DNA from: Syntrophaceae bacterium
GTDB lineage: Bacteria; Desulfobacterota; Syntrophia; Syntrophales; UBA2192
Assembly: GCA_013177795.1 (NCBI GenBank)
Contig: JABLXY010000003.1
Coordinates: forward strand, 701,578-765,577
Reading direction: 5' to 3'
Length of the DNA: 64,000 nucleotides
Shown: in pieces, positions 1 to 64,000 of the stretch
How the letters are laid out: each line of letters opens with the position of its first letter
Position numbering within the stretch: the stretch's first letter is position 1
Translations under genes and position numbers: made by a program
Notes under the pieces: generated by a model
What the model was told of the DNA's origin: nothing
Databases searched by the model: none
The model's input: only the letters and a program-made list of their open reading frames with translations

Positions 1-1
1 G

Positions 2-181
2 GCTAATTTCAAGCTTATCATGGGTGATGAGGCCCTGCCCGAAAAGGTCCGCATCGCCTGCATCGGCCCCGTCACGGCCGCCGCGGCGACAAGGCACGGC
101 TTCACGGTGGATATCTACCAGGAGACGTTCACCATCCCCGGGATGGTGAAGGCGCTGGTCGAGTATTTTTCAAGGAAGTGA
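2..181 (+). CDS. hemD: 3' end of a uroporphyrinogen-III synthase-type gene (HemD, possibly CobA/HemD fusion), truncated by the window edge
   Basis: Frame 2 reads ...IACIGPVTAAAATRHGFTVDIYQETFTIPGMVKALVEYFSRK and stops at TGA 179-181. The IGPxTA...G C-terminal pattern is typical of HemD. It lies immediately upstream of ahb/hemB genes. Confidence 0.45.
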   Translation, partial: ANFKLIMGDEALPEKVRIACIGPVTAAAATRHGFTVDIYQETFTIPGMVKALVEYFSRK

Positions 182-184
182 TGA

Positions 185-1366
185 ATGATCGGGATATCGA
201 AACTGTACTGCGGGGCCGTGGAGGCCGCCGACGTCCTGCGCTACGGGCGCCACTCGGCGAGGCTCCCCTCGCACCTGCTGCAGTTCTCCAGCGACAAGCG
301 GCCCGTCGTCGTCTGGAACGCCACCCGGCGCTGCAACCTCAAGTGCGTCCACTGCTACTCGAACTCGCAGAACATCCTCTACAGCGACGAGCTGACGACC
401 GGGGAGGGCAAGCGGCTCATCGACGACCTGGCCGCCTTCGGCTCGCCCGTGCTCCTGCTCTCGGGCGGTGAGCCCCTCATGCGTCCCGACCTGCCCGAGC
501 TGGCGCAGTACGCCGTGGACAGGGGGATGCGCGTCGTCATCTCCACGAACGGCACCCTCATCACGAAAAAGCTGGCCCGGGTCTTCAGCGACATCGGCCT
601 GTCGTACATCGGCGTGAGCCTCGACGGCCTGCGGGAGGTGCACGACCGCTTCCGGGGCGTCAAGGGGGCCTTCGACAGGACGCTGCGCGGCATCCGCAAC
701 GCCCGCGACGCGGGCATCAAGGTGGGCATCCGCTTCACCGTGAGCCGCAAGAACTGGAAGGAGATCCCCGGCATCTTCGACCTGATCGAGAAGGAGAACA
801 TCCCGCGCGTCTGCTTCTATCACCTCGTGTACTCGGGCCGCGGCTCGGCCCTCATCGAGGAGGACCTCACCCACGGGGAAACACGGCAGGTGGTCGACCT
901 GATCATGGACCGCACGAAGGACCTCTTCGACCGGGGCATCGAGAAGGAGGTGCTCACCGTGGACAACCACGCCGACGGCCCCTACGTGTACCTGAGGCTC
1001 CTCCGCGAGGACCCCCGGCGGGCCGCCGAGGTCCTGGAGCTGCTCCGGATGAACGAGGGCAACAGCTCGGGGCACGGGATCGGCTGCGTGAGCTGGGACG
1101 GCGAGGTCCACCCCGACCAGTTCTGGAGGGTCCACTCCTTCGGCAACGTCAAGGAAAGGCCCTTCAGCGAGATCTGGCTCGACACGTCGAACGAGCTGCT
1201 CGCGAAGATGAAGGACAAGAAGCCCCACGTCAAGGGCCGCTGCGCGACCTGCCGCTGGCTCGATGTCTGCGGCGGCAACTTCCGGGCACGGGCCGAGGCC
1301 GTCACGGGCGATGCCTGGGCGGCGGACCCGGCGTGTTACCTGACGGATGACGAAATCAAGAAATAG
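185..1366 (+). CDS. ahbC: NirJ-like radical SAM/SPASM enzyme of alternative heme biosynthesis, tentatively AhbC (12,18-didecarboxysiroheme deacetylase / Fe-coproporphyrin III synthase)
   Basis: 393 aa. CNLKCVHCY CxxxCxxC radical SAM motif after VVVWNATRR; C-terminal Cys-rich SPASM-like region (GRCATCRWLDVCGGNFRA). The rSAM-hemB-rSAM-nirD-like order matches my recollection of the Desulfovibrio ahbC-hemB-ahbD-ahbA locus. The C versus D assignment is tentative. Confidence 0.6.
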   Translation: MIGISKLYCGAVEAADVLRYGRHSARLPSHLLQFSSDKRPVVVWNATRRCNLKCVHCYSNSQNILYSDELTTGEGKRLIDDLAAFGSPVLLLSGGEPLMRPDLPELAQYAVDRGMRVVISTNGTLITKKLARVFSDIGLSYIGVSLDGLREVHDRFRGVKGAFDRTLRGIRNARDAGIKVGIRFTVSRKNWKEIPGIFDLIEKENIPRVCFYHLVYSGRGSALIEEDLTHGETRQVVDLIMDRTKDLFDRGIEKEVLTVDNHADGPYVYLRLLREDPRRAAEVLELLRMNEGNSSGHGIGCVSWDGEVHPDQFWRVHSFGNVKERPFSEIWLDTSNELLAKMKDKKPHVKGRCATCRWLDVCGGNFRARAEAVTGDAWAADPACYLTDDEIKK

Positions 1367-1455
1367 GCGTCAGGCATCAGGCTCCAGGCATCGGGAAAGA
1401 ATCAAGGCCGTTTCCTGCAGCCTGGCGCCCCATGCCCAACGTCGAATGCCCAGTT
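1365..1455. repeat. Heptamer array element: AGGCGTC AGGCATC AGGCTCC AGGCATC, then a complementary-phase arm (CCTGCAG CCTGGCG CCCCATG CCCAACG TCGAATG CCCAGTT)
   Basis: Read directly. Four tandem 7-mers start on the TAG stop of the upstream gene. The GCC-phased arm runs to the hemB ribosome-binding site. Confidence 0.7.
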
Positions 1456-1468
1456 GAAGGAGGCACCC

Positions 1469-2443
1469 ATGTTTTTCCCCGCATACCGTCCCCGGCGCAT
1501 GAGGCAAAACGAGAATCTGCGCAGGCTCATCCGCGAGACGAAGCTCTCGGTCGACGATCTCGTCCACCCGCTCTTCGTCGTCCCGGGCAAGGGCGTGAAG
1601 AAGCCCATCCAATCCATGCCCGGCAACTTCCAGATGTCCGTCGACCACCTGCTCAAGGAGGTGAAGCAGTCGAGGGACCTGGGCATCCCGGCCGTCCTGC
1701 TCTTCGGCATCCCCGACGAGAAGGATGAGAACGCCACGGGCGCCTTTCGGAAGGACGGGATCATCCAGCGGGCCGTCAAGGAGATCAAGGACAAGGTGCC
1801 CGACATCCTCGTCATCACCGACCTGTGCTTCTGCGAGTACACGAGCCACGGCCACTGCGGGTGCCTGAAGGACGGCGACGTGGACAACGACGCCACGCTG
1901 GAGATGCTGGCCGAGACGGCCGTCTCGCAGGCGAAGGCCGGGGCCGACATCGTGGCCCCCTCGGCGATGATGGACGGCCAGATCGAGGCCATCCGCGACG
2001 GCCTCGACGAGGCGGGCTTCGAGAACACGCCGATCATGGCCTACTCGGCCAAGTACGCCTCGTGCTTCTACGGGCCCTTCCGCGAGGCCGCCGAGAGTGC
2101 CCCGCGGTTCGGCGACCGCAAGGGCTACCAGATGGACCCGGCCAACAGCGACGAGGCCGTCCGCGAGATCGGGCTCGACATCGAGGAAGGGGCAGACATC
2201 ATCATGGTCAAGCCGGCGCTGCCCTACCTCGACATCATCCGGCGGGCCCGGGAGGAGTTCGACCACCCCGTTGCCGCTTACAACGTGAGCGGCGAGTTCG
2301 CGATGATCAAGGCGGCGGCCCAGATGGGCTGGATCGACGGCGAGCGGGCCATGATGGAGGCGCTCACGGCGATCAAGCGCGCCGGCGCCGACATCATCCT
2401 GACCTACTTCGCGCCGGAGGCGGCGAGGGTGCTGCAAAAGTAA
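1469..2443 (+). CDS. hemB: Porphobilinogen synthase (delta-aminolevulinic acid dehydratase)
   Basis: [24 protein letters not shown]... is the classic HemB N-terminus; the active-site region SAMMDG is present. GAAGGAGG RBS at 1456-1463 favours ATG 1469 over the TTG 1454 of the ORF track. Confidence 0.93.
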
Positions 2444-2446
2444 AAG

Positions 2447-2534
2447 CTGGAATCATGGAGTGATGGAATCATGGAAATAATGGGTGTGACAAATAAGCTC
2501 ATCATTCCAACATTCCAGTATTCCACCACTCCAG
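2447..2534. repeat. Octamer array inverted element: TGGAATCA TGGAGTGA TGGAATCA TGGAAATAA TGGGTGTG ... TCATTCCA ACATTCCA GTATTCCA CCACTCCA
   Basis: Read directly. The left and right arms are imperfect reverse complements (about 22/30 plus G:U-compatible positions), predicting a long imperfect hairpin between hemB and the next gene. Confidence 0.75.
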
Positions 2535-2546
2535 ATTCGTGATTAC

Positions 2547-3692
2547 ATGAAGCCGGAAGAAAGACAGAGATCGGGTCAACCCGGTTCGACGAGCCCCCGC
2601 GTGGACCGCATGGTCCTGCCCGGCACGCTGCGCATGGTTGCCTGGGAGGTGACGCGCAGCTGCAACCTCGCCTGCGTGCACTGCCGTGCCTCGTCGGTCC
2701 ACGGACCCTACGAGGGGGAACTGGAGACGGAGCGCTGCCTGCGGCTTCTCGACGAGATCGCGGCCTTCAGCCAACCGGTCATCATCCTCACCGGGGGCGA
2801 GCCGCTTCTTCGCCCCGACATCTTCGAGATCGCGGCCTACGGCGACGCGAAGGGCCTCCGGATGGTCATGGCCACAAACGGCACCCTCGTGGACGATGCC
2901 ACGGCGCGGAAGATCCGCGAGGCCGGTATCCGGCGGGTGAGCATCAGCCTCGACGGCGCGGATGCCGAGCGGCACGACGCGTTCCGGCAGGTGCCGGGGG
3001 CCTTCCAGGGGGCGCTTTCGGGCATCGAGGCCCTGAAGCGCGCCGGCGTCGAATTCCAGGTCAACACGACGATCACGCGCATGAACCTCGACCAGGTGGA
3101 GGAACTGCTCGCCCTGGCGCAGCGGCTCGGGGCGGCGGCGCATCACGTCTTCCTGCTCGTCCCCACGGGCCGGGGAAAGGAAATGGCCCACCAGGCCATC
3201 TCCGCCGGAGAGTACGAAAAGACGCTGGAGTGGTTCTACGAGGCGGGGCTGTCGTGCCCCATGCAGCTCAAGGCGACCTGCGCGCCGCACTTCTACCGGA
3301 TCTACCACCAGCGCAAGAAGGAGCGGGCGGCGCAGTCCGTCCCCGAAAACCCCCTGCACGCCATGACGCGCGGCTGCCTCGGCGGCAGCTCCTTCGTCTT
3401 CATCTCGCACCGGGGCCAGGTGCAGCCCTGCGGGTACCTCGAGCTCGACTGCGGGCAGCTCAGGGAGACGCCCTTCGAGGAGATCTGGAAAGACTCGAGG
3501 ATCTTCCGGGACCTGCGGGACCTCCGAAAGTACGGCGGCAAGTGCGGCCGCTGCGAGTTCGTCACCGTCTGCGGAGGCTGCCGGGCCCGGGCCTACGAGA
3601 AGACGGGCGATTACCTCGCGGAAGAGCCGCTGTGTGTCTATCAACCAAGGAAAGGCAAAGGGCAAATGGCTCAGGGCGAAAGGGCAAGATGA
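2547..3692 (+). CDS. ahbD: NirJ-like radical SAM/SPASM enzyme, tentatively AhbD (heme b synthase)
   Basis: 381 aa. LRMVAWEVTRSCNLACVHCRA radical SAM motif; C-terminal CGRCEFVTVCGGCRARA SPASM-like cluster. Synteny as for ahbC. The true start could be the internal ATG near 2610. Confidence 0.6.
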   Translation: MKPEERQRSGQPGSTSPRVDRMVLPGTLRMVAWEVTRSCNLACVHCRASSVHGPYEGELETERCLRLLDEIAAFSQPVIILTGGEPLLRPDIFEIAAYGDAKGLRMVMATNGTLVDDATARKIREAGIRRVSISLDGADAERHDAFRQVPGAFQGALSGIEALKRAGVEFQVNTTITRMNLDQVEELLALAQRLGAAAHHVFLLVPTGRGKEMAHQAISAGEYEKTLEWFYEAGLSCPMQLKATCAPHFYRIYHQRKKERAAQSVPENPLHAMTRGCLGGSSFVFISHRGQVQPCGYLELDCGQLRETPFEEIWKDSRIFRDLRDLRKYGGKCGRCEFVTVCGGCRARAYEKTGDYLAEEPLCVYQPRKGKGQMAQGERAR

Positions 3693-3758
3693 ATCATAAG
3701 AAATGCGATGCCTCTTGCTTCCGGCCATTAGCCATTCGCCGTACGCCTGATGCCATTT
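3654..3758. repeat. Heptamer array inverted element: GGCAAAG GGCAAAT GGCTCAG GGCGAAAG GGCAAGA (overlaps the ahbD 3' end) ... GCCTCTT GCTTCCG GCCATTA GCCATTC GCCGTAC GCCTGAT GCCATTT
   Basis: Read directly. Seven consecutive GCC-phased 7-mers at 3710-3758 end 4 nt before ATG 3763. The left arm encodes the last approximately 13 codons of the upstream gene. Confidence 0.8.
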
Positions 3759-3762
3759 GTTT

Positions 3763-4209
3763 ATGGACGCCCTCGACAGGAAAATTCTGAACATCCTCCA
3801 GACCCGCTTCCCGCTGGTTCCCGAGCCCTACGATGCCGTGGGGCAGGAGGTGGGACTGACGGGCGACGAGGTCATCGAGCGGGTGCGCAGGCTCAAGGCC
3901 GAAGGCGTGATCCGGCGGATCGGCGCGGTATTCGACTCCCGGAGGCTCGGCTACGCGAGCACGCTGTGCGCCGCGAAGGTGCCGGAGGAGAAGATGAGGG
4001 CCTTCGTGGAGGTCGTGAACGGCTACCCCGGCGTGACCCACAACTACCGCCGGGGGCACGACTACAACGTCTGGTTCACCTTCATCGCGCCGGATGCGGA
4101 GGCCCTGGAAGGGGCCCTCGACGAGATCCGCCGCAGGACGGGCGTGCAGGACGTCATCAGCATGCCGGCGGTCAGGACCTTTAAAATCAACGCCACCTTC
4201 GAACTATAG
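3763..4209 (+). CDS. Siroheme decarboxylase subunit (AhbA/AhbB; NirD/L/G/H family, Lrp/AsnC-like fold)
   Basis: MDALDRKILNILQTRFPLVPEPY...GVIRRIGAVFDS...GVTHNY.R...YN.WFT matches the NirD-like family signature. Only one copy is visible in the window. ATG 3763 is preferred over TTG 3757. Confidence 0.8.
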   Translation: MDALDRKILNILQTRFPLVPEPYDAVGQEVGLTGDEVIERVRRLKAEGVIRRIGAVFDSRRLGYASTLCAAKVPEEKMRAFVEVVNGYPGVTHNYRRGHDYNVWFTFIAPDAEALEGALDEIRRRTGVQDVISMPAVRTFKINATFEL

Positions 4210-4244
4210 AGGGCGGTGGACCGAAGGCACATGGCTCCGGAATC

Positions 4245-4348
4245 GGGAAGCTGGGAAGTTGAGAAATTGCGAAGCTTGGACCGGCTGAAGCCAAATTCAC
4301 CGTCTTCGCATTTCCGAGCTTCCTAACTTCAAAGCTTCTTAACTTCCG
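4245..4348. repeat. Octamer array inverted element: GGGAAGCT GGGAAGTT GAGAAATT GCGAAGCT ... TCCGAGCT TCCTAACT TCAAAGCT TCTTAACT TCCG
   Basis: Read directly. It has the same unit family as the element at 23599-23706. Confidence 0.75.
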
Positions 4349-4428
4349 TCTGTACAGGGTGCCTTGCATCCGGGCATTTTTGACCAGCCGGAAGAACCAC
4401 CGCATCGGAGGGCTGGAAGGAATTTCCC

Positions 4429-7092
4429 ATGACCGACAAGCCGAAACCCACCCTCTACCTCGTCGACGGCAGCAACTACGTCTACCGCGCCTTCTTCGCC
4501 ATCCAGGGCCTCACCAACTCGCGCGGCTTCCCGACCAACGCCGTCTACGGGTTCAACAACATGCTCTCCAAGCTCCTGCGGGAGCGCAAGCCCGAGTACA
4601 TCGCCGTCGTCTTCGACGCGAAGGGCCCGACCTTCCGCAACGAGGCCTTCGAAGACTACAAGGCGCACCGAAAGCCCATGCCCGACGCCCTGAAGCCCCA
4701 GATCGCCGTGATCAAGGACCTCGTGCGCGCCTACCGCATCCCCCTGCTGGAGATCGAGGGCATCGAGGCCGACGACGTGATCGGCACCCTGGCCCGGAAG
4801 TTCGAGGCCGAGGGCGTGAAGGTGGTCATCGTCTCGGGCGACAAGGACCTCATGCAGCTGGTCTCCGACGGGGTCGTCATGGTCGACACGATGAAGGACA
4901 AGACCTATGACGCCGCAGGCGTGGAGGAGCGCTTCGGTGTGGGGCCCGACCGGGTGGCCGAGCTGCTCGGCCTCATGGGCGATGCGTCGGACAACATCCC
5001 CGGCGTGCCCGGCGTGGGGCCCAAGACGGCGCTCCAGCTGATCCGGGACTACGGTTCCCTGGAGGGCGTGCTGAGCAATGCGGGAAAGATCCGCAACGAG
5101 CGGATCCGCAAGGCCGTCACGGAGCACGCTCAGCAGGCGAGGCTCTCCCGGGAGCTGGCCCTCGTGAGGACCGATGCCGCCGTCGATCTCGACCTCGAGC
5201 AGGCGCGCTACGAGGGGCCTGACCGCGAGGCGCTGAAGGCCCTCTTCAAGGAACTGGAGTTCTCCTCGCTCATCCAGGACCTGGAGGTGCGCGACCGCAA
5301 GGCGGACGGCAAAGCCCATCTCGTCTCGACGGCGGAGGGGCTTCACGGCCTCATCCGCGGCATCGAAAAGGCCGGGGCCGTTGCCCTTTACCCGGTCCTG
5401 ACCTCCGAGCTGCCCATGTACGCCGACCTCGTGGGACTCGGCATGGCCTGCGCGCCGGGGGAATCCTTTTACTTGCCCCTCGGGTCCGGCAAGGCGGCCT
5501 GGCGCGACCACGCCCTGAAGGAACTCGCGCCGGTTCTTTCCGCCGAGAAGATCCTCAAGCACGGCCACGACCTCAAGAATGCCGTCATCGCGCTCGCCCG
5601 GCTGGGGATTCCCCTGCGGGGGGCGGGCGACGACACGATGGTGGCCTCCTACCTGCTGAACCCCTCGAAGAAAAGCCACGACATCACCGAGGCGGCGCGG
5701 GAATTTCTCGACCTCGAGCTCACCCCGGCGAAGGAGGTGCTCGGCAGCGGCGCAAAGGCCCTGTCGCCCGCCGACGTGGAGCCCGCGCGCATGGCTCCGT
5801 ACGCGGGGGAACGCGCCGAGGCCGCCCTGCGGATCCGCCCCGTCGTGGCGGGGAAAATCCGGGAGGCGGCCCTGGAGGATCTCTACAGCAAGGTCGAGAT
5901 GCCGCTGGTCCATGTGCTGGCCGCCATGGAGCAGCGGGGGGTCCTCGTCGACCGCAAGCAGCTCGCGGAGATGTCGGTCCAGTTCGACGAGCTCCTGTCC
6001 CGGTCCGAGGAGAAGATCTACAGCCTGGCCGGCGAGCGATTCAACATCAACTCGCCCAAGCAGCTCCAGGTCATCCTCTTCGACAAGCTCAAGCTCGCCA
6101 AGGGACGGAAGATCAAGGAAGGCTACTCCACCGACGTGGAGACGCTCACGACGCTGGCCCAGTCCCACGAGCTGCCCGCCGAGATCCTGGCCTACCGGAG
6201 CATCGCGAAACTCAAGTCGACCTACGTCGACGCCCTGCCGGCGATGGTGCACCCGCAGACCGGGCGCATCCACACCTCCTACAACCAGACCGTGACCGCC
6301 ACGGGGCGCCTCTCGAGCAGCAACCCCAACCTGCAGAACATCCCCATCCGCACCCCCGAGGGCCGGCGGATCCGCCAGGCCTTCGTCGCGCCGCACGGGT
6401 GCGTGCTGGTCTCGGCCGACTACGCCCAGATCGAGCTGCACGTGCTCGCCCACCTCTCGGGAGACGAGGCGCTCATCGAGGTCTTCGAGTCGGGGGAGGA
6501 CATCCACACCCGGACCGCTTCGGCCCTCTTCGGCGTGTTCCCGGAAATGGTCACCCCCGAGCTGCGCCGGCGCGCCAAGGTGATCAACTTCGGCGTGATC
6601 TACGGCATGAGCCCCTTCGGCCTCTCCAAGGAGCTCGGGATCAGCCAGGCCGAGGCGAAGGAATACATCGACAGCTACTTCGACCGCTACAAGGGGGTCC
6701 GGAAATTCCTCGACGGGATCCTTGAGGATGCGCGCCGCGACAAGTACGTATGCACCCTGCTGAACCGCCGGCGCTACATCCCCGAGATCACGAGCTCCAA
6801 CGCGGCGCTGCGCCAGTTCGCCGAGCGCACGGCCATCAACGCGCCCATCCAGGGGACGGCGGCCGACCTCATCAAGATCGCCATGATCAACCTGCACGCC
6901 CTCCTCAAGAAGCGCCACCCGAAGGCGGCCATGATCATGCAGGTGCACGACGAGCTGGTGTTCGAAGTCCCCGAGGGCGAGAAGAAAGACCTCATGGCCC
7001 TCGTGAAGCGCGAGATGGAAGGGGTCATGAAGCTGCGCGTGCCGCTGAAGGTGGAGATCCATGCGGGGCGCAACTGGGACGAGGCGCACTGA
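4429..7092 (+). CDS. polA: DNA polymerase I (5'-3' exonuclease, 3'-5' exonuclease and polymerase domains)
   Basis: 887 aa. N-terminal LYLVDGSNYVYRAFFA and GIPGVPGVGPKTA; C-terminal ADYSQIELHVLAH-type (SADYAQIELHVLAHLSGD), KVINFGVIYG and QVHDELVFEV motifs. Confidence 0.97.
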   Translation: MTDKPKPTLYLVDGSNYVYRAFFAIQGLTNSRGFPTNAVYGFNNMLSKLLRERKPEYIAVVFDAKGPTFRNEAFEDYKAHRKPMPDALKPQIAVIKDLVRAYRIPLLEIEGIEADDVIGTLARKFEAEGVKVVIVSGDKDLMQLVSDGVVMVDTMKDKTYDAAGVEERFGVGPDRVAELLGLMGDASDNIPGVPGVGPKTALQLIRDYGSLEGVLSNAGKIRNERIRKAVTEHAQQARLSRELALVRTDAAVDLDLEQARYEGPDREALKALFKELEFSSLIQDLEVRDRKADGKAHLVSTAEGLHGLIRGIEKAGAVALYPVLTSELPMYADLVGLGMACAPGESFYLPLGSGKAAWRDHALKELAPVLSAEKILKHGHDLKNAVIALARLGIPLRGAGDDTMVASYLLNPSKKSHDITEAAREFLDLELTPAKEVLGSGAKALSPADVEPARMAPYAGERAEAALRIRPVVAGKIREAALEDLYSKVEMPLVHVLAAMEQRGVLVDRKQLAEMSVQFDELLSRSEEKIYSLAGERFNINSPKQLQVILFDKLKLAKGRKIKEGYSTDVETLTTLAQSHELPAEILAYRSIAKLKSTYVDALPAMVHPQTGRIHTSYNQTVTATGRLSSSNPNLQNIPIRTPEGRRIRQAFVAPHGCVLVSADYAQIELHVLAHLSGDEALIEVFESGEDIHTRTASALFGVFPEMVTPELRRRAKVINFGVIYGMSPFGLSKELGISQAEAKEYIDSYFDRYKGVRKFLDGILEDARRDKYVCTLLNRRRYIPEITSSNAALRQFAERTAINAPIQGTAADLIKIAMINLHALLKKRHPKAAMIMQVHDELVFEVPEGEKKDLMALVKREMEGVMKLRVPLKVEIHAGRNWDEAH

Positions 7093-7179
7093 GAAGAAGG
7101 CAAGACGGTGAGAGGGTAAGAACGTTGGATTGCTCGGAGGCCGAATTCCCGCCCTCGGATTCTCCAACCATACCCTTTA
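7091..7179. repeat. Purine-rich octamer array GAGAAGAA GGCAAGAC GGTGAGAG GGTAAGAA CGTTGGAT with a weak pyrimidine-rich counterpart (CGGATTCT CCAACCAT ACCCTTTA)
   Basis: Read directly. It starts on the polA TGA and shares the GGTAAGAA unit with the 39624-39766 element. Pairing with the right arm is poor. Confidence 0.5.
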
Positions 7180-7209
7180 GAACAGAAATTTTCCGAGGAG
7201 GTGCCGATC

Positions 7210-8436
7210 ATGAACCTTCTGAGCAGGACAACCTGTGCGGTGGCGGCTGTGTTGACCGTTTGTTTCCTGTCACCCGCGTCGGCGGCGGAGCCGAAGAAAC
7301 CCCTGACCCTGTACTGGGTGAGCGCGGCGACGCACAACATGGTGATCCCCGGGATGTCCCAGGGGGAGATGTCGGGCCTGCAGGGCATGATCCTGGGCAA
7401 GGTGGCCGGGGTCGGCCCGAAGCGGACGCTCCTGCTGCAGCTCAGCGCACCCGGGAATCCCCCGGCATCGCCCGAGGCGGCGCACGACATTCCCCCCGGC
7501 ATGGAGATGGGCAAGACCCTCCCGCTGCTGATCCCCGAGCGTGAGAAGCCCGTCCGGGGCGAGAGCCCGGAGGAGGGGAAGCCGGAGAAGCCGGAGAAGC
7601 CGAAGGCGCGCATGCTTCTTTACTGGGGCTGCAGCGAGACGGTGAGGCCCGGGCAGCCCCGGGTGCTCGACACGGAGAAGATGAGCCCGGCCGACTTCGG
7701 GAAAGCCATGGCGGGCCGGACCGGAACGGTGCTGTCTCCCCCGTCTCCGAGGGCGGGGTGGGCCTATGCGGAGTGGCCCAACCGCAGGGATCAGAGGGAG
7801 GTGCCGAGGTCGAGCTCCCTCGTGGGGAGCCACTTCGTGCACGGGAACTTCAGCCCCGACATCCGGTTCACCGTCGGCGAGAGGCACGACTTCATGGCGC
7901 CCGTGGAATTCACGTCCGTCAAGGGGGGGCTTGCGGACAGCATCGCCTTCGAGTGGAAGAAGATCCCCACGGCGATCGGGTATTTCGCCACGGCGATCGG
8001 CCACAGCGAGAAGACGGGCGAGACGATCCTCTGGTCCTCGAGCGATGCGCAGGAACCGGGGTACGGCCTGATGGGCTATCTCACGCCCGCCGACGTGAGC
8101 CGGTTCATCCGGGAGAAGGTGGTCATGGGGCCCGAGGTCACACGCTGCGCGATCCCCCGGGGGATTTTCAAGGACGCCGGCGGCGCCGCGCTGCAGTTCA
8201 TCGGCTACGGCGACGAGCTCAACATCGCGTACCCCCCGAAGCCGAAGGACCCGAAGATTCCGCACGAGTACGTCTGGGCGGTGAAGCTGCGCAACAAGTC
8301 GACGGGGATGCTGCCCCTGGGCCAGGAAGGCACGCAGGAGGAGCGCACGAAGGAAAGACAGCCCGCCGAGCAGAAGCCCGAGAGCACCACCGACAAGATG
8401 AAGAAGACGCTCGACGTGATCAAGGGGCTGTTCTGA
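7210..8436 (+). CDS. Secreted protein of unknown function
   Basis: GAGGAGG RBS at 7194-7200, then ATG 7210. The signal peptide MNLLSRTTCAVAAVLTVCFLSPASA/AEP is followed by a KPEKPEKPK linker. No family recognised. Confidence 0.6.
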   Translation: MNLLSRTTCAVAAVLTVCFLSPASAAEPKKPLTLYWVSAATHNMVIPGMSQGEMSGLQGMILGKVAGVGPKRTLLLQLSAPGNPPASPEAAHDIPPGMEMGKTLPLLIPEREKPVRGESPEEGKPEKPEKPKARMLLYWGCSETVRPGQPRVLDTEKMSPADFGKAMAGRTGTVLSPPSPRAGWAYAEWPNRRDQREVPRSSSLVGSHFVHGNFSPDIRFTVGERHDFMAPVEFTSVKGGLADSIAFEWKKIPTAIGYFATAIGHSEKTGETILWSSSDAQEPGYGLMGYLTPADVSRFIREKVVMGPEVTRCAIPRGIFKDAGGAALQFIGYGDELNIAYPPKPKDPKIPHEYVWAVKLRNKSTGMLPLGQEGTQEERTKERQPAEQKPESTTDKMKKTLDVIKGLF

Positions 8437-8440
8437 GCCC

Positions 8441-9976
8441 TCAGCCCGCGAGGGCGGGAAGGCTGCTCGAACAGGGCGACTGCAGGCAGCCGATGAACGC
8501 CTCGACCACCCTCGGGTCGAACTGCGTGCCGACGTATCGGCGCAGCTCCGCCACCGCCTCGTCGCGGCTCATGCTCGCGCGGTAGGGGCGGTTGGTCGTC
8601 ATGGCGTCGTAGGCGTCGGCCACGGCGATCATGCGCGACAGCAGCGGGATCTGCTCGCCCGCCAGGCCGTCGGGGTAGCCCGACCCGTCCCAGTTCTCGT
8701 GGTGGTGCCGGATGATCTTGCGCTCCTTCTCGAACAGGGCGATCGGGGTGAGGATGTCGTCGCCGATCGCGCAGTGGTTCTTGATGATGTCGTACTCCTC
8801 CCCCGTCAGCTCGTCGGGCTTGAGGAGGATGTGGTCCGGGATCGCGATCTTGCCGATGTCGTGGAGCATGGCGGCGATCTTGAGACACTCGATGTCGTCG
8901 GCCGTGCACGCCATGATCTCCGCCGTCCGGACCGAGAATTCCGTCACGCTCACGGAGTGGCGCTCGGTGTACTGGTCCCGCGCCTGGATGGAGGTCACCA
9001 GCGCCCGGAAGGTCTCGGCGATGTTCGTGTAGAGGGTCTCGTAGAGGACCTTGTTCTCGAGGTTCAGCGATGCCCGGCGCGCAAGGCTCAGGATGACGTG
9101 CAGGTCCTGGTCCGTGAAGCAGGCCCCGTTGCGGCCCTTCCAGAGGCCGAGGATCCCGAAGACGTTGCCGCGGATCGTCAGCGGGGCGCAGAGGATGGAC
9201 GCCGCGCCGTCGGCGCCGGAGACGTTGCACAGCACGCCGTCCCTCTTCTCGACGACCTCCCGCAGCAGATCCTTCGGCCACGGCACGGCGTGGCGCGGGG
9301 GGACGCTGTCGACGCTGCCGGTGAACTTGGGCAGGAACTCGCCGGTGTCCCGGTCGTAGAGCAGGATCAGGCAGTGCTCGCCGCCCGAGACCTTGAGGGC
9401 CAAATCGGCGATGACGCGGAAGACGTTGTCGTTGCTCACCCCGAGCCGCTCGATGAAGTCGTAGATGAACCCCTTGGCCGAGATCTGGCGGACCTTGTCG
9501 CGCAGCCGCTCCTGCTCGGCCTTGTGCAGGATCCCGTCGGCCGACAGCAGGGACTTTTCCCGCAGGTAGATGTTGACCTTGTAGAGCAGCTCGTCGATCC
9601 GGAAGGGCTTCGCGATGAAATCGACGGCCCCCGTCTTCATGGCCGACACGGAGAGGCCGATGGAGGGGTAGCCGGTGATGAGGATGACGGATATCGAGGG
9701 GTTGATCTCCCGGATCCGGCCCAGGAGGTCCATCCCGTTCATGCCGGGCATGTGGATGTCGCTGATGACCAGGTCGTAGAGGTTGGAGCGAAGGGCCTCC
9801 AGGGCCTCCTTTCCGTCGGCGGCCTCGGTGGCGATGTATTCACCCCCTTGCCGCAGGGCCTCGACGATGAGGCTGCGCACGGAAGGGTCGTCGTCGACGA
9901 CGAGGATCGTCCGCTTGACGGACGAGGGCACGGGCATGATCCTGAACTCGTTTCCGGCGGCCTGCATCCCGTTCAT
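8441..9976 (-). CDS. Response regulator with REC, GAF-like and HD-GYP (c-di-GMP phosphodiesterase-type) domains
   Basis: ILVVDDDPSVR...DLVISDIHMPGMNG receiver; C-terminal LHDIGKIAIP...HHENWDGSGYPDGL HD-GYP signature. Confidence 0.85.
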   Translation of the reverse strand: MNGMQAAGNEFRIMPVPSSVKRTILVVDDDPSVRSLIVEALRQGGEYIATEAADGKEALEALRSNLYDLVISDIHMPGMNGMDLLGRIREINPSISVILITGYPSIGLSVSAMKTGAVDFIAKPFRIDELLYKVNIYLREKSLLSADGILHKAEQERLRDKVRQISAKGFIYDFIERLGVSNDNVFRVIADLALKVSGGEHCLILLYDRDTGEFLPKFTGSVDSVPPRHAVPWPKDLLREVVEKRDGVLCNVSGADGAASILCAPLTIRGNVFGILGLWKGRNGACFTDQDLHVILSLARRASLNLENKVLYETLYTNIAETFRALVTSIQARDQYTERHSVSVTEFSVRTAEIMACTADDIECLKIAAMLHDIGKIAIPDHILLKPDELTGEEYDIIKNHCAIGDDILTPIALFEKERKIIRHHHENWDGSGYPDGLAGEQIPLLSRMIAVADAYDAMTTNRPYRASMSRDEAVAELRRYVGTQFDPRVVEAFIGCLQSPCSSSLPALAG

Positions 9977-10160
9977 CCTGGCGATCCCGTCCCTCGCGTC
10001 GATCCCGTCGCGTCAGCCGGGGGCAGTCGTGGGGCGGCGGCCTTCTCCAGTGGCGACGGCCGGTCACATGCGGTCTCCAACCAGGCGTACCGGGGTCATG
10101 TGATGAAGGGCGTTCAGCCCGCTCCGGGTCGGTCCCCCGCTCAGCGAATCGCGTCGGGTT

Positions 10161-10379
10161 CTATTTGGATTTATTGCCTTTCAGGAGGATGTCCATCAGG
10201 CTGTAGGAGATCCTGTCGTAGACCTCCGTTTTATGCTGCTCGGTGCCGAGCGATACCACGTCAGCGTACCGCGGGGTTGTCTTCGGACCCTCCCCGGACG
10301 CTGCGGGCTTCTCTGCGGCCTTGCTCTGCCGGCTGTAGGCCTTGAGGATGTTGTCGATCTGGTACGTCGATATGGTCAT
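10161..10379 (-). CDS. Small hypothetical protein (72 aa)
   Basis: The internal ATG at 10379 gives MTISTYQIDNILKAYSRQSK...DILLKGNKSK. The longer 160-aa ORF-track version runs through the divergent promoter region. The gene is co-directional with, and 184 nt upstream of, the HD-GYP gene. No family recognised. Confidence 0.4.
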   Translation of the reverse strand: MTISTYQIDNILKAYSRQSKAAEKPAASGEGPKTTPRYADVVSLGTEQHKTEVYDRISYSLMDILLKGNKSK

Positions 10380-10494
10380 CGCCGGGCTCACGGTTTTGTC
10401 ACAATGGAGATCGGTCCGGCGGGTCAAAACTTTAGGGCTTTGTGCCGCCCCGCGGTGCACGATCCCCCCGTCCCGGCACTCTCGATAATTCTGG

Positions 10495-10522
10495 TTGACT
10501 AATGTCAAAATTTTGTTAACAT
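10495..10522 (+). promoter_or_regulatory. Candidate sigma-70-type promoter TTGACT-N16-TAACAT embedded in the palindrome TTGAC-TAAT-GTCAA
   Basis: Read directly in the divergent spacer between the small minus-strand gene and the bEBP gene. The palindrome also presents TTGACA on the minus strand. Confidence 0.35.
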
Positions 10523-10684
10523 CCCGGGTTGCTTTAAGATCACGCGATACATACGATCCCTCCGCCAGGGGCTTCCCTGCCAGGGCCGGGGCACCGCCCG
10601 ACCCGCCGGAGGGGCTTTTGAAGGCGTCCGGATCGCCCGTCACCCGACAACACCCACCCCCGAGGAGCGGTAGTAGAGCCGGCC

Positions 10685-12091
10685 ATGGCAGACAGCAAGA
10701 TCAAGAAGGAAATGAAGAACATCCGGATCCTCATCGCCGAGGACAACGAGTTGAGCCGGGACAACCTCTCGGAATTGTTGAAAAGTTACGGATACGAGGT
10801 CAAGGGCGTCGGCGACGGCCGCCAGGCCATGGACGTCTTCATCGAGGACAAGTACGACCTCGTGATCACGGACCTCAAGATGCCCCACGTCGACGGCCTC
10901 CACTTGCTGAAGTTCGTCAAGGAGGTCAACCCCGAGAGCATCGTCATCATGATCACGGGCTACGGCACGGTCAACTCGGCCGTCGAGGCCATGAAGCTGG
11001 GCGCCTTCGACTACATCACCAAGCCCCTGAAGGACGACATCGTCAAGCTCACCATCGACCGTGCCCTGTCCTTCGCCAAGCTCAAGGAAGAGAACATCGC
11101 GCTGAAGGACCACCTGAAGAAGAAGTACGACTTCGGCAAGATCATCGGCTTCAGCGACAGCATGCGGAAGGTCTTCGACAACATCGAGAAGGTGGCCGCC
11201 TCGGACAGCACCGTCGTCATCTACGGGGAGAGCGGGACGGGAAAGGAACTCGTCGCCCGGGCCATTCACTTCAACAGCGACCGCCGGAGCTTTCCCCTCG
11301 TGCCGGTCAACTGCGGCGCCATTCCCGAGGAGCTCCTCGAGAGCGAGCTGTTCGGGCACGAGAAGGGGGCCTTCACGGGCGCCATCAAGAGCCGGGTGGG
11401 CCGCTTCGAGCTGGCCCAGGGCGGGACGATCTTCCTCGACGAGATCGGGGACATGAGCCCCGCACTGCAGGTCAAGGTCCTGCGCGTCATCCAGGAGAAG
11501 CAGTTCGAGCGCATCGGCGGGGTCAAGACGATCAACGCCGACGTGCGGATCATCTGCGCCACGAACCAGGACCTCGAGAAGGCCGTCCAGGAGAAGCGGT
11601 TCCGCGAGGACCTGTTCTACCGCATCAACGTCATCCCCATCTACCTGCCGCCCCTGCGGGACCGGAAGATGGACATCCCCGTCCTGGTCAACCACTTCCT
11701 CCAGAAGTTCAACAAGCTCAAGAAGAAGAACGTCAAGGGGCTCACCCCCGAGGCGACCAATTACATGATGCGCTACTCCTGGCCGGGAAACGTCCGCGAG
11801 CTGGAAAACCTCATCGAGATGCTCGTCGTCATGCGGGAGGACGGCATGATCAGGGTCGAGGACCTGCCGCCCAAGATCCTCAGCGTCGGGAAGGGCAAGA
11901 GCGAGGTGCTGAGCGTCGTCGACATCCCCGAGGACGGCATCGAGTACAACGGGGTGGTCGACCAGTTCGAAAAGGACCTCCTCCTCAAGGCCCTGGAGAA
12001 GACGGGCGGGGTGAAGAACCGCGCCGCCAAGCTGCTCAACCTGAACCGGACCACGTTCGTCGAAAAGCTCAAGCGCTTCAACATCAGCTAG
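10685..12091 (+). CDS. Sigma-54-dependent response regulator (REC + AAA+ bEBP + Fis-type HTH), candidate flagellar master regulator (FlrA/FleQ/FgrM-like role)
   Basis: DLVITDLKMPHVDG receiver Asp; GESGTGKE Walker A; GAFTGA sigma-54 contact loop; C-terminal NRAAKLLNLNRTTFVEKLKRF HTH. It lies at the head of the flagellar regulon. Confidence 0.88.
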   Translation: MADSKIKKEMKNIRILIAEDNELSRDNLSELLKSYGYEVKGVGDGRQAMDVFIEDKYDLVITDLKMPHVDGLHLLKFVKEVNPESIVIMITGYGTVNSAVEAMKLGAFDYITKPLKDDIVKLTIDRALSFAKLKEENIALKDHLKKKYDFGKIIGFSDSMRKVFDNIEKVAASDSTVVIYGESGTGKELVARAIHFNSDRRSFPLVPVNCGAIPEELLESELFGHEKGAFTGAIKSRVGRFELAQGGTIFLDEIGDMSPALQVKVLRVIQEKQFERIGGVKTINADVRIICATNQDLEKAVQEKRFREDLFYRINVIPIYLPPLRDRKMDIPVLVNHFLQKFNKLKKKNVKGLTPEATNYMMRYSWPGNVRELENLIEMLVVMREDGMIRVEDLPPKILSVGKGKSEVLSVVDIPEDGIEYNGVVDQFEKDLLLKALEKTGGVKNRAAKLLNLNRTTFVEKLKRFNIS

Positions 12092-12195
12092 CGGGCTTGT
12101 GAAAAACGCCCATCTGCGGCGTTCCTTCATCCCTCGTCGCTGCGACGCCCGTCCCGTCTTCTCAGTCTATTCCGTCTGTTCCGTCGAAAAGGGCG

Positions 12196-12223
12196 CCGGG
12201 GAGAATGCTCTCCCCGGTTTTTT
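12196..12223 (+). terminator. Rho-independent terminator
   Basis: CCGGGGAG-aatgct-CTCCCCGG is a perfect 8-bp stem followed by TTTTTT, about 100 nt after the bEBP stop. Confidence 0.85.
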
Positions 12224-12264
12224 CATGCTTTGCGCCTGCAGGCCCGAGGGTTTCGGCTTCGATC

Positions 12265-12278
12265 GTCAATATTTTGAC
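12265..12278. promoter_or_regulatory. Candidate enhancer (UAS) palindrome GTCAATATTTTGAC
   Basis: Perfect GTCAA-N4-TTGAC dyad 160 nt upstream of the sigma-54 promoter at 12425. It resembles the Pseudomonas FleQ box GTCaNTAAAtTGAC as I recall it (12/14). Confidence 0.45.
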
Positions 12279-12424
12279 AAGCCCCTCAAGTTTCCGTGGA
12301 TCGGGTCGACGGGCGCACGGGGCGCCATGCCCTGCTTCCGCTGCCGGCGGCCCCTGCACGCCGCCGCCCGGTGCCTGAACCCCTCCTGCCCCCGCCCCCA
12401 TCCCCCCCAGCCCCGTCTTTTCCA

Positions 12425-12440
12425 TGGCATAACCATTGCT
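12425..12440 (+). promoter_or_regulatory. Sigma-54 (-24/-12) promoter TGGCAT-aacca-TTGCT
   Basis: GG and GC are at canonical spacing, 62 nt upstream of ATG 12502. It overlaps the ORF-track start at 12436, which argues for the shorter CDS. Confidence 0.65.
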
Positions 12441-12501
12441 TTCTTCCGGTCAGGCGGTGGTGTGCCCGGCGCGGCCCGCACCGCGGAAAACGGGAGCGAC
12501 C

Positions 12502-14715
12502 ATGAAAAAACGCCTTTTTGCCTGCCTGGCTCTCCTCCTCTTACTGGCCCTCGACCCGCCTGCGGCCTCTGCCCGGAGAGGCGCGGAGGTCTTCAGCCTT
12601 CACGTGGGCTCTTACGCGAGCGCCGAAAAGGCCGCCGAGCAGGTCAGGCTCCTGCAGGGCAAGGGGTGCGAGGCCTTCGCCGATAAGCCCGACGGCAGGG
12701 ACGGGAAGGTGCGCGTCTACGTGGGCCGCTTTGCCGATCCGCAGGAGGCGGCCCGCGAGGGGTCAAGGCTCGAGCAGAAGAAGATCATCCGCTTCTTTGC
12801 CGTCCGGCCCGTCCGCGCAGCCGAGGCGCCGAAGAAAGCCCTTGCCGCGCGGGAGCCCGCCGCCCCGGCGGGTCCGAAAGCTCCCGACACCCCGGCCCTG
12901 AAGGACACGAAAATCCACCCCCAGGTGAAGATCGAAACGGCGGCCCCGGGAGCATCCCGGCCGGGAAAGAAACCCCCTCTCTTCGCCCCGAGGCTGGAGT
13001 CGGCTGCGGGCGACTCGGTGACGGCGGGACTGCCGGAACCGGAGTACTTCAAGTTCGAGCCCTTCGAGGCGGGCGCACGTCCCCGCGCGGAGAGCGGCCG
13101 GGCGGGTGCCGGCCTTGCGGAAGACGAGGCCCTCTACGCCGAAGCGGTGGAACTGTACCGAAAGGGCAAGTACAGCACGGCCATCGACACGTTCCGGTCC
13201 TATATCCGTCAGTTCGCGGGCGGGCCCCGGTCGAAGGCCTGTTTTTACTGGATTGCCGAGTGCCACAGCCAGATGAAGGACCCGGCGAAGGCCGACGAGG
13301 CCTTCGCAGAGGCCGTCAGGCGCTGGCCCGACTACCGGGACATCCCCCGGGAGACCCTCGTGAGCCTGGGGTTCCATCATTTCCGGCGGGGCGCCTTCGA
13401 CAGCGCCATCGAGGTCTTCTCGTACACGATCAATCTCTACCCCCAGGACCCCTTCCGCAAGGAGATGAGCTACCTGATCGCCCGCTCGCTCACCGAGATG
13501 CAGCAGTACGAATCGGCCCTCCGGGCCTACAGCGCGGTGATCGAGAAGTACCCCGACACCAAGGAAGCCAAGGAGAGCGCCGTCATCATGGCCAACATCG
13601 GGGTCAGGAGCCCCGGGCTGAAGCTCCCGGCCCTCATGGCGGGCGCGGAAAACTATCTGGACCCCGTTGCGGCCTACGACAGGGTGCTCGCGAAGGACCT
13701 CCCGAACCCGGAGCTGGCGGAGCGGATCCTCTTTCAGAAGGCCTATGCCCTGTACCAGCGGAAGCAGTACCGCGAGGCGTTCCAGGCCGGCTTTGAACAG
13801 CTCAGGCGCTTCCCGAACGGCCCGTGCCGGGACGCGGGGCTGCAGACCCTCAAGGGGAGCACGGAAAGGATGGTCGACGAGGACTACGGCAGGGGGGATT
13901 ACCTCCGCGTGGCCGATACCTTCCTGTCGGCCTACGAGGGCGCATGGGTGAAGTCCGTCGACTTCGCGACGGGCTACCGGATCGCCGACAGCCTGCGGCG
14001 GGTCGGCCTGTACCGCGAGGCGCGCCGCGTGGCCGACCACCTGCTGATGACCGAGCGGGACGGCGGGAACCGAAACGCCCTGCTGCTGCTCGCGGCCGAC
14101 GTGAGCCTCCGCGGGGGGCACGCCGACGAGGCGGAACGCATTTTGACGGAGCTCTCCCGGCAGGCGGCGGTGCTCGGCCGGGAGGACAGGCAGGCGATGC
14201 AGCGGCTCCAGGGGGACATCTACCTGAAGAAGGGGCTCTACCCGAAAGCGGCGGCCTCCTATGCCGACGTCCCGGCCGCGGACATGCCCGACGCGGCCGC
14301 CCTGCACCGCAGCTACGGCGTCGCCCTGCGGTTCAGCGATGACTGCCCGTCGGCGCTGCAGCAGTTCCAGATGGCCATCCGCCGAGCCGAGAAGGACAGG
14401 GCCGCGCACGGCAGGGCTCTCCAGGACGCGCTGGCCGGCTCCGGGGACTGCCACCTGCAGAGCCGCAATTACGCCGAAGCCGTCTCAGCCTACAGGCAGG
14501 CCGTCGAGGCCGCCCAGGGGGGGGCGCAGAACCCCTGGACCCTCTACCACCTCGGCAGGAGCTATGTGGGGATGAACAACCTGGCCGAGGCCAACCGGGT
14601 GTTCTCGGAGCTGAAGGTCCGGACCGGCGACGACTTCTGGAACAAGACGATCGACTACACCCTCTCCGAGGCCGCATGGACGGAGAAGTACCGAAAGTAC
14701 CTGCAGGCGAAGTAG
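12502..14715 (+). CDS. Exported SPOR-domain (peptidoglycan-binding) protein with a long TPR-repeat region
   Basis: MKKRLFACLALLLLLAL signal. FSLHVGSYASAEKAAEQVRLLQGKG...VRVYVGRFADPQEA fits the SPOR consensus. An Ala/Pro-rich linker follows, then multiple TPR-like helical repeats. GGGAG RBS before ATG 12502. Confidence 0.75.
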   Translation: MKKRLFACLALLLLLALDPPAASARRGAEVFSLHVGSYASAEKAAEQVRLLQGKGCEAFADKPDGRDGKVRVYVGRFADPQEAAREGSRLEQKKIIRFFAVRPVRAAEAPKKALAAREPAAPAGPKAPDTPALKDTKIHPQVKIETAAPGASRPGKKPPLFAPRLESAAGDSVTAGLPEPEYFKFEPFEAGARPRAESGRAGAGLAEDEALYAEAVELYRKGKYSTAIDTFRSYIRQFAGGPRSKACFYWIAECHSQMKDPAKADEAFAEAVRRWPDYRDIPRETLVSLGFHHFRRGAFDSAIEVFSYTINLYPQDPFRKEMSYLIARSLTEMQQYESALRAYSAVIEKYPDTKEAKESAVIMANIGVRSPGLKLPALMAGAENYLDPVAAYDRVLAKDLPNPELAERILFQKAYALYQRKQYREAFQAGFEQLRRFPNGPCRDAGLQTLKGSTERMVDEDYGRGDYLRVADTFLSAYEGAWVKSVDFATGYRIADSLRRVGLYREARRVADHLLMTERDGGNRNALLLLAADVSLRGGHADEAERILTELSRQAAVLGREDRQAMQRLQGDIYLKKGLYPKAAASYADVPAADMPDAAALHRSYGVALRFSDDCPSALQQFQMAIRRAEKDRAAHGRALQDALAGSGDCHLQSRNYAEAVSAYRQAVEAAQGGAQNPWTLYHLGRSYVGMNNLAEANRVFSELKVRTGDDFWNKTIDYTLSEAAWTEKYRKYLQAK

Positions 14716-14720
14716 GGCCC

Positions 14721-16022
14721 ATGCTGAACCGCAATGCGCACAGGCCGGACGGGACGGCGGAAGGCCCCGGCGGCGGGATCGACGTCCTGCAGAGGTCCTT
14801 CGAGAGCTTCAACGTGGCCACCCTGAAACTCCAGGAGGCCTTCCGGAGCCTCGAGACGAAGTTCGAAAGCCTCAACCGGGAGCTGGAGCAGAAGAACCGG
14901 CGCCTCGAAAGCCTGCTTGCCGAGAAGGAGGAGGTCCGCAGCGAGCTCGAGACCATCCTCGAGAGCCTGACCACGGGGGTCATCGTGACGGACCTGCAGG
15001 GCCGCATCACGAGGATGAACGGCTGTGCCGTCCGCCTTACCGGGACGGAACCCGGGGCCGCGGGGCCGCGGGTCGCCGAACTCCTTCTCGGGTCGCCGGA
15101 GACGGGCGGGACCGGGGCGCCCCCGGCCCGGGGCATTCCGGGCAAGCGCAAAATCCGCCTCGGGGAGAACATCCTCGAGGTTCTCACGGCCCCCGTTTCC
15201 GCCGGGGACGGCAGCAGGCTGGGGACGGTGCACATCCTGCTCGACGTGACCCGGGTCGAGAGGCTCGAGGAGATGGCCAAGCGCACGGAGAAGTTCGCCG
15301 CCATGGGGGAGATGGCGGCCAACATCGCCCACGAGGTCCGCAACCCCCTCGGGAGCATTGCCCTGTCGGCCTCGCTGCTCCTGAAGGGCCTTGCCGACGA
15401 GAAGAGCCGGGACCGGGCTTCCCGCATCCTCCATTCCGTGCGCAGCGTGGACAACAAGATCGCCAACCTGCTGCTCTTCACCCGCAAGCCGGAGCCGCAG
15501 TTTCGCAACCTGCGCCTGCACGACGTCCTGCGGGACATCCTCCGTTTCTCCGGCGAGATCCTCGAGAAGGAGGGCATCCGGCTCAACGTGCGCCTGGCCG
15601 ACGGCGAGCCCGTCGTCCGCGCCGACGGGGAACTGTTGCAGCAGGTGCTCCTCAACATGATTCTCAACGCCGTCCAGGCCATGCGCGGGGGCGGCGAGCT
15701 TTCCTTCGAGACCCGGCTGCACCGCGACCCGGCGCTCACGCCGGGCATGGAGCGGACGATCGAGCTGCGCATCGCCGACACGGGTCCGGGGATCCCCGAG
15801 GCGGACCGGAAGCGGATTTTCGACCCCTTCTTCAGCACGCGCGAGGGGGGCAGCGGCCTCGGGCTTGCCATCGTGCACAACATCATCGACCTGCACCGCG
15901 GCTCCGTGGATGTGGAGCGCGGGGAGCGGGGCGGGAGCGTGTTCACCATCCTCCTGCCGCTCGCGGAAACGAATGCAGAAGGCGGGGCGGCAATAGGGCA
16001 AGAAGATAGGAATCGGAGATGA
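14721..16022 (+). CDS. Cytoplasmic PAS sensor histidine kinase (FlrB/FleS-like)
   Basis: No TM segment. Coiled coil, a PAS-like region (TTGVIVTDLQGRITRMN), the H-box MAANIAHEVRNPLGSI, and HATPase motifs (NAVQAM, DTGPGIP, GGSGLGLAIV). Confidence 0.88.
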   Translation: MLNRNAHRPDGTAEGPGGGIDVLQRSFESFNVATLKLQEAFRSLETKFESLNRELEQKNRRLESLLAEKEEVRSELETILESLTTGVIVTDLQGRITRMNGCAVRLTGTEPGAAGPRVAELLLGSPETGGTGAPPARGIPGKRKIRLGENILEVLTAPVSAGDGSRLGTVHILLDVTRVERLEEMAKRTEKFAAMGEMAANIAHEVRNPLGSIALSASLLLKGLADEKSRDRASRILHSVRSVDNKIANLLLFTRKPEPQFRNLRLHDVLRDILRFSGEILEKEGIRLNVRLADGEPVVRADGELLQQVLLNMILNAVQAMRGGGELSFETRLHRDPALTPGMERTIELRIADTGPGIPEADRKRIFDPFFSTREGGSGLGLAIVHNIIDLHRGSVDVERGERGGSVFTILLPLAETNAEGGAAIGQEDRNRR

Positions 16023-17434
16023 CGGAAGCGGACACGAAGTGCAGGCCCATCCTCGTCGTCGACGACGACCCCTACATGCGGACGTCGCTCACGGACTGCC
16101 TCGTGAGCTGCGGCTGGCCTGTGGAGACGGCGGCCGACGGGGCCGACGCCCTGGCGAAGTTCCGCAAGGGGGCCTACGAGATGGTCATCACGGACGTCCG
16201 CATGCCCAAGATGGGCGGGCTGGAGCTGCTGAAGAACGTGAAGGGCCTGTCCCCCGACACTCCCGTCATCGTCATCACCGCCTACGGGACCGTGAACACG
16301 GCCGTGGAGGCCATGAAGCAGGGCGCGGCGGACTTCGTCATGAAGCCCTTTTCGCTCGACGATCTCGAAGTGGTGGTTCGGAATGTCCTCGAGCGGGGCC
16401 TGCAGCCGGACGTCGCCCGCGCAGATGTGCAGGAGACGGGAGGCGCGGCCCGCCCGGCGCAGCGGCCCATCGTGACGGAGGACGCCCGGATGGCCGAGCT
16501 CCTGGAGTTTCTCAAGAACATCGCGAAGAGCCGCTCGAGCGTCCTCATCCAGGGCGAGAGCGGGACGGGCAAGGAGCTGCTGGCCCGGTTCATCCACTAC
16601 CACAGCCCCCGGCGGCACCAGCCCTTCGTTGCCGTCAACTGCGCGGCCATCCCCCACACGCTCCTGGAGAGCGAGATGTTCGGCTACGAGAAGGGCGCCT
16701 TCACGGGCGCCGCCCAGCGCCGGATCGGCAAGTTCGAGCTGGCCGACCGCGGGACGCTTCTGCTCGACGAGGTGAGCGAGATGGACATGCCGCTGCAGGC
16801 GAAGCTCCTGCGTGTGATCCAGGAGTGCGAGATCGACCGGCTCGGCGGCAAGGACCCCATCCCCGTGGACGCGCGGATCATCGCGACGACCAACGCGGAC
16901 CTCAAGGCGTGCATCCGGGAGAAGAAGTTCAGGGAAGACCTCTACTACCGGCTCAACGTGATCCCCGTCCGCGTCCCGCCGCTGCGGGAGCGCAAGGGCG
17001 ACATCGCGGCCCTGGCGGGGCACTTCCTTGCGAAGTACGCAGCCGAGAACGGCAGGAAAAAGCCGGTCCTCACCCCCGAGACCCTGGCGGCGCTTGCCGC
17101 CTACCCCTGGCCGGGCAACGTGCGGGAGCTGGAAAACGTCATCGAGCGCGCCGTGCTCGTGTGCCCGGGCGATGCGCTCGAGCCGCATCACCTCGACCTC
17201 GACGGAGGCGGGATCGAGTCGGGGGCCGCAGGTCCCGAGCCGCCGTCCCCGGCGGGCGGGGCGACGACCCTGCGCGACATGGAGAAGCATCTCATCTTCA
17301 GCACCCTGAAGAGGGTCCGGGGCAACAAGACGAAGGCCTCCGAGATCCTCGGGATCAGCGTGCGGACGATGCGGAACAAGCTCAACGAGTACAAGCTCGA
17401 ACAGGGCTCGCCGGACGCCGGGGCCGATGCCTGA
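16019..17434 (+). CDS. Sigma-54-dependent response regulator (FlrC/FleR-like)
   Basis: ATGA overlap with the kinase gene. EMVITDVRMPKMGG receiver; GESGTGKE; GAFTGA; C-terminal HTH KASEILGISVRTMRNKL. Confidence 0.9.
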   Translation: MTEADTKCRPILVVDDDPYMRTSLTDCLVSCGWPVETAADGADALAKFRKGAYEMVITDVRMPKMGGLELLKNVKGLSPDTPVIVITAYGTVNTAVEAMKQGAADFVMKPFSLDDLEVVVRNVLERGLQPDVARADVQETGGAARPAQRPIVTEDARMAELLEFLKNIAKSRSSVLIQGESGTGKELLARFIHYHSPRRHQPFVAVNCAAIPHTLLESEMFGYEKGAFTGAAQRRIGKFELADRGTLLLDEVSEMDMPLQAKLLRVIQECEIDRLGGKDPIPVDARIIATTNADLKACIREKKFREDLYYRLNVIPVRVPPLRERKGDIAALAGHFLAKYAAENGRKKPVLTPETLAALAAYPWPGNVRELENVIERAVLVCPGDALEPHHLDLDGGGIESGAAGPEPPSPAGGATTLRDMEKHLIFSTLKRVRGNKTKASEILGISVRTMRNKLNEYKLEQGSPDAGADA

Positions 17435-17494
17435 CGGCTTCCCGCCCGCTGTCCCAAAATGGCCTATCTGCCTGTTTCTCCGAACACTTTTCTT

Positions 17495-17510
17495 TGGCAC
17501 ATGCCTTGCA
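17495..17510 (+). promoter_or_regulatory. Sigma-54 promoter TGGCAC-atgcc-TTGCA
   Basis: Perfect consensus match 40 nt upstream of the flgB ATG at 17550. Confidence 0.8.
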
Positions 17511-17549
17511 AAGTTTTCCCACGGATTCTCTGAACGGGGAAAAATCTGC

Positions 17550-17921
17550 ATGGACATCCTCTTCGGCAAAACGATCAACATGCTCTCGGACATCGTGGGG
17601 GCCCGGTCGCAGCGGCACCAGGTCCTGGCCTCGAACGTGTCCAACATCGACACGCCGGGCTACGAGCCCAAGGATGTGGACTTCGAGAACCTGATCGCCT
17701 CGATGCAGCAGAAGGGCGTCCGCCTGGCCCGCACGCACGGGAAACATTTGCCTGCCCAGACGGCGGGGGGTAGCCTCTCCGTGGTCCGGACGGGGGAACA
17801 GGTGAGCCTGGACCGCGAGATGGTCGCGATTGCCGAGAACCACCTCATGCACAACGCCGCCGTCGAGATGCTGGCGCGCAAGTTCAGGAAACTCCAGATC
17901 GTCCTGAGGGAGGGCAAGTAA
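17550..17921 (+). CDS. flgB: Flagellar basal-body rod protein FlgB
   Basis: SNVSNIDTPGYEPKDVDF rod-protein N motif. The start is placed downstream of the sigma-54 promoter. Confidence 0.9.
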   Translation: MDILFGKTINMLSDIVGARSQRHQVLASNVSNIDTPGYEPKDVDFENLIASMQQKGVRLARTHGKHLPAQTAGGSLSVVRTGEQVSLDREMVAIAENHLMHNAAVEMLARKFRKLQIVLREGK

Positions 17922-18346
17922 TGGATTTCATCACGTCCTTTGACATCTGCGCGTCGGGGCTGACGGCCCAGCGCAAGAAGATGGACGTCATCGTGAGCAA
18001 CCTCGCCAACGCGAGCACGATCCAGACCCCCGAGGGGGGCCCCTACAAGAGAAAAGTCGCCGTGCTGGCCGCGGAGCCCGTGCGGGGCAAGTTCGGCGCG
18101 GCCCTCCAGGATGCGCTCTCCCAGGTGAAGGTGACGGAGATCGTCGAGGACGGGGAGGGGCTCAAGAAGGTCCACGACCCCGCCCACCCCAACGCCGACG
18201 AGCAGGGGTTCGTCACCTACCCGAACGTGAACGTGGTCACGGAGATGGCCGACATGATCACGGCCAACCGGGCCTACGAGGCCTGCGTGACCGCGCTGGA
18301 CGCCTCGAAGAACATGGTCCTCAAGGCCCTCGACATCGGCAAGTAA
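17921..18346 (+). CDS. flgC: Flagellar basal-body rod protein FlgC
   Basis: SGLTAQRKKMDVIVSNLANAST...YPNVNVVTEMADMITANRAYEA. TAATG overlap with flgB. Confidence 0.95.
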   Translation: MDFITSFDICASGLTAQRKKMDVIVSNLANASTIQTPEGGPYKRKVAVLAAEPVRGKFGAALQDALSQVKVTEIVEDGEGLKKVHDPAHPNADEQGFVTYPNVNVVTEMADMITANRAYEACVTALDASKNMVLKALDIGK

Positions 18347-18360
18347 CGAATCCGGGAAGG

Positions 18361-18384
18361 TCCGGGGCGCAAACCGGCCCCGGA
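18361..18384 (+). other. GC-rich intercistronic hairpin TCCGGGGC-gcaaaccg-GCCCCGGA
   Basis: Perfect 8-bp stem between flgC and fliE with no U-tract. It may be an mRNA stability or processing element. Confidence 0.4.
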
Positions 18385-18403
18385 CGGTGAAGGAGCACGA
18401 CCC

Positions 18404-18709
18404 ATGAACAAGATCACGACGCGTCACGACGTCCAGGCGCCCCTGGCGCAGGCCCCGCGGCCTGCCGGGAGCGCAGCGGGCGGGCCGCAGGGCTCGTTCG
18501 GGGAGATGCTGAAGCAGGCGGTCAGCGAGATCAACCGGCTGCAGAACAGCGCCGACAAGGCGATCACGAACGTCCAGCTCGGCCAGTCGGGCAGCATCCA
18601 CGAGGCCATGATCGCCCTCGAGAAGGCCGATCTGTCCTTCCGGGCCATGATGCAGGTCCGGAACAAGATCCTGGAAGCCTACCAGGAAGTGATGCGGATG
18701 CAGGTGTAA
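18404..18709 (+). CDS. fliE: Flagellar hook-basal body complex protein FliE
   Basis: 101 aa. SFGEMLKQAVSEINRLQ...IHEAMIALEKADLSFRAMMQVRNKILEAYQEVMRMQV. Confidence 0.93.
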   Translation: MNKITTRHDVQAPLAQAPRPAGSAAGGPQGSFGEMLKQAVSEINRLQNSADKAITNVQLGQSGSIHEAMIALEKADLSFRAMMQVRNKILEAYQEVMRMQV

Positions 18710-18822
18710 CGTTCAGGGTTCCGCCCTCTGTCATCTGCGGCTCCTGCTCGACCTCGACCTGGATTGCGCGCTCCGATGACGGGTACCGAAATTCTTCTGA
18801 CGGATAGAGGGATCAACCGCCC

Positions 18823-20403
18823 ATGGCTCAGCTCGTCTCGCAGATGTGGAAGGGGTTCCAGTCCCTTCCGGTCCCCCGGAAACTCACCATCCTCGCGGCG
18901 GCGGCCGCCACGCTCGTCAGCATCGCGCTGGCCGTCGTCTTCATCAACCAGCCGGACTACAAGGTCCTCTTCACGAACCTCTCCGCCGAGGACGCCGGCC
19001 AGATCACGTCGAGGCTCCAGGAGAAGAAGATTCCCTACCAGCTCTCACCCGGCGGCGACACGATCTCGGTGCCCGCAGAGCAGGTGTCGCAGCTCCGGCT
19101 GGAGCTGGCCGCCTCGGGCCTGCCGAAGGGCGGCGGCGTCGGCTTCGAGATCTTCGACACGAAGAACCTGGGCGTCACCGAGTTCGTCCAGCAGCTCAAC
19201 CTCCAGCGCGCCCTCCAGGGTGAGCTGACCCGCACGATCAACAGCCTCGACGAGATCCAGCAGAGCCGGGTGCACCTGGCCATCCCGAAGAAGTCCCTCT
19301 TCGCCGAGGACCAGAAGAAGCCCACGGCGTCTGTCATCGTGAAGCTCAAGAGCGGGCGCAGCCTGAGCGAGCAGCAGATCCAGGGCATCGCCCACCTCGT
19401 CTCGAGCTCCATCGAGGGGATGAGCCCCCGGGACGTCATGATCGTGGACTCGAGCGGAAAGGTTCTCTCGAAGGTGACCGAGGGGGGCGGGGTGGCCCAG
19501 CTGTCCAACTCCCAGATCGAGTACAAGAAGAACGTCGAGAAGGACCTCACGAGCCGCATCACCTCCATGCTGGAGAAGGTCGTCGGCGAGGGGAAGGCCG
19601 TCGTCCGCATCTCCGCCGACCTGGACTTCCGGGTCATGGAGAAGACGGAGGAGAAGTACGACTCCGAGGAGCCCGCCATCCGCAGCGTGCAGCGCTCGCA
19701 GGAGAAGTCGGGCAGCACGTCCGGCTCGATGGGCGAGAGCTCCGTCGCGCTGACGGCCCGGCAGGCGGCGGCGCCCGCTGCGCGGCCGGCCGGGACGAAC
19801 CGCGAGAAGTCCGACGAGACGATCAACTACGAGATCAGCCGCACGGTCCACAAGACCGTCATGCCCGTGGGGGACGTCAAGAAGCTCTCCATCGCCGTGC
19901 TCGTCGACGGCACGTACGCGAAGAACGACAAGGGGGTCGAGGAGTACCAGCCGCGCCCCGAGAAGGAACTGGCGGCGCTGGAGGACCTCGTGAAGAAGTC
20001 CGCCGGGTTCGATGCGAAGCGGGGCGACCAGGTCGTCGTGTCCAACGTCCCGTTCAAGAAGGTGGACCTGTCCTCCGATATGCCCGAGAAGTCCTGGCTC
20101 GACAGGCTGGCGCCCTTCCTGCCGCTGGTCCGCTACCTCGTGATCCTGGCCGTGGTGGTCCTGGCGGCGCTCTTCGTCGTCAAGCCCCTCGTGCGCATGC
20201 TCGCCGAGCGGGGCCGGCAGGTGGAGGTGTCGGTCCGTGAAGTGCCGGCCGCCGCGGGCGAAATCAAGGGGGGAGACGGCGTGACGCTCTCGCTGGGCGC
20301 CCCGCAGGCGTCCCGCGAACTGACGGAGGCCGACATCGTGCGGCACATGGCCTCGGCGGACGCCAAGCGCTTCGCCGAGCTGCTGCGGAATTGGATAAAG
20401 TGA
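18823..20403 (+). CDS. fliF: Flagellar MS-ring protein FliF
   Basis: 526 aa. N-terminal TM segment; YKVLFTNLSAEDAGQITSRLQEKKIPYQL; LQGELTRTINSLD; C-terminal TM segment. Confidence 0.95.
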   Translation: MAQLVSQMWKGFQSLPVPRKLTILAAAAATLVSIALAVVFINQPDYKVLFTNLSAEDAGQITSRLQEKKIPYQLSPGGDTISVPAEQVSQLRLELAASGLPKGGGVGFEIFDTKNLGVTEFVQQLNLQRALQGELTRTINSLDEIQQSRVHLAIPKKSLFAEDQKKPTASVIVKLKSGRSLSEQQIQGIAHLVSSSIEGMSPRDVMIVDSSGKVLSKVTEGGGVAQLSNSQIEYKKNVEKDLTSRITSMLEKVVGEGKAVVRISADLDFRVMEKTEEKYDSEEPAIRSVQRSQEKSGSTSGSMGESSVALTARQAAAPAARPAGTNREKSDETINYEISRTVHKTVMPVGDVKKLSIAVLVDGTYAKNDKGVEEYQPRPEKELAALEDLVKKSAGFDAKRGDQVVVSNVPFKKVDLSSDMPEKSWLDRLAPFLPLVRYLVILAVVVLAALFVVKPLVRMLAERGRQVEVSVREVPAAAGEIKGGDGVTLSLGAPQASRELTEADIVRHMASADAKRFAELLRNWIK

Positions 20404-20484
20404 CAGGCTTCAGGCACCAGGCACCAGGCGTCAGGCCTGTTCGGAATTCTTCCCTCGAGCCTCATGCCCAATGCCTGATGCCCA
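20404..20484. repeat. Heptamer array inverted element: CAGGCTT CAGGCAC CAGGCAC CAGGCGT CAGGCCT ... GAGCCTC ATGCCCA ATGCCTG ATGCCCA
   Basis: Read directly. The five tandem 7-mers begin 1 nt after the fliF stop. The right arm ends 10 nt before the fliG ATG at 20495. Confidence 0.8.
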
Positions 20485-20494
20485 GGGTTTTTCT

Positions 20495-21493
20495 ATGACC
20501 AACGAAGAAAAGGCAGCCATCCTTCTGCTCTCCCTCGACGAGGAGCTCGCGGCGGCGGTGATGAAGAACCTCCGGGCCTCCGAGGTCCGCCGCATCAGCA
20601 AGTACATGAGCCGGATCACGAGCATCTCGGCGAGCGACGTGCAGAACGTCGCCAGGGAATTCTGCGACCTCGCGAAGGAAAAAGGCGGGATCGTCTCGGT
20701 CAAGGAGGACGTGGCGAAGAACATCGTCCTCAAGGCCCTGGGCCCCGAGCAGGCCGGGAGCATCCTCACCGCCCTGGAGGACGAGAAGGGCAAGATCAGC
20801 GAAAACCCCATCTTCGAGAAGCTGCGGGACATCGACCCCAAGCTGCTCAAGGAGTTCACGAAGATGGAGCACCCGCAGACGACGGCGCTCATCCTTGCGC
20901 ACCTGCGCCCCGAGCAGGCCGCGGAGATCATGGAATCCCTCTCCCCGGAGATGCAGATCGAGATCGTCCGGCGGATGGCGAATCTCAAGAGCGTGCCCAC
21001 GGACCTGATCGAGGACGTGGCCGAGACGCTCGAGAGCGAGCTGATCTCCGGGGCCGCCAACGAGAAGGAGATCGGCGGCGTGCGGCTCATGGCGGAGATC
21101 CTCAACCGGATGAACCGCACGAGCGAAAGCGCGATCATTTCCTCGCTCGACGGCACGGACCCGGAGCTGGCCGCGGAGATCCGCGGGCTGATGTTCACCT
21201 TCGACGACATCCTGAAGCTCGACGACCGCAGCATGCAGGAGCTGCTGCGCGAGGTCTCGAGCGAGGACCTCGCCCGGGCCCTCAAGGTCGTCGTCGCGGA
21301 GGGCCGCGAGAAGGTCTTCAGGAACATGTCCAAGCGCGGCGCCGAGATGCTGAAGGAAGACATCGAGATGATGCCGCCCGTGCGTCTCTCCGAGGTGGAG
21401 AAGAGCCAGCGGGCCATCCTGGACATCTGCAAGCGGCTCGAGGCCGAGGGCCGCATCCAGCTGCTGCGCGAGGAGGGCGATGCGTTCGTCTAA
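20495..21493 (+). CDS. fliG: Flagellar motor switch protein FliG
   Basis: MTNEEKAAILLLSLDEELAA...; EHPQTTALILAHL; MFTFDDI; typical FliG. The ORF-track start at 20471 lies inside the repeat arm. Confidence 0.95.
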   Translation: MTNEEKAAILLLSLDEELAAAVMKNLRASEVRRISKYMSRITSISASDVQNVAREFCDLAKEKGGIVSVKEDVAKNIVLKALGPEQAGSILTALEDEKGKISENPIFEKLRDIDPKLLKEFTKMEHPQTTALILAHLRPEQAAEIMESLSPEMQIEIVRRMANLKSVPTDLIEDVAETLESELISGAANEKEIGGVRLMAEILNRMNRTSESAIISSLDGTDPELAAEIRGLMFTFDDILKLDDRSMQELLREVSSEDLARALKVVVAEGREKVFRNMSKRGAEMLKEDIEMMPPVRLSEVEKSQRAILDICKRLEAEGRIQLLREEGDAFV

Positions 21494-22163
21494 CCGGGTC
21501 ATCAAGTCCCAGAACGTCAAGATCGTCGACGCCCCCCGGACGGAAAAGCCCCGCTTCGTGCCGGCCGACTTCGGCTGCGAGAACCTCTCCCAGGGCCCGG
21601 TGCCGCGGCGCTCGCGGATCGAGGAAATCCTCGTCGAGTCGGAGAGGAAGATCGAGGCCGCCGTGAAGCATGCCTACGAGAGGGGGCATGCCGAGGGGTT
21701 CCGCAAGGGATGCGAAACGCGGGAAAAGGAACTGGCCGCCACGGCCGAGGCGCTCAAGAAGCTGCTGCTCGAGGTCGAGAACATCCGCCGCAGCATCCTG
21801 GAGCGCGGGGAGGCGAAGGTGCTCAAGCTCGTCATCGCCGTGGCCCGGAAGGTCATCCGGCGGGAGGTGGCGATGGACCGCGACGTGATCCTCGGCGTCC
21901 TGCGCGAGGCCGTCAAGAACGTCCTCGACCGCGACCGCATCAAGATCCGGCTCAACCCGCGGGACCACGAGCGGGTCTCGAAGCTGACCCCGGGCCTCAT
22001 TGCGGGCTTCGAGGGGATCCGGTCGATCACCCTGGAGGCGGACCCGGGCATCAGCGCCGGCGGCGCCGTGATCGAGACGGCCTTCGGCGAAATCGACGCC
22101 ACCCTGGAGCAGCAGCTCGAGGAGATCCTGAAGGCGTTTTTGCAAAACGGGCAAAAGGCATAA
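21480..22163 (+). CDS. fliH: Flagellar assembly protein FliH
   Basis: 227 aa. GAGGAGGG RBS; 14-nt overlap with fliG; central AYERGHAEGFRKG; position between fliG and fliI. Confidence 0.85.
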   Translation: MRSSNRVIKSQNVKIVDAPRTEKPRFVPADFGCENLSQGPVPRRSRIEEILVESERKIEAAVKHAYERGHAEGFRKGCETREKELAATAEALKKLLLEVENIRRSILERGEAKVLKLVIAVARKVIRREVAMDRDVILGVLREAVKNVLDRDRIKIRLNPRDHERVSKLTPGLIAGFEGIRSITLEADPGISAGGAVIETAFGEIDATLEQQLEEILKAFLQNGQKA

Positions 22164-22233
22164 GGCAAAGGGCGAAAGGCGACGCGGAAAAAATTCTTTT
22201 CAAGCCCTTACGCCATCGGTCCCTGCGCCTGAG
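22149..22233. repeat. Heptamer array inverted element: GGGCAAAA GGCATAA GGCAAAG GGCGAAA GGCGACG ... AAGCCCTTAC GCCATCG GTCCCTGC GCCTGAG
   Basis: Read directly. The left arm overlaps the last codons of fliH. The right arm ends about 8 nt before the fliI start. Confidence 0.7.
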
Positions 22234-22241
22234 GTATTTTG

Positions 22242-23558
22242 ATGACCCTGGACTTCAACCGCTACAACCGCATTCTCGACCAGATCAACCCGATCAAGGT
22301 CAACGGGACGGTGAGCGAGATCATCGGCCTCATGGTCGAGGGGCACGGACCCGCGAGCTCCGTGGGCGAGATGTGCAACATCTTCGCCAACGGCGGCGCC
22401 TGCGAGACGCTCCGCGCCGAGGTGGTCGGCTTCCGGAAGGGAAAGGTCCTCCTCATGCCGCTGGACCACCTGCAGGGCGTGGGCCCGGGCTGCAAGATCG
22501 TCTCGCTGGGGCGCAAGGCGTCCATCGCCGTGGGCAAGAAGCTCCTGGGGCGGATCATCGACGGCCTGGGCAACCCGATCGACGGCCGCGGCCCCATCGA
22601 GCCGGAGGACGACTATCCGCTCTATGCCGAGCCGATCAACCCCCTGAAGCGGGGGCGGATCGTGGAGCCCATGGACCTCGGCATCCGCGCCCTCAACGGC
22701 CTGCTGTCCTGCGGCAAGGGCCAGAAGATGGGCATCTTCTCCGGCTCCGGCGTGGGGAAGAGCATTCTCATGGGGATGATCGCCCGCTACACGAAGGCCG
22801 ACGTCAACGTGATCGGCCTGATCGGCGAGCGGGGGCGCGAGGTCCGCGAATTCGTCGAGAAGAACCTGGGGCCGGAAGGCCTGAGCCGCTCCGTGGTCAT
22901 CGTGGCCACCTCGGACCGCCATCCGCTGATCCGCATGCGCGCGGCCTACGTGGCCACGTCCGTGGCCGAGTACTTCCGGGACCAGGGCGCCGACGTGCTG
23001 CTCATGGTGGACTCGCTCACCCGCTTCGCCATGGCCCAGCGGGAGGTCGGCCTCTCCGTGGGCGAGCCGCCGGCCACGAAGGGCTACACGCCATCCGTCT
23101 TCAGCCTCCTGCCCAAGCTCCTGGAGCGGACGGGTCCCGTTGAGGGCCGGGGGAGCATCACGGGGCTCTACACCGTGCTCGTCGAGGGCGACGACTTCAA
23201 CGAGCCGATTGCCGACGCGGCCCGCTCCATCCTGGACGGTCACATCGCCCTGTCGCGCGCCATCGCCGCGAAGAACCACTACCCGGCCGTGGACGTGCTC
23301 GAGAGCGTGAGCCGCGTGATGATCGACATCGTGGACGGCGAGCAGCGCAGGCGGGCCAACGAGCTGCTCAACATCATCGCCACCTACCGGAAGGCCGAGG
23401 ACCTCATCAACATCGGCGCCTACGTCGCGGGCAGCAGCCCCGAGATCGACCACGCCATCCGGATGATCGACCGGGTCAACGCCTACCTCCGGCAGGACAT
23501 GAGCGAGAAGGTGAGTTTCGAGGAGAGCCGCAGGCAGCTGCTTGCGCTGTTCGAGTGA
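22242..23558 (+). CDS. fliI: Flagellum-specific ATP synthase FliI
   Basis: GSGVGKS Walker A; LLMVDSLTRFA Walker B region; F1-ATPase beta-like fold. Confidence 0.96.
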   Translation: MTLDFNRYNRILDQINPIKVNGTVSEIIGLMVEGHGPASSVGEMCNIFANGGACETLRAEVVGFRKGKVLLMPLDHLQGVGPGCKIVSLGRKASIAVGKKLLGRIIDGLGNPIDGRGPIEPEDDYPLYAEPINPLKRGRIVEPMDLGIRALNGLLSCGKGQKMGIFSGSGVGKSILMGMIARYTKADVNVIGLIGERGREVREFVEKNLGPEGLSRSVVIVATSDRHPLIRMRAAYVATSVAEYFRDQGADVLLMVDSLTRFAMAQREVGLSVGEPPATKGYTPSVFSLLPKLLERTGPVEGRGSITGLYTVLVEGDDFNEPIADAARSILDGHIALSRAIAAKNHYPAVDVLESVSRVMIDIVDGEQRRRANELLNIIATYRKAEDLINIGAYVAGSSPEIDHAIRMIDRVNAYLRQDMSEKVSFEESRRQLLALFE

Positions 23559-23598
23559 GAGGTGAACAAACCTCTGCGGTGGTGCGGCTCGTAATGTC

Positions 23599-23706
23599 CG
23601 GGAAGATACGAAGTTGGGAAGTTGAGAAGTTTGGAATGCGCTACGGCACGACATGTCCTTTTCGCTTCTCCAAGCTTCAGAGCTTCAAAACTTCTCAGCT
23701 TCGCAG
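23599..23706. repeat. Octamer array inverted element: GGGAAGAT ACGAAGTT GGGAAGTT GAGAAGTT TGGAATGC ... TCTCCAAGCT TCAGAGCT TCAAAACT TCTCAGCT TCGCAGGC
   Basis: Read directly. It is a sequence relative of the 4245-4348 element (GGGAAGTTGAGAA shared). Confidence 0.75.
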
Positions 23707-23769
23707 GCTGCGGCCTTTCATCGAGACATCTCTCCGACATACAGGAGGGATGAACGACAGGAGTACAGG

Positions 23770-24234
23770 GTGTTCCGGTTCCGGTTCGAACAGGTCCTGA
23801 ATGTGCGGAAGCTCGCGGAGGAGCAGATCTTGCAGGAGTTCTCCGAGCAGGTCCGGGACCTCGAGCGCCAGAAGGAGCGGCTCCGGTCGATCCGCGGCGA
23901 GAAGGCCTCCGTGCTGGCCGGACTGATGCGCCGCCGGGAAGGGACGCTCAACGCGGGCGAGATCGGCCTGGCCTTCGGGTACCTCCGGACCCTCCGTCAG
24001 CGGGAGGTGGCCCAGGCGGTGCTGGTCGCCGACCGCGAGAAAGCCCTCGAGATCAAGCGGGATGAGCTCACGGAGGCCATGAAGCGGCGAAAGATCATGG
24101 AGATCCTCAAGCAGAAGAAGTTCGATCAGTACTGGAAAGAGTGGACCCGCAAGGAGTCCGTGGAATTGAACGAGCAGGGAATCATCCGCTTTCTGAAGAG
24201 GTCCGGCGATGAGAAGGCTGATCATCATCTGTGA
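23770..24234 (+). CDS. fliJ: Flagellar export chaperone FliJ
   Basis: (V)FRFRFEQVLNVRKLAEEQ... coiled-coil with KRRKIMEILKQKKFDQYWKEW. The GTG 23770 start, with AGGAG 6 nt upstream, is inferred. The ORF-track start at 23653 lies in the repeat element. Confidence 0.75.
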   Translation: MFRFRFEQVLNVRKLAEEQILQEFSEQVRDLERQKERLRSIRGEKASVLAGLMRRREGTLNAGEIGLAFGYLRTLRQREVAQAVLVADREKALEIKRDELTEAMKRRKIMEILKQKKFDQYWKEWTRKESVELNEQGIIRFLKRSGDEKADHHL

Positions 24235-24814
24235 GATCCTCGTCGTGGCGCTGATCGTCGTCAAGCTCGCCGCCGCCGGGGGCGTCCTGCAGACGTTCAT
24301 GCCCCATGCCGCGGCGGTCCTCGACCCCGATCACGCGATCGCCAACGTGGCGCAGAAGGCGCCGGAGAAGGGGGCCCCGCCGCAGCCCGCGGAGGACGCC
24401 CTGGCGAGGGAGCGCAAGCTCGCCGCGGCGCTGGCCGAGCGCGAGAAGCAGCTCGACGGCCGCGAAAGCGCGATCCGGGAGGAGGAGAAGAGGCTGCAGG
24501 CCCTGAAGGGGGAGATCGTCGCCAAGATCGACGCGCTCAAGGGCCTCGAGGACAGGCTCTCGGGCATGCTCGACGCCGTGAAGGCGGCCGAGGACAAGCG
24601 GCTCCGCGACCTCGCCACCGTCTTCGAGGCCACGCCGCCGGCCCAGGCGGGCCCCATGCTCGAGAAGATGGACAGGAAGCTTGCCGCCGGGATCATCATG
24701 AACATGAAGAGCAAGAAGGCGGGCGCAATCTGGGGACACCTCAGCGCCCAGCGGGCCGCCGAGATCGCCAAGGAGATCACGGGCACCCCGAACCGGCCGG
24801 AGCCGGCGCAGTAG
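24209..24814 (+). CDS. MgtE_N/MotE-like flagellar protein (counterpart of Bacillus YlxF)
   Basis: N-terminal TM helix, coiled coil, then LATVFEATPPAQAGPMLEKMDRKLAAGIIMNMKSKKAGAIWGHL (MgtE intracellular N-domain-like). Located between fliJ and fliK. Confidence 0.65.
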   Translation: MRRLIIICEILVVALIVVKLAAAGGVLQTFMPHAAAVLDPDHAIANVAQKAPEKGAPPQPAEDALARERKLAAALAEREKQLDGRESAIREEEKRLQALKGEIVAKIDALKGLEDRLSGMLDAVKAAEDKRLRDLATVFEATPPAQAGPMLEKMDRKLAAGIIMNMKSKKAGAIWGHLSAQRAAEIAKEITGTPNRPEPAQ

Positions 24815-24962
24815 GCTGCTTCGCAGCAGGCAAAAGGCTCAGATCAAGAGGCGACAGGGCCCCGGAGAGGACGCATAAAGCGGGCACATTGCATGGGGAC
24901 GGTCAGTCCATCGGACGATCGATCCCTTTTTTTATGCCCCCGTCGACCCGGACCCGGGAAGC

Positions 24963-26150
24963 CTAGAAGACGCCCGAGAAGCCGGTCCACTGGTCCTTCC
25001 GGGGGTCCATCCTCTGCTCGAAGCGGTCGGTCCCCCGGAAGCAAAACTCGATGTGCCCGGGGTCGATGGTGCCGTCGGCCGCGGCGTTCTGGCGGACGGT
25101 GAAGAAGACCGTGGCGGTGAGGTTCCGGGAATCGTAGCTGACAAAGTCCGGCAGCATCGCGACGGAGATCTCCGTCGACGGGACCGGCAGGCCGAAATTG
25201 TAGAGTCCTGCCCCACCTCCCTGGGACCTGCGGATGGTCCAGTTCGTCGTCGTCTCCACGGATTCCCGGTCCATCTCCTTGTCGAACTGGAACTTCACCC
25301 AGAAGGTCTTCGAGGCGCCGGCGGCGGAAAGCTCGGCATCGAGACTCGAGACCGCCGTTCCCGCGGGCAGGCTGTAGGGGAACGAGCTGTTGGCGTAGGC
25401 CAGCACGAATTTCGGCGGGTCGGCCTTGTAGATGTAACGGCTCAGGATGTCCGCCAGCGCAGGGGCCTTCGACTCGAGGAGCCTGACGGTGTCCTGGGCG
25501 AGGTCGATCTCCCCCCGGTCGGCGTACACGTATCCCAGCTCGGCGTAGGCGTCCCAGAAGTCCCTCTTCTTGTCGATGGCCGCCTTGAACTCGCGGACCG
25601 CCGCCTCCGTGTCGCCCTGCCGGGCATAGGTCTGGCCGAGGCCCAGGTGCGCGGCGGGGTCGTCGGGCAGCATGAGCCGCACCCGCATGAACTCCTGCTC
25701 GGCATCGCCCAGGCGGCCCGCCTGCAGGTAGGCCTCGCCGAGGGCGAAGCGGTTGGATGCGCTGGGGCTGAGCTCGACGGCCTTCTCGTATTCCGTGACG
25801 GCCTCGTCGTACCGCTCCTCCTGGAACAGCAGGCGGGCCAGCAGGGCGTGTGCCCCGTCCGAGGAACGGTTCTTCCCGACGAAGTCCTTGACGGAGTCGA
25901 CGGCACGCTGCGCATCCCCCATCGCGCGGTAGGCCTTCGACATGAGCTCCGCCACGCCGAGGGCGTTCTGCGCCTGCGGCGCGAGGGACAGCGACATCCG
26001 GAATTCCCCGACGGCGGCCCCGTACTGCTTGTTCTTGTAGCGCTCGATGCCCCGCTCCAGGGCGCGGCCCGCGTAGTACTCCAGCTGCCCGGGGTTGACC
26101 TGCATGGAGGCAAAGAGCCGCTCCGCACCCGTTGTGTCGATGGCCGTCAT
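24963..26150 (-). CDS. TPR-repeat protein with a C-terminal beta-rich (Ig-like) domain; function unknown
   Basis: The ATG at 26150 (AAGAGGA RBS) gives MTAIDTTGAERLF...; four or more TPR-like repeats (YGAAVGEF, AYRAMGDAQRAV, AYLQAGRLGDAEQEF, TYARQGDTEAAVREF). It is the only minus-strand gene inside the flagellar core. Confidence 0.7.
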   Translation of the reverse strand: MTAIDTTGAERLFASMQVNPGQLEYYAGRALERGIERYKNKQYGAAVGEFRMSLSLAPQAQNALGVAELMSKAYRAMGDAQRAVDSVKDFVGKNRSSDGAHALLARLLFQEERYDEAVTEYEKAVELSPSASNRFALGEAYLQAGRLGDAEQEFMRVRLMLPDDPAAHLGLGQTYARQGDTEAAVREFKAAIDKKRDFWDAYAELGYVYADRGEIDLAQDTVRLLESKAPALADILSRYIYKADPPKFVLAYANSSFPYSLPAGTAVSSLDAELSAAGASKTFWVKFQFDKEMDRESVETTTNWTIRRSQGGGAGLYNFGLPVPSTEISVAMLPDFVSYDSRNLTATVFFTVRQNAAADGTIDPGHIEFCFRGTDRFEQRMDPRKDQWTGFSGVF

Positions 26151-26264
26151 GGCGCTCCGAATCCTCTTTGAGCCTTTCTTCTCAACGGGTTCATCGGCAC
26201 GGACAGGGCGTTTCTTTAGGCGCTGCACCCTCGTAAAATTTACCCGGCCCCTCGGGGAAAGGCA

Positions 26265-26277
26265 GGCAAATATTGCC
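26265..26277. promoter_or_regulatory. Candidate enhancer palindrome GGCAA-ATA-TTGCC
   Basis: Perfect dyad 182 nt upstream of the fliK sigma-54 promoter. Confidence 0.3.
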
Positions 26278-26405
26278 CGGCCCGCAGGGCGTCGTGCCCC
26301 CTTCCGCGCGGGCGAAATCACCGGAAGCACGGCACGGAAGGAGAGCGCGATCGGAAGTGAACGGTCGTGATTCCGATGTGTTATACGCGTCCTGTCCCTC
26401 CTGTC

Positions 26406-26441
26406 GCCCTTTGGCCCTGCGCCCTGTGCCCCGTGCCCCGG
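26406..26441. repeat. GCC-phased heptamer array GCCCTTTG GCCCTGC GCCCTGT GCCCCGT GCCCCGG
   Basis: Read directly. It ends exactly 5 nt before the TGGCAC at 26447. The complement is G4-capable: GGGGCACGGGGCACAGGGCGCAGGGCCAAAGGGC. Confidence 0.7.
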
Positions 26442-26446
26442 CGGCG

Positions 26447-26462
26447 TGGCACACGGGTTGCT
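26447..26462 (+). promoter_or_regulatory. Sigma-54 promoter TGGCAC-acggg-TTGCT
   Basis: Perfect -24/-12 match about 30-35 nt upstream of the fliK start codons. It lies inside the ORF-track N-terminal extension. Confidence 0.8.
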
Positions 26463-26490
26463 CCCCTGCACGGGCAAAACAACTCGAGGA

Positions 26491-27879
26491 ATGCCCATGG
26501 ATTCTTCCGCTGTTCAGCTTCCGATTGACCCCGTCGCCCAGGCAGACGCCCCCCGCGGCGCGGACCCGGCACCCGGCAGGAAGCGGGACGACCGGGCCGA
26601 CGCCAGGGATGCCGCAGCGGCCGGCCTCACCGTGTCCTTTGCCGACATTCTCCGGTCCAAGAGGCTGGATCTCGAGGCCGTCAAGGCGCAGGGCGAGAAG
26701 AAAGGAACGTCCCCGAAGGGAAAACCGGCAGGGGGAACGGAGGGGGCTGAAGCGCTCGCCGGGGCCGGCGGGCGGCTCGCCGCCGCGGGCAGACGGATCG
26801 GGCAGGCCGCCGTCGAGGTGCAGGCGAAGGAGACCCTGGAGCATGCGAGGGAGCTTGCCGGGCAGGCCATGAAGGCGGCGCCCCCGAAGGCGGCGGTCCG
26901 GGAAGGCGCGGATGCACAGCAGGCCGCCGCTGCGTCGAAAAAAGGCTCCCTCACCCCGGCCGAGGAGGCCCTGCTGAAGGAAATGGTCCGGAACAACGGC
27001 GGCCTCGCCGCGCAGAGGAAGGCCGCACGGCAGACGGGATACGTCAACGGCGAGCCCCTGAACCGGCGCGAGGGGATCAACGCCGTGAAATCGATGACCG
27101 CCAGGGAAGGGGAGGTCCTCAGGATCCTCACGGGCGGCGAGGGGGCCCCGGCACAGTCGAAGGCGAAGACCGCAAAGGCGCCAAGGCCCCAGCCGGCCGC
27201 CGTGGTTCCCGAGGCGCCCCCGCCGGAGGGCAAGCCGAGCCAGGCCGTTCCGTCCGCCGAGAGGGTGAAGAGCGAATTCGGCGGCCTCGCCGGGGGCGAG
27301 CCGGACAAGACGGCGGACACCGGCTCCCTGAAGAAGCAGGCCGTCCCGAGGATCAGCGGCCTCGAGGGCCGCGATGCGCCGGCCGGCCAGGCCGAACGGT
27401 CCGCCCCCGCCCAGGGCAAGGCGGCGGGGAACCTGTCCGCCGCAAGGCCGCAGACCGTGGTGAGCCAGGTCCTCGAGGGCGCGGCCCAGATCCTCCGCGA
27501 CGGCTCGGGGCGCATGGTCCTGAACCTGCAGCCGCCGCGGCTCGGCACCCTCGACCTCGACGTCGTCGTCCAGGACAACCGCGTCAAGCTGGTCATGCTG
27601 GCCGACAACCAGGAGGTCAAGCAGCTGCTCCAAGCCGGCATGGACGACCTGCGGAGCGCGCTGCAGGACAAGGGCTTCGAGATCGAGCGCCTGGAGGTGC
27701 TCGTCCAGAACCGTCCCGACGAGGACGGTGAGGGCTTCTGGAGGGAGGCGGGATTTGCCCGCGGGGATTCCCGGAGGGGAAACGAACGAAAGCACGGGCA
27801 GGATGCACGAGCGCCTGAGCCGGGAATCCCGGCGGGGCCGCCCCGCATCGGGGACGGCGGACTGAGCGTCTTCGCCTGA
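26491..27879 (+). CDS. fliK: Flagellar hook-length control protein FliK
   Basis: Ala/Pro/Lys-rich disordered N-terminal two-thirds. The C-terminal Flg_hook-type domain is MVLNLQPPRLGTLDLDVVVQDNRVKLVMLADNQEVKQLLQAGMDDLRSALQDKGF. The start is 26491 or 26497. Confidence 0.85.
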   Translation: MPMDSSAVQLPIDPVAQADAPRGADPAPGRKRDDRADARDAAAAGLTVSFADILRSKRLDLEAVKAQGEKKGTSPKGKPAGGTEGAEALAGAGGRLAAAGRRIGQAAVEVQAKETLEHARELAGQAMKAAPPKAAVREGADAQQAAAASKKGSLTPAEEALLKEMVRNNGGLAAQRKAARQTGYVNGEPLNRREGINAVKSMTAREGEVLRILTGGEGAPAQSKAKTAKAPRPQPAAVVPEAPPPEGKPSQAVPSAERVKSEFGGLAGGEPDKTADTGSLKKQAVPRISGLEGRDAPAGQAERSAPAQGKAAGNLSAARPQTVVSQVLEGAAQILRDGSGRMVLNLQPPRLGTLDLDVVVQDNRVKLVMLADNQEVKQLLQAGMDDLRSALQDKGFEIERLEVLVQNRPDEDGEGFWREAGFARGDSRRGNERKHGQDARAPEPGIPAGPPRIGDGGLSVFA

Positions 27880-27908
27880 AAGGATACGGAATCGGAAGGA
27901 GTCGAACC

Positions 27909-28568
27909 ATGAGCGTGACCAACACCGTGCAGGCGGCCTCGAACAGCACGAACACGGCCGCGACGACAGGCGGCAAGAACATCATCGGCAAGGACGAGTT
28001 CCTGCGGATGCTCATCGCCCAGCTGAAGAACCAGGACCCGCTCAACCCGCTGGACGGCACGGCCTTCACGGCGCAGCTGGCCCAGTTCTCGAGCCTCGAG
28101 CAGCTCCAGAACATCAACACCCAGCTCACCGCCTTCACCAGGCAGCAGCAGTCGCTGGGCAGCGCGCAGGCCGTGAGCCTCATCGGCAAGGAGGTCCTGG
28201 CCCGGGGCAACACGGTCCAGGCCGCGGGCGGCCCCGTGACGCTGAGCTACCGGCTCGCCGGCGATGCCGCGGAGGGCCTCGTCCGCATCTACAATGCCGA
28301 GGGCGAGTTCGTCGACGCCGTGGCCTTCCGGAACCAGAAGCAGGGCCTCAACACACTGACCTGGAGCCCGCCGAGCGCGCTTGCGGGCACCTGCACCTTC
28401 GAGGTGAGCGCCGCCGACCGCGCGGGCAGGGCCGTCGGCGCCGAGACCGTGATCCAGGGCGAGGTGACGGGGGTGAACTTCCGCGACGGCGCCACCACGC
28501 TGAGCGTGGGCGGCCGCGAGATCGCCTACGGCGACGTCATTTCCGTGAAGAAGACCAGCACGAATTAA
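27909..28568 (+). CDS. flgD: Flagellar hook assembly (capping) protein FlgD
   Basis: IGKDEFLRMLIAQLKNQDPLNPLD signature plus a FlgD Ig-like C-terminal part. Confidence 0.95.
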   Translation: MSVTNTVQAASNSTNTAATTGGKNIIGKDEFLRMLIAQLKNQDPLNPLDGTAFTAQLAQFSSLEQLQNINTQLTAFTRQQQSLGSAQAVSLIGKEVLARGNTVQAAGGPVTLSYRLAGDAAEGLVRIYNAEGEFVDAVAFRNQKQGLNTLTWSPPSALAGTCTFEVSAADRAGRAVGAETVIQGEVTGVNFRDGATTLSVGGREIAYGDVISVKKTSTN

Positions 28569-28607
28569 CACCGGGCGTCTGACCGGGGAAACGAGGAGGA
28601 CAGCGAG

Positions 28608-30131
28608 ATGGGAAGCGCACTGTGGATCGCCATTTCGGGGCTCAACGCCAGCTCCAAGCAGATGGACGTGATCGGGAACAACATCGCCAACGCCAACACG
28701 ATGGGATTCAAGGCCGGCAAGGCCTACTTCGCCAACGTGCTGAGCCAGAGCCTCTCCGGCGGCGCCTCCGGCATCATGCAGATCGGCCAGGGCGTCACCG
28801 TGGCCGACGTGGCCACCCAGTTCAGCCAGGGCTCCCTCGAGTCCACCTCGAGCGCTCTGGACCTGGCCATCGACGGCGGCGGCTTCTTCATCGTCCGGGA
28901 CGACGAGGGCTCCCAGTTCTACACACGGGCAGGGGCCTTCCACATCGACGGCGAGGGCTACCTCGTCGACGTCAACGACTACCGCGTGCAGGGATACCCG
29001 CCGGGGACACCCACGCTGGGGGACATCAACACCCGAAACGCCCAGTCGGCCCCCGTCCCGTCCACGACCTTCTCCATCGGGCTGAACCTCGACGCGAGGA
29101 CCGCCACGGGCGGCACGTACAACTCCTCCCAGACCGTCTTCGACTCCCTCGGGGCGGCCCACACGCTGGCCGTGACCTACATGAAGAACGAGGGCGACGG
29201 CCAGTGGGGGATGTACGTCACCCTGGACGGCAACGCGCCCGACTCGCAGAACTACTCGGGGCTGTCCTTCGACGGCCTGGGCAACCTCGAAAAGGTCTAC
29301 AGCTCGACCATGGGCACCCTGACGCCCTCGGGCAGCGGGACGGCCACGGCGCAGCTGGTTGCCGGCCATAACGGGCAGATCTACAAGACGGGCAGCCTCG
29401 TGCTGCAGCGAGACAGCGTCAACGCCTGGTCCGTCCACTCCTCCTCGGATTATGCAAACGCCTCCATCACGGGCTACGGCACGACCAACGTGGATGACAC
29501 GCTGCTCATCGACCTCGACGGCGCAGGCGGGGCGGACATCACCGTGACCCTCGGGGGCGCCTGGGCCAACGGCGACCTGCTCACGATCCCCTTCACGTAC
29601 ACCGAGGCGGACCCCGCCGACATCAACGTCGCCTTCAGCGGGCTGGCCAACGGTGCCGTCATCGGCAACGGGGGAACCCTGACGTGGGACCTCACGTCGG
29701 CCCGGGCCGAGACGATGACCGGTTACGCCTCCAGCTCGACGGTGAAGGCCCTGACCAACGACGGCTATCCCTCCGGCGTGCTGCGGAGCCTTGCCATCGA
29801 GAAGGACGGCACGATCACGGGCTTCTTCACCAACGGCCAGACGGCCTCGCTGGGGCAGATCGCTCTGGGCGACTTCCCCAACCCCTGGGGCCTCAAGAAG
29901 ATGGGCTCGAACCTCTTCAGCGCCACCCTCGTCTCGGGCCAGGCGATCATCAACACGCCGGGCGCCGGCGGGCTGGGCGAGGTCAAGTCCAACGCCTTGG
30001 AGATGGCCAACACGGACCTCGGCACGGAGTTCATCACGATGATCACGGCCCAGAGGGCCTACCAGGCCAACGCGAAGGTCATCACGACGACGGACGCCAT
30101 GATGGCCGAGCTGATGAACATCAAGCGGTAA
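28608..30131 (+). CDS. flgE: Flagellar hook protein FlgE
   Basis: SGLNASSKQMDVIGNNIANANTMGFK N motif; C-terminal VKSNALEMANTDLGTEFITMITAQRAYQANAKVITT. Confidence 0.96.
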   Translation: MGSALWIAISGLNASSKQMDVIGNNIANANTMGFKAGKAYFANVLSQSLSGGASGIMQIGQGVTVADVATQFSQGSLESTSSALDLAIDGGGFFIVRDDEGSQFYTRAGAFHIDGEGYLVDVNDYRVQGYPPGTPTLGDINTRNAQSAPVPSTTFSIGLNLDARTATGGTYNSSQTVFDSLGAAHTLAVTYMKNEGDGQWGMYVTLDGNAPDSQNYSGLSFDGLGNLEKVYSSTMGTLTPSGSGTATAQLVAGHNGQIYKTGSLVLQRDSVNAWSVHSSSDYANASITGYGTTNVDDTLLIDLDGAGGADITVTLGGAWANGDLLTIPFTYTEADPADINVAFSGLANGAVIGNGGTLTWDLTSARAETMTGYASSSTVKALTNDGYPSGVLRSLAIEKDGTITGFFTNGQTASLGQIALGDFPNPWGLKKMGSNLFSATLVSGQAIINTPGAGGLGEVKSNALEMANTDLGTEFITMITAQRAYQANAKVITTTDAMMAELMNIKR

Positions 30132-30203
30132 CCCGGCAATCCGGGTTGCCCCTGAAGTGCGGTAAGCCGCCGAAGGGGGCAGCCCGGATGCCCGTTTCTC
30201 ACC

Positions 30204-30217
30204 GTCAATTTGTTGAC
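30204..30217. promoter_or_regulatory. Candidate enhancer (UAS) palindrome GTCAATTTGTTGAC
   Basis: Second GTCAA-N4-TTGAC dyad in the window, 146 nt upstream of the fliL sigma-54 promoter. Confidence 0.45.
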
Positions 30218-30349
30218 CCGCCGGGGCCGCCCCGTGCCGTCCCCGGGACCTTCCCTTGCGCCTGTCCGGCCGCCGCCGCCGGGCCGGCCCGTACCCCTCC
30301 GCGGGCAGCCCCGGCCGCCGGAATCGCTTGAAAAATCCCCGCTTTCGAT

Positions 30350-30365
30350 TGGTATGGAATTTGCT
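30350..30365 (+). promoter_or_regulatory. Sigma-54 promoter TGGTAT-ggaat-TTGCT
   Basis: GG/GC at canonical spacing in the 367-nt flgE-fliL spacer. Confidence 0.55.
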
Positions 30366-30498
30366 CTCATTCTCTGTGCGCCCGCAGCGCCGCTGCGGCC
30401 CGGCCCGGGACCCAGCCCGCAGGGCTCGAGCCCTCGGGACGGTATGCCCTGACGGTTCGGGCCGACAGCGTAAATCCGAAGGAGTGAACCGGGGAGCC

Positions 30499-30999
30499 AT
30501 GGCCAAGGAAGCGGAAAAGAACAAGACGGAAGAGCAGGCCGCCGAGGGCGGCAAGGAAAAGAAGAAGGGCTCCAAGCTCAAGTGGATCCTCATCGGCGTG
30601 GTCCTCCTGCTGGTGCTCGGAGGAGGCGGCGCCGGGGCCTATCTGTTCCTGAACAAGTCGGCGGGCAAGGAGCCCCAGGCCCCCCCGAAGCCCCCCATCG
30701 GCGCCGTCTGGGCACCCGACGTGTTCATCATCAACCTCGCCGACGCCGATGCGGACCGCTATCTCAAGATCACCATGAACTTCGAACTGTCGGACGCGCT
30801 CGCCGCGACCGAGCTGGAACAGATGAAGCCGAAGGTGCGCGACATGGTCCTCGGCGTGCTGACCGTGAAGACGTTCAAGGACCTGAACAACTTCGAGGGC
30901 AAGCAGCGCCTCAAGGAAGAGATCGCCATGCGCCTCAACAGCCACCTCACGAGGGGCAAGGTGGTGCAGGTCTACTTCACGGATTTTGTGGTGCAATAA
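30499..30999 (+). CDS. fliL: Flagellar basal body-associated protein FliL
   Basis: Lys-rich N-terminus, one TM helix, then FIINLADADADRYLKITMNFEL...VVQVYFTDFVVQ, the classic FliL end. Confidence 0.92.
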   Translation: MAKEAEKNKTEEQAAEGGKEKKKGSKLKWILIGVVLLLVLGGGGAGAYLFLNKSAGKEPQAPPKPPIGAVWAPDVFIINLADADADRYLKITMNFELSDALAATELEQMKPKVRDMVLGVLTVKTFKDLNNFEGKQRLKEEIAMRLNSHLTRGKVVQVYFTDFVVQ

Positions 31000-31000
31000 G

Positions 31001-31068
31001 AGGCGAAGGGCAAAAGGCGGAAATCCCCCTGACACCCCCTCATGGAAAACGGGGAAAGAGGGGGATTT
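31001..31068. repeat. Short GGC-phased purine array (GAGGCGAA GGGCAAAA GGCGGAAA) plus perfect 10-bp hairpin AAATCCCCCT ... AGGGGGATTT
   Basis: Read directly. The stem arms are at 31021-31030 and 31059-31068 in the fliL-fliM spacer. Confidence 0.6.
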
Positions 31069-31110
31069 GGACGAAATAGAAACGGGAAGAGAAATAGGCG
31101 GCGTTTCGCG

Positions 31111-32112
31111 ATGTCCAACATCCTGTCCCAGGAAGAAGTCGACGTCCTCTTGAAAGGGCTCTCCGGCGGGGAGATCGACACGGACCGGGTCGAGCAGCAC
31201 GAGCCGGGCGATGTCCTTCCCTACGACCTGACCAGCCAGGACCGGATTATCCGGGGCCGGATGCCCACCTTCGAGATGACGACGGAGAAGTTCGCCCGCA
31301 TCTTCCGGCTCAGCCTCTCGTCGCTGTTGCGGCGGGTCGTCGGGGTGAGCGCCCTGTCGGTGGAGATGATGAAGTTCGGCGAGTTCCTCAAGACGCTCCC
31401 GGTGCCGACGAGCCTGCACATCTTCCGGATGGACCCGCTTCGGGGCAGCGCGATCTTCGTCGTCGAGTCGAAGGTGATCTTTTCCCTCGTGGACATCCTC
31501 TTCGGCGGCTCGGGACAGTCGAGCTTCAAGATCGAGGGCCGCGAGTTCACCGCCATCGAGAACCGCCTGATCAAGCGGGTCGTGCTCAGCGCGTTGGCCG
31601 ATTTCGAGAAGGCCTGGAAGGCGATCCTCGAGGTGAAGATCACGCACCAGCGCTCGGAGATCAACCCCCAGTTCGCGCACATCGTCCCGCTGACGGACGT
31701 GGTCGTCGTGGTGCACTTCGAGATCGAGATGGAGTTCTCCTCGGGCATCGTGTCCATCTGCATCCCCTATTCGATGCTGGAGCCCGTGCGCGAGAAGCTG
31801 CAGGCCGGCTTCCAGAGCGACGCCCTGGAGGTGGACCGGGAGTGGGCCAACCGGTTCAAGGAGGGGCTCGTCGCGTCGAAGGTGGAGCTCATCGTGGAGC
31901 TCGGGCGCACGGAAGTCAGCGCCAAGGAGGTGGTCGGCCTCAAGAAGGGCGACGTCATCATGCTCGACCGCTACCGCGTTGACCCGCTCGACGTCTACGT
32001 GGAGGGGGTCCAGAAGCTGCGCGCCTACCCGGGCGTCTACAAGGGAAACACGGCGATTCAGATCGCGGGAATGGTGGAAGGAAAAGAGGCTCGGTACTAT
32101 GGAACAGAATGA
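31111..32112 (+). CDS. fliM: Flagellar motor switch protein FliM
   Basis: MSNILSQEEVDVLLKG (CheY-binding-type N-terminus), followed by the FliM middle and C-terminal domains. Confidence 0.95.
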   Translation: MSNILSQEEVDVLLKGLSGGEIDTDRVEQHEPGDVLPYDLTSQDRIIRGRMPTFEMTTEKFARIFRLSLSSLLRRVVGVSALSVEMMKFGEFLKTLPVPTSLHIFRMDPLRGSAIFVVESKVIFSLVDILFGGSGQSSFKIEGREFTAIENRLIKRVVLSALADFEKAWKAILEVKITHQRSEINPQFAHIVPLTDVVVVVHFEIEMEFSSGIVSICIPYSMLEPVREKLQAGFQSDALEVDREWANRFKEGLVASKVELIVELGRTEVSAKEVVGLKKGDVIMLDRYRVDPLDVYVEGVQKLRAYPGVYKGNTAIQIAGMVEGKEARYYGTE

Positions 32113-32554
32113 AGTGGACAGCTTGATGCAGGAGATCAACAAGGAGACCGGCGGCGCCCCGCCCAGGCAGGATGGGGAGATCGGTTGGGACGACGTCAGG
32201 GACGAGCTGGAGAAATCCCGGCAGGGCGCCCCGACGGCGGAAGTCAGCGATCCCGACTTCAGCGAGCTGCAGAAGCCTGCGGCCGGCAAGGGGGGCTTCG
32301 ATCTCGACTTCATCCTCGACATCCCGCTGAGCCTCACCGTGGAGCTGGGCCGCTGCCGCATGCTGATCAGCGAGCTGCTGCAGCTCGGGCAGGGGTCCGT
32401 GGTGGAGCTGCAGAAGATCGCCGGCGAGCCCATGGACGTCTATGTCAACCAGCGCCTCATCGCGCGCGGGGAGGTCGTCGTCATCAACGAGAAGTTCGGC
32501 GTCCGCCTGACGGACATCGTCTCCCCCGCGGAGCGCATCCTCAAGCTGCGCTGA
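32099..32554 (+). CDS. fliN: Flagellar motor switch protein FliN
   Basis: C-terminal LDIPLSLTVELGRCRMLISELLQLGQGSVVELQKIAGEPMDVYVNQRLIARGEVVVINEKFGVRLTDI. 14-nt overlap with fliM. Confidence 0.93.
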   Translation: MEQNEVDSLMQEINKETGGAPPRQDGEIGWDDVRDELEKSRQGAPTAEVSDPDFSELQKPAAGKGGFDLDFILDIPLSLTVELGRCRMLISELLQLGQGSVVELQKIAGEPMDVYVNQRLIARGEVVVINEKFGVRLTDIVSPAERILKLR

Positions 32555-32570
32555 AGGGAGGCGGGCGGGC

Positions 32571-32972
32571 ATGAGCACATTCGAGTTCCTGGCGTCGCTC
32601 GTGAAGATGATCTCGGCCCTGGCCGTCGTGCTCGGGGTCATGCTGGCCGGGCTCTGGGCGGTCCGGAAGCTGATGCAGAGGACGGGTGCGAAGGTCGACG
32701 ACGGCCGGATGATCCGGGTCCTCTCCACCCGCCACCTGGGCCCGAAGTCGAGCATCCTGCTGCTCGACGTGCTGGGAAGCGTGATCGTCGTTGGTGTCTC
32801 CGGCGACCGGATGACCCTGCTGACCACCATCACCGACGAGGATGCCCTCGAGCGTCTCCGGTCGGCGCGCCCCGGGGAGGCCGAACCGCAGCCGTTTCTG
32901 GACCCGGTGGCCCTGTACCGGCGCAAGCTCAAGACCCTGAGCCTCCTGGGCGGGCAGGGTGAAACGAAATGA
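32571..32972 (+). CDS. fliO: Flagellar biosynthesis protein FliO
   Basis: 133 aa. A single TM helix ([18 protein letters not shown]), then ...[22 protein letters not shown]. Located between fliN and fliP. Confidence 0.8.
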
Positions 32973-33009
32973 GGCGACGCACCCGAACAACGACCCGGCG
33001 GACACGGCC

Positions 33010-33783
33010 ATGAAAAAGCCCCTGTGGACATCGCTCGCCCTGGCGGCCCTGCTTGCCGCTGCGGCCACCCTCTCCGCGGCGGAGGCCGCGTGGGCGCAGA
33101 ACATGCCCGTGCCGTCCGTCAGCCTCAGCATCGGCGACGGCTCCGGCGAGCCGGGCAAGGTGGCCGTGGTGATGCAGCTGCTGCTGCTGCTCACCGTCCT
33201 GTCGCTCGCCCCGGCGATCCTCATGATGGTGACCTCCTTCACGCGGATCGTCGTCGTGCTCTCGATCCTGCGGCACGCCCTGGGCACCCAGCAGCTGCCG
33301 GCAAACCAGATTGTCATCGGGCTCGCACTCTTCCTGACGTTCTTTATCATGACGCCCGTCTGGCAGAAGGTCAACAGCGACGCCATCCAGCCCTACATGA
33401 ACGAGGAGATCTCGACCCAGCAGGCCTTCGAGAAGGCGGCGGTGCCGATCCGGGACTTCATGCTCAAACAGACCCGGGAGAAGGACATGGAGCTCTTCAT
33501 CAAGATCTCGGGCGGCAAAAAGCCCGAGAAGCCCGCCGACGTGGCGCTTACGGCGCTCATCCCGGCATTCGTGATCAGCGAGCTGAAAACCGCCTTCCAG
33601 ATCGGCTTTCTCATCTACATCCCCTTCCTCGTCATCGACATGGTCGTGGCCAGTATCCTGCTGTCGATGGGGATGATGATGCTGCCGCCGATCATGATCA
33701 GCCTGCCCTTCAAGCTCCTGCTGTTCGTGCTCGTCGACGGGTGGTACCTCATCATCGGCTCGCTCGTCCAGAGCTTCCACTGA
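33010..33783 (+). CDS. fliP: Flagellar export apparatus protein FliP
   Basis: [19 protein letters not shown] signal; [18 protein letters not shown]; [28 protein letters not shown]. An alternative upstream ATG at 32959 overlaps fliO. Confidence 0.93.
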
Positions 33784-33808
33784 GCGCCCGCGGGGGGGAG
33801 GCAGAGGC

Positions 33809-34078
33809 ATGACAACGGATCTGATCATGGGCATCGCGGCCGAGACGATGAAGGTGACCCTCCTGGTGTCGGCGCCGATCCTGCTCGTCGGCCTCGTCGT
33901 GGGCATCGTGATCAGCGTCTTCCAGGCAGTGACGCAGGTGCACGAGATGACGCTGACCTTCGTGCCGAAGATCATCGCCGTCATGCTGGCCCTCCTCGTC
34001 GCCGCGCCGTGGATGCTGGACATGCTCGTGAACTTCACACACAACCTGTTCTCGAACATACCGAACTATATCAAATAG
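33809..34078 (+). CDS. fliQ: Flagellar export apparatus protein FliQ
   Basis: 89 aa. VISVFQAVTQVHEMTLTFVPKI. Confidence 0.95.
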   Translation: MTTDLIMGIAAETMKVTLLVSAPILLVGLVVGIVISVFQAVTQVHEMTLTFVPKIIAVMLALLVAAPWMLDMLVNFTHNLFSNIPNYIK

Positions 34079-34110
34079 GCACCAGGCAACAGGCGCGGGC
34101 ATCAGGTGAC
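34076..34110. repeat. Heptamer array TAGGCAC CAGGCAA CAGGCGC GGGCATC AGGTGAC
   Basis: Read directly. It fills the whole fliQ-fliR spacer, starting on the TAG stop. Confidence 0.65.
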
Positions 34111-34115
34111 AGAGC

Positions 34116-34889
34116 GTGAACTTCCCCGTTTTCTCCGCCGCCCAGGTCGAGCTGTTCTTCCTCGTCCTCATCCGGGTCAGCACGATCCTGGCCATGATCC
34201 CGATCCTCGGGGACCGGACCACGCCCCTGCGGGTCAAGGGGGGGCTGTCGATTCTCGTTACCGCTCTGGTCCTGCCCTTCGTGGAGCCCCCGGCGGCGGC
34301 CGCGGACGATCTCTTCAGCCTCGGCATGCGCATGGGCGGGGAGGTGTTCATCGGGGTCATCCTGGGATTCGCCGGCCGGCTCGTGTTTGCGGGGATCCAG
34401 CTGGCAGGCCAGCTCGTGGGCTTCCAGATGGGCTTTGCCATCGTCAACGTCATCGACCCCGCGACGAGCGGCCAGGTGTCCATCATCGCCGAGTTTCAGT
34501 ACATGCTGGCCGGGCTCTTCTTTTTGGCCGTCGACGGCCACCACACGATGATCCAGGCCATCTCGGAAAGCTACCGGGTCCTGCCGGTCCTCGGGTTCCA
34601 CGTCACGGGCGACCTGGTGCAGAACCTCGTCGCGCTGTCGCGGAACCTCTTCATCATCGCCGTCAAGGTCTCGGCCCCCATCGTCGTGGCCCTCCTGTGC
34701 GCGAATGTCGGCCTGGGCCTCGTCGCGCGCACCGTTCCACAGATCAACATCTTCATCGTGGGCTTCCCGCTCCAGATCGCCATCGGCCTCATCGGGATCG
34801 GGGTCACGCTGCCCCTGTTTCTCCACATCGCGGCCGGCCTCTTCTCGAACCTCCCCGCCGAAATGGGCCTCTTGCTCAGGGCAATGTAG
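34116..34889 (+). CDS. fliR: Flagellar export apparatus protein FliR
   Basis: GTG start. (M)NFPVFSAAQVELFFLVLIRVSTILAMIPILG; polytopic membrane protein. Confidence 0.92.
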   Translation: MNFPVFSAAQVELFFLVLIRVSTILAMIPILGDRTTPLRVKGGLSILVTALVLPFVEPPAAAADDLFSLGMRMGGEVFIGVILGFAGRLVFAGIQLAGQLVGFQMGFAIVNVIDPATSGQVSIIAEFQYMLAGLFFLAVDGHHTMIQAISESYRVLPVLGFHVTGDLVQNLVALSRNLFIIAVKVSAPIVVALLCANVGLGLVARTVPQINIFIVGFPLQIAIGLIGIGVTLPLFLHIAAGLFSNLPAEMGLLLRAM

Positions 34890-34899
34890 GCGCCGGGGG

Positions 34900-34928
34900 T
34901 GCAGGCATCAGGCAACGGGCGTCAGGCG
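34900..34928. repeat. Heptamer array TGCAGGCA TCAGGCA ACGGGCG TCAGGCG
   Basis: Read directly, 11 nt after the fliR stop. Confidence 0.6.
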
Positions 34929-35026
34929 CAAGACTGGACGGCGGGGAAAGGCGTCCATCATCTCTCCTTGCGGCCCGGCCATTGCCCGAAATCCGGAGCG
35001 ATAATCCCGGAATCAGAACGCGTTTC

Positions 35027-35042
35027 CGGCACGAAGTCTGCA
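35027..35042 (+). promoter_or_regulatory. Weak sigma-54-like promoter candidate CGGCAC-gaagt-CTGCA
   Basis: GG/GC spacing is correct, but both hexamers deviate by one base. It lies 187 nt upstream of flhB. Confidence 0.3.
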
Positions 35043-35081
35043 ACCCTTTCCATCGCCGCCGCAGCCTGATACCCCGGGTTT

Positions 35082-35163
35082 GGCGCCGGTTTGTTGACGG
35101 CGCCGTCAGCAGCCCGGAATCTCGTTGCAAGGGTTGCAAAACCGCCGTCTTGCGCGCTGACGG
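35082..35163. other. Cluster of dyads: hairpin GGCGCCG-N9-CGGCGCC, 12-bp palindrome GACGGCGCCGTC, TTGCAAGGGTTGCAA, and GCCGTC-N9-GACGGC
   Basis: Read directly in the 339-nt fliR-flhB spacer. Confidence 0.5.
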
Positions 35164-35175
35164 CTAGAGCGAACA

Positions 35176-35224
35176 ACGCAAAACGTAAAACGTAAAACCC
35201 AAAACCTAACACGGCATACGGCAG
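35176..35224. repeat. Heptamer array ACGCAAA ACGTAAA ACGTAAA ACCCAAA ACCTAAC ACGGCAT ACGGCAG
   Basis: Read directly. Seven tandem 7-mers end 4 nt before the flhB ATG. Confidence 0.8.
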
Positions 35225-35228
35225 TTTC

Positions 35229-36299
35229 ATGGCCGACATCGACAAGGACCAGGAACGAAACGAACAGGCGTCGCCCAAGCGACGCGAGGAAGCCCGGAGC
35301 AAGGGCCAGGTCGCCCAGAGCCGCGAGGCGGTATCGGCGGCGATCCTGCTGTCCTGCACGATCCTGTTCTATTTCGGCTCCGGGGCCATGGTCGAGCGCC
35401 TGATGGACCTGACGCGCTGGACGCTGCGCGAATGCGGCACGACGGCCGTCACCCTCACGAACATCCACTCGCTTCTCTGGGGATGGTCCTGGAAGCTCCT
35501 GCTCATCCTGGGCCCGCTGCTGCTCACCGTGCTTGCGGCCGGGGTGCTGGCCAACTACCTGCAGATCGGGTTCATCTTCTCCACGGAGGCGCTCGCCCCG
35601 AAGTTCGACAAGATCAACCCCGTCAAGGGCTTCCAGCGCCTCTTCTCGCTGCGTTCCGTGGTTGAGCTGGCCAAGAGCCTCGTGAAGATGGGCGTCGTCG
35701 CCTATGTCGTCTGGTTCACCCTGAGAGAGGAACTGCCGAACGTGGTGCCGCTCATGGAGGAGTCCGTCTGGGGGATCCTCCTGTACACGGGGCGGGTCTC
35801 CTTCAAGATCCTGATCACGACCTGCTGGATCCTCGTCGTGCTGGCCATCGTGGACTACATCTACCAGCGCTGGGAGTACGAGAAGGGGCTCCGGATGTCC
35901 AAGCAGGAGGTCAAGGACGAATACAAGCAGACCGAGGGCAACCCTGCTGTCAAGGCGAGGATCCGGCGCATCCAGCGCGAGGCGGCGCGCAGGCGGATGA
36001 TGGCCGCCGTGCCCAAGGCCGACGTGGTCATCACCAACCCGACGCACCTGGCCGTGGCCGTCCGCTACGACCCCGAGAAGATGCACGCGCCCACCGTCGT
36101 GGCCAAGGGGGCGGGCCACATCGCCGAGAAGATCCGGGAGATCGCCGCGGCCCACGGCGTGCCCGTCGTCGAGAACAAACCCGTGGCACAACTATTGTAT
36201 AAAACGGTCGATGTGGACCGTGCGATCCCGGAGGACCTGTACCGCGCGGTCGCCGAGATCCTGGCTTACGTGTACGGCCTCAAGGAGCGGGCTGTCTAG
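35229..36299 (+). CDS. flhB: Flagellar export switch protein FlhB
   Basis: EQASPKRREEARSKGQVAQSRE N-terminus and the NPTH autocleavage site (VVITNPTHLAVAVRYD). Confidence 0.96.
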   Translation: MADIDKDQERNEQASPKRREEARSKGQVAQSREAVSAAILLSCTILFYFGSGAMVERLMDLTRWTLRECGTTAVTLTNIHSLLWGWSWKLLLILGPLLLTVLAAGVLANYLQIGFIFSTEALAPKFDKINPVKGFQRLFSLRSVVELAKSLVKMGVVAYVVWFTLREELPNVVPLMEESVWGILLYTGRVSFKILITTCWILVVLAIVDYIYQRWEYEKGLRMSKQEVKDEYKQTEGNPAVKARIRRIQREAARRRMMAAVPKADVVITNPTHLAVAVRYDPEKMHAPTVVAKGAGHIAEKIREIAAAHGVPVVENKPVAQLLYKTVDVDRAIPEDLYRAVAEILAYVYGLKERAV

Positions 36300-36387
36300 G
36301 GCTCTGGTTACGTCTGCGAGTGTTTTGCCGACGACCCGCAAGGATATTCCTGCGGGGCGCATCCCTGCACGGATGGCGGAATAAGCG

Positions 36388-38457
36388 ATGGCAGAAGCGG
36401 TTGAAAAAGCGGGGGCCGTCCCCCACTGGGCGAAAAACCCGGCGACGCTGATGGGCGTCGGCGTGATCGCCATCCTCATGGTCATGGTGATCCCCCTGCC
36501 GCCGATCATCATCGACCTGCTGCTGTCGCTCAGCATCACGACGGCGATCGTGATTCTGCTGATGTCGATGTTCGTCCTCAAGCCCCTCGACTTCTCCGTC
36601 TTCCCCTCCGTGCTGCTGACGGTGACCCTGTTCCGCCTGTCGCTCAACGTGGCCTCGTCGCGGCTCATCCTGCTGCACGGCAACGAGGGCACCGGGGCCG
36701 CCGGGCAGGTCATCAAGGCCTTCGGGACCTTCGTCGTGGGGGGCAACTACGTGGTGGGCCTCATCGTCTTCACCGTGCTCACCCTGATCAACTTCGTCGT
36801 GATCACCAAGGGCGCCACCCGCATCGCGGAGGTGGCGGCCCGGTTCACCCTGGACGCCATGCCGGGCAAGCAGATGAGCATCGACGCCGATCTCAACGCC
36901 GGGCTCATCTCGGAGGCCGAGGCGAGGCGCCGGCGCAGCGAGATCGAGCGGGAGGCCGACTTCTACGGCGCCATGGACGGCGCCAGCAAGTTCGTGCGCG
37001 GCGACGCCATCGCCGGGGTCGTGATCATCTTCATCAACATCGTGGGGGGTCTCATCGTCGGCGTGCTGCAGCAGGGCATGGACATCACCGATGCGGCCCG
37101 CAACTACACGCTGCTCACGATCGGCGACGGGCTCGTGACGCAGGTGCCGGCCCTGATCATCTCCACGGCCGCCGGCATGCTCGTGACGCGCTCCACCTCG
37201 TCGTCCAATCTCGGGCAGGAGATCTCGGACCAGCTCTTCCTGCAGCCCAAGGCGATCGGCACGGCCGCCGCGATCCTCCTCGTGTTTGCCCTGATCCCCG
37301 GCATGCCGAAGCTCTCCTTCCTCCTCGTGGCGGCGGGTGCGGGGTTTCTGGCCTGGCACCTGATCCGCAGCGCCCCGCCGGCAACGGAGGCCGCCGAGGA
37401 GCAGGCGCCGCCGCCCACGCCGATCGAGACCGTGGACCTGCTGCTGCCGCTCGACCTGCTGGAGATCGAGGTGGGCTACGGGCTCATCGGGTTTGTCGAC
37501 GCGGCACAGGGCGGGGAGCTCCTGCAGCGCATCAAGTCGCTGCGGCGGCAGCTGGCCGCGGAGATGGGGTTCGTCATCCCGGCCATCCACATCCGGGACA
37601 ACCTCCAGCTCAAGCCCAACCAGTACACCGTCATCCTCAAGGGCGTCGAGATCGCCCGCGGCGAGCTGATGCCCGGCCACTGGCTGGCGCTCACGTCGGA
37701 CAAGACACCCCGCGTCAAGGGGATCGAGACGAAGGAGCCCGCCTTCGGGCTTCCCGCCGTCTGGATCACGGAGCGGGAGAAGGAGAGCGTCCAGGCGCGC
37801 GGCGTGGTCGTCGTGGACCCCGCCACGGTGGTGACGACGCACCTGACCGAGATCATCAAGGCCCACGCAGACGAGCTGCTCGGCCGGCAGGAGGTCCAGG
37901 CGCTGCTCGACAACCTCGCGAAGACCTATCCGAAGGTGGTCGAGGAGCTCGTCCCGAAGGTGGTCTCCGTGGGGACGATCCACCGCGTGCTGCAGCGGCT
38001 GCTGCGCGAGAGGATCTCCATCCGGGACCTGCTGACGGTGCTCGAGACGCTGGCCGACTACGCGCCGATGACGAAGAACATCGACATCCTCACCGGCTAC
38101 GTGCGCCAGGCTCTGGCCCGGACCATCACCCGGCAGTACCGCGACAGCGAGGGGGGCATCACCGTGGTCATGCTCTCGCCGGAGATCGAGGACAAGATCA
38201 GCCAGTCCGTCCAGCACACGGAATTCGAGTCGTTCCTCGCCGTGGACCCGAACTGGGTGCAGAAAGTCGTCCGCGGCGTGCAGAAGTTCATCGGGACCTT
38301 TGCCTCGAGGGGGCTGCAGCCCATCGTGCTGTGTTCGCCGGGGGCCCGGATCCACTTCCGGAAGGTCCTGGAAAAATTCATCCCGAACATCATCGTGCTC
38401 TCGCACAACGAGATCACGCACGACGTGAACATCAAATCCCTCGGGATCGTGGAGTAG
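36388..38457 (+). CDS. flhA: Flagellar export gate protein FlhA
   Basis: 689 aa. FPSVLLTVTLFRLSLNVASSRLILL; EVAARFTLDAMPGKQMSIDADL; GAMDGASKFVRGDAIAG. Confidence 0.97.
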   Translation: MAEAVEKAGAVPHWAKNPATLMGVGVIAILMVMVIPLPPIIIDLLLSLSITTAIVILLMSMFVLKPLDFSVFPSVLLTVTLFRLSLNVASSRLILLHGNEGTGAAGQVIKAFGTFVVGGNYVVGLIVFTVLTLINFVVITKGATRIAEVAARFTLDAMPGKQMSIDADLNAGLISEAEARRRRSEIEREADFYGAMDGASKFVRGDAIAGVVIIFINIVGGLIVGVLQQGMDITDAARNYTLLTIGDGLVTQVPALIISTAAGMLVTRSTSSSNLGQEISDQLFLQPKAIGTAAAILLVFALIPGMPKLSFLLVAAGAGFLAWHLIRSAPPATEAAEEQAPPPTPIETVDLLLPLDLLEIEVGYGLIGFVDAAQGGELLQRIKSLRRQLAAEMGFVIPAIHIRDNLQLKPNQYTVILKGVEIARGELMPGHWLALTSDKTPRVKGIETKEPAFGLPAVWITEREKESVQARGVVVVDPATVVTTHLTEIIKAHADELLGRQEVQALLDNLAKTYPKVVEELVPKVVSVGTIHRVLQRLLRERISIRDLLTVLETLADYAPMTKNIDILTGYVRQALARTITRQYRDSEGGITVVMLSPEIEDKISQSVQHTEFESFLAVDPNWVQKVVRGVQKFIGTFASRGLQPIVLCSPGARIHFRKVLEKFIPNIIVLSHNEITHDVNIKSLGIVE

Positions 38458-38461
38458 GGCC

Positions 38462-39625
38462 GTGCAGATCAAGCGTTTCGAAGCCGCCAGCACGCAGGAA
38501 GCCTTGTTGAAGATCAAGAGCGAGCTCGGGCCGGATGCCGTGGTGCTCTCGACGAGGAAGCTCCGCGGGGGGAGGGACCCGCTCGTCGAGGTCACCGCTG
38601 CCGTGGACGAGCGCCCGGAAGGCCGCCGCGAAGGCGCGCGGCCCGCGGGCCCGCCCGCTCCGGTTGCGCCCGACGGCGAAGGGGAGGCCGTGGCCCGCGC
38701 GCTGCGGCGCGACCTGGAGGAGATCAAGGGGCTTTTGGCCGAGTCCGCCCTTCGCTCCTTCCCCTACGGGGAGTTCCTCGAGATGCGGGAGATGCTCGAC
38801 ACGTTCTTCGACACCATGGGGTTCCAGCGCAAGGAGAAGTTCCCCGGGGCACTGCTGAAGATCTACCACCGGCTCGTCTCGTCCGGCGTGTCGCGCCCGA
38901 AGGCCTTCCTGCTCGTGAGCACGCTGAACCGCAACCTGCCGCCGGGGAAGCTGCAGGACGAGGAGGCCGTGGGCCGCACCGCCGAGAAGCTGCTGGCCAT
39001 GTCCATCGGCCTCTCCTACCGGGGCGAGGAGAGGAGGCGCATCTGCGCCTTCGTGGGGCCCACCGGCGCGGGGAAGACGACGACCCTGGCGAAGATCGCG
39101 GCCCGGGCGGCCCTCGAGGAGAAGAAGAAGGTCGGCCTCATCACGACGGACACCTACCGCATCGCCGCCGCGGAGCAGCTCAAGACCTACGCACGGATCA
39201 TGCAGATCCCCATCGAGGTGGTCCCCGACAAGGCGGCCTTCCGGATGGCCCTGGCGAAACTCGCGGACCGGGACCTCGTCCTGGTGGACACGCCCGGCAA
39301 GAACACGGCGGAGCCCGGCTACATCGACAGGCTGCGGGATCTCTTCGAGCTCGACGCCCCCGTGGAGGCCAGCCTCCTGCTGCCCCTGACGTCGAGCCAG
39401 GACAACCTGGCCGAGAACGTCGCGCGGTTCAAACCCGTGGGCTACCGCTCGATCATCTTCACCAAGCTCGACGAGGACCGGCATTTCGGCAGGATCTACA
39501 ACATCATCGACCAGGAGCGCAAGCCCGTCTCCTGGGTGACCAACGGGCAGAACGTCCCGCAGGACATCGAGAGGATCGACCCGGGGCGGCTGGCCCGGAT
39601 GATCATGACCAGCACGATGCAGTGA
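38462..39625 (+). CDS. flhF: Flagellar biosynthesis GTPase FlhF (SRP-type)
   Basis: GTG start. (M)QIKRFEAASTQEALLKIKSELGPDAVVLST; GPTGAGKTTT; DTPG; TKLDE. Confidence 0.93.
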   Translation: MQIKRFEAASTQEALLKIKSELGPDAVVLSTRKLRGGRDPLVEVTAAVDERPEGRREGARPAGPPAPVAPDGEGEAVARALRRDLEEIKGLLAESALRSFPYGEFLEMREMLDTFFDTMGFQRKEKFPGALLKIYHRLVSSGVSRPKAFLLVSTLNRNLPPGKLQDEEAVGRTAEKLLAMSIGLSYRGEERRRICAFVGPTGAGKTTTLAKIAARAALEEKKKVGLITTDTYRIAAAEQLKTYARIMQIPIEVVPDKAAFRMALAKLADRDLVLVDTPGKNTAEPGYIDRLRDLFELDAPVEASLLLPLTSSQDNLAENVARFKPVGYRSIIFTKLDEDRHFGRIYNIIDQERKPVSWVTNGQNVPQDIERIDPGRLARMIMTSTMQ

Positions 39626-39766
39626 GAAGACAGAGGGTAAGAGGGTAAGAAGGTAAGAAGGGACGTTAAGAAGAAATGAAGGGATAGAGATCGAAGAAGC
39701 GGATGATGCGCGATGTAACACAGACGCATCCAACCTTCTGATCCTCTCACTTTCTTACCTTCTTAT
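39624..39766. repeat. Octamer array inverted element: GAGAAGAC AGAGGGTAA GAGGGTAA GAAGGTAA GAAGGGACGTTAA GAAGAAATGAA ... CCAACCTTC TGATCCTC TCACTTTC TTACCTTC TTA
   Basis: Read directly. It fills the flhF-flhG spacer and shares the GGTAAGAA unit with the 7091-7130 array. Confidence 0.75.
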
Positions 39767-40751
39767 GCAGGCGGCCGAAGGGCCGACAGCGGCGGCAGCG
39801 GAATCGGGTATGTCATCAAACGGAGGTGCTTTTCAGTTGGATCAGGCAACCTTGCTCAGGCGGATGAAAAAGGCCTCGGAACTCAAGGAAGGATCGATCG
39901 ACCCCTGCCCCGGGGGGGTCTCTGCGGAGCGGGCGCCCCGGCGGGCGACCCGCGTGATTGCGATCACGAGCGGCAAGGGCGGCGTCGGCAAGACCAACAT
40001 CGCGGCGAACCTGGCCTATCATCTCTCCCGGATGAAGAAGAGGACCCTCGTCCTGGACGCGGACATGGGCCTCGCGAACATCGACGTGATCCTGGGGCTC
40101 GCGCCGAAGTACAATCTCTATCACGTCCTGCGGGGCGAGAAGGCGCTTGCCGAGGTGATCGTCGAGGGGCCCGGCGGCATGCAGATCCTGCCTGCCACCT
40201 CGGGCATCCCCGAGATGGCGGACCTGTCCCGGGGCGAGAAGCTCGCCCTGCTCGATGAGCTCGACGGGCTGGGCAGCGAGCTGGACTTCATGCTCATCGA
40301 CACGGCCGCGGGCATCGCGGGCAACGTGATCTACTTCAACGTGGCCGCCCGGGAGATCATCGTCGTCGCCTCGCCGGAGCCCACCTCCATCACCGACGCC
40401 TACGCCCTGATCAAGATCCTCTACAGCCAGCACGGCGAGAAGCGCTTCATGCTCCTGGCGAACATGGTGAAGAACTCCAGCGAGGCCCGGGAGGTGTTCC
40501 TGAAGGTGAGCAACGCCACCTCGCATTTCCTGAATCTCTCCATCGAGTCCCTCGGGTACGTCCTGGACGACACCCGGGTGACCGAAGCGGTGCGGCAGCA
40601 GAAGGCCCTGGCGGAGGCCTTTCCCGAATCCAAGGCGAACAAGTGCCTGCAGTCCATCGCCCGGAAGCTCTGCAGGATCCAGCCCGGCCCCGTCGAGTCG
40701 GGCAGCCTGAAGTTCTTCTGGAAGTCCATCGTCGAGAAACCGCGCGGGTAG
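39765..40751 (+). CDS. flhG: MinD/ParA-type ATPase FlhG (FleN, YlxH)
   Basis: N-terminal DQATLLR activator motif; deviant Walker A SGKGGVGKT. The start may instead be ATG 39810. Confidence 0.9.
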   Translation: MQAAEGPTAAAAESGMSSNGGAFQLDQATLLRRMKKASELKEGSIDPCPGGVSAERAPRRATRVIAITSGKGGVGKTNIAANLAYHLSRMKKRTLVLDADMGLANIDVILGLAPKYNLYHVLRGEKALAEVIVEGPGGMQILPATSGIPEMADLSRGEKLALLDELDGLGSELDFMLIDTAAGIAGNVIYFNVAAREIIVVASPEPTSITDAYALIKILYSQHGEKRFMLLANMVKNSSEAREVFLKVSNATSHFLNLSIESLGYVLDDTRVTEAVRQQKALAEAFPESKANKCLQSIARKLCRIQPGPVESGSLKFFWKSIVEKPRG

Positions 40752-40759
40752 GGGCGGAC

Positions 40760-41470
40760 GTGAACAAGAAGGAACGGGACAAGCTGATTCTGAAATACGC
40801 CCCTCTCGTCAAGAGCATCGTCGACCGGATCGCCTGCAAGGTGCCCGCGCACGTGGCCGAGCGCGATGACCTCATCAACGTGGGGGTCATCGGCCTGATC
40901 TCCGCCCTGGAGAAGTTCGACAAGGGGCGAAACGTCCAGTTCGAGACGTACGCGCGCTTCCGCATCCGCGGCGCCGTCCTCGACGAGCTGCGGGCGAGGG
41001 ACTGGCAGCCGCGCTCGGCGCGCAACAAGGACGCCCGGATCGAGAAGGCAATGCTCGCCCTCCAGAAGCAGCTCGGCCGGCCCCCCGACGAGGCGGAAAT
41101 CGCCGAGTTCATGGAGCTGTCGCTCGAGGACTACCACCAGCTCCTCGACGAGGCCTCGGGCGTGTCGCTGCTGTCGAGCGAGGACCTGCCGCCCGACTAC
41201 TGCGAGAAGTACGCCGCCTACGACGTGCTGGAAAAGATGGACCAGGGCAGCCCCCTGTCGATCCTGGCCCGGGGCGAGGTGCGGAAGATCCTCAAGGATG
41301 CCATCGAGGCGCTGCCCGACAAGGAGAAGCTGGTGCTGTCGCTCTACTACTACGAGGAACTCACCATGAAGGAGATCGGCTGCGTGATGAATCTCACCGA
41401 ATCCCGGGTCTGCCAGCTCCACTCGCAGGCGGTGCTGCGGCTCCGGGGCAGGGTGAAAGAGCTCCGGTAG
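40760..41470 (+). CDS. fliA: Flagellar sigma-28 factor FliA
   Basis: GTG 40760 lies just after the flhG stop. LILKYAPLVKSIVDRIA, DLINVGVIGLISALEKFD, and region 4 ELTMKEIGCVMNLTESRVCQLHSQAV. Confidence 0.92.
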   Translation: MNKKERDKLILKYAPLVKSIVDRIACKVPAHVAERDDLINVGVIGLISALEKFDKGRNVQFETYARFRIRGAVLDELRARDWQPRSARNKDARIEKAMLALQKQLGRPPDEAEIAEFMELSLEDYHQLLDEASGVSLLSSEDLPPDYCEKYAAYDVLEKMDQGSPLSILARGEVRKILKDAIEALPDKEKLVLSLYYYEELTMKEIGCVMNLTESRVCQLHSQAVLRLRGRVKELR

Positions 41471-41482
41471 GCGGGCAAGGCC

Positions 41483-42124
41483 ATGGCGCGGCGCGTAGAA
41501 CTCGATCTGCTGGAAATCGACGGGCCGGCGGAAGCCCCGGGCACGGCACCGGCGGGGATCGCCGCCGAGGCGGGTCCTGCCCCGCCGAAGCGCATGTCGC
41601 TGCTGCTGCGGCTCCGCGCATGCCTGCAGAGGGCCCTCGGCGTGTTCGGGCGGCCGGGCCCCTCGCTCGGGTGGAGGGCTCTGCTGAACTGGAAAGTCCT
41701 CGCGGCGGGCGTCACTGGGCTCCTTCTCCTCTCGGCCGCCGCCGGGTCCCTCGTCTATTTCCGCCATCAGGGGGAGGAGCGGATCACCGCCGGGCAGCAG
41801 ACGGCGGCCGTCCCGGCCGCCCCGGCGGTCCACGAGGCCGTATTCCCCGATTTCAGCATCGACGTCAAGGATGCCAAAGGCCGCTACCGCTTCCTGCAGT
41901 GCGACGTCACGGTCGAGTTTCACGGGGCGGTGGAGCTCACGGAGGACCGGAAGGTGGAGATCCGCAGGGCGATCTACCACGCGGCGAAGAAGAGGGGGCC
42001 CGAGTGGATCGGGAAGCCCGATTCCGGCAGCCGGTTCAAGAGGGACGTGCGGGAGGAGCTGCAGAGCGTCCTGGGCGAGGGGACGCTGAAAAACGTGTAC
42101 CTGACCCGGTTCGTGTGGTTATAG
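41483..42124 (+). CDS. FliL-like membrane protein (second FliL-domain paralog) with an extended N-terminal region
   Basis: One TM helix (VLAAGVTGLLLLSAAAGSLVYF), then FSIDVKDAKGRYRFLQCDVTVEF...KNVYLTRFVWL, parallel to the FliL end VVQVYFTDFVVQ. Confidence 0.6.
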   Translation: MARRVELDLLEIDGPAEAPGTAPAGIAAEAGPAPPKRMSLLLRLRACLQRALGVFGRPGPSLGWRALLNWKVLAAGVTGLLLLSAAAGSLVYFRHQGEERITAGQQTAAVPAAPAVHEAVFPDFSIDVKDAKGRYRFLQCDVTVEFHGAVELTEDRKVEIRRAIYHAAKKRGPEWIGKPDSGSRFKRDVREELQSVLGEGTLKNVYLTRFVWL

Positions 42125-42164
42125 GGAACGGGGCCCGGGGAACGGGCGGAAGGGGGATCGGGAG

Positions 42165-42503
42165 ATGCCGCGTCCGGCGAGATTTGTGATTGCTTTTTTC
42201 ATCGTGCTGCTTTATTCAGGCTGGGCCTCGGCCCTCACGGCCGACGAGGTCATCCGGCTCAAAAAGGCCGGGGTCAGCGAAGAGACCATCCGGCTCATGA
42301 TCGAGCAGGAGCAGGCCGGCAGGCCGAACCCGTCCGACCGGATCGGCACCCGGGAGGTCAGGGACGACGCGGGCAATACTTCGGTCATCCATTCGACGGG
42401 CGCCCCCACGGCGGCCGGGCAGAACCTGTCGGAGCAGGAAAAGGTCGACAGGGCATGGAAAATGCTTCAAAATCAAAACGTGATCATCGACCGCCGGCGT
42501 TAG
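42165..42503 (+). CDS. Small exported protein, unknown function
   Basis: Signal peptide FVIAFFIVLLYSGWASA/LT, then the motif DEVIRLKKAGVSEETIRLMIEQEQ. Confidence 0.5.
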   Translation: MPRPARFVIAFFIVLLYSGWASALTADEVIRLKKAGVSEETIRLMIEQEQAGRPNPSDRIGTREVRDDAGNTSVIHSTGAPTAAGQNLSEQEKVDRAWKMLQNQNVIIDRRR

Positions 42504-42540
42504 GCCGGGAAGAGCCGGGGAGAAAGCGGAGAAGGGGGAT

Positions 42541-43374
42541 ATGATCAAGCCCAAGGAAGTGAGGGAAACGAGGGAAACGAGGGAAGCCGAGGTGTTCCGC
42601 CTCCTGGAGCGGGAGTTCGAAGGCACCTTCATCGAGGAGCTCATCCCGGGGATCCTGCACAACTTCGCCAATCCTCTCAACGGGATCATCGGGCGCACGC
42701 GGCTGCTGCAGCGGCGTCTCGAGGAAGCCATCCGCAAGACCCGTGAGGCCTACCCGGACGCGGAGCGCACCCTCGGGGAGGACCACGCGAAGCTCCTCAA
42801 GGACATCGAGCTCATCACCCGCGAGTCGGACCGGCTCTTCGACCTCTTCAAGCACGTCTCGGGGAAGTTCTACGCCATCGGCGACCGCAACATCCAGCAG
42901 GTGAATCTCTCGGAGCTCGTGGAGAACGAGATCCGGTTCTTCGATTTCTACCTGGATTTCAAGCACAACGTGAAGAAGATCATGGACCTCGACGCGGATC
43001 TGCACGACGTCGCCGGCTCCCCCGCCGACTACTCCATCTTCATCTCCACCTGGGTCCGTTACGCCATGGAGGCCATGAAGGACAGCCCCGTGAAGGAATT
43101 CTTCGTGTCCACGGCCCGCCGCAACGGCCGGGTCGTGCTCAAGTTCCAGGACACGGGACGCCCCATGCCGCCCGAGCTGAGGGACGCGATCCTGCAGGGG
43201 CGCCAGGGACAGGAATGCAGGGACGAGCGGGCCGCGGGGCTCCTGCTGGCCGTCTCCCTGCTGCGCAAGTACGACGTCCGGTTCGAGGTCGGCCACGAGG
43301 CGGGGATCAACATCTTCGCCATGGAAATCCCCTGCCAGCCCGCCGGGATGAGAAAGAAAGCGGCCAGGAGGTAA
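42541..43374 (+). CDS. Soluble histidine-kinase-like protein with a degenerate ATP-binding domain
   Basis: H-box-like LHNFANPLNGIIGRTRLL. The C-terminal region keeps a DTG (G1-like) motif but lacks a recognisable N-box Asn and a GxGLG G2 box. Confidence 0.55.
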   Translation: MIKPKEVRETRETREAEVFRLLEREFEGTFIEELIPGILHNFANPLNGIIGRTRLLQRRLEEAIRKTREAYPDAERTLGEDHAKLLKDIELITRESDRLFDLFKHVSGKFYAIGDRNIQQVNLSELVENEIRFFDFYLDFKHNVKKIMDLDADLHDVAGSPADYSIFISTWVRYAMEAMKDSPVKEFFVSTARRNGRVVLKFQDTGRPMPPELRDAILQGRQGQECRDERAAGLLLAVSLLRKYDVRFEVGHEAGINIFAMEIPCQPAGMRKKAARR

Positions 43375-43387
43375 GGCGCGGCGGGAT

Positions 43388-43415
43388 TAAAGATTCCGGC
43401 CCGATCCGTCGATTG
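43388..43415 (+). promoter_or_regulatory. Candidate sigma-28 promoter TAAAGATT-N12-GTCGATTG
   Basis: It has the same N12 spacing as the flgM and flagellin sigma-28 promoters. The -10 element matches 5/8. Confidence 0.35.
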
Positions 43416-43510
43416 CATGAACAGGGACGTCAGGACGGTTCCCGGCCCCCCGCGAGGTTCGAGGGGACGGCTTCCCGGGGACGCACCCGCCGGGAAGGGG
43501 AGATCCGGTC

Positions 43511-43831
43511 ATGCTGAGGGCGGTCGATGTACAGCAGATCCTGCTGCAGACGACGTCGGTGGAGAGAATCCAGCAGACGCAGCAGCAGCAGTCCGACCTG
43601 CAGCAGCGCTACGTGGCCGCGCACACGACCGAGGAGAAGAAGCTGCTCAAGGAGAAGGTGAAGGAATCGGACGAGACCGAGAAGGCCCGGGTCCAGCGCG
43701 AGGAGGAAAGGGAGCGGAGGCGCAGACCGGCCCGGGAGCCCCGGCAGTCCGACGAGAAGCCCCGCCCGGCGGCCGGTCAGGAAGACAGCCCCGCGGAGGG
43801 CCAGGGCAGCCGGATCAGCATCCGGGTCTGA
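43511..43831 (+). CDS. Small Gln/Glu/Lys/Arg-rich hypothetical protein
   Basis: 106 aa, GGGGAG RBS. MLRAVDVQQILLQTTSVERIQQTQQQQSDLQQ, then a charged low-complexity tail. Confidence 0.45.
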   Translation: MLRAVDVQQILLQTTSVERIQQTQQQQSDLQQRYVAAHTTEEKKLLKEKVKESDETEKARVQREEERERRRRPAREPRQSDEKPRPAAGQEDSPAEGQGSRISIRV

Positions 43832-43876
43832 TTCGTCATCCCGTCATCGCAAGGCATCCGCGGCGGCAACCAACCC

Positions 43877-44365
43877 ATGGGCATCATGGACATCGACCCG
43901 AAAACCTTTTTCGCCATCCAGGTGCTGGCCGACGTGGTTCTGTGCGTGGCCGTCGTCTTCATCCTCGGCAGGGTCAACCGCGAATTGAGGCGCAGGCCTT
44001 CCGGCGTCGACCCCGCGAGCCTGGCCGAGCTCAAGCGGGTCATCGAGGATTCCCAGAAGGCGACGACGGCGCTGATCGGGGCCATGGAGGAGAGCAAGAG
44101 GGCCCTCCGGGACATCTCGCGCGCCATCGACGAGAAGGAGGCCCGCCTGCGGGACTGCATGGAGGCGGCTTCCGCGCAGATCGACAGGCTCGACGAGGCC
44201 GGTGACGGCGCCGCCGGGAGCCGTCCGGAGCGGGACCGCGACGAGGTCCTCCGGCTCGCCGGCCAGGGTTTCACCCCGGCGGAGATCGCGGGGAGCCTCG
44301 GGCTCACGGAAGGCGAGATCCGCCTCATCCTGGACCTGGCCCGCCGCAGCGCTGACGTCCGCTGA
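43877..44365 (+). CDS. Membrane-anchored coiled-coil protein with a C-terminal HTH-like motif (DUF2802-like flagellar-cluster protein)
   Basis: TM helix FFAIQVLADVVLCVAVVFILG; C-terminal RDEVLRLAGQGFTPAEIAGSLGLTEGEIRLILDL. The family assignment is from memory of DUF2802 architecture. Confidence 0.5.
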   Translation: MGIMDIDPKTFFAIQVLADVVLCVAVVFILGRVNRELRRRPSGVDPASLAELKRVIEDSQKATTALIGAMEESKRALRDISRAIDEKEARLRDCMEAASAQIDRLDEAGDGAAGSRPERDRDEVLRLAGQGFTPAEIAGSLGLTEGEIRLILDLARRSADVR

Positions 44366-45504
44366 TGACCCCCGGCGTCCAATTCCCCACCCATCTCCGG
44401 CCCGCTGACGAACCGGTCCTGCAGATCCGGACCGGGCAGCCGCCGCCGGGCATGTCCCCGGGCCAGACCGTCGAGGTCCGCGTACTGGAGCGGCTGGCCG
44501 ACGGGCGGCTTCTCATCCGCGCGGGCGAAACGCACCTGACGGCCGAGGCGGCCCCGGCGCTGCGTCCCGGCCAGACGCTGACCGCGCGGGTGGAGAGCCT
44601 CCTTCCCCGGGTCGTGCTGTCGGTTGTGCCCTCGGCCGAGGAGCGCCTGATCGCGGAGCAGCTCCGGGCCTTCCGGTCCAACCCCGCCGCGCTCACCCAG
44701 AGCCTCGCGGAGCTGGCCGCGGTTCTCGGCGGCAGGACGGGCGGCGCCGCCCCGCAGGCGGGCCCCGATTTCCTGGCCGCGATCCTCGATGCGCTCAGGG
44801 CGGTCCTGCCGGGCCGGGAGCGGATCGGGGAGGGCTTCTCGCTCACCGACTTCGCCCGGACGCTTGGCCTGCTCACGGAGAGCGACCTGAGAAGGATCCT
44901 GGAAAAGCCCGGAGACCGCCAGACATCCCTGCCGGCCAACCTGAAGACAAGCCTGATGCGGGGCCTCCGCGAACTCCAGGCGGTCCCCGGGACGGGCGAA
45001 CCCGCCCCCGTAGAGACCGGCACGGCCCGCCCGCTCATCCCGGCCCTGGAGAAGGCCCTGCGGGCGATCGAGGGCCGGCAGCTCCTCGACGTCCACCTCC
45101 AGCAGGGCGAGGGGAAGCTGCTGTTCCAGGTGCCCCTCCTCATGGCCGGTCATGTGGGAAACGCGAGCATCCTCATCGAGCGCGACGGGCAGCGCGCCCT
45201 CCCGGGCGGGCGGGGCGGGGCGTTCCGGGTGCTCTTCGCCCTCGAGATGGACGCCCTGGGCGACGTGATGGCGCAGGCGCACTTCAGCGCAAACACGGTG
45301 ACGTGCAGCGTGCACTGCGCAGGCGCGGACGCGGCGTCGTTCGTCGCGGGCCTGCTCCCTGCACTCAACGATCAACTGGTCCGGGCGGGGTACCGCGTGG
45401 CGGGCCTCGAGGTGCTCGTCGACCGCCGGGTCCGAGAGACGATGCAGGATCGCCTCCGGGAGGCAATCTGCGGCGATGGCGCCGTGCTGAGCGTATTTGC
45501 GTAG
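44365..45504 (+). CDS. FliK-like protein (Flg_hook-type C-terminal domain)
   Basis: TGATG overlap with the upstream gene. C-terminal FRVLFALEMDALGDVMAQAHFSANTVTCSVHCAGADAASFVAGLLPALNDQLVRAGY resembles the FliK C-terminal domain. Confidence 0.55.
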   Translation: MTPGVQFPTHLRPADEPVLQIRTGQPPPGMSPGQTVEVRVLERLADGRLLIRAGETHLTAEAAPALRPGQTLTARVESLLPRVVLSVVPSAEERLIAEQLRAFRSNPAALTQSLAELAAVLGGRTGGAAPQAGPDFLAAILDALRAVLPGRERIGEGFSLTDFARTLGLLTESDLRRILEKPGDRQTSLPANLKTSLMRGLRELQAVPGTGEPAPVETGTARPLIPALEKALRAIEGRQLLDVHLQQGEGKLLFQVPLLMAGHVGNASILIERDGQRALPGGRGGAFRVLFALEMDALGDVMAQAHFSANTVTCSVHCAGADAASFVAGLLPALNDQLVRAGYRVAGLEVLVDRRVRETMQDRLREAICGDGAVLSVFA

Positions 45505-45547
45505 GAAGAGGCGCAAGGCAAAAGGCATAAGGCATAAGGGAAGAGGC
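45505..45547. repeat. Heptamer array GAAGAGGC GCAAGGC AAAAGGC ATAAGGC ATAAGGG AAGAGGC
   Basis: Read directly. It fills the spacer up to GTG 45550. Confidence 0.75.
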
Positions 45548-45549
45548 TC

Positions 45550-45867
45550 GTGAGAAGAAAGGCACCCCCGATCGGCGAGACGAGGCAGCAGAGACAGAAG
45601 ATCGCGGCGGCGCTCCGCTACGATGCGGCCACGGGAGACGCCCCGAGGCTCACGGCGAAGGGCAGGGGGGCCGTGGCCGAAAAGATCATCGAGCTTGCCC
45701 GGCGCCACGACATCCCCGTGCGCGAGGACAGGGCCCTCGTCGAGATCCTGAGCCGGCTCGAGATCGACCGGCAGATCCCCCCGGAACTCTACCGGGCCGT
45801 GGCGGAGATCCTCGCCTTCGTCTACTCCGCCAACGAGAGGTACCGGGAAGACAGGGGGCAAGAGTAG
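45550..45867 (+). CDS. Stand-alone FlhB C-terminal-domain protein (EscU/YscU/HrcU family, YlqH-like)
   Basis: KIAAALRYDAATGDAPRLTAKGRGAVAEKIIELARRHDIPV...LYRAVAEILAFVY aligns with FlhB residues following the NPTH site (HLAVAVRYD...LYRAVAEILAYVY). Confidence 0.85.
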   Translation: MRRKAPPIGETRQQRQKIAAALRYDAATGDAPRLTAKGRGAVAEKIIELARRHDIPVREDRALVEILSRLEIDRQIPPELYRAVAEILAFVYSANERYREDRGQE

Positions 45868-45924
45868 AGGATCGGGGGAACAGGGCAGGGACAGAGAAGC
45901 GCACCGCCCGATGGAGACCCCGCA

Positions 45925-45938
45925 GGCAATATTTTCCC
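45925..45938. promoter_or_regulatory. Degenerate enhancer-like site GGCAATATTTTCCC
   Basis: 11/14 identical to GTCAATATTTTGAC at 12265; 186 nt upstream of the flgF sigma-54 promoter. Confidence 0.25.
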
Positions 45939-46050
45939 GCCCCGCCCAGAATTACCCGCCTCTTTTCACAGGCCCAGGGTCTGCACCCCTTCGGCCCGTC
46001 GACCGACCAAAGTCCCTTCCGATGATAAATCCTTGAAATTCAACTAGTTG

Positions 46051-46105
46051 GCCTTCTCCTCTCTTTTCCCTCCTCGTGCCTTGAGCCTTGTGCCTTCTGC
46101 CTGTC
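46051..46105. repeat. Pyrimidine-rich tract followed by GCC-phased heptamers GCCTTGA GCCTTGT GCCTTCT GCCTGTC
   Basis: Read directly. It ends exactly 5 nt before the TGGCAC at 46111. Confidence 0.7.
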
Positions 46106-46110
46106 TTCGA

Positions 46111-46126
46111 TGGCACGCCCGTTGCC
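46111..46126 (+). promoter_or_regulatory. Sigma-54 promoter TGGCAC-gcccg-TTGCC
   Basis: Perfect -24/-12 spacing, 41 nt upstream of the flgF ATG at 46167. It overlaps the ORF-track start at 46110. Confidence 0.78.
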
Positions 46127-46166
46127 TCCTATGGGGTCGACACCACCCGGAGCGGAAACGATTGCC

Positions 46167-46880
46167 ATGATGTACGGTGTGAACACGGCGGTCAGCGCGG
46201 CCGTCAAGAAGCTCTCCCAGCACGACTACGTGACCCACAACCTGGCCAATGCCAACACGCCGGGCTTCAAGGCCGAGCGGCTGATTTTCGTGCGGAGGCC
46301 CGGGACGGACCCCATGGCCGAGGACGGCTTCAGCCACGACCCCGTCGTCCTGGTCGACCACTCGCCGGGGACGCTGCAGAAGAGCGGAAACCCTCTCGAC
46401 GTGGCCATCCAGGGGGAGGGGTACTTCGTCATCGAGACGAAGGACGGCGAGCGCTACACGCGCAACGGCAGCTTCACCCTCAACCAGAACCGGGAGCTCG
46501 TGACCCAGTCCGGCGACGCCGTGCTGGGCGAGGGCGGCAGGATCACGATTTCCGGCAAGAAGATCCAGATCTCGAATGCGGGGGCCGTCAGCGTCGACGG
46601 CAGCGAGGTGGGGAAGCTGAAGATCGTCGATTTCAAGAAGAAGGACGCGCTCGTGAAGCGGGGAGCCGGTCTTTTCGAGGCTTCCGACAAGGCCGAGCAG
46701 GCCGCGCTGGAAAACCCGGAGGTCCGCTCGGGCTACCTCGAGACCTCCAACGTCCAGGCCGTCAAGGAGATGATCGAGATGATCGACATCCAGCGCTCCT
46801 TCGAGGCCTACCTCAAGATCATGCAGACGATGAGCGAGCAGGACCGACTGGCGACGGGCCGGATCGGCAAGCTGACGTAA
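46167..46880 (+). CDS. flgF: Flagellar basal-body rod protein FlgF
   Basis: THNLANANTPGFKAERL; GYFVIETKDGERYTRNGSFTLN; C-terminal LETSNVQAVKEMIEMIDIQRSFEA. Confidence 0.9.
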   Translation: MMYGVNTAVSAAVKKLSQHDYVTHNLANANTPGFKAERLIFVRRPGTDPMAEDGFSHDPVVLVDHSPGTLQKSGNPLDVAIQGEGYFVIETKDGERYTRNGSFTLNQNRELVTQSGDAVLGEGGRITISGKKIQISNAGAVSVDGSEVGKLKIVDFKKKDALVKRGAGLFEASDKAEQAALENPEVRSGYLETSNVQAVKEMIEMIDIQRSFEAYLKIMQTMSEQDRLATGRIGKLT

Positions 46881-46883
46881 AAA

Positions 46884-46920
46884 CAGGCATTTAGGAAAAA
46901 GGCTAAAGGCGAAAGCCCTT
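46884..46920. repeat. Short GGC-phased purine array (CAGGCATTT AGGAAAA AGGCTAA AGGCGAA AGCCC)
   Basis: Read directly in the flgF-flgG spacer. Confidence 0.5.
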
Positions 46921-46935
46921 TTGGGAGGATTCGAT

Positions 46936-47721
46936 ATGATCCGATCTCTGTACACGGCGGCCACGGGCATGCTGGCCCAGCAGATCAACCAGGACGTCGT
47001 CGCCAACAACCTGGCGAACGTCCAGACCCCCGGCTTCAAGAGCTCCAGGGCCGAGTTCCAGGACCTCATGTACCAGGTGAGCCGGCAGGCGGGCGTGGGC
47101 ACCACGTCCGGCACGGCGCTGCCCCTGGGCATGGAGGTGGGCCTGGGCTCGAAGCTCACGTCGATCCAGAAGACCTTCACCCAGGGCGACTACCAGCAGA
47201 CGGGCAACCGCTTCGACTGGGCCATCGAGGGCGACGGCTTCTTCCAGGTCGACGACGGCAACGGCAAGACCCTCTACACCCGGGCCGGAAGCTGGAAGAT
47301 CAGCAAGGACCTCTACCTCGTGAATTCCGAGGGCCTCAAGCTGATCCCCGAGGTCACCGTGCCCACGGGGACGGTCACCTTCACCGTCGATGCCGGCGGC
47401 ACCTGGACGGCCAAGGACAAGGGCGGTGCGACCCTCGCCTCGGGCCGCCTCGAGCTGGCCAAGTTCGCCAACCCCGCGGGGCTGACGAACCTGGGCCGCA
47501 ACCTCTACGCCAAGACCGACGGCTCCGGCGAGCCTGTCACGGGAAACCCCGACACGGAAGGCTTCGGGACCATCTCCCAGACCTTCCTGGAGATGTCCAA
47601 CGTCAACGTCGTCGACGAGATGGTCCAGATGATCGTCGGCCAGCGGGCCTACGAGATCAACTCCAAGGCCATCCAGACGGCCGACAACATGTTGGCCATG
47701 GTCAACAACCTCAAGAGGTAA
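46936..47721 (+). CDS. flgG: Flagellar distal rod protein FlgG
   Basis: MIRSLYTAATGMLAQQINQDVVANNLANVQTPGFK; C-terminal LEMSNVNVVDEMVQMIVGQRAYEINSKAIQTAD. GGGAGGA RBS. Confidence 0.96.
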   Translation: MIRSLYTAATGMLAQQINQDVVANNLANVQTPGFKSSRAEFQDLMYQVSRQAGVGTTSGTALPLGMEVGLGSKLTSIQKTFTQGDYQQTGNRFDWAIEGDGFFQVDDGNGKTLYTRAGSWKISKDLYLVNSEGLKLIPEVTVPTGTVTFTVDAGGTWTAKDKGGATLASGRLELAKFANPAGLTNLGRNLYAKTDGSGEPVTGNPDTEGFGTISQTFLEMSNVNVVDEMVQMIVGQRAYEINSKAIQTADNMLAMVNNLKR

Positions 47722-47727
47722 GACGCG

Positions 47728-48453
47728 ATGAAACGCCCCCACGCCCTGTCCGCCCTTGCCGTCCTCCTGATCGCCCTTGCCTGCGCGTGCGGCGTCGCGG
47801 CCGACTGCGGGGCGGCGCCCGTCGGGGAGAAGGCGATCAAGGAAGCCGTGAAAAAGCACGTCGAGGACAACGCGCCCTGGCCGAGGGACCGGGTGCGCGT
47901 CGAGTTCTTCGGCGCGATGCCCGAGGTGTCCGTCGCCGGCGGGCCCACCGACATCCAGGTCCGCAGCCGCGCGGGCGAGCAGTACATCGGGCGCACGTCC
48001 TTCACCGTGCGCTTCTCGAAGGGCGACACCGTCGTCCGCGAGGAGACGGTGCGCGTGCGGATCGAGGTCCTCACCGACGTCGTCGTCAGCACCCGGGGCA
48101 TCCTGCGCGACGCCGTCATCAGGCCCGACGACGTGACCGTGACGAGCAAGTGGATGGACACGGCCACCACGGGGACCCTGGCGGACGCCGGCGAGGCGGT
48201 GGGCAAGAGGGCGACGGCCCGGCTCAACCCCGGCACGGAGATCACGCGGCAGATGCTGCGCTCGGTGCCCGTCGTGAAGAAGGGCGAGGTCGTCCGCATC
48301 GTCCTCGAGAGCGGCCCCATGACGATTTCCGCCGTCGGCCTGTGCCAGGAGGACGGCGGCCAGGGGGACCTCATCCGGGTCCAGAACGTGTCGTCGAAAA
48401 AGATCATCTTCGCCCGGGTGATGGGCACCGCCCTCGTCCGCGTGGACTTCTGA
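47728..48453 (+). CDS. flgA: Flagellar P-ring assembly chaperone FlgA
   Basis: Signal peptide plus a C-terminal SAF-like domain: VKKGEVVRIVLESGPMTISAVGLCQEDGGQGDLIRVQN. Confidence 0.88.
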   Translation: MKRPHALSALAVLLIALACACGVAADCGAAPVGEKAIKEAVKKHVEDNAPWPRDRVRVEFFGAMPEVSVAGGPTDIQVRSRAGEQYIGRTSFTVRFSKGDTVVREETVRVRIEVLTDVVVSTRGILRDAVIRPDDVTVTSKWMDTATTGTLADAGEAVGKRATARLNPGTEITRQMLRSVPVVKKGEVVRIVLESGPMTISAVGLCQEDGGQGDLIRVQNVSSKKIIFARVMGTALVRVDF

Positions 48454-48472
48454 GAAAGGGAGGCGCAAGCGC

Positions 48473-49162
48473 ATGAAAGTCTTCCGCACCGCTCTGTCGA
48501 TGACCCTGCTTCTGCTGCTCACGGGCTGCCTGGCCACGAGCTACGACGCCGCCATGAACCGCGAGCCCGTCGTGCTTCCTCCCCCGGCGCCGCAGGAGAT
48601 CAGGCAGACGCCGTCCCCGGGCTCCATCTGGCCGGGGGCGACGTCCAACAACCTGCTCTTCACCGACCGCAAGGCCCGCAACATCGGCGACATCGTGACG
48701 ATCGTCGTCGACGAGAAGGCCGAGGGCGAGAACAACGCCAACACGGACACCAAGCGCCAGACGTCGACCACGGCGGGGATCACCGGGTTCGTCCAGACCA
48801 ACCCCGACAAGCGGTTCGTCGCCGGCTACTCCCTGGGCGGCGCTGCGGACAGCTCCCTGAAGGGCGAGGGCAAGACCAACCGCGACGGCAGCCTCAAGGG
48901 CCGCATCAGCGCCCGCGTCGTGCGGGTGCTGCCCAACGGCAACCTCGTCATCGAGGGCCGCCGCATGCTCACGGTCAACGCCGAGGACCAGTTCATGGTG
49001 ATCACCGGGATCATCCGGCCCGATGACGTCACGACGGACAACCTCGTCTACTCGCAGTACATCGCCGATGCCCGGATCGTCTACGCGGGCAAGGGGGTTG
49101 TGGACGACAAGATGCGGCCGGGCTGGCTGACGCGGGTCGTGGACTGGGTGTGGCCGTTTTAG
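48473..49162 (+). CDS. flgH: Flagellar L-ring lipoprotein FlgH
   Basis: Lipobox LLLLTGC; GSIWPG; DRKARNIGDIVTIVV; NGNLVIEGRR. Confidence 0.95.
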   Translation: MKVFRTALSMTLLLLLTGCLATSYDAAMNREPVVLPPPAPQEIRQTPSPGSIWPGATSNNLLFTDRKARNIGDIVTIVVDEKAEGENNANTDTKRQTSTTAGITGFVQTNPDKRFVAGYSLGGAADSSLKGEGKTNRDGSLKGRISARVVRVLPNGNLVIEGRRMLTVNAEDQFMVITGIIRPDDVTTDNLVYSQYIADARIVYAGKGVVDDKMRPGWLTRVVDWVWPF

Positions 49163-49194
49163 GCTTCAGGCATCAGGCAACAGGCTTTGGGCAA
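49160..49194. repeat. Heptamer array TAGGCTT CAGGCAT CAGGCAA CAGGCTT TGGGCAA
   Basis: Read directly. It starts on the flgH TAG stop. Confidence 0.75.
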
Positions 49195-49276
49195 CGACCG
49201 GTCGAATATTGAAAAAGGTCAATCGAAACGGCCATATGGGCAACAAAATTGCAAGAATGGATACCTGACGGTGGGG

Positions 49277-50467
49277 ATGAAGATGAGCCGGAATCGCATG
49301 AACAGGGGAATTCTCACAGGGGTTGTGCTCGCCTTGGCGGCCTGCCTGCTGATGCCCGTCCCGGCCGGGGCGGCGCGGATCAAGGACATCGCCTCGATCG
49401 GCGGGATCCGGGACAACCAGCTCGTCGGCTACGGCCTCGTGGTGGGCCTCATGAACACGGGCGACAGCATCAAGAACGGCTTCACGAAAGAAACCCTCTC
49501 GAACATGCTCGCCCGGCAGGGCCTTGCCATGCGGGACAAGGACCTCAAGTCCAACAACATCGCCGCCGTGATGGTCACCGCCGTTCTGCCGCCCTTCGCC
49601 AAGGCGGGCTCCAAGCTCGACGTCATGGTCTCCTCCGTCGGCGACGCCAAGAGCCTCCTGGGGGGCACGCTTCTCATGACGCCGCTCCGGGGCGCCGACG
49701 GCGAGATCTACGCCGTGGCGCAGGGCGCCGTGGTGATCGGGGGCTTCGTGGCGGGCGCCAATTCGGGCTCGGGCAGCGCCGTGGCGAAGAACCACACGAC
49801 CGTGGGCTACATCACCAACGGGGCCCTCATCGAGAAGGAGCTCCAGTACGACTTCACGAAGACGCGCCAGCTCACGGTGAACCTCTACCAGCCCGACTTC
49901 ACGACGCTCACCCGGCTGGCCTCGACGATCCATTCCCGGGTCGGGGACGTGGACGTGCAGCTCGTCGACTCGGGCTCCGCCGTGATCACCGTGAAGAGCT
50001 CCTACAAGGGGAGCATCGTGAGTCTGCTGTCCGCCATCGAGAACCTCGACGTCTCCGTCGACACGCCGGCCGTGGTCGTGCTCAACGAGAAGACGGGCAC
50101 CGTCGTCATGGGGGAAAACGTCCGGATCTCGACGATCGCCGTGGCGCACGGGAACCTCAGCTTCCAGATCCGGGAGGAGTTCAACGTCTCCCAGCCCCTG
50201 CCCTTTGCCCCGCGGGGCACGGGAGGCGCCGTCGACGCAGGCCGGGGCGTGACGATGGGCCCCGGCGGCCAGACCGTCGTGACCCCGAGCAGCCAGGTCA
50301 ACGTGTCCGAGGAGAAGAGATCCCTCACCGTGGTGCCCCGGGGGGTCACCATCCAGGAGGTGGTGCGCGCCCTCAACGCCATGGGCGTCACCCCGAGGGA
50401 CCTCATCCAGATTCTTCAGACCATCAAGGCCGCGGGCTCCCTGCAGGCCGACCTGAAGGTGATGTAG
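49277..50467 (+). CDS. flgI: Flagellar P-ring protein FlgI
   Basis: Signal peptide, then ARIKDIASIGGIRDNQLVGYGLVVGL and the C-terminal VVRALNAMGVTPRDLIQILQTIKAAGSLQADL. Confidence 0.95.
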   Translation: MKMSRNRMNRGILTGVVLALAACLLMPVPAGAARIKDIASIGGIRDNQLVGYGLVVGLMNTGDSIKNGFTKETLSNMLARQGLAMRDKDLKSNNIAAVMVTAVLPPFAKAGSKLDVMVSSVGDAKSLLGGTLLMTPLRGADGEIYAVAQGAVVIGGFVAGANSGSGSAVAKNHTTVGYITNGALIEKELQYDFTKTRQLTVNLYQPDFTTLTRLASTIHSRVGDVDVQLVDSGSAVITVKSSYKGSIVSLLSAIENLDVSVDTPAVVVLNEKTGTVVMGENVRISTIAVAHGNLSFQIREEFNVSQPLPFAPRGTGGAVDAGRGVTMGPGGQTVVTPSSQVNVSEEKRSLTVVPRGVTIQEVVRALNAMGVTPRDLIQILQTIKAAGSLQADLKVM

Positions 50468-50478
50468 GAGCGCTGAAC

Positions 50479-50874
50479 ATGGAAGAAATCCGGCATATTC
50501 CGCCCCTGGCGACGCAGAACCTGGCCCGGATGTCGGCCCGGGCCGACGCCGCTTCCCCCGAGGACGAGGAAAAGGACCGGAAACTGAGGAAGTCCTGCGC
50601 CGATTTCGAAGCGTTGTTCATCAGTTACATCTTTCAGACGATGCGAAAGACCATCCCCGAGAGCACTGCCACGACCCGGATGCCCGGAAAAGACACCTAC
50701 ACGATGATCATGGACCACAAGCTCTCCGAGGACCTGGCCCGCCGGGGCGGGATCGGGCTGCAGAAGATTCTCTACGAGCAGCTGAGGCAGCCCCGGGGGG
50801 TCGTGAAACCGGGGGAGGCCGCCGGGGCGGAACCGCCGGAATCGGCCGTGAAAAAAACGCTAAAGACGGACTAG
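50479..50874 (+). CDS. flgJ: Rod-binding protein (FlgJ N-terminal domain only, no muramidase domain)
   Basis: 131 aa. CADFEALFISYIFQTMRKTIP rod-binding motif. Confidence 0.8.
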   Translation: MEEIRHIPPLATQNLARMSARADAASPEDEEKDRKLRKSCADFEALFISYIFQTMRKTIPESTATTRMPGKDTYTMIMDHKLSEDLARRGGIGLQKILYEQLRQPRGVVKPGEAAGAEPPESAVKKTLKTD

Positions 50875-50888
50875 GGTTTTGCCGATCA
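50861..50888 (+). promoter_or_regulatory. Sigma-28 promoter TAAAGACG-N12-GCCGATCA
   Basis: Close to the TAAAGTTT-N11-GCCGATAA consensus. It overlaps the flgJ stop and lies 32 nt upstream of the flgM ATG. Confidence 0.7.
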
Positions 50889-50919
50889 GTGTGTTAAGAT
50901 TCCCGCAGAGGTGTACGAA

Positions 50920-51237
50920 ATGAAGATTTCCAAAGTCGACGACGCCACCCTCCAGATGATCCAGCACTACCAGAAGGCCGACAAGGTCGAGGACCGTGCG
51001 CAGGAGAAACCGGAGAAGGCCGGCGCCGCCAATCTCGTACCCGAGGAAAAGGTGAATCTTTCCACCACGGCAAAGGACGTGCAGAGCCTGAAGAATGCCG
51101 TCTCGAGCCTGCCCGACGTCAGGGAGGACAGGGTCCAGAACCTGCGGGAGCAGATCGAGAAGGGCACCTACAAGGTCGACGCGGAGAAGGTTGCCGAGAA
51201 GATGGTGGGAGAGTCGCTGCTCGATGTCCTTTCCTGA
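50920..51237 (+). CDS. flgM: Anti-sigma-28 factor FlgM
   Basis: C-terminal VREDRVQNLREQIEKGTYKVDAEKVAEKMV is typical FlgM; preceded by a sigma-28 promoter. Confidence 0.88.
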   Translation: MKISKVDDATLQMIQHYQKADKVEDRAQEKPEKAGAANLVPEEKVNLSTTAKDVQSLKNAVSSLPDVREDRVQNLREQIEKGTYKVDAEKVAEKMVGESLLDVLS

Positions 51238-51407
51238 GCGAATCGGACTGATTCCCCCCGTTACAACTCAAGGGCTCCAGACCCGTCCGTATCCCGAAAC
51301 CGTCCGCAGAACGTAAGGAAGGGCGGGGCGCCGGAAACGGCCCCCGCCGGATTCCCGCAAAGCCGGCCCGCCCGACGGCCGGCCATGCCACGCAGGACAG
51401 GTGCGCC

Positions 51408-51959
51408 ATGCTGAACCCGAATCTGCAGATGACCCACGAACCGGAGGGGAGGGCCGACCTGGAGACCCTCCTGGGCTCCCTGCTGTCCGTTCTCCGCAAG
51501 GAGGTCGAGGTCTACGGCGAACTCGCCGAGGCCGTCGCCCTCGAGGCGGACATCCTCCGGAGGCCCTCCCTGGAGAGCCTCCACGAGAGCAATGCCCGCA
51601 AGGAGACCTGCATCCTCAAGTCCCGGCTCCTGGAGGAGGTCCGGTTGAAAACGGTCGGCCGGATCGCGTCGGCCCTGGGGCTCGACGAAGAGGGGCTGAC
51701 GCTCCAGGCGATCCTGCCCCACGCGCAGGGCGGCCTGGGGCGGGACCTCCGGGACTGCCACCGGGAACTGCGCGCACTGGCCGCCCGGATCCGGGAAGCG
51801 AACCGCCGCAACGGGCGCCTGCTGGATGCGTCGCTCGAGGGGGTCCGCGCCGGCACCGAGTTCCTCGGCAGCCTCCTCGGCGGGGGCGCGACGTACCTCG
51901 ACTCGGGTGCCTTGAAACAAAGCGGCCTGAGCGGCCGCATCTGCTCGGAGAGAGGGTGA
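51408..51959 (+). CDS. flgN: FlgN-family export chaperone for hook-associated proteins
   Basis: LETLLGSLLSVLRKEVEVYGELAEAVALEADIL..., a helical protein located between flgM and flgK. Confidence 0.7.
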   Translation: MLNPNLQMTHEPEGRADLETLLGSLLSVLRKEVEVYGELAEAVALEADILRRPSLESLHESNARKETCILKSRLLEEVRLKTVGRIASALGLDEEGLTLQAILPHAQGGLGRDLRDCHRELRALAARIREANRRNGRLLDASLEGVRAGTEFLGSLLGGGATYLDSGALKQSGLSGRICSERG

Positions 51960-51963
51960 CCCC

Positions 51964-53343
51964 ATGTCCGGCATCTACCAGATCCTCAACACGGCGAAGG
52001 AAGGCCTCCTGGCGGCCCAGGTCGGCATGGCGGTGACGGGCGCCAACGTCACCAACGCCCACACGCCCGGTTACGTCCGGCAGCGGGCCGTCATGGCGGC
52101 GACCAGCCCCGGCGCAGCGGCCGGCAGCGACATCCAGACCGGCGTGGAGGTCACGACGATCGAGCGGCTCTACAACCGCTTCATCGAGCTCCAGATGGTC
52201 GAGCAGTCCTCCCAGGTCGGAGAGGCCTCGATCCGCAAGGAGACCCTGGACCGCATCGAGACGATCTTCAACGAGACCGACGGCGGGGGCCTCAACGAGC
52301 TGATGAACCGGTTCTGGAGCGCCTGGGAAGACCTCTCGGCCAACCCCGCGGGGCAGGTGGAGCGGACGGCCCTGGCCAACGCCGCGGACAGCCTGGCCGG
52401 GATGTTCCGGGAGTACGCCGGCGAATTGTACAGTATCCGGGCCGACTGCAACACGCAGGTGGCCGCGGCGGTCGGCGAGCTCAACGGGTACCTCGCCGAC
52501 ATCGCCTCCCTGAACGGGAAGATCATCGAGGGCCTGAGCGGCGGCGTGAACGTCAACAACCTCCTGGACCAGCGCTCGGCGCTGCTCAAGAAAGCGGCCG
52601 GGCTCATCGATATCCAGTACGTGGAGGAGGCGGGCGGGGCCGTCAACGTCCTGACCTCCGACGGCCGGTCCCTCGTCCAGGGGATCGCCTCGTGGCAGCT
52701 GGGCGTCCAGGTCCGGAGCGACGGCTACTACGACGTCGTCTATGCCGACAACCCGGCGGCCCCCATCAACGGCACCATCGGCGGCGGGAAGCTGGCGGGG
52801 CTCATCGGCATGCGGGACACGGCCGCGAAGGGTTACCAGGACGCGCTCGACAGCCTGGCCGGTGCGATGGTCGACGCCGTCAACACCCTGCACGCCTCCG
52901 GCTTCGACGGTTACCGCAACGCGGGGGGGACCTTCTTCGATCCCCTCGGCGCCACGGGGGCGCGCGACATGCGGGTGTCGGCCGCCGTCCTGGGCGACCC
53001 GAACCGGATCGCCGCGTCGGCGACCGTGCAAGCCGATGGGGACAACGCCCGGGCGATCGCCGGCATCCGGGACTCCATCCTCATGGGCGGCGTGGCCACC
53101 CTGGGGGAATTCTACGCCTCGCTGGTGGGGCAGATCGGCCGCGACGCGACAGAAGCCGCCCGGCGGGAGGCGCACGAGACGGGCGTGATGACCCAGATGG
53201 AGAACGCCTGGGAGCAGACCTCGGGCGTTTCCATCGACGAGGAGATGATGAGCCTCATCAAGTATCAAATGAGCTATCAGGCGGCGGCCCGTCTTGCCAA
53301 GGCCGCGGACGAGATCCTCCAGTCGCTCCTGGAGATGACGTAA
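51964..53343 (+). CDS. flgK: Flagellar hook-associated protein 1 FlgK
   Basis: GLLAAQVGMAVTGANVTNAHTPGY; C-terminal VSIDEEMMSLIKYQMSYQAAARLAKAADEILQSLLEM. Confidence 0.93.
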   Translation: MSGIYQILNTAKEGLLAAQVGMAVTGANVTNAHTPGYVRQRAVMAATSPGAAAGSDIQTGVEVTTIERLYNRFIELQMVEQSSQVGEASIRKETLDRIETIFNETDGGGLNELMNRFWSAWEDLSANPAGQVERTALANAADSLAGMFREYAGELYSIRADCNTQVAAAVGELNGYLADIASLNGKIIEGLSGGVNVNNLLDQRSALLKKAAGLIDIQYVEEAGGAVNVLTSDGRSLVQGIASWQLGVQVRSDGYYDVVYADNPAAPINGTIGGGKLAGLIGMRDTAAKGYQDALDSLAGAMVDAVNTLHASGFDGYRNAGGTFFDPLGATGARDMRVSAAVLGDPNRIAASATVQADGDNARAIAGIRDSILMGGVATLGEFYASLVGQIGRDATEAARREAHETGVMTQMENAWEQTSGVSIDEEMMSLIKYQMSYQAAARLAKAADEILQSLLEMT

Positions 53344-53370
53344 GGGGCGGCGGGGCAGAGAGGTTTGGGT

Positions 53371-54876
53371 ATGCGAATCACGGAGACCCTGCGTTACGAG
53401 TCGCTCATCGCCAGCCTGGGGCGGGCACAGGGCAACTACAGCTCCCTCATGGAGCAGATGGCGTCGCAGAAGAAGATCAACCGGCCCTCGGACGACCCCG
53501 TGGGGGCGACGCGCGTGCTCGATTTCCGGGGCGTGCGCGACGCCATTGCCCAGTACGGGCGCAACATCGAAAACGCCGACGCGTGGCTGCAGCTGAGCGA
53601 GACGAAGCTCGAGAACATCAGCGACCTCATCGGCAAGGCCCGCGAGGCGGGCATCAACGACCAGTCTTCGCAGACCCGCCAGGTCCTCGCCCAGAACGTG
53701 GGGTCGCTCATCGAGGAGATCCTCTCGCTGGCCAATTCGAAGTTCGGAGACCGCTGGCTCTTCGCGGGGTCGCGGACGGACCGGGCCCCCTTCGAGCGGA
53801 TCATCCTGCCCGTGGCCCACTCGGCCAACGGCTTCGACGGCTCCGTCTTCTCCGGCGGGACCTACACGGGGACGGCGGACAAGACCTACACCGTGCGGAT
53901 CGCCTCCGGCGGGGCGCCGGGCACGGCGACCTACGAGGTGTCCGAGGACGGCGGGGCAACGTGGGGCGCCGCGGCCGCCGTGCCTGCATCGGGGATCGTG
54001 AGCCTCGGCGGCGGCCTGACGGTCCGGTTCGGCGACGACGGCACGACGGACCTCACGGCGGGCGACCTCTTCACCGTGAACGCCTACGCGGGCGGCCGGA
54101 CCACGGACGCCCGCGTGGAAGCGCCGCAAGCAGCGGCGAACAACGCCTTCGCGGGCACCGTGGCGCTCGACGCGTCGAGCGGCACCTACGGCGGGCAGAG
54201 CAACCGCACCTACGTCGTGCAGTTCGTCAACGGCGGCGGCGCCGTCGGGGAGGCCGATTACCGCATCTCCACGGACGGCGGGAAGACCTGGGGCGCTGTG
54301 CAGACGGCCCCCTGGGGCGACACGATCACCGTGGACGATTCGGCGGGGCACGAGCAGGTGCTGCGGTTCACGGCCGCGGGGCCGGCCGACGGGTTTGCGG
54401 AAAACGACCTGTTCTACGTCAACGTCTACGCCCCGGGCGTCTACAGCGGCAACGGAGAGGACCTCTCCGTCGCCACGGGCCGCGGCAGCCGCATGGTCTA
54501 CAACGTCACCGGGGAGGAGGCCTTCACGGACCGGGGCCGGGGCACCGTGGACCTCTTCGCCGCGCTGGAGTCCCTGAAGACGGCTCTCGAGCAGGGGGAC
54601 CGCGCGGGCGTCATCGCCCAGGTCGACCGCCTCACCACGGCCCAGGACACGATCCGGCAGTACGTCGCCGAGAGCGGGGCCCGGCGCAGCAGCCTCCAGA
54701 TTTCCAAGCAGAATTACCAGGTCCTCGACGACAAGATCGCGGGACTCGTGTCCGCGACGGAGGGTGTCGACCTCGAACGGCTCATCGTCGAGTTCAAGAT
54801 GAAGGAGACCGCCCTGCAGGCCTCCTACGCGATGTCGGTCCAGATCGGCAGGATGTCGATCCTGCAGTATCTGTAG
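53371..54876 (+). CDS. flgL: Flagellar hook-associated protein 3 FlgL with a large central insertion
   Basis: MRITETLRYESL...KKINRPSDDPVGA N motif; flagellin-like C-terminus VDLERLIVEFKMKETALQASYAMSVQIGRMSILQYL. At about 500 aa it exceeds typical FlgL proteins of about 300 aa. Confidence 0.88.
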   Translation: MRITETLRYESLIASLGRAQGNYSSLMEQMASQKKINRPSDDPVGATRVLDFRGVRDAIAQYGRNIENADAWLQLSETKLENISDLIGKAREAGINDQSSQTRQVLAQNVGSLIEEILSLANSKFGDRWLFAGSRTDRAPFERIILPVAHSANGFDGSVFSGGTYTGTADKTYTVRIASGGAPGTATYEVSEDGGATWGAAAAVPASGIVSLGGGLTVRFGDDGTTDLTAGDLFTVNAYAGGRTTDARVEAPQAAANNAFAGTVALDASSGTYGGQSNRTYVVQFVNGGGAVGEADYRISTDGGKTWGAVQTAPWGDTITVDDSAGHEQVLRFTAAGPADGFAENDLFYVNVYAPGVYSGNGEDLSVATGRGSRMVYNVTGEEAFTDRGRGTVDLFAALESLKTALEQGDRAGVIAQVDRLTTAQDTIRQYVAESGARRSSLQISKQNYQVLDDKIAGLVSATEGVDLERLIVEFKMKETALQASYAMSVQIGRMSILQYL

Positions 54877-54885
54877 GGATAGCGC

Positions 54886-54913
54886 TCAAGTTTTCCGGGA
54901 AAGGGTCCGATAG
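54886..54913 (+). promoter_or_regulatory. Sigma-28 promoter TCAAGTTT-N12-TCCGATAG
   Basis: Read directly, about 160 nt upstream of the flagellin ATG, implying a 5' UTR of roughly 150 nt. Confidence 0.6.
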
Positions 54914-55071
54914 GTACCGGTGAAAGGGCTTTGAAATCCGGAAAGGAGGTTAAGCGACAGCGCGGCGAGAGCCGCATGCCGGGCATGCAGCCCAAATCAC
55001 GGAACCCGACGCTCTTTCGGACCCGCCGGCAAGAATGCCGGCCACAACATCCAGAAAAGGAGACTTGATTC

Positions 55072-55893
55072 ATGGCTATCAATGACATCTCTTTGACCTC
55101 CGGAATGCGGAACAACCTCGTCAGCCTGCAGGGCACCGTCGAGCTTCTCAACCGCACCCAGGAACGTCTCGCCACCGGCAAGCGGGTGAACAGCCCCCTG
55201 GACAACGCGACCAACTACTTCGTGGCCAAGTCCCACATGGACCGCGCCACGGACCTCAGCGTCCGCAAGGACGGCATGAGCGAGGCCATCCAGACGGTCA
55301 AGGCGGCCAACGCGGGCATCCAGGCCATCACGGACCTGATCGCGAGCGCCAAGGGTATCGCCCAGTCGGCCCTCTCGGCGGGGACGGCGGAGCGCTCCGT
55401 TCTGGCGGCCCAGTACGACCAGATCCGGACACAGATCGACCAGCTTGCCGAGGACTCCGGCTACAAGGGCACGAACCTCCTGGATTCGGGCGATCTCACG
55501 GTCCAGTTCAACGAGGACGGCACCAACTCGCTGACCATCTCCGGCTTCGACGCCTCGACGGCCAGCCTCGGGATCGATGCCGCCGTCGGCAACTGGGCGG
55601 ACGTCAACGACATCAGCGGCACGGGCGGCGCCATCGCGGATCTCGACGCGGCGCTCAACACGCTGCGGGCACAGGCCAAGAACCTGTCGTCGAACCTCAA
55701 CATCATCACGACGCGAAGCTCGTTCACGCAGGGGATGATCAACGTCCTCACGGAGGGCGCCACCAACCTCACGGCGGCCGACACGAACGAGGAGGGAGCC
55801 AACATGCTCATGCTCCAGGTCCGGCAGTCCCTGGGCACGACGGCCCTCAGCCTCTCGGCCCAGGCGGCGCAGTCGGTCCTGAGGTTGTTTTAG
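55072..55893 (+). CDS. fliC: Flagellin (short, D0/D1-only type)
   Basis: 273 aa. ISLTSGMRNNLVSLQGTVELLNRTQERLATGKRVNSPLDNATNYF; C-terminal EEGANMLMLQVRQSLGTTALSLSAQAAQSVLRLF. AAAAGGAGA RBS. Confidence 0.92.
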   Translation: MAINDISLTSGMRNNLVSLQGTVELLNRTQERLATGKRVNSPLDNATNYFVAKSHMDRATDLSVRKDGMSEAIQTVKAANAGIQAITDLIASAKGIAQSALSAGTAERSVLAAQYDQIRTQIDQLAEDSGYKGTNLLDSGDLTVQFNEDGTNSLTISGFDASTASLGIDAAVGNWADVNDISGTGGAIADLDAALNTLRAQAKNLSSNLNIITTRSSFTQGMINVLTEGATNLTAADTNEEGANMLMLQVRQSLGTTALSLSAQAAQSVLRLF

Positions 55894-55970
55894 CAACGGG
55901 GACCTGAGCGGGAGCGCCTATCTCCCCTCGGATCAGGCCCCCATGCAAGACCAGACTCTCGCATAGGCCC

Positions 55971-56005
55971 GGCACGAGGAGGGGCCCCGCGCCCCTCCCC
56001 GTGCC
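55971..56005 (+). other. Strong GC hairpin GGCACGAGGAGGGGC-cccgc-GCCCCTCCCCGTGCC
   Basis: 15-bp stem with one mismatch and no U-tract. It lies 8 nt upstream of the AGGAGG RBS of the flagellin-like gene. Confidence 0.6.
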
Positions 56006-56026
56006 TGCCGTGCAGGAGGTCGTGTT

Positions 56027-56899
56027 ATGGACGGAATCAAAGCAGCCACAGACCGGGCGCTGATCGCCGCCGAGCATGCGAGATCGTCGATGGACGCGGC
56101 GACGAAGCGGATCGCGACGGGCCGGAAGATCAACGCCGCCGCGGACGACCCGGCCCGGTGGGCGTCGACGCAGAAGGCGCGGTCGGTCGACGGGCACCTG
56201 CAGGCCGTCAACGCCGGCCTCGAGACCGTCGCAATCGGCATCCGCGGCGCCGACCAGGCCATGGCCGCCATCGAGGAGCACCTCGACCAGATGATCGAGA
56301 TGGTCAAGCTCTTTCCGCCATACCCGGAGGGGGACAACGCGGAGGAGCGGATCCGGATGCTGCGGAGCTTCAACGGGATCCGGAGGCTCATCGACCAGCT
56401 GACGGTCCCGCCGAGGGACGACCTGGGGCAGGCGATCATGTCCGACCCCGCCGCGAACGACGTGCCCGACTCCTGGCCGGTCATCGTCAACGAGCAGGGC
56501 GACGTCAAGACGATTCGGAGGCAGGAGGTCCACACGGGGCCCACGGGTCTCAACATCCCCGAGCTCACCGAGGCGGACCTGACCGAAGACGGGCGGGCAG
56601 GCGGACCCCTGAGCCGGCAGAAGCTCGACGGCATCGCGGCCAATCTCGAAAACGCCAAGGCGATCCTGCGGCAGCGCAGGGCCGCCCTCGGCAGCGACGC
56701 GGCCGCCATCGCCCGGGCGAAGACGTCCAACGCGGAGGCTGCGAACTTCCACAAGGCCTACGCGGAAAAGCTGGAGAGCGCCGACATCAACGAGACGGCC
56801 GCGCAGGTAACGAGCATCCAACTCAAGCAGTCCCTGGCCCTCGAGTCGCTGGGAAGCATCACGTCCATGCGCTCGGAGCTGGTCGCGCTGCTGAAGTGA
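56027..56899 (+). CDS. Divergent flagellin-family protein with a non-canonical central region
   Basis: N-terminal KRIATGRKINAAADDPARWAST...LQAVNAGLETV (flagellin N motif); C-terminal LESADINETAAQVTSIQLKQSLALESLGSITSMRSELVALLK (flagellin C motif). The middle roughly 110 aa is unlike known flagellin domains. Confidence 0.6.
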   Translation: MDGIKAATDRALIAAEHARSSMDAATKRIATGRKINAAADDPARWASTQKARSVDGHLQAVNAGLETVAIGIRGADQAMAAIEEHLDQMIEMVKLFPPYPEGDNAEERIRMLRSFNGIRRLIDQLTVPPRDDLGQAIMSDPAANDVPDSWPVIVNEQGDVKTIRRQEVHTGPTGLNIPELTEADLTEDGRAGGPLSRQKLDGIAANLENAKAILRQRRAALGSDAAAIARAKTSNAEAANFHKAYAEKLESADINETAAQVTSIQLKQSLALESLGSITSMRSELVALLK

Positions 56900-56903
56900 T
56901 CCC

Positions 56904-57320
56904 ATGGCCCTGAGAATCGAGCTGAAACCGCGCGAGCGGTTCATCCTGGGGGGAGCCGTCATCCAGAACGGCGATAGCCGCTCGGAGTGGATCCTGGAGA
57001 ACAACGTCCCGATTCTCCGCGGGAAAAACATCATGAGCCTCGAGAAGGCCGACACCCCGTGCAAGCGGGTCTACTTCCTGATCCAGCTCATGTACGTGGA
57101 GGGGGGCAATCTCGAGGGGCACCAGGAAACATACTGGACCCTGGTCCGCGACATCGTCCGGGCGGCGCCCAGCCTGCTCGATCTCGTCGACGCCATCAAC
57201 GAACACATCGTGGGGGGCCGATACTACGAGGCCCTCAAGCTGACGCGGAAACTCATCACCGAAGAGGAGAGGTTGATTCAACATGCAAACGCAGGTACAG
57301 GCCTACCGGAACACCCATAA
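56904..57320 (+). CDS. flbT: Flagellin translation regulator FlbT
   Basis: MALRIELKPRERFILGGAVIQNGDSRSEWILENNVPILRGKNIM...TPCKRVYFLIQLMY matches the FlbT family pattern (MxLKLxLKPGEKxxINGAVxxNGD). Confidence 0.85.
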   Translation: MALRIELKPRERFILGGAVIQNGDSRSEWILENNVPILRGKNIMSLEKADTPCKRVYFLIQLMYVEGGNLEGHQETYWTLVRDIVRAAPSLLDLVDAINEHIVGGRYYEALKLTRKLITEEERLIQHANAGTGLPEHP

Positions 57321-57672
57321 GATGGTCATGTCGGACCGGGAAGTGGAGGCAGCGGTCCTCACGAAGGCGGCCCTCATGCTCCGCGACTGCCAGGAGAACT
57401 GGACCCGCGGCGGCAGCAACGGCATGCTCGACGAGGCGCTGCGCTACAACCAGCTCGTCTGGAGCATCTTCCAGGCGGAGATCACCCGGAAGGACCACCC
57501 GATGCCCGTGGACCTGCGGCAGAAGATCCTGACACTCAGCCGCTTCATCGACCGGCGCATCTTCGAGGTCATGGCCTACCCGAATGCGGGCAAGCTCGAC
57601 GCCATCATCAACATCAACCTCAACCTCGCCGCCGGGCTGAGAGGGTCTCCCGAAGGGGATCTGGAGGACTGA
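57283..57672 (+). CDS. flaF: Flagellar biosynthesis regulator FlaF
   Basis: QAYRNT...SDREVEAAVLTKAALML...EALRYNQLVWSIFQAEI...PMPVDLRQKILTLSRFI matches the FlaF family pattern. It overlaps flbT by 38 nt; the alternative ATG at 57322 would remove the overlap. Confidence 0.8.
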   Translation: MQTQVQAYRNTHKMVMSDREVEAAVLTKAALMLRDCQENWTRGGSNGMLDEALRYNQLVWSIFQAEITRKDHPMPVDLRQKILTLSRFIDRRIFEVMAYPNAGKLDAIININLNLAAGLRGSPEGDLED

Positions 57673-57700
57673 CCGCCGCGGGCGGAAAGACGGAACCAAA

Positions 57701-57741
57701 GGGGGGCGGGCCGATGGACATATCGGACCGCCCCCTTCGTT
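57701..57741. terminator. Bidirectional terminator hairpin GGGGGGCGGGCCGAT-ggacat-ATCGGACCGCCCCC flanked by AAA / TTCGTTT
   Basis: 14/15-bp stem in the 126-nt spacer between the convergent flaF and giant glycosyltransferase genes. Confidence 0.7.
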
Positions 57742-57798
57742 TGACCGTGATTTGCCTGAGACGGATCCGCCGTGACTCCCGTGCGCGGGGGATGCCCG

Positions 57799-60700
57799 TC
57801 ACGGCCGGAGCGGCTCGCCCCGTCTGTCGGAGGCCGATGCCGTCTGCAGCGGCGGGATGTCGGCCCCCAGGGCCGACATGATCTGACCGACCTCTTCCGG
57901 CGAGCCTTCGAGCCCGCGGCATTTCAGCGCGTCCGCCCACAGCCTGCGGGCTTCCGCAAGAAGCGCTTCGGCGTCATGGCCGCGGCCGGCCTCCCGCAGG
58001 CGTGCGGCGTAGACCTGGAAAAAGGCGGCAGGGTTGAGTTCCCGGCCCGACAGCGCACGGATCCCCTCCTCGGCCTCGGCGCGCCGGCCCGCGAGCAGGC
58101 AGGCGGCGCAGAGGAGAGCCGCTGCGGGCGGGTAGTCGCCCGTTGTGGAAAGGAGGCTTTCGAGTCTCTCGGCTGCCTTTTCCGGGCATCCTTGGTAAAA
58201 TTCGGCCATGGCCAGGTTCAGGGCAGCCTCCTTCAGCCCGGGGTCAATGGCCAGCGCCTTGCGGGAGGCGTCGATCGCCCTGCCGTACTGCCCGGTTTCG
58301 AGGTAGGCGTGCCCAAGGTTCAGGAATGCCAGGGGCAGGTCATCCCGGCAGCCGAGCGAAAGATACCGCTGCCACAACTCGATGGCCTCCGCAAACCGCC
58401 GAAGCCTCCCTGCCTGGACGGCCAGCTCGTAGACCGCCCGGGGATTCCCGTCTGTCGCCTCGAGTTTCTGCCGTCCCAGCCGGTAGTAGAACTCGCCCTT
58501 GCTCCTGCCGGCAAGCGGCCCGTAGTGATGGACCGGGACGTCGCAGGCGGCCCAGCGAAGGCCGTGGCGTTCCATGGCAGGCTCGACCATCTCGTGGACG
58601 GCCCCCTCGTAGCGGATGCGGGGGTCGTTGCGGAAGAGCCGGACCTTCCTGCTCGGGAACCACCCGGGCCCTGCCTCCTCGGAAGGATACAGGCCGTCGT
58701 TGCCCGTCCATCCCTCGGCATTCATCTCGGTCGAATAGTTCCTTGTGGGGAGGACAAACCCGGCTGCGTCCTCGGGTGCCGTCGCGGCGAGCCGGACCAG
58801 CCGCTCCGCATCCGCCGGTGCGAGGGCCTCATCGGCATCGAGGATGAAGATCCAGTCCCCCGTCGCCCTGGAGAGCGAGAAGTTCCTCGCCGCCGCGAAG
58901 TCGTCGCACCAGGGGAAATCGAATACGTTTGCGCCCGAAGCAAGGGCGATCTCCCGGGTCCGGTCTTTCGACCCCGTGTCCACGACGATCATCTCGGAGA
59001 CGGCCGCCCGGACGCTCGAAAGGGCCCGGCCGATCGATGCCTCCTCGTCGCGGGCGATCATGCAGAGGCTGATGGCCGGGCGCTCCGCGAAACCCTCGCT
59101 CGGCGGGTCAGCCGCCGGGTGTGAGGCCCCGCCGCGCGCAAGAGATGCCGCAGCCTCGGGGCGTCCCGCCTGTCTCAGTTTCGTCGCATACGACTGCAGG
59201 AAGGATGTGTCCGTGAAACCGGCTTGGCGCAGTGCGGCCAGAGGAACGCTTGCCTTTTCCCTCTCCCCTCGGACAAGGTAGGCAGCGGCCAGCAAGGCGC
59301 TGGCGGGGGGATAGTTCTCGACCCGCTCGAGCAGCCTCTCCAGGATCGAGATCGTCTGTGTCACGTCGCCGGCGTAGAACTCCGCCATGGCGCAGTTGAG
59401 ACAGGCCTCCTTCATGCCCGGGTCGAGAGCCACGGCCTTTCTTGCGCTGTCGAGCGCCTCGCGATACCTGCCGGCCTCCAGATGGAGGTGAGCAAGGTTC
59501 ATGTGTGCCTGGGCGCTGTCCGGCTCGAGGGAAACGACACGGGACCAGAGTGCGAAGGCCTCCTCGCGGTCTCCGAGTTCCATCGCCTGTATGGCCAGCT
59601 CGCGGACACTCCGGGCGTCGGATCCGTTGTCCTCGAGTTTCTTCTTGCCCAGGTCGAAGTAATTTTTCCCTTTTTCAAGGGTCTTCCCGGGGTCGAGCTT
59701 CCCGTAGTGATGCACGGGGACGGCGAGCGCCTCGGGCTTCAGCCCGATTCTCTTTAGCGAGGGTTCCACGATCTCGTGGACGCGGTTTTCGAAGCGGATC
59801 CGCTTGTCCCGGCTGAAGAGCCTCACCTTGCCGCTCGGGAACCAGCCGCTTCCGGCCTCTTCGGCATACTGCCCGTCGTTGGCCTGCCAGCCTCTCTGCT
59901 GGGGGATGTCGAGGTAGTTTCGGGTCACCATCGTGAAGGCGCGGGGCTTCCCAGGCGCCTTGGCCGTAAATTTCCTGAAGACCGGGTAATCGCGCGGCGA
60001 GAGGACCTCGTCGGCGTCGAGAACGAGGACCCAGTCCCCCGTCGCCTTCGAAAGCGAGAAGTTCCTCGCCTCGGCGAAGTCCTCGGTCCAGGCAAAATCG
60101 TACACCTGTGCGCCGAGAGCCCGGCTGAGCTCCCGCGTGCGGTCCGTCGAGCCCGTGTCGACGACGATGATCTCGTCCACCACGGGCTTGGCGCTCAGGA
60201 GACAGCGGGCGATGTGCTTCTCCTCGTTCTTCACGATCATGCACAGCGACACCCGTGCCTTTTTCTTCGAAGCATCCCTCATCCCGGCGTGCGGGCCGAC
60301 CCGGTCCCTCACGTGCAACGCCGACGCGAGGAACGCGTCGTCGATGTCGAAGAGCGTCAAGGCGTGCTCGATCTCCCCCATCGCCTCCTCGTGCCTGCCG
60401 AGGCCGATGAGCAGGTCGATGAGCATGAGCCGCAGGTGGCGGCAGTCGGGATAAAGGGCCCTCGCCTCGCGGAAGAGGTCCGCTGCGCTCTCCTGCCTTC
60501 CGAGGGACGCCGCCGCGGCGTGGTAGCGTTCCGCACAGTCCGGCACGTGGGGCGAGAGGATAAAGCCCCTCTCCAGGAGTCCATAGGCGTCTTCCTGGTT
60601 TCCGGATGCCCATTGCAGCACCCCGAGGTTCGTGAGCGGCTCGCCCCATGCGGGGTCGCAGGCGGCCGCCCTGCGGAAGTGCGTTTCCGCCCCCTGGCGG

Positions 60701-62883
60701 TCTCCCCTCTTGTAGGCGAGCACGCCCTTGAGGTTGACCGCACGGGCGTTGCCCTCATCGAGGGCAAGCGCCTCGTCGGCGAGTCTTTCCGCCTCGGCGT
60801 CCTCGTTGAGACCCTCGCGGCAGTATCCCGTAAGGACAAGGTGCATCCTGCGGTTTGCCTTGTCCGGGACCGCTTCGAGAATGTCGAGGGCTTCCCGGTG
60901 GTGCTTCGCCTCGATGAGGGTCTCTGCCAGTTCGCCGTAGATCTCCCACGCACCCGGCGCTTCCCTCATGGCCTCGACGTATCCGGCGACCGCAGCCCGC
61001 AGGTCACCCCGCTGATAACGTTCCCGGGCTTTTTCACGGATGTTTCGCGATTGCAGAAATCTTCCCTCGGCGCTCTCGCGGCCGGCGGCGTTCCATTTGC
61101 GCCGAAAGATTTTTCGGTTGCCTGCCAGGGAAGACCCGCAGTCGATCCGGTTCCCGATGAAGCTGCGGCTCCCGAAGTGATGGACGAAGACATCCCCGGC
61201 GATGTAATTCCGGTATCCTGCCATGAGCGCGCGCAGGCAGAAATCGTCATCCTCGAAATTGCCGGTCCCGAAGCTCTCGTCGAGAAGACCGATCCTGTCC
61301 ACAAGCGCCTTCCGGAAGAGCATGCAGAAGCCGACGACCCGCCCCGACTCGATGCGGCGATGCCGGTGTCTGTCGCGGAACAGCCGGGCGAACCCGTCCA
61401 GGCCCTCCAGCGACGCATACCCGACGGACTCCATCTTCTGCCGGCCGCTGATTGCGTTCGTCAGGGGGCCCACGATGCCCGCGCCGGGCGCGCCTTTCAG
61501 GCAGTCAAGCATCCCGGAGAGCCACCCTTCGGTCACGACGGTGTCGTTGTTGAGAAGGAGGATGAACTCGCCCGCGGCGGCCTCGATCCCCTGGTTGCAG
61601 CCCTTCGCGAAGCCGAGGTTCGAGCCGTTTTCGATCAGCCGATAGTGCCCGTTCTCCCCGACGAGCTTCCGCAGCCACTGGACCGTCCCGTCCGTGGAGC
61701 CGTTGTCGACGAAGATGATCTCATGCGGCTCCGGCGTGTGCCTGCGGACGCTCTCGACGCAGCGCCTCGTGTACTCGAGTTCGTTGAAGGTGAGGATGAC
61801 GATTGAGACGAGGCCGGCTGAGGCCCCCCGCTTTGCCGCCGATGCATCCGACAAGGCCTGCTTTGTGGCCTCCAGATAGGCCCTGCCGAATCGGAGGTCG
61901 GGTTCGAGATGATTCCCTTCCCCCCATTCGTTCCAGGCATTGATGAAGACGATGTTCTCGTCCAAGTCGTACCGGTCGATCTTCCTGATCACGGAAGCAA
62001 GCCAATGTCGATAGTGCTCCGGAGAGGACTGGTCGAGGATCACGGATGCCGTTGCCCTGCGCGGCGAGTTATCCCAGCTGGGTGTCACACAGGGGAAGCG
62101 CTTGTAGGGTGGGATGGGTTTCTTCAGCATCCGCTCGACGACCGCAGGGTAATCGAAGACGAGGTGATCCTTCGGCAACCGCTTCACAGGCGGACCGAGG
62201 TTCCCCCAGTCCGGCTGGAATTCGATACTGGCATCGAAACCGATCAAGCGCGGATCGCCGTACTCGTACGGGGCGCTTTCAACCTTGCAGAGATAGAGTT
62301 CCTCGCCCTGCCGCCTGGCCTCCTCTCGCCATACTTCCGCCGTCCGGGCCGCGTTGGGCAATCTCGTCGAGAGGTACACGATCATCAAGGGCTTGTTCCG
62401 AATCCGGATATACCTCCTGTCCCGAAACACGCGCAGGAGCCAACGGATGTGTCGCCGGTCATCCTCCTCGCTGAACGTCTGCTCCATGAGGATTTCCCCC
62501 TGGCGGCCGTCCCACGCGCGCGTCCAGTGCTCATTCGCCCAGCACAGGCAGAACGGGAAATCAGGCTTGCGGGATGCGAGCACCTCGTCCAGGGGGCGGT
62601 TCAGCAGGCGCCTGCCGTTGAACCAGTAGTGGTAGTAGCAGAACCCGTCAATGCCGTACTCTCTGGCCAGATCCGCCTGCGCTTGTCGCGTTTCCCCGAC
62701 GCGGAGATCGCAGAACCCCAGGTCTGCGGGGATGTGCGGCTGATAGTGTCCGGGGAACAGCGGATTGGCCTGCACGACGTTCGTCCACTCCGTGAACCCT
62801 TTGCCCCACCAGCGGTCGTTCTCCGGGATGGGATGGTATTGCGGAAGATAAAGCGCAATCAGGCGCACGTCCGGATGGCTCAC
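57799..62883 (-). CDS. Giant multidomain glycosyltransferase: WbsX-like domain + GT2 + TPR + (GT2 + TPR) x2
   Basis: 1,694 aa, GTG start. aa 1-345: LIALYLPQYHPIPENDRWWGKGFTEWTNV (WbsX-type). aa 357-575: VSIVILTFNE...FVDNGSTDGT...LLNNDT (GT2). aa 877 onward: VSLCMIVKNEE...VVDTGSTDRT...LDADE. aa 1269 onward: ISLCMIARDEE...VVDTGSKDRT...LDADE. Each GT2 is followed by TPR-like repeats. Confidence 0.85.
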   Translation of the reverse strand: MSHPDVRLIALYLPQYHPIPENDRWWGKGFTEWTNVVQANPLFPGHYQPHIPADLGFCDLRVGETRQAQADLAREYGIDGFCYYHYWFNGRRLLNRPLDEVLASRKPDFPFCLCWANEHWTRAWDGRQGEILMEQTFSEEDDRRHIRWLLRVFRDRRYIRIRNKPLMIVYLSTRLPNAARTAEVWREEARRQGEELYLCKVESAPYEYGDPRLIGFDASIEFQPDWGNLGPPVKRLPKDHLVFDYPAVVERMLKKPIPPYKRFPCVTPSWDNSPRRATASVILDQSSPEHYRHWLASVIRKIDRYDLDENIVFINAWNEWGEGNHLEPDLRFGRAYLEATKQALSDASAAKRGASAGLVSIVILTFNELEYTRRCVESVRRHTPEPHEIIFVDNGSTDGTVQWLRKLVGENGHYRLIENGSNLGFAKGCNQGIEAAAGEFILLLNNDTVVTEGWLSGMLDCLKGAPGAGIVGPLTNAISGRQKMESVGYASLEGLDGFARLFRDRHRHRRIESGRVVGFCMLFRKALVDRIGLLDESFGTGNFEDDDFCLRALMAGYRNYIAGDVFVHHFGSRSFIGNRIDCGSSLAGNRKIFRRKWNAAGRESAEGRFLQSRNIREKARERYQRGDLRAAVAGYVEAMREAPGAWEIYGELAETLIEAKHHREALDILEAVPDKANRRMHLVLTGYCREGLNEDAEAERLADEALALDEGNARAVNLKGVLAYKRGDRQGAETHFRRAAACDPAWGEPLTNLGVLQWASGNQEDAYGLLERGFILSPHVPDCAERYHAAAASLGRQESAADLFREARALYPDCRHLRLMLIDLLIGLGRHEEAMGEIEHALTLFDIDDAFLASALHVRDRVGPHAGMRDASKKKARVSLCMIVKNEEKHIARCLLSAKPVVDEIIVVDTGSTDRTRELSRALGAQVYDFAWTEDFAEARNFSLSKATGDWVLVLDADEVLSPRDYPVFRKFTAKAPGKPRAFTMVTRNYLDIPQQRGWQANDGQYAEEAGSGWFPSGKVRLFSRDKRIRFENRVHEIVEPSLKRIGLKPEALAVPVHHYGKLDPGKTLEKGKNYFDLGKKKLEDNGSDARSVRELAIQAMELGDREEAFALWSRVVSLEPDSAQAHMNLAHLHLEAGRYREALDSARKAVALDPGMKEACLNCAMAEFYAGDVTQTISILERLLERVENYPPASALLAAAYLVRGEREKASVPLAALRQAGFTDTSFLQSYATKLRQAGRPEAAASLARGGASHPAADPPSEGFAERPAISLCMIARDEEASIGRALSSVRAAVSEMIVVDTGSKDRTREIALASGANVFDFPWCDDFAAARNFSLSRATGDWIFILDADEALAPADAERLVRLAATAPEDAAGFVLPTRNYSTEMNAEGWTGNDGLYPSEEAGPGWFPSRKVRLFRNDPRIRYEGAVHEMVEPAMERHGLRWAACDVPVHHYGPLAGRSKGEFYYRLGRQKLEATDGNPRAVYELAVQAGRLRRFAEAIELWQRYLSLGCRDDLPLAFLNLGHAYLETGQYGRAIDASRKALAIDPGLKEAALNLAMAEFYQGCPEKAAERLESLLSTTGDYPPAAALLCAACLLAGRRAEAEEGIRALSGRELNPAAFFQVYAARLREAGRGHDAEALLAEARRLWADALKCRGLEGSPEEVGQIMSALGADIPPLQTASASDRRGEPLRP

Positions 62884-64000
62884 CGTGAACTGTCCTCCGT
62901 ATTTCGCAGAATTTCAAGGTTCTCCCAGGCGTTCCGGTTGCCCGGCGCAACAGCGAGAACTTTGTGGTAGAAGATCTGTGCCTCGGCGGAGCGGCCGGCC
63001 AACGCGCAGATGTTGCCGAGAATCAGGAGCGATTCGACATCATGGGGCCGTGCCTTGAGAAGATCGAGATAGATCTGGATTGCATCATCCGCCCGGCCCA
63101 TCTCCGAAAAGTAGAATCCCGCCAGATTTTTCCGGAATGCGTCGTTTTCCGGTTGAAGGCTTACTGCGCGCTCGTAACACAGACCGGCTTTTTCCTTGTC
63201 CTGGAGGCTGTGGTGCAGGACCCCCAGATCCCCATAGAGAACCGCTTTCTCAGGATGTGCTTCGAGCAGTTTCTCGTATCGGGCGATCGCCTTTTCGGGG
63301 GGTTCATGCCCGATCATGTTTCGCGCTTGCGCGTACGCCTGCTCGAAACCACCCACCCGTCCGCGTCGATTGTAAAGCTCGTCCAGCATCGCCACGGCGG
63401 AATCGAAAATCGTCTCCGGCTTCGGGAAATTGTCGCAGGAAGGCTTTCCGTTCTTCGGGCAACGATTGAATCCGAAACAGCCGGGACAGTCCATGTCCTC
63501 GATGAGATAGCGGTAATGGTCCGACACGGGCGCGTCCGAGTTAACCGGCTTGGTGTTTCCAAAGAGGCAGATCGCAGGCGATCCCATGATGTGCGCCGCA
63601 TAGTGGACGGGGAACGAGTCCATCCCGATCAGCAGGTGATGCGAGGAAAGCAGTTCCCGGAAGTGCTTCAGGTTGCTGTACGGCACGGTCTTTACGTTCT
63701 TGCCGCCGTGCGGTCGGGAGCTCAGAAGCGTGATCTGATACCCTTTACGGCGGAATTTCTCGATCAGCACCTTCAGGTGGGTCTCCGGGTAGGTCTTCAG
63801 CGGCCAGCCACCCTCCGTGTGCAGCAGGATGCGAAAGGCGCTTCCCGTCCTGTCCGGGAGATACCGGCTTGCGATGGGTCGGCTGCACAGCAGATCGCCT
63901 TTCGATTGAAGGCTCGCGCCGAGAGCGAAATAGTAGTGGTCGATCAGGTGAAAATCGGAGATTCGGTATTCCCGGGAGGGCCGGCAATAGTAGTAAAAGT
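62880..64000 (-). CDS. GT9 (heptosyltransferase-like) glycosyltransferase fused to C-terminal TPR repeats; 5' end lies beyond the window
   Basis: The frame stays open to the window edge (...ILLHTEGGWPLKTYPETHLKVLIEKF...). The GT9-like motif LLIGMDSFPVHYAAHIMGSPAICLFG is followed by TPR-like repeats. The TGA overlaps the GTG of the downstream giant gene (GTGA). Confidence 0.75.
   Translation of the reverse strand, partial: FYYYCRPSREYRISDFHLIDHYYFALGASLQSKGDLLCSRPIASRYLPDRTGSAFRILLHTEGGWPLKTYPETHLKVLIEKFRRKGYQITLLSSRPHGGKNVKTVPYSNLKHFRELLSSHHLLIGMDSFPVHYAAHIMGSPAICLFGNTKPVNSDAPVSDHYRYLIEDMDCPGCFGFNRCPKNGKPSCDNFPKPETIFDSAVAMLDELYNRRGRVGGFEQAYAQARNMIGHEPPEKAIARYEKLLEAHPEKAVLYGDLGVLHHSLQDKEKAGLCYERAVSLQPENDAFRKNLAGFYFSEMGRADDAIQIYLDLLKARPHDVESLLILGNICALAGRSAEAQIFYHKVLAVAPGNRNAWENLEILRNTEDSSR

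What the first reader, a model, noticed from the sequence alone, without database searches (positions are those of the whole stretch)
57799..64000. Giant 1,694-aa WbsX-GT2-TPR-(GT2-TPR)x2 enzyme coupled to a GT9-TPR enzyme, convergent on the flagellin locus: candidate processive flagellin glycosylation machinery
Two minus-strand genes overlap by GTGA, indicating translational coupling. Together they encode five predicted glycosyltransferase-type catalytic domains (GT9, WbsX-like, three GT2 with DxD-type LDADE motifs) and four TPR blocks. TPR plus glycosyltransferase is the architecture of flagellin-modifying enzymes such as Caulobacter FlmG, where the TPRs bind flagellin and the GT domain transfers the sugar. 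The genes end 126 nt from flaF, separated only by a bidirectional terminator. The adjacent flagellin is a short D0/D1-only type with an exposed Ser/Thr-rich middle (TNSLTISGFDASTASLG...DISGTGG). Fusing several GT-TPR modules in one polypeptide suggests assembly of a multi-sugar glycan directly on the substrate. I do not know of a characterised example of this architecture.
Basis: inference. Interest (0 to 1): 0.68.

Follow-up and report, generated by a model that had tools for sequence, protein, structure and literature searches.

The report
Giant multi-enzyme flagellin glycosylation protein
A 1,694-residue soluble protein fuses several sugar-handling enzyme domains, each with its own protein-binding repeat domain, and sits beside the flagellin genes; it is most likely a fused form of a known kind of enzyme that attaches sugars to the flagellar filament protein, and thousands of uncharacterised relatives exist in environmental bacteria.

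Summary
A 1,694-aa minus-strand ORF (57799-62883) overlaps the stop of an upstream GT9-TPR ORF by GTGA, and ends 126 nt from flaF at the end of a 40-kb flagellar cluster.

Three details need correcting. Only two GT2 domains carry LDADE. The "WbsX" domain is predicted to be a GH99-like TIM barrel, not a nucleotide-sugar transferase fold. The flagellin middle is not notably Ser/Thr-rich.

The two C-terminal modules are 51% identical. Their catalytic cores match the glycosyltransferase domain of Listeria GmaR, the known flagellin O-GlcNAc transferase with a GT2+TPR layout (E 1.6e-27). The whole module is predicted to fold like the peptide glycosyltransferases SunS and ThuS.

Relatives carrying this module as their C-terminal end are convergent on flaF-flbT-flagellin in 5 of 5 annotated contigs and 15 of 19 informative genome loci. 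Sugar-nucleotide genes lie upstream in four of those five contigs.

The flagellin-glycosylation reading is therefore well supported by comparison, though nothing here is biochemical. "Processive" is unsupported. FlmG is an analogue; GmaR is the nearest characterised relative.

The architecture is not unique: the module family has about 16,500 cluster representatives, in proteins up to 4,437 aa. Verdict: new variant of a known kind, moderately interesting.

The parts
57799..62883 (-). Giant multi-domain gene, 1,694 aa, GTG start. It has no predicted membrane helix, so the product is taken to be soluble and cytoplasmic.
   Evidence: GC3 0.82; maximum Kyte-Doolittle 19-residue window 1.42; colinear homologs
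61864..62862 (-). WbsX-family domain (residues 8-340). It is predicted to be a GH99/GH71-like (beta/alpha)8 barrel. The closest relative lacks this domain and has a different N-terminus.
   Evidence: PF14307, 449 bits; AF2 pTM 0.84; Foldseek top hits 4ad0/4acz GH99, E 3e-8
61159..61806 (-). Module 1 GT2 domain (residues 360-575). It is a generic non-processive GT2 type with LLLNNDT and EDDD motifs and no QxxRW.
   Evidence: only 24% identical to module 2
60304..61056 (-). Module 1 TPR block (about residues 610-860). It was found together with the module 1 GT2 in 118 to 120 of 120 top homologs.
59704..60252 (-). Module 2 GT-A domain (about residues 878-1060), GmaR/SunS type, with LDADE at residue 955.
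   Evidence: (GmaR 22ao, E 1.6e-27)
59125..59691 (-). Module 2 TPR domain (about residues 1065-1253), ten helices in the predicted model.
58525..59073 (-). Module 3 GT-A domain (about residues 1271-1453), a paralog of module 2, with LDADE at residue 1348.
   Evidence: (51% identity over 374 aa)
57946..58512 (-). Module 3 TPR domain (about residues 1458-1646), followed by a 48-residue tail (57802-57945).
62880..64000 (-). Upstream GT9-TPR gene, truncated by the window end. The GT9 C-terminal part lies at about 63474-63824 and the TPRs at about 62913-63341. Its TGA stop overlaps the giant gene's GTG start. GC here is about 0.57-0.58, against about 0.66 for the window.
57697..57743 (.). GC-rich hairpin in the 126-nt convergent gap between flaF and the giant gene. 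It probably acts as a terminator for both transcription units, but its U-tracts are weak.
   Evidence: z -3.85; not called by the consensus scan
57283..57672 (+). flaF. FlaF is the flagellin secretion chaperone in Caulobacter.
   Evidence: PF07309, 98.6 bits; PMC7591256
56904..57320 (+). flbT, a flagellin translational regulator.
   Evidence: PF07378, 140.8 bits
56027..56899 (+). Flagellin-like 290-aa ORF with only a weak Flagellin_N match. It could be a second substrate or a regulatory flagellin.
55072..55893 (+). Flagellin, 273 aa, essentially D0/D1 only. This is the presumed acceptor substrate.

Best explanation
The two overlapping minus-strand genes most likely encode a cytoplasmic, lipid-carrier-independent flagellin O-glycosylation system in which several enzymes of the pathway are fused into one polypeptide.

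Shown here:
- Modules 2 and 3 of the giant protein are paralogous GT-A+TPR units. Their catalytic cores are homologous to the GT domain of Listeria GmaR (flagellin O-GlcNAc transferase). The predicted fold of the whole module matches the peptide glycosyltransferases SunS and ThuS.
- This module forms the C-terminal end of a very large family of giant proteins.
- Those proteins are encoded convergently next to flaF-flbT-flagellin in many lineages.
- The protein has no membrane helix and no processive-synthase motif.

Inferred:
- The TPR domain of each module docks unfolded or chaperone-free flagellin. The flagellin-like paralog may be docked too.
- The GmaR-like GT-A domains transfer the first sugar from a nucleotide sugar onto Ser/Thr in the exposed middle of flagellin, before FlaF-dependent export. 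The long-maintained duplication of modules 2 and 3 suggests they differ in site, donor or flagellin specificity.
- Module 1 (generic GT2+TPR), the GH99-like WbsX domain and the translationally coupled GT9-TPR enzyme then extend or remodel the glycan on the protein.
- The N-terminal accessory domains and the upstream gene are exchangeable cassettes that diversify the glycan between close relatives.
For: - Domain calls.
- Modules 2 and 3 are 51% identical over 374 aa.
- GmaR GT domain (PDB 22ao) matches at E 1.6e-27 over 86 aligned residues that include the DADE motif, and the downstream HE and HYG motifs also line up. GmaR's function and GT+TPR layout are described in PMC9638930.
- The AF2 model of module 2 has pLDDT 88.5. 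Its top Foldseek hits are ThuS and SunS over 380-394 columns, E about 1e-15.
- In 107 of 108 top homologs that hold a full module, it ends within 80 residues of the C-terminus.
- Gene neighbourhood: P0003, P0004, P0009, P0024 and P0106 are all convergent on FlaF/FlbT/flagellin. Four of the five (all but P0024) have DegT, epimerase, FdtA, NTP-transferase, methyltransferase or radical-SAM genes upstream.
- In the GTDB representative genomes, 15 of 19 informative close loci have FlaF, FlbT or a flagellin-family ORF just downstream. 21 of 56 distant loci (29-43% identity, many phyla) have a flagellin-family ORF within 10 kb. My own estimate of the chance expectation for a 20-kb window is about 1%.
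- Fusion evidence: GT9, WbsX, GT4, methyltransferase and radical-SAM domains are fused into homologous giants elsewhere.
- The window itself is a contiguous flagellar cluster from about 17.7 to 57.7 kb.
- Cassette exchange: the closest relative is 71.5% identical over residues 359-1694, has a different N-terminus and a different upstream gene, and the break falls at a domain boundary. GC drops over the variable part.
- In the field, TPR next to a GT domain is already used as the marker of a flagellin glycosyltransferase, and TPR-flagellin binding has been shown for FlmG and Maf-1.
Against: - There is no biochemical or mass-spectrometry evidence that this flagellin is glycosylated.
- No nucleotide-sugar genes are visible in this window, which ends inside the GT9-TPR gene.
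- Four of 19 informative close loci (L012, L020, L024, L027) and most distant loci lack flagellar neighbours. The module also occurs in archaea that have no bacterial flagellin, so the module type is not exclusively flagellin-directed.
- The nearest homologs of the GT9 part sit in glycan clusters with no flagellar genes within 10 kb.
- The flagellin middle is not Ser/Thr-enriched.
- The division of labour among the domains, and TPR-flagellin binding in this protein, are inference only.
- The activity of the WbsX/GH99-like domain is unknown.
Confidence: 0.72

Rival explanations
1. The genes make a cell-surface polysaccharide (LPS O-antigen or core, EPS, capsule) and merely happen to abut the flagellar cluster.
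For: - GT9 is the LPS heptosyltransferase family, and WbsX was named from an O-antigen cluster.
- One source labels a homolog "O-antigen biosynthesis protein".
- The closest homologs of the GT9 part lie in generic glycan clusters with GT4, WbsX and an STT3/PMT_2-type membrane enzyme, with no flagellar genes within 10 kb.
Against: - The convergent arrangement with flaF-flbT-flagellin is conserved across many lineages.
- No Wzx, Wzy, ABC exporter, initiating phosphotransferase or membrane segment was seen in the window or in the relatives' loci.
- The catalytic cores are closest to protein- and peptide-directed GTs (GmaR, SunS), not to polysaccharide GTs.
- Each GT carries its own TPR domain.
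Confidence: 0.07
2. The GmaR/SunS-like modules glycosylate a different protein or peptide, such as a glycocin-type ribosomal peptide, a pilin, an S-layer protein, or other flagellar proteins such as the hook-associated proteins, rather than the filament flagellin.
For: - The best structural matches are the glycocin S-glycosyltransferases SunS and ThuS, and the protein gives a sub-threshold NCBIfam SunS hit.
- The module occurs in archaea and in many bacterial loci without flagellin.
- TPR-linked GTs that modify pilins are known (PMC9306852, listed).
Against: - No glycocin precursor, transporter or pilin gene lies next to the locus. The neighbours are flagellin, flbT and flaF.
- The TIGR04195 score is 102.7 against a cut-off of 350.
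- Sequence similarity to GmaR (E 1.6e-27) is much stronger than to SunS (E 1.8e-11).
- Synteny is specifically with flagellin genes.
Confidence: 0.08
3. The protein is mainly a regulator or chaperone-like factor. Like GmaR, it could use its helical repeat domains to control flagellar gene expression or flagellin handling by competing with FlaF/FlbT, with glycosyl transfer secondary or lost.
For: - GmaR is bifunctional: a GT and an anti-repressor.
- The gene sits directly beside the post-transcriptional flagellin regulators flbT and flaF.
Against: - The DxD (D91, D93), E94, H171/E172 and H193/H194 positions are invariant across 19 module sequences, which argues for retained catalysis.
- No similarity to GmaR's linker or anti-repressor region was detected.
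- The fused and neighbouring sugar-modifying enzymes in relatives make sense only if glycans are made.
Confidence: 0.05

Closest known systems
Listeria monocytogenes GmaR (bifunctional flagellin O-GlcNAc transferase and MogR anti-repressor)
   Same: - The GT-A (GT2) catalytic core is sequence-homologous, with E 1.6e-27, and the DADE motif and downstream HE and HYG motifs are aligned.
- The GT domain is followed directly by a TPR domain.
- GmaR's substrate is flagellin. That gmaR lies among flagellar genes and that its flagellin is short (287 aa) are from my own knowledge.
- The enzyme is cytoplasmic and soluble.
   Different: - GmaR has a single module of 637 aa, plus a linker and an anti-repressor domain that were not detected here.
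- Here two GmaR-like modules are fused in tandem behind a generic GT2-TPR module and a GH99-like domain, and are coupled to a GT9-TPR gene.
- The organism is Gram-negative-type with FlaF/FlbT control and no MogR.
SunS / ThuS glycocin S-(O-)glycosyltransferases (PDB 7msn, 7msk)
   Same: They are the best whole-module structural match: a GT-A domain followed by a helical TPR-like domain, in enzymes that glycosylate a peptide directly from a nucleotide sugar. The DxD region is sequence-similar.
   Different: - The NCBIfam SunS model is far below its cut-off, 102.7 against 350.
- The substrates of SunS and ThuS are small antimicrobial peptides encoded next to the enzyme. No such genes are present here.
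Caulobacter FlmG class of flagellin glycosyltransferases
   Same: The logic is the same: a TPR domain binds flagellin and a linked GT domain modifies it in the cytoplasm before FlaF-dependent export. The FlaF/FlbT flagellin control system is also shared.
   Different: - FlmG has an N-terminal TPR followed by a C-terminal GT-B domain that transfers pseudaminic or legionaminic acid.
- Here the GT-A domains precede the TPRs.
- No homology to FlmG was shown. It is an analogue, not a relative.
Maf-1 type flagellin glycosyltransferases (MAF_flag10/DUF115 + C-terminal TPR)
   Same: The catalytic domain is followed by a C-terminal TPR that binds flagellin and sets site specificity. Paralogous enzymes with different site preference exist.
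   Different: No MAF_flag10 domain is detected in the giant protein. Maf enzymes transfer nonulosonic acids.
Predicted GT2+TPR flagellin glycosyltransferases in Clostridium flagellin glycosylation islands
   Same: The same criterion is used to call a flagellin glycosyltransferase: a GT2 domain plus TPR repeats, encoded inside the flagellin locus alongside sugar-nucleotide genes and accessory GT2 enzymes (PMC13317340).
   Different: Those are separate, ordinary-sized genes. Here the priming and accessory enzymes are fused into one 1,694-aa protein, and into proteins of up to 4,437 aa in relatives.

Membership tests
GmaR-type flagellin O-glycosyltransferase (GT2 + TPR) | GT-A/GT2 catalytic domain homologous to the GmaR GT domain, with a DxD motif | tested here: met
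   PDB 22ao (GmaR) matches at E 1.6e-27. Module 2 residues 5-90 align with GmaR 10-95, including DADE. Module 3 is 51% identical to module 2.
GmaR-type flagellin O-glycosyltransferase (GT2 + TPR) | TPR domain immediately C-terminal to the GT domain | tested here: met
   Pfam TPR hits. The AF2 model has a GT-A domain at residues 13-195 and ten TPR-type helices at 200-388.
GmaR-type flagellin O-glycosyltransferase (GT2 + TPR) | Linker plus anti-repressor domain that binds MogR | tested here: not met
   A search with the module 3 TPR plus tail found no GmaR chain among the best 60 PDB hits, which reach E 0.033. The modules are about 400 aa against 637 aa for GmaR.
GmaR-type flagellin O-glycosyltransferase (GT2 + TPR) | Transfers a sugar to Ser/Thr of flagellin | not testable with these tools
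   Only indirect support: conserved synteny with flagellin genes.
FlmG class | N-terminal flagellin-binding TPR followed by a C-terminal GT-B domain | tested here: not met
   The order here is GT-A then TPR in all three modules. The FlmG layout is as described.
Maf (MAF_flag10 / DUF115) | MAF_flag10 catalytic domain | tested here: not met
   No such Pfam hit among the 25 families listed (of 28 that matched) for the giant protein, nor among the 16 for the upstream ORF.
SunS/ThuS glycocin glycosyltransferases | GT-A plus C-terminal helical substrate-binding domain (fold) | tested here: met
   Foldseek top hits are 7msk and 7msn, E about 1e-15, 380-394 aligned columns.
SunS/ThuS glycocin glycosyltransferases | Reaches the curated family score (TIGR04195) | tested here: not met
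   102.7 bits against a cut-off of 350.
SunS/ThuS glycocin glycosyltransferases | Adjacent glycocin precursor and export genes | tested here: not met
   The neighbours within the window are flagellar genes and the GT9-TPR gene. The sequence beyond 64000 is unseen.
Pfam Glyco_tran_WbsX (PF14307) | Reaches the Pfam gathering score | tested here: met
   449.3 bits against 25.1, full-length match to profile positions 1-350.
Pfam Glyco_tran_WbsX (PF14307) | Nucleotide-sugar glycosyltransferase activity or fold | tested here: not met
   The predicted fold is a GH99/GH71-like (beta/alpha)8 barrel. There is no PDB sequence homolog. Activity cannot be tested here.
GT9 (heptosyltransferase-like, GT-B) | Pfam PF01075 match | tested here: inconclusive
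   40.1 bits against a cut-off of 22, but only profile positions 112-237 of 247 are visible. The N-terminal half lies beyond the window end.
Processive membrane GT2 synthases (BcsA/PgaC-like) | Transmembrane helices and a QxxRW motif | tested here: not met
   The maximum hydropathy in a 19-residue window is 1.42, and there is no Q..RW motif.

The most novel reading that the evidence does not exclude
The giant GT-TPR proteins could be single-polypeptide "glycan assembly lines" for flagellin. In this reading, a conserved C-terminal GmaR/SunS-like priming module holds the flagellin through its TPR. A variable train of N-terminal domains, many with TPR domains nearby, then builds and tailors a multi-sugar O-glycan directly on the bound protein, with substrate hand-off between modules. 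Those domains include GT2, GT4, GT9, GH99-like, methyltransferase and radical-SAM types. New glycans would arise by swapping domains at domain boundaries, a logic resembling modular synthases and so far undescribed for protein glycosylation.
Probability: 0.2. Interest if true: 0.75.

Novelty: new variant of a known kind. Interest (0 to 1): 0.5.

Why it matters
Flagellin glycosylation affects filament assembly, motility and immune or phage recognition. How soluble enzymes build multi-sugar glycans on flagellin, and how they choose sites, is still poorly understood outside a few pathogens.

These fused proteins act as a natural "Rosetta stone". They physically link a GmaR-type flagellin-directed transferase to the accessory enzymes that presumably elaborate the glycan. 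They also show that this fused form is abundant in uncultured Desulfobacterota, Nitrospirota, Syntrophales and other lineages. About 16,500 cluster representatives carry the module, in proteins up to 4,437 aa.

They offer compact, self-contained systems for reconstituting on-protein glycan assembly and for glyco-engineering. The domain-boundary cassette exchange between close relatives gives a handle on how surface glycan diversity evolves.

Tried and rejected
- Exact-sequence look-up of the giant protein found nothing. The look-up of FlaF found one metagenome contig that is 100% identical to the window but stops 70 bp inside the giant gene. The region beyond 64000, and any sugar-nucleotide genes there, therefore could not be seen.
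- The GTDB scan did not contain the source genome; the best module match was 53%.
- The first self-BLAST returned only the identity hit. Explicit module-against-module BLAST was needed.
- The consensus terminator scan found no site in the gap. Only the fold calculation shows the hairpin.
- The PDB sequence search with the WbsX domain found nothing meaningful, and a literature search for "WbsX" returned only unrelated filarial-antigen papers.
- Literature searches for glycosylated flagellin in Desulfovibrio, and for flbT/flaF together with glycosyltransferase and TPR, found no description of these giant enzymes.
- The contexts of the closest homologs of the GT9 part showed generic glycan clusters without flagellar genes. 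They do not add support for a flagellar role of that gene on its own.
- I considered and rejected a processive synthase (no TM helix, no QxxRW) and membership of the FlmG or Maf families (the defining domains are absent).
- Taxonomic placement of the window was not resolved. The closest assembly is labelled only "Pseudomonadota bacterium". The alternative-haem genes at 185-4206 and the relatives hint at a Desulfobacterota-like anaerobe, but this is a guess.

Full report
**What is there**

The minus strand carries a 1,694-codon ORF at 57799-62883 with a GTG start. It has coding-type GC3 of 0.82. Its start overlaps the TGA stop of an upstream minus-strand ORF by GTGA, and a GGAGG lies about 10 nt upstream. 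The upstream ORF runs off the window at 64000. Its 372 visible residues hold the C-terminal part of a GT9 (heptosyltransferase-like) domain followed by TPRs.

Pfam places four kinds of domain on the giant protein:
- a full-length WbsX-family domain at residues 8-340 (449 bits);
- a GT2 domain at 360-575;
- two further GT2 stretches starting near residues 878 and 1277;
- three TPR blocks.

There is no hydrophobic segment; the maximum 19-residue hydropathy is 1.42. There is also no QxxRW motif. This is therefore a soluble enzyme, not a processive membrane synthase.

On the plus strand the window is one long flagellar cluster from about 17.7 kb to 57.7 kb. It runs flgB/C-like, fliE, F, G, H, I, J, fliK, flgD, E, fliL, M, P, R, flhB, A, F, G, flgF, G, A, H, I, M, N, K, L. 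It ends with a 273-aa flagellin, a 290-aa flagellin-like ORF, flbT and flaF. flaF stops at 57672, 126 nt from the giant gene's stop.

The gap holds a strong GC hairpin (z -3.85 against shuffles). The simple terminator scan does not call it, because its U-tracts are short.

- LDADE occurs twice, at residues 955 and 1348, not three times. The first GT2 has LLLNNDT.
- The WbsX domain has no sequence relative in the PDB. It is predicted (AF2, pTM 0.84) to be a (beta/alpha)8 barrel. Its best structural matches are GH99 endo-alpha-mannosidases and GH71 enzymes. It should not be counted as a nucleotide-sugar glycosyltransferase fold, and its activity is unknown.
- The flagellin middle is not notably richer in Ser/Thr than the rest of the protein.

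**Anatomy of the giant protein**

Modules 2 (residues 866-1265) and 3 (1266-1694) are 51% identical over 374 residues. They are tandem copies of one GT-A+TPR unit. Module 1 is only distantly related, at 24%.

The catalytic core of modules 2 and 3 matches the glycosyltransferase domain of Listeria GmaR (PDB 22ao). The match has E 1.6e-27 over 86 aligned residues that include the DADE motif, and the downstream HE and HYG motifs also line up. The next best matches are the peptide S-glycosyltransferases SunS and ThuS.

GmaR is the flagellin O-GlcNAc transferase of Listeria. It is built as a GT domain, a TPR domain, a linker and an anti-repressor domain. Its authors propose that the TPR recognises flagellin (PMC9638930).

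An AF2 model of module 2 (pLDDT 88.5) shows a GT-A domain followed by ten TPR-type helices. The best whole-module structural matches are ThuS and SunS, with E about 1e-15 over 380-394 columns. Modules 2 and 3 therefore belong to the GT-A enzymes that glycosylate proteins or peptides directly from a nucleotide sugar.

No similarity to GmaR's linker or anti-repressor part was found.

**Relatives**

The protein database holds thousands of giant GT2-TPR proteins. They come mostly from metagenome-assembled Syntrophales, Geobacteraceae, Thermodesulfovibrionales and Nitrospinales. In the genome scan they also come from Desulfobacterales, Nitrospirae and others.
- Of the 116 top hits that matched module 2, 108 hold a full module-2-like unit. 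In 107 of these the unit ends within 80 residues of the C-terminus, and 13 have it duplicated.
- The module 1 GT2 and its TPR block are also present in essentially all of them.
- The N-terminal part varies. It can hold WbsX (sometimes twice), GT4, GT9, methyltransferases or radical-SAM/SPASM domains.
- A profile of the module finds 16,557 50%-identity cluster representatives at E <= 1e-30. The best-scoring ones are 686 to 4,437 aa long.

The architecture is therefore not unique. I found no paper in the held library that describes it.

**Gene neighbourhood**

Five giant homologs have informative, Pfam-annotated contigs: P0003, P0004, P0009, P0024 and P0106 (44-72% identical). In all five the gene is convergent on FlaF, then (FlbT), then a small or flagellin-like ORF, then flagellin. 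In four of the five, all but P0024, the upstream genes are sugar-nucleotide and tailoring enzymes. These include DegT aminotransferases, epimerases/dehydratases, FdtA, a GHMP kinase plus NTP-transferase, methyltransferases, ATP-grasp and radical-SAM enzymes. No Wzx, Wzy or exporter genes appear.

I also scanned one genome per GTDB species with the module alignment, and searched the 80 returned loci with my own iterated HMMs for flagellar proteins.
- Among the 24 close loci (>= 39% identity), 19 have at least 2.6 kb of sequence downstream.
- Fifteen of those 19 have FlaF, FlbT or a flagellin-family ORF just downstream. All are convergent except L029, where the flagellin ORF is co-directional.
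- The module-bearing ORFs in those loci are 680 to 2,987 aa long.
- The exceptions are L012, L020, L024 and L027.
- Among 56 more distant loci (29-43% identity), 21 have a flagellin-family ORF within 10 kb. These include Latescibacterota, Caldithrix, Planctomycetota, Brocadia, Cohnella, Brevibacillus and others.
- The archaeal loci have none.

For a 20-kb window, chance co-occurrence should be of the order of 1%. That figure is my estimate, not a measured control.

**Cassette exchange**

The closest relative is L001 (assembly GCA_030057925.1). Its flagellin, flagellin-like, FlbT and FlaF proteins are 82-92% identical to those of the window, and its DNA is about 81-85% identical from the flagellin gene into module 2 of the giant gene.

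Its giant protein aligns at 71.5% only from residue 359 onward. That point is the WbsX/module 1 boundary. In place of WbsX it has 740 residues containing GT2 and GT4 domains. In place of GT9-TPR, its upstream gene is a 1,262-aa radical-SAM/SPASM-methyltransferase-TPR protein.

In the window, GC falls from about 0.68 over modules 3 and 2 to about 0.60 over WbsX and 0.57-0.58 over GT9-TPR. A metagenome contig identical to window 48161-57868 breaks off 70 bp into the giant gene. Taken together, this is the pattern of a variable glycosylation island attached to a conserved core.

**Most likely mechanism**

Shown:
- homology of modules 2 and 3 to GmaR, and a SunS-like predicted fold;
- a soluble protein;
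- conserved synteny with flagellin, FlbT and FlaF;
- fusion and swapping of accessory domains.

Inferred:
- The TPRs dock newly made flagellin in the cytoplasm.
- The GmaR-like GT-A domains put the first sugar on Ser/Thr of the exposed middle of the short, D0/D1-only flagellin, before FlaF-dependent export. In Caulobacter, FlaF is the flagellin secretion chaperone and FlbT works with a regulatory flagellin (PMC7591256).
- The two paralogous modules are old duplicates. Each is closer to its counterpart in L001 than to the other. They probably differ in site, donor or flagellin preference, as the Maf-1 and Maf-2 paralogs do.
- Module 1, the GH99-like domain and the translationally coupled GT9-TPR enzyme extend or remodel the glycan.

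Nothing here supports processivity.

**Rivals**

- A surface polysaccharide pathway is disfavoured by the synteny, the absence of export or polymerase genes, and the protein-directed GT type.
- A non-flagellin protein or peptide substrate is possible in principle, since the module also occurs away from flagellin and in archaea. Nothing at this locus points to one.
- A mainly regulatory role like GmaR's second function is not excluded as an add-on. The invariant catalytic residues argue that transfer activity is retained.

**Comparison with known systems**

The locus works like the GT+TPR flagellin glycosyltransferases: GmaR, FlmG, Maf-1, and the GT2+TPR enzymes predicted in Clostridium flagellin islands.
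- By descent it is related to GmaR and SunS. It lacks GmaR's anti-repressor part and falls below the SunS family cut-off.
- It is not an FlmG (the TPR-then-GT-B order is absent) and not a Maf (no MAF_flag10 domain).

What is new is the fusion. One or two GmaR-type modules form the constant C-terminal end of a multi-enzyme polypeptide whose N-terminal domains vary.

**Verdict**

This is a new variant of a known kind, of moderate interest. The experiments that would settle it are mass spectrometry of the filament and reconstitution of modules 2 and 3 with flagellin.

Noticed in passing
window 56027-56899 (+): A 290-aa flagellin-like ORF, with only a weak Flagellin_N match, sits between the flagellin gene and flbT. 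The same slot is filled by a 290-, 240-, 245-, 224- or 71-aa ORF in relatives L001, L002, L004, L090 and L091. It may be a regulatory flagellin that partners FlbT, like Caulobacter FljJ, or a second glycosylation substrate.
   Followed up: partly
window 61600-64000: GC drops to 0.57-0.62 over the WbsX domain and the GT9-TPR gene, against about 0.66 for the window and 0.68 over modules 2 and 3. The drop coincides with the point (residue 359) where homology to the closest relative stops. This suggests a recently exchanged cassette.
   Followed up: partly
L086 (metagenome run SRR6186653) = window 48161-57868: A public metagenome contig is 100% identical to this part of the window and ends 70 bp inside the 3' end of the giant gene. 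This places the organism in that sample, and suggests that assemblies break at the repetitive or variable GT locus.
   Followed up: partly
window 185-4206 (+): This stretch holds two radical-SAM/SPASM genes, hemB (ALAD) and a NirDL-like siroheme-decarboxylase regulator/subunit gene. The set resembles the alternative haem biosynthesis pathway of anaerobes such as sulfate reducers. polA follows at 4384-7089.
   Followed up: no
window 26371-27876, 44356-45501, 45538-45864, 30217-30996, 41471-42121 (+): Several flagellar components are duplicated or split. There are two FliK-like (Flg_hook) ORFs, a stand-alone ORF matching only the FlhB C-terminal domain, and two FliL paralogs.
   Followed up: no
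window 10622-17431 (+) and 8444-10012 (-): Upstream of the flagellar genes lie two sigma-54 activator response regulators with a PAS histidine kinase between them, a 760-aa SPOR+TPR protein, and a response-regulator-GAF-HD protein. An RR-GAF-HD gene also lies next to the flagellin locus in relatives L002 and L004.
   Followed up: no
L035, L036, L038-L040, L043, L052, L061 (archaeal MAG loci): The GmaR/SunS-like GT2+TPR module (31-40% identical) also occurs in Woesearchaeota, Nanoarchaeota and Micrarchaeia contigs, where no bacterial flagellin genes were found. The module must have other protein or peptide substrates there.
   Followed up: no
L004 1593-5531; L002 1930-4868; L091 221-7885: The sugar pathways upstream of the giant homologs differ from locus to locus. 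L004 has a GHMP kinase plus NTP-transferase (a heptose-like activation route), L002 has FdtA, DegT and an acetyltransferase, and L091 has GFO/IDH, DegT, methyltransferases and ATP-grasp enzymes. This implies very different flagellin glycans among relatives.
   Followed up: no
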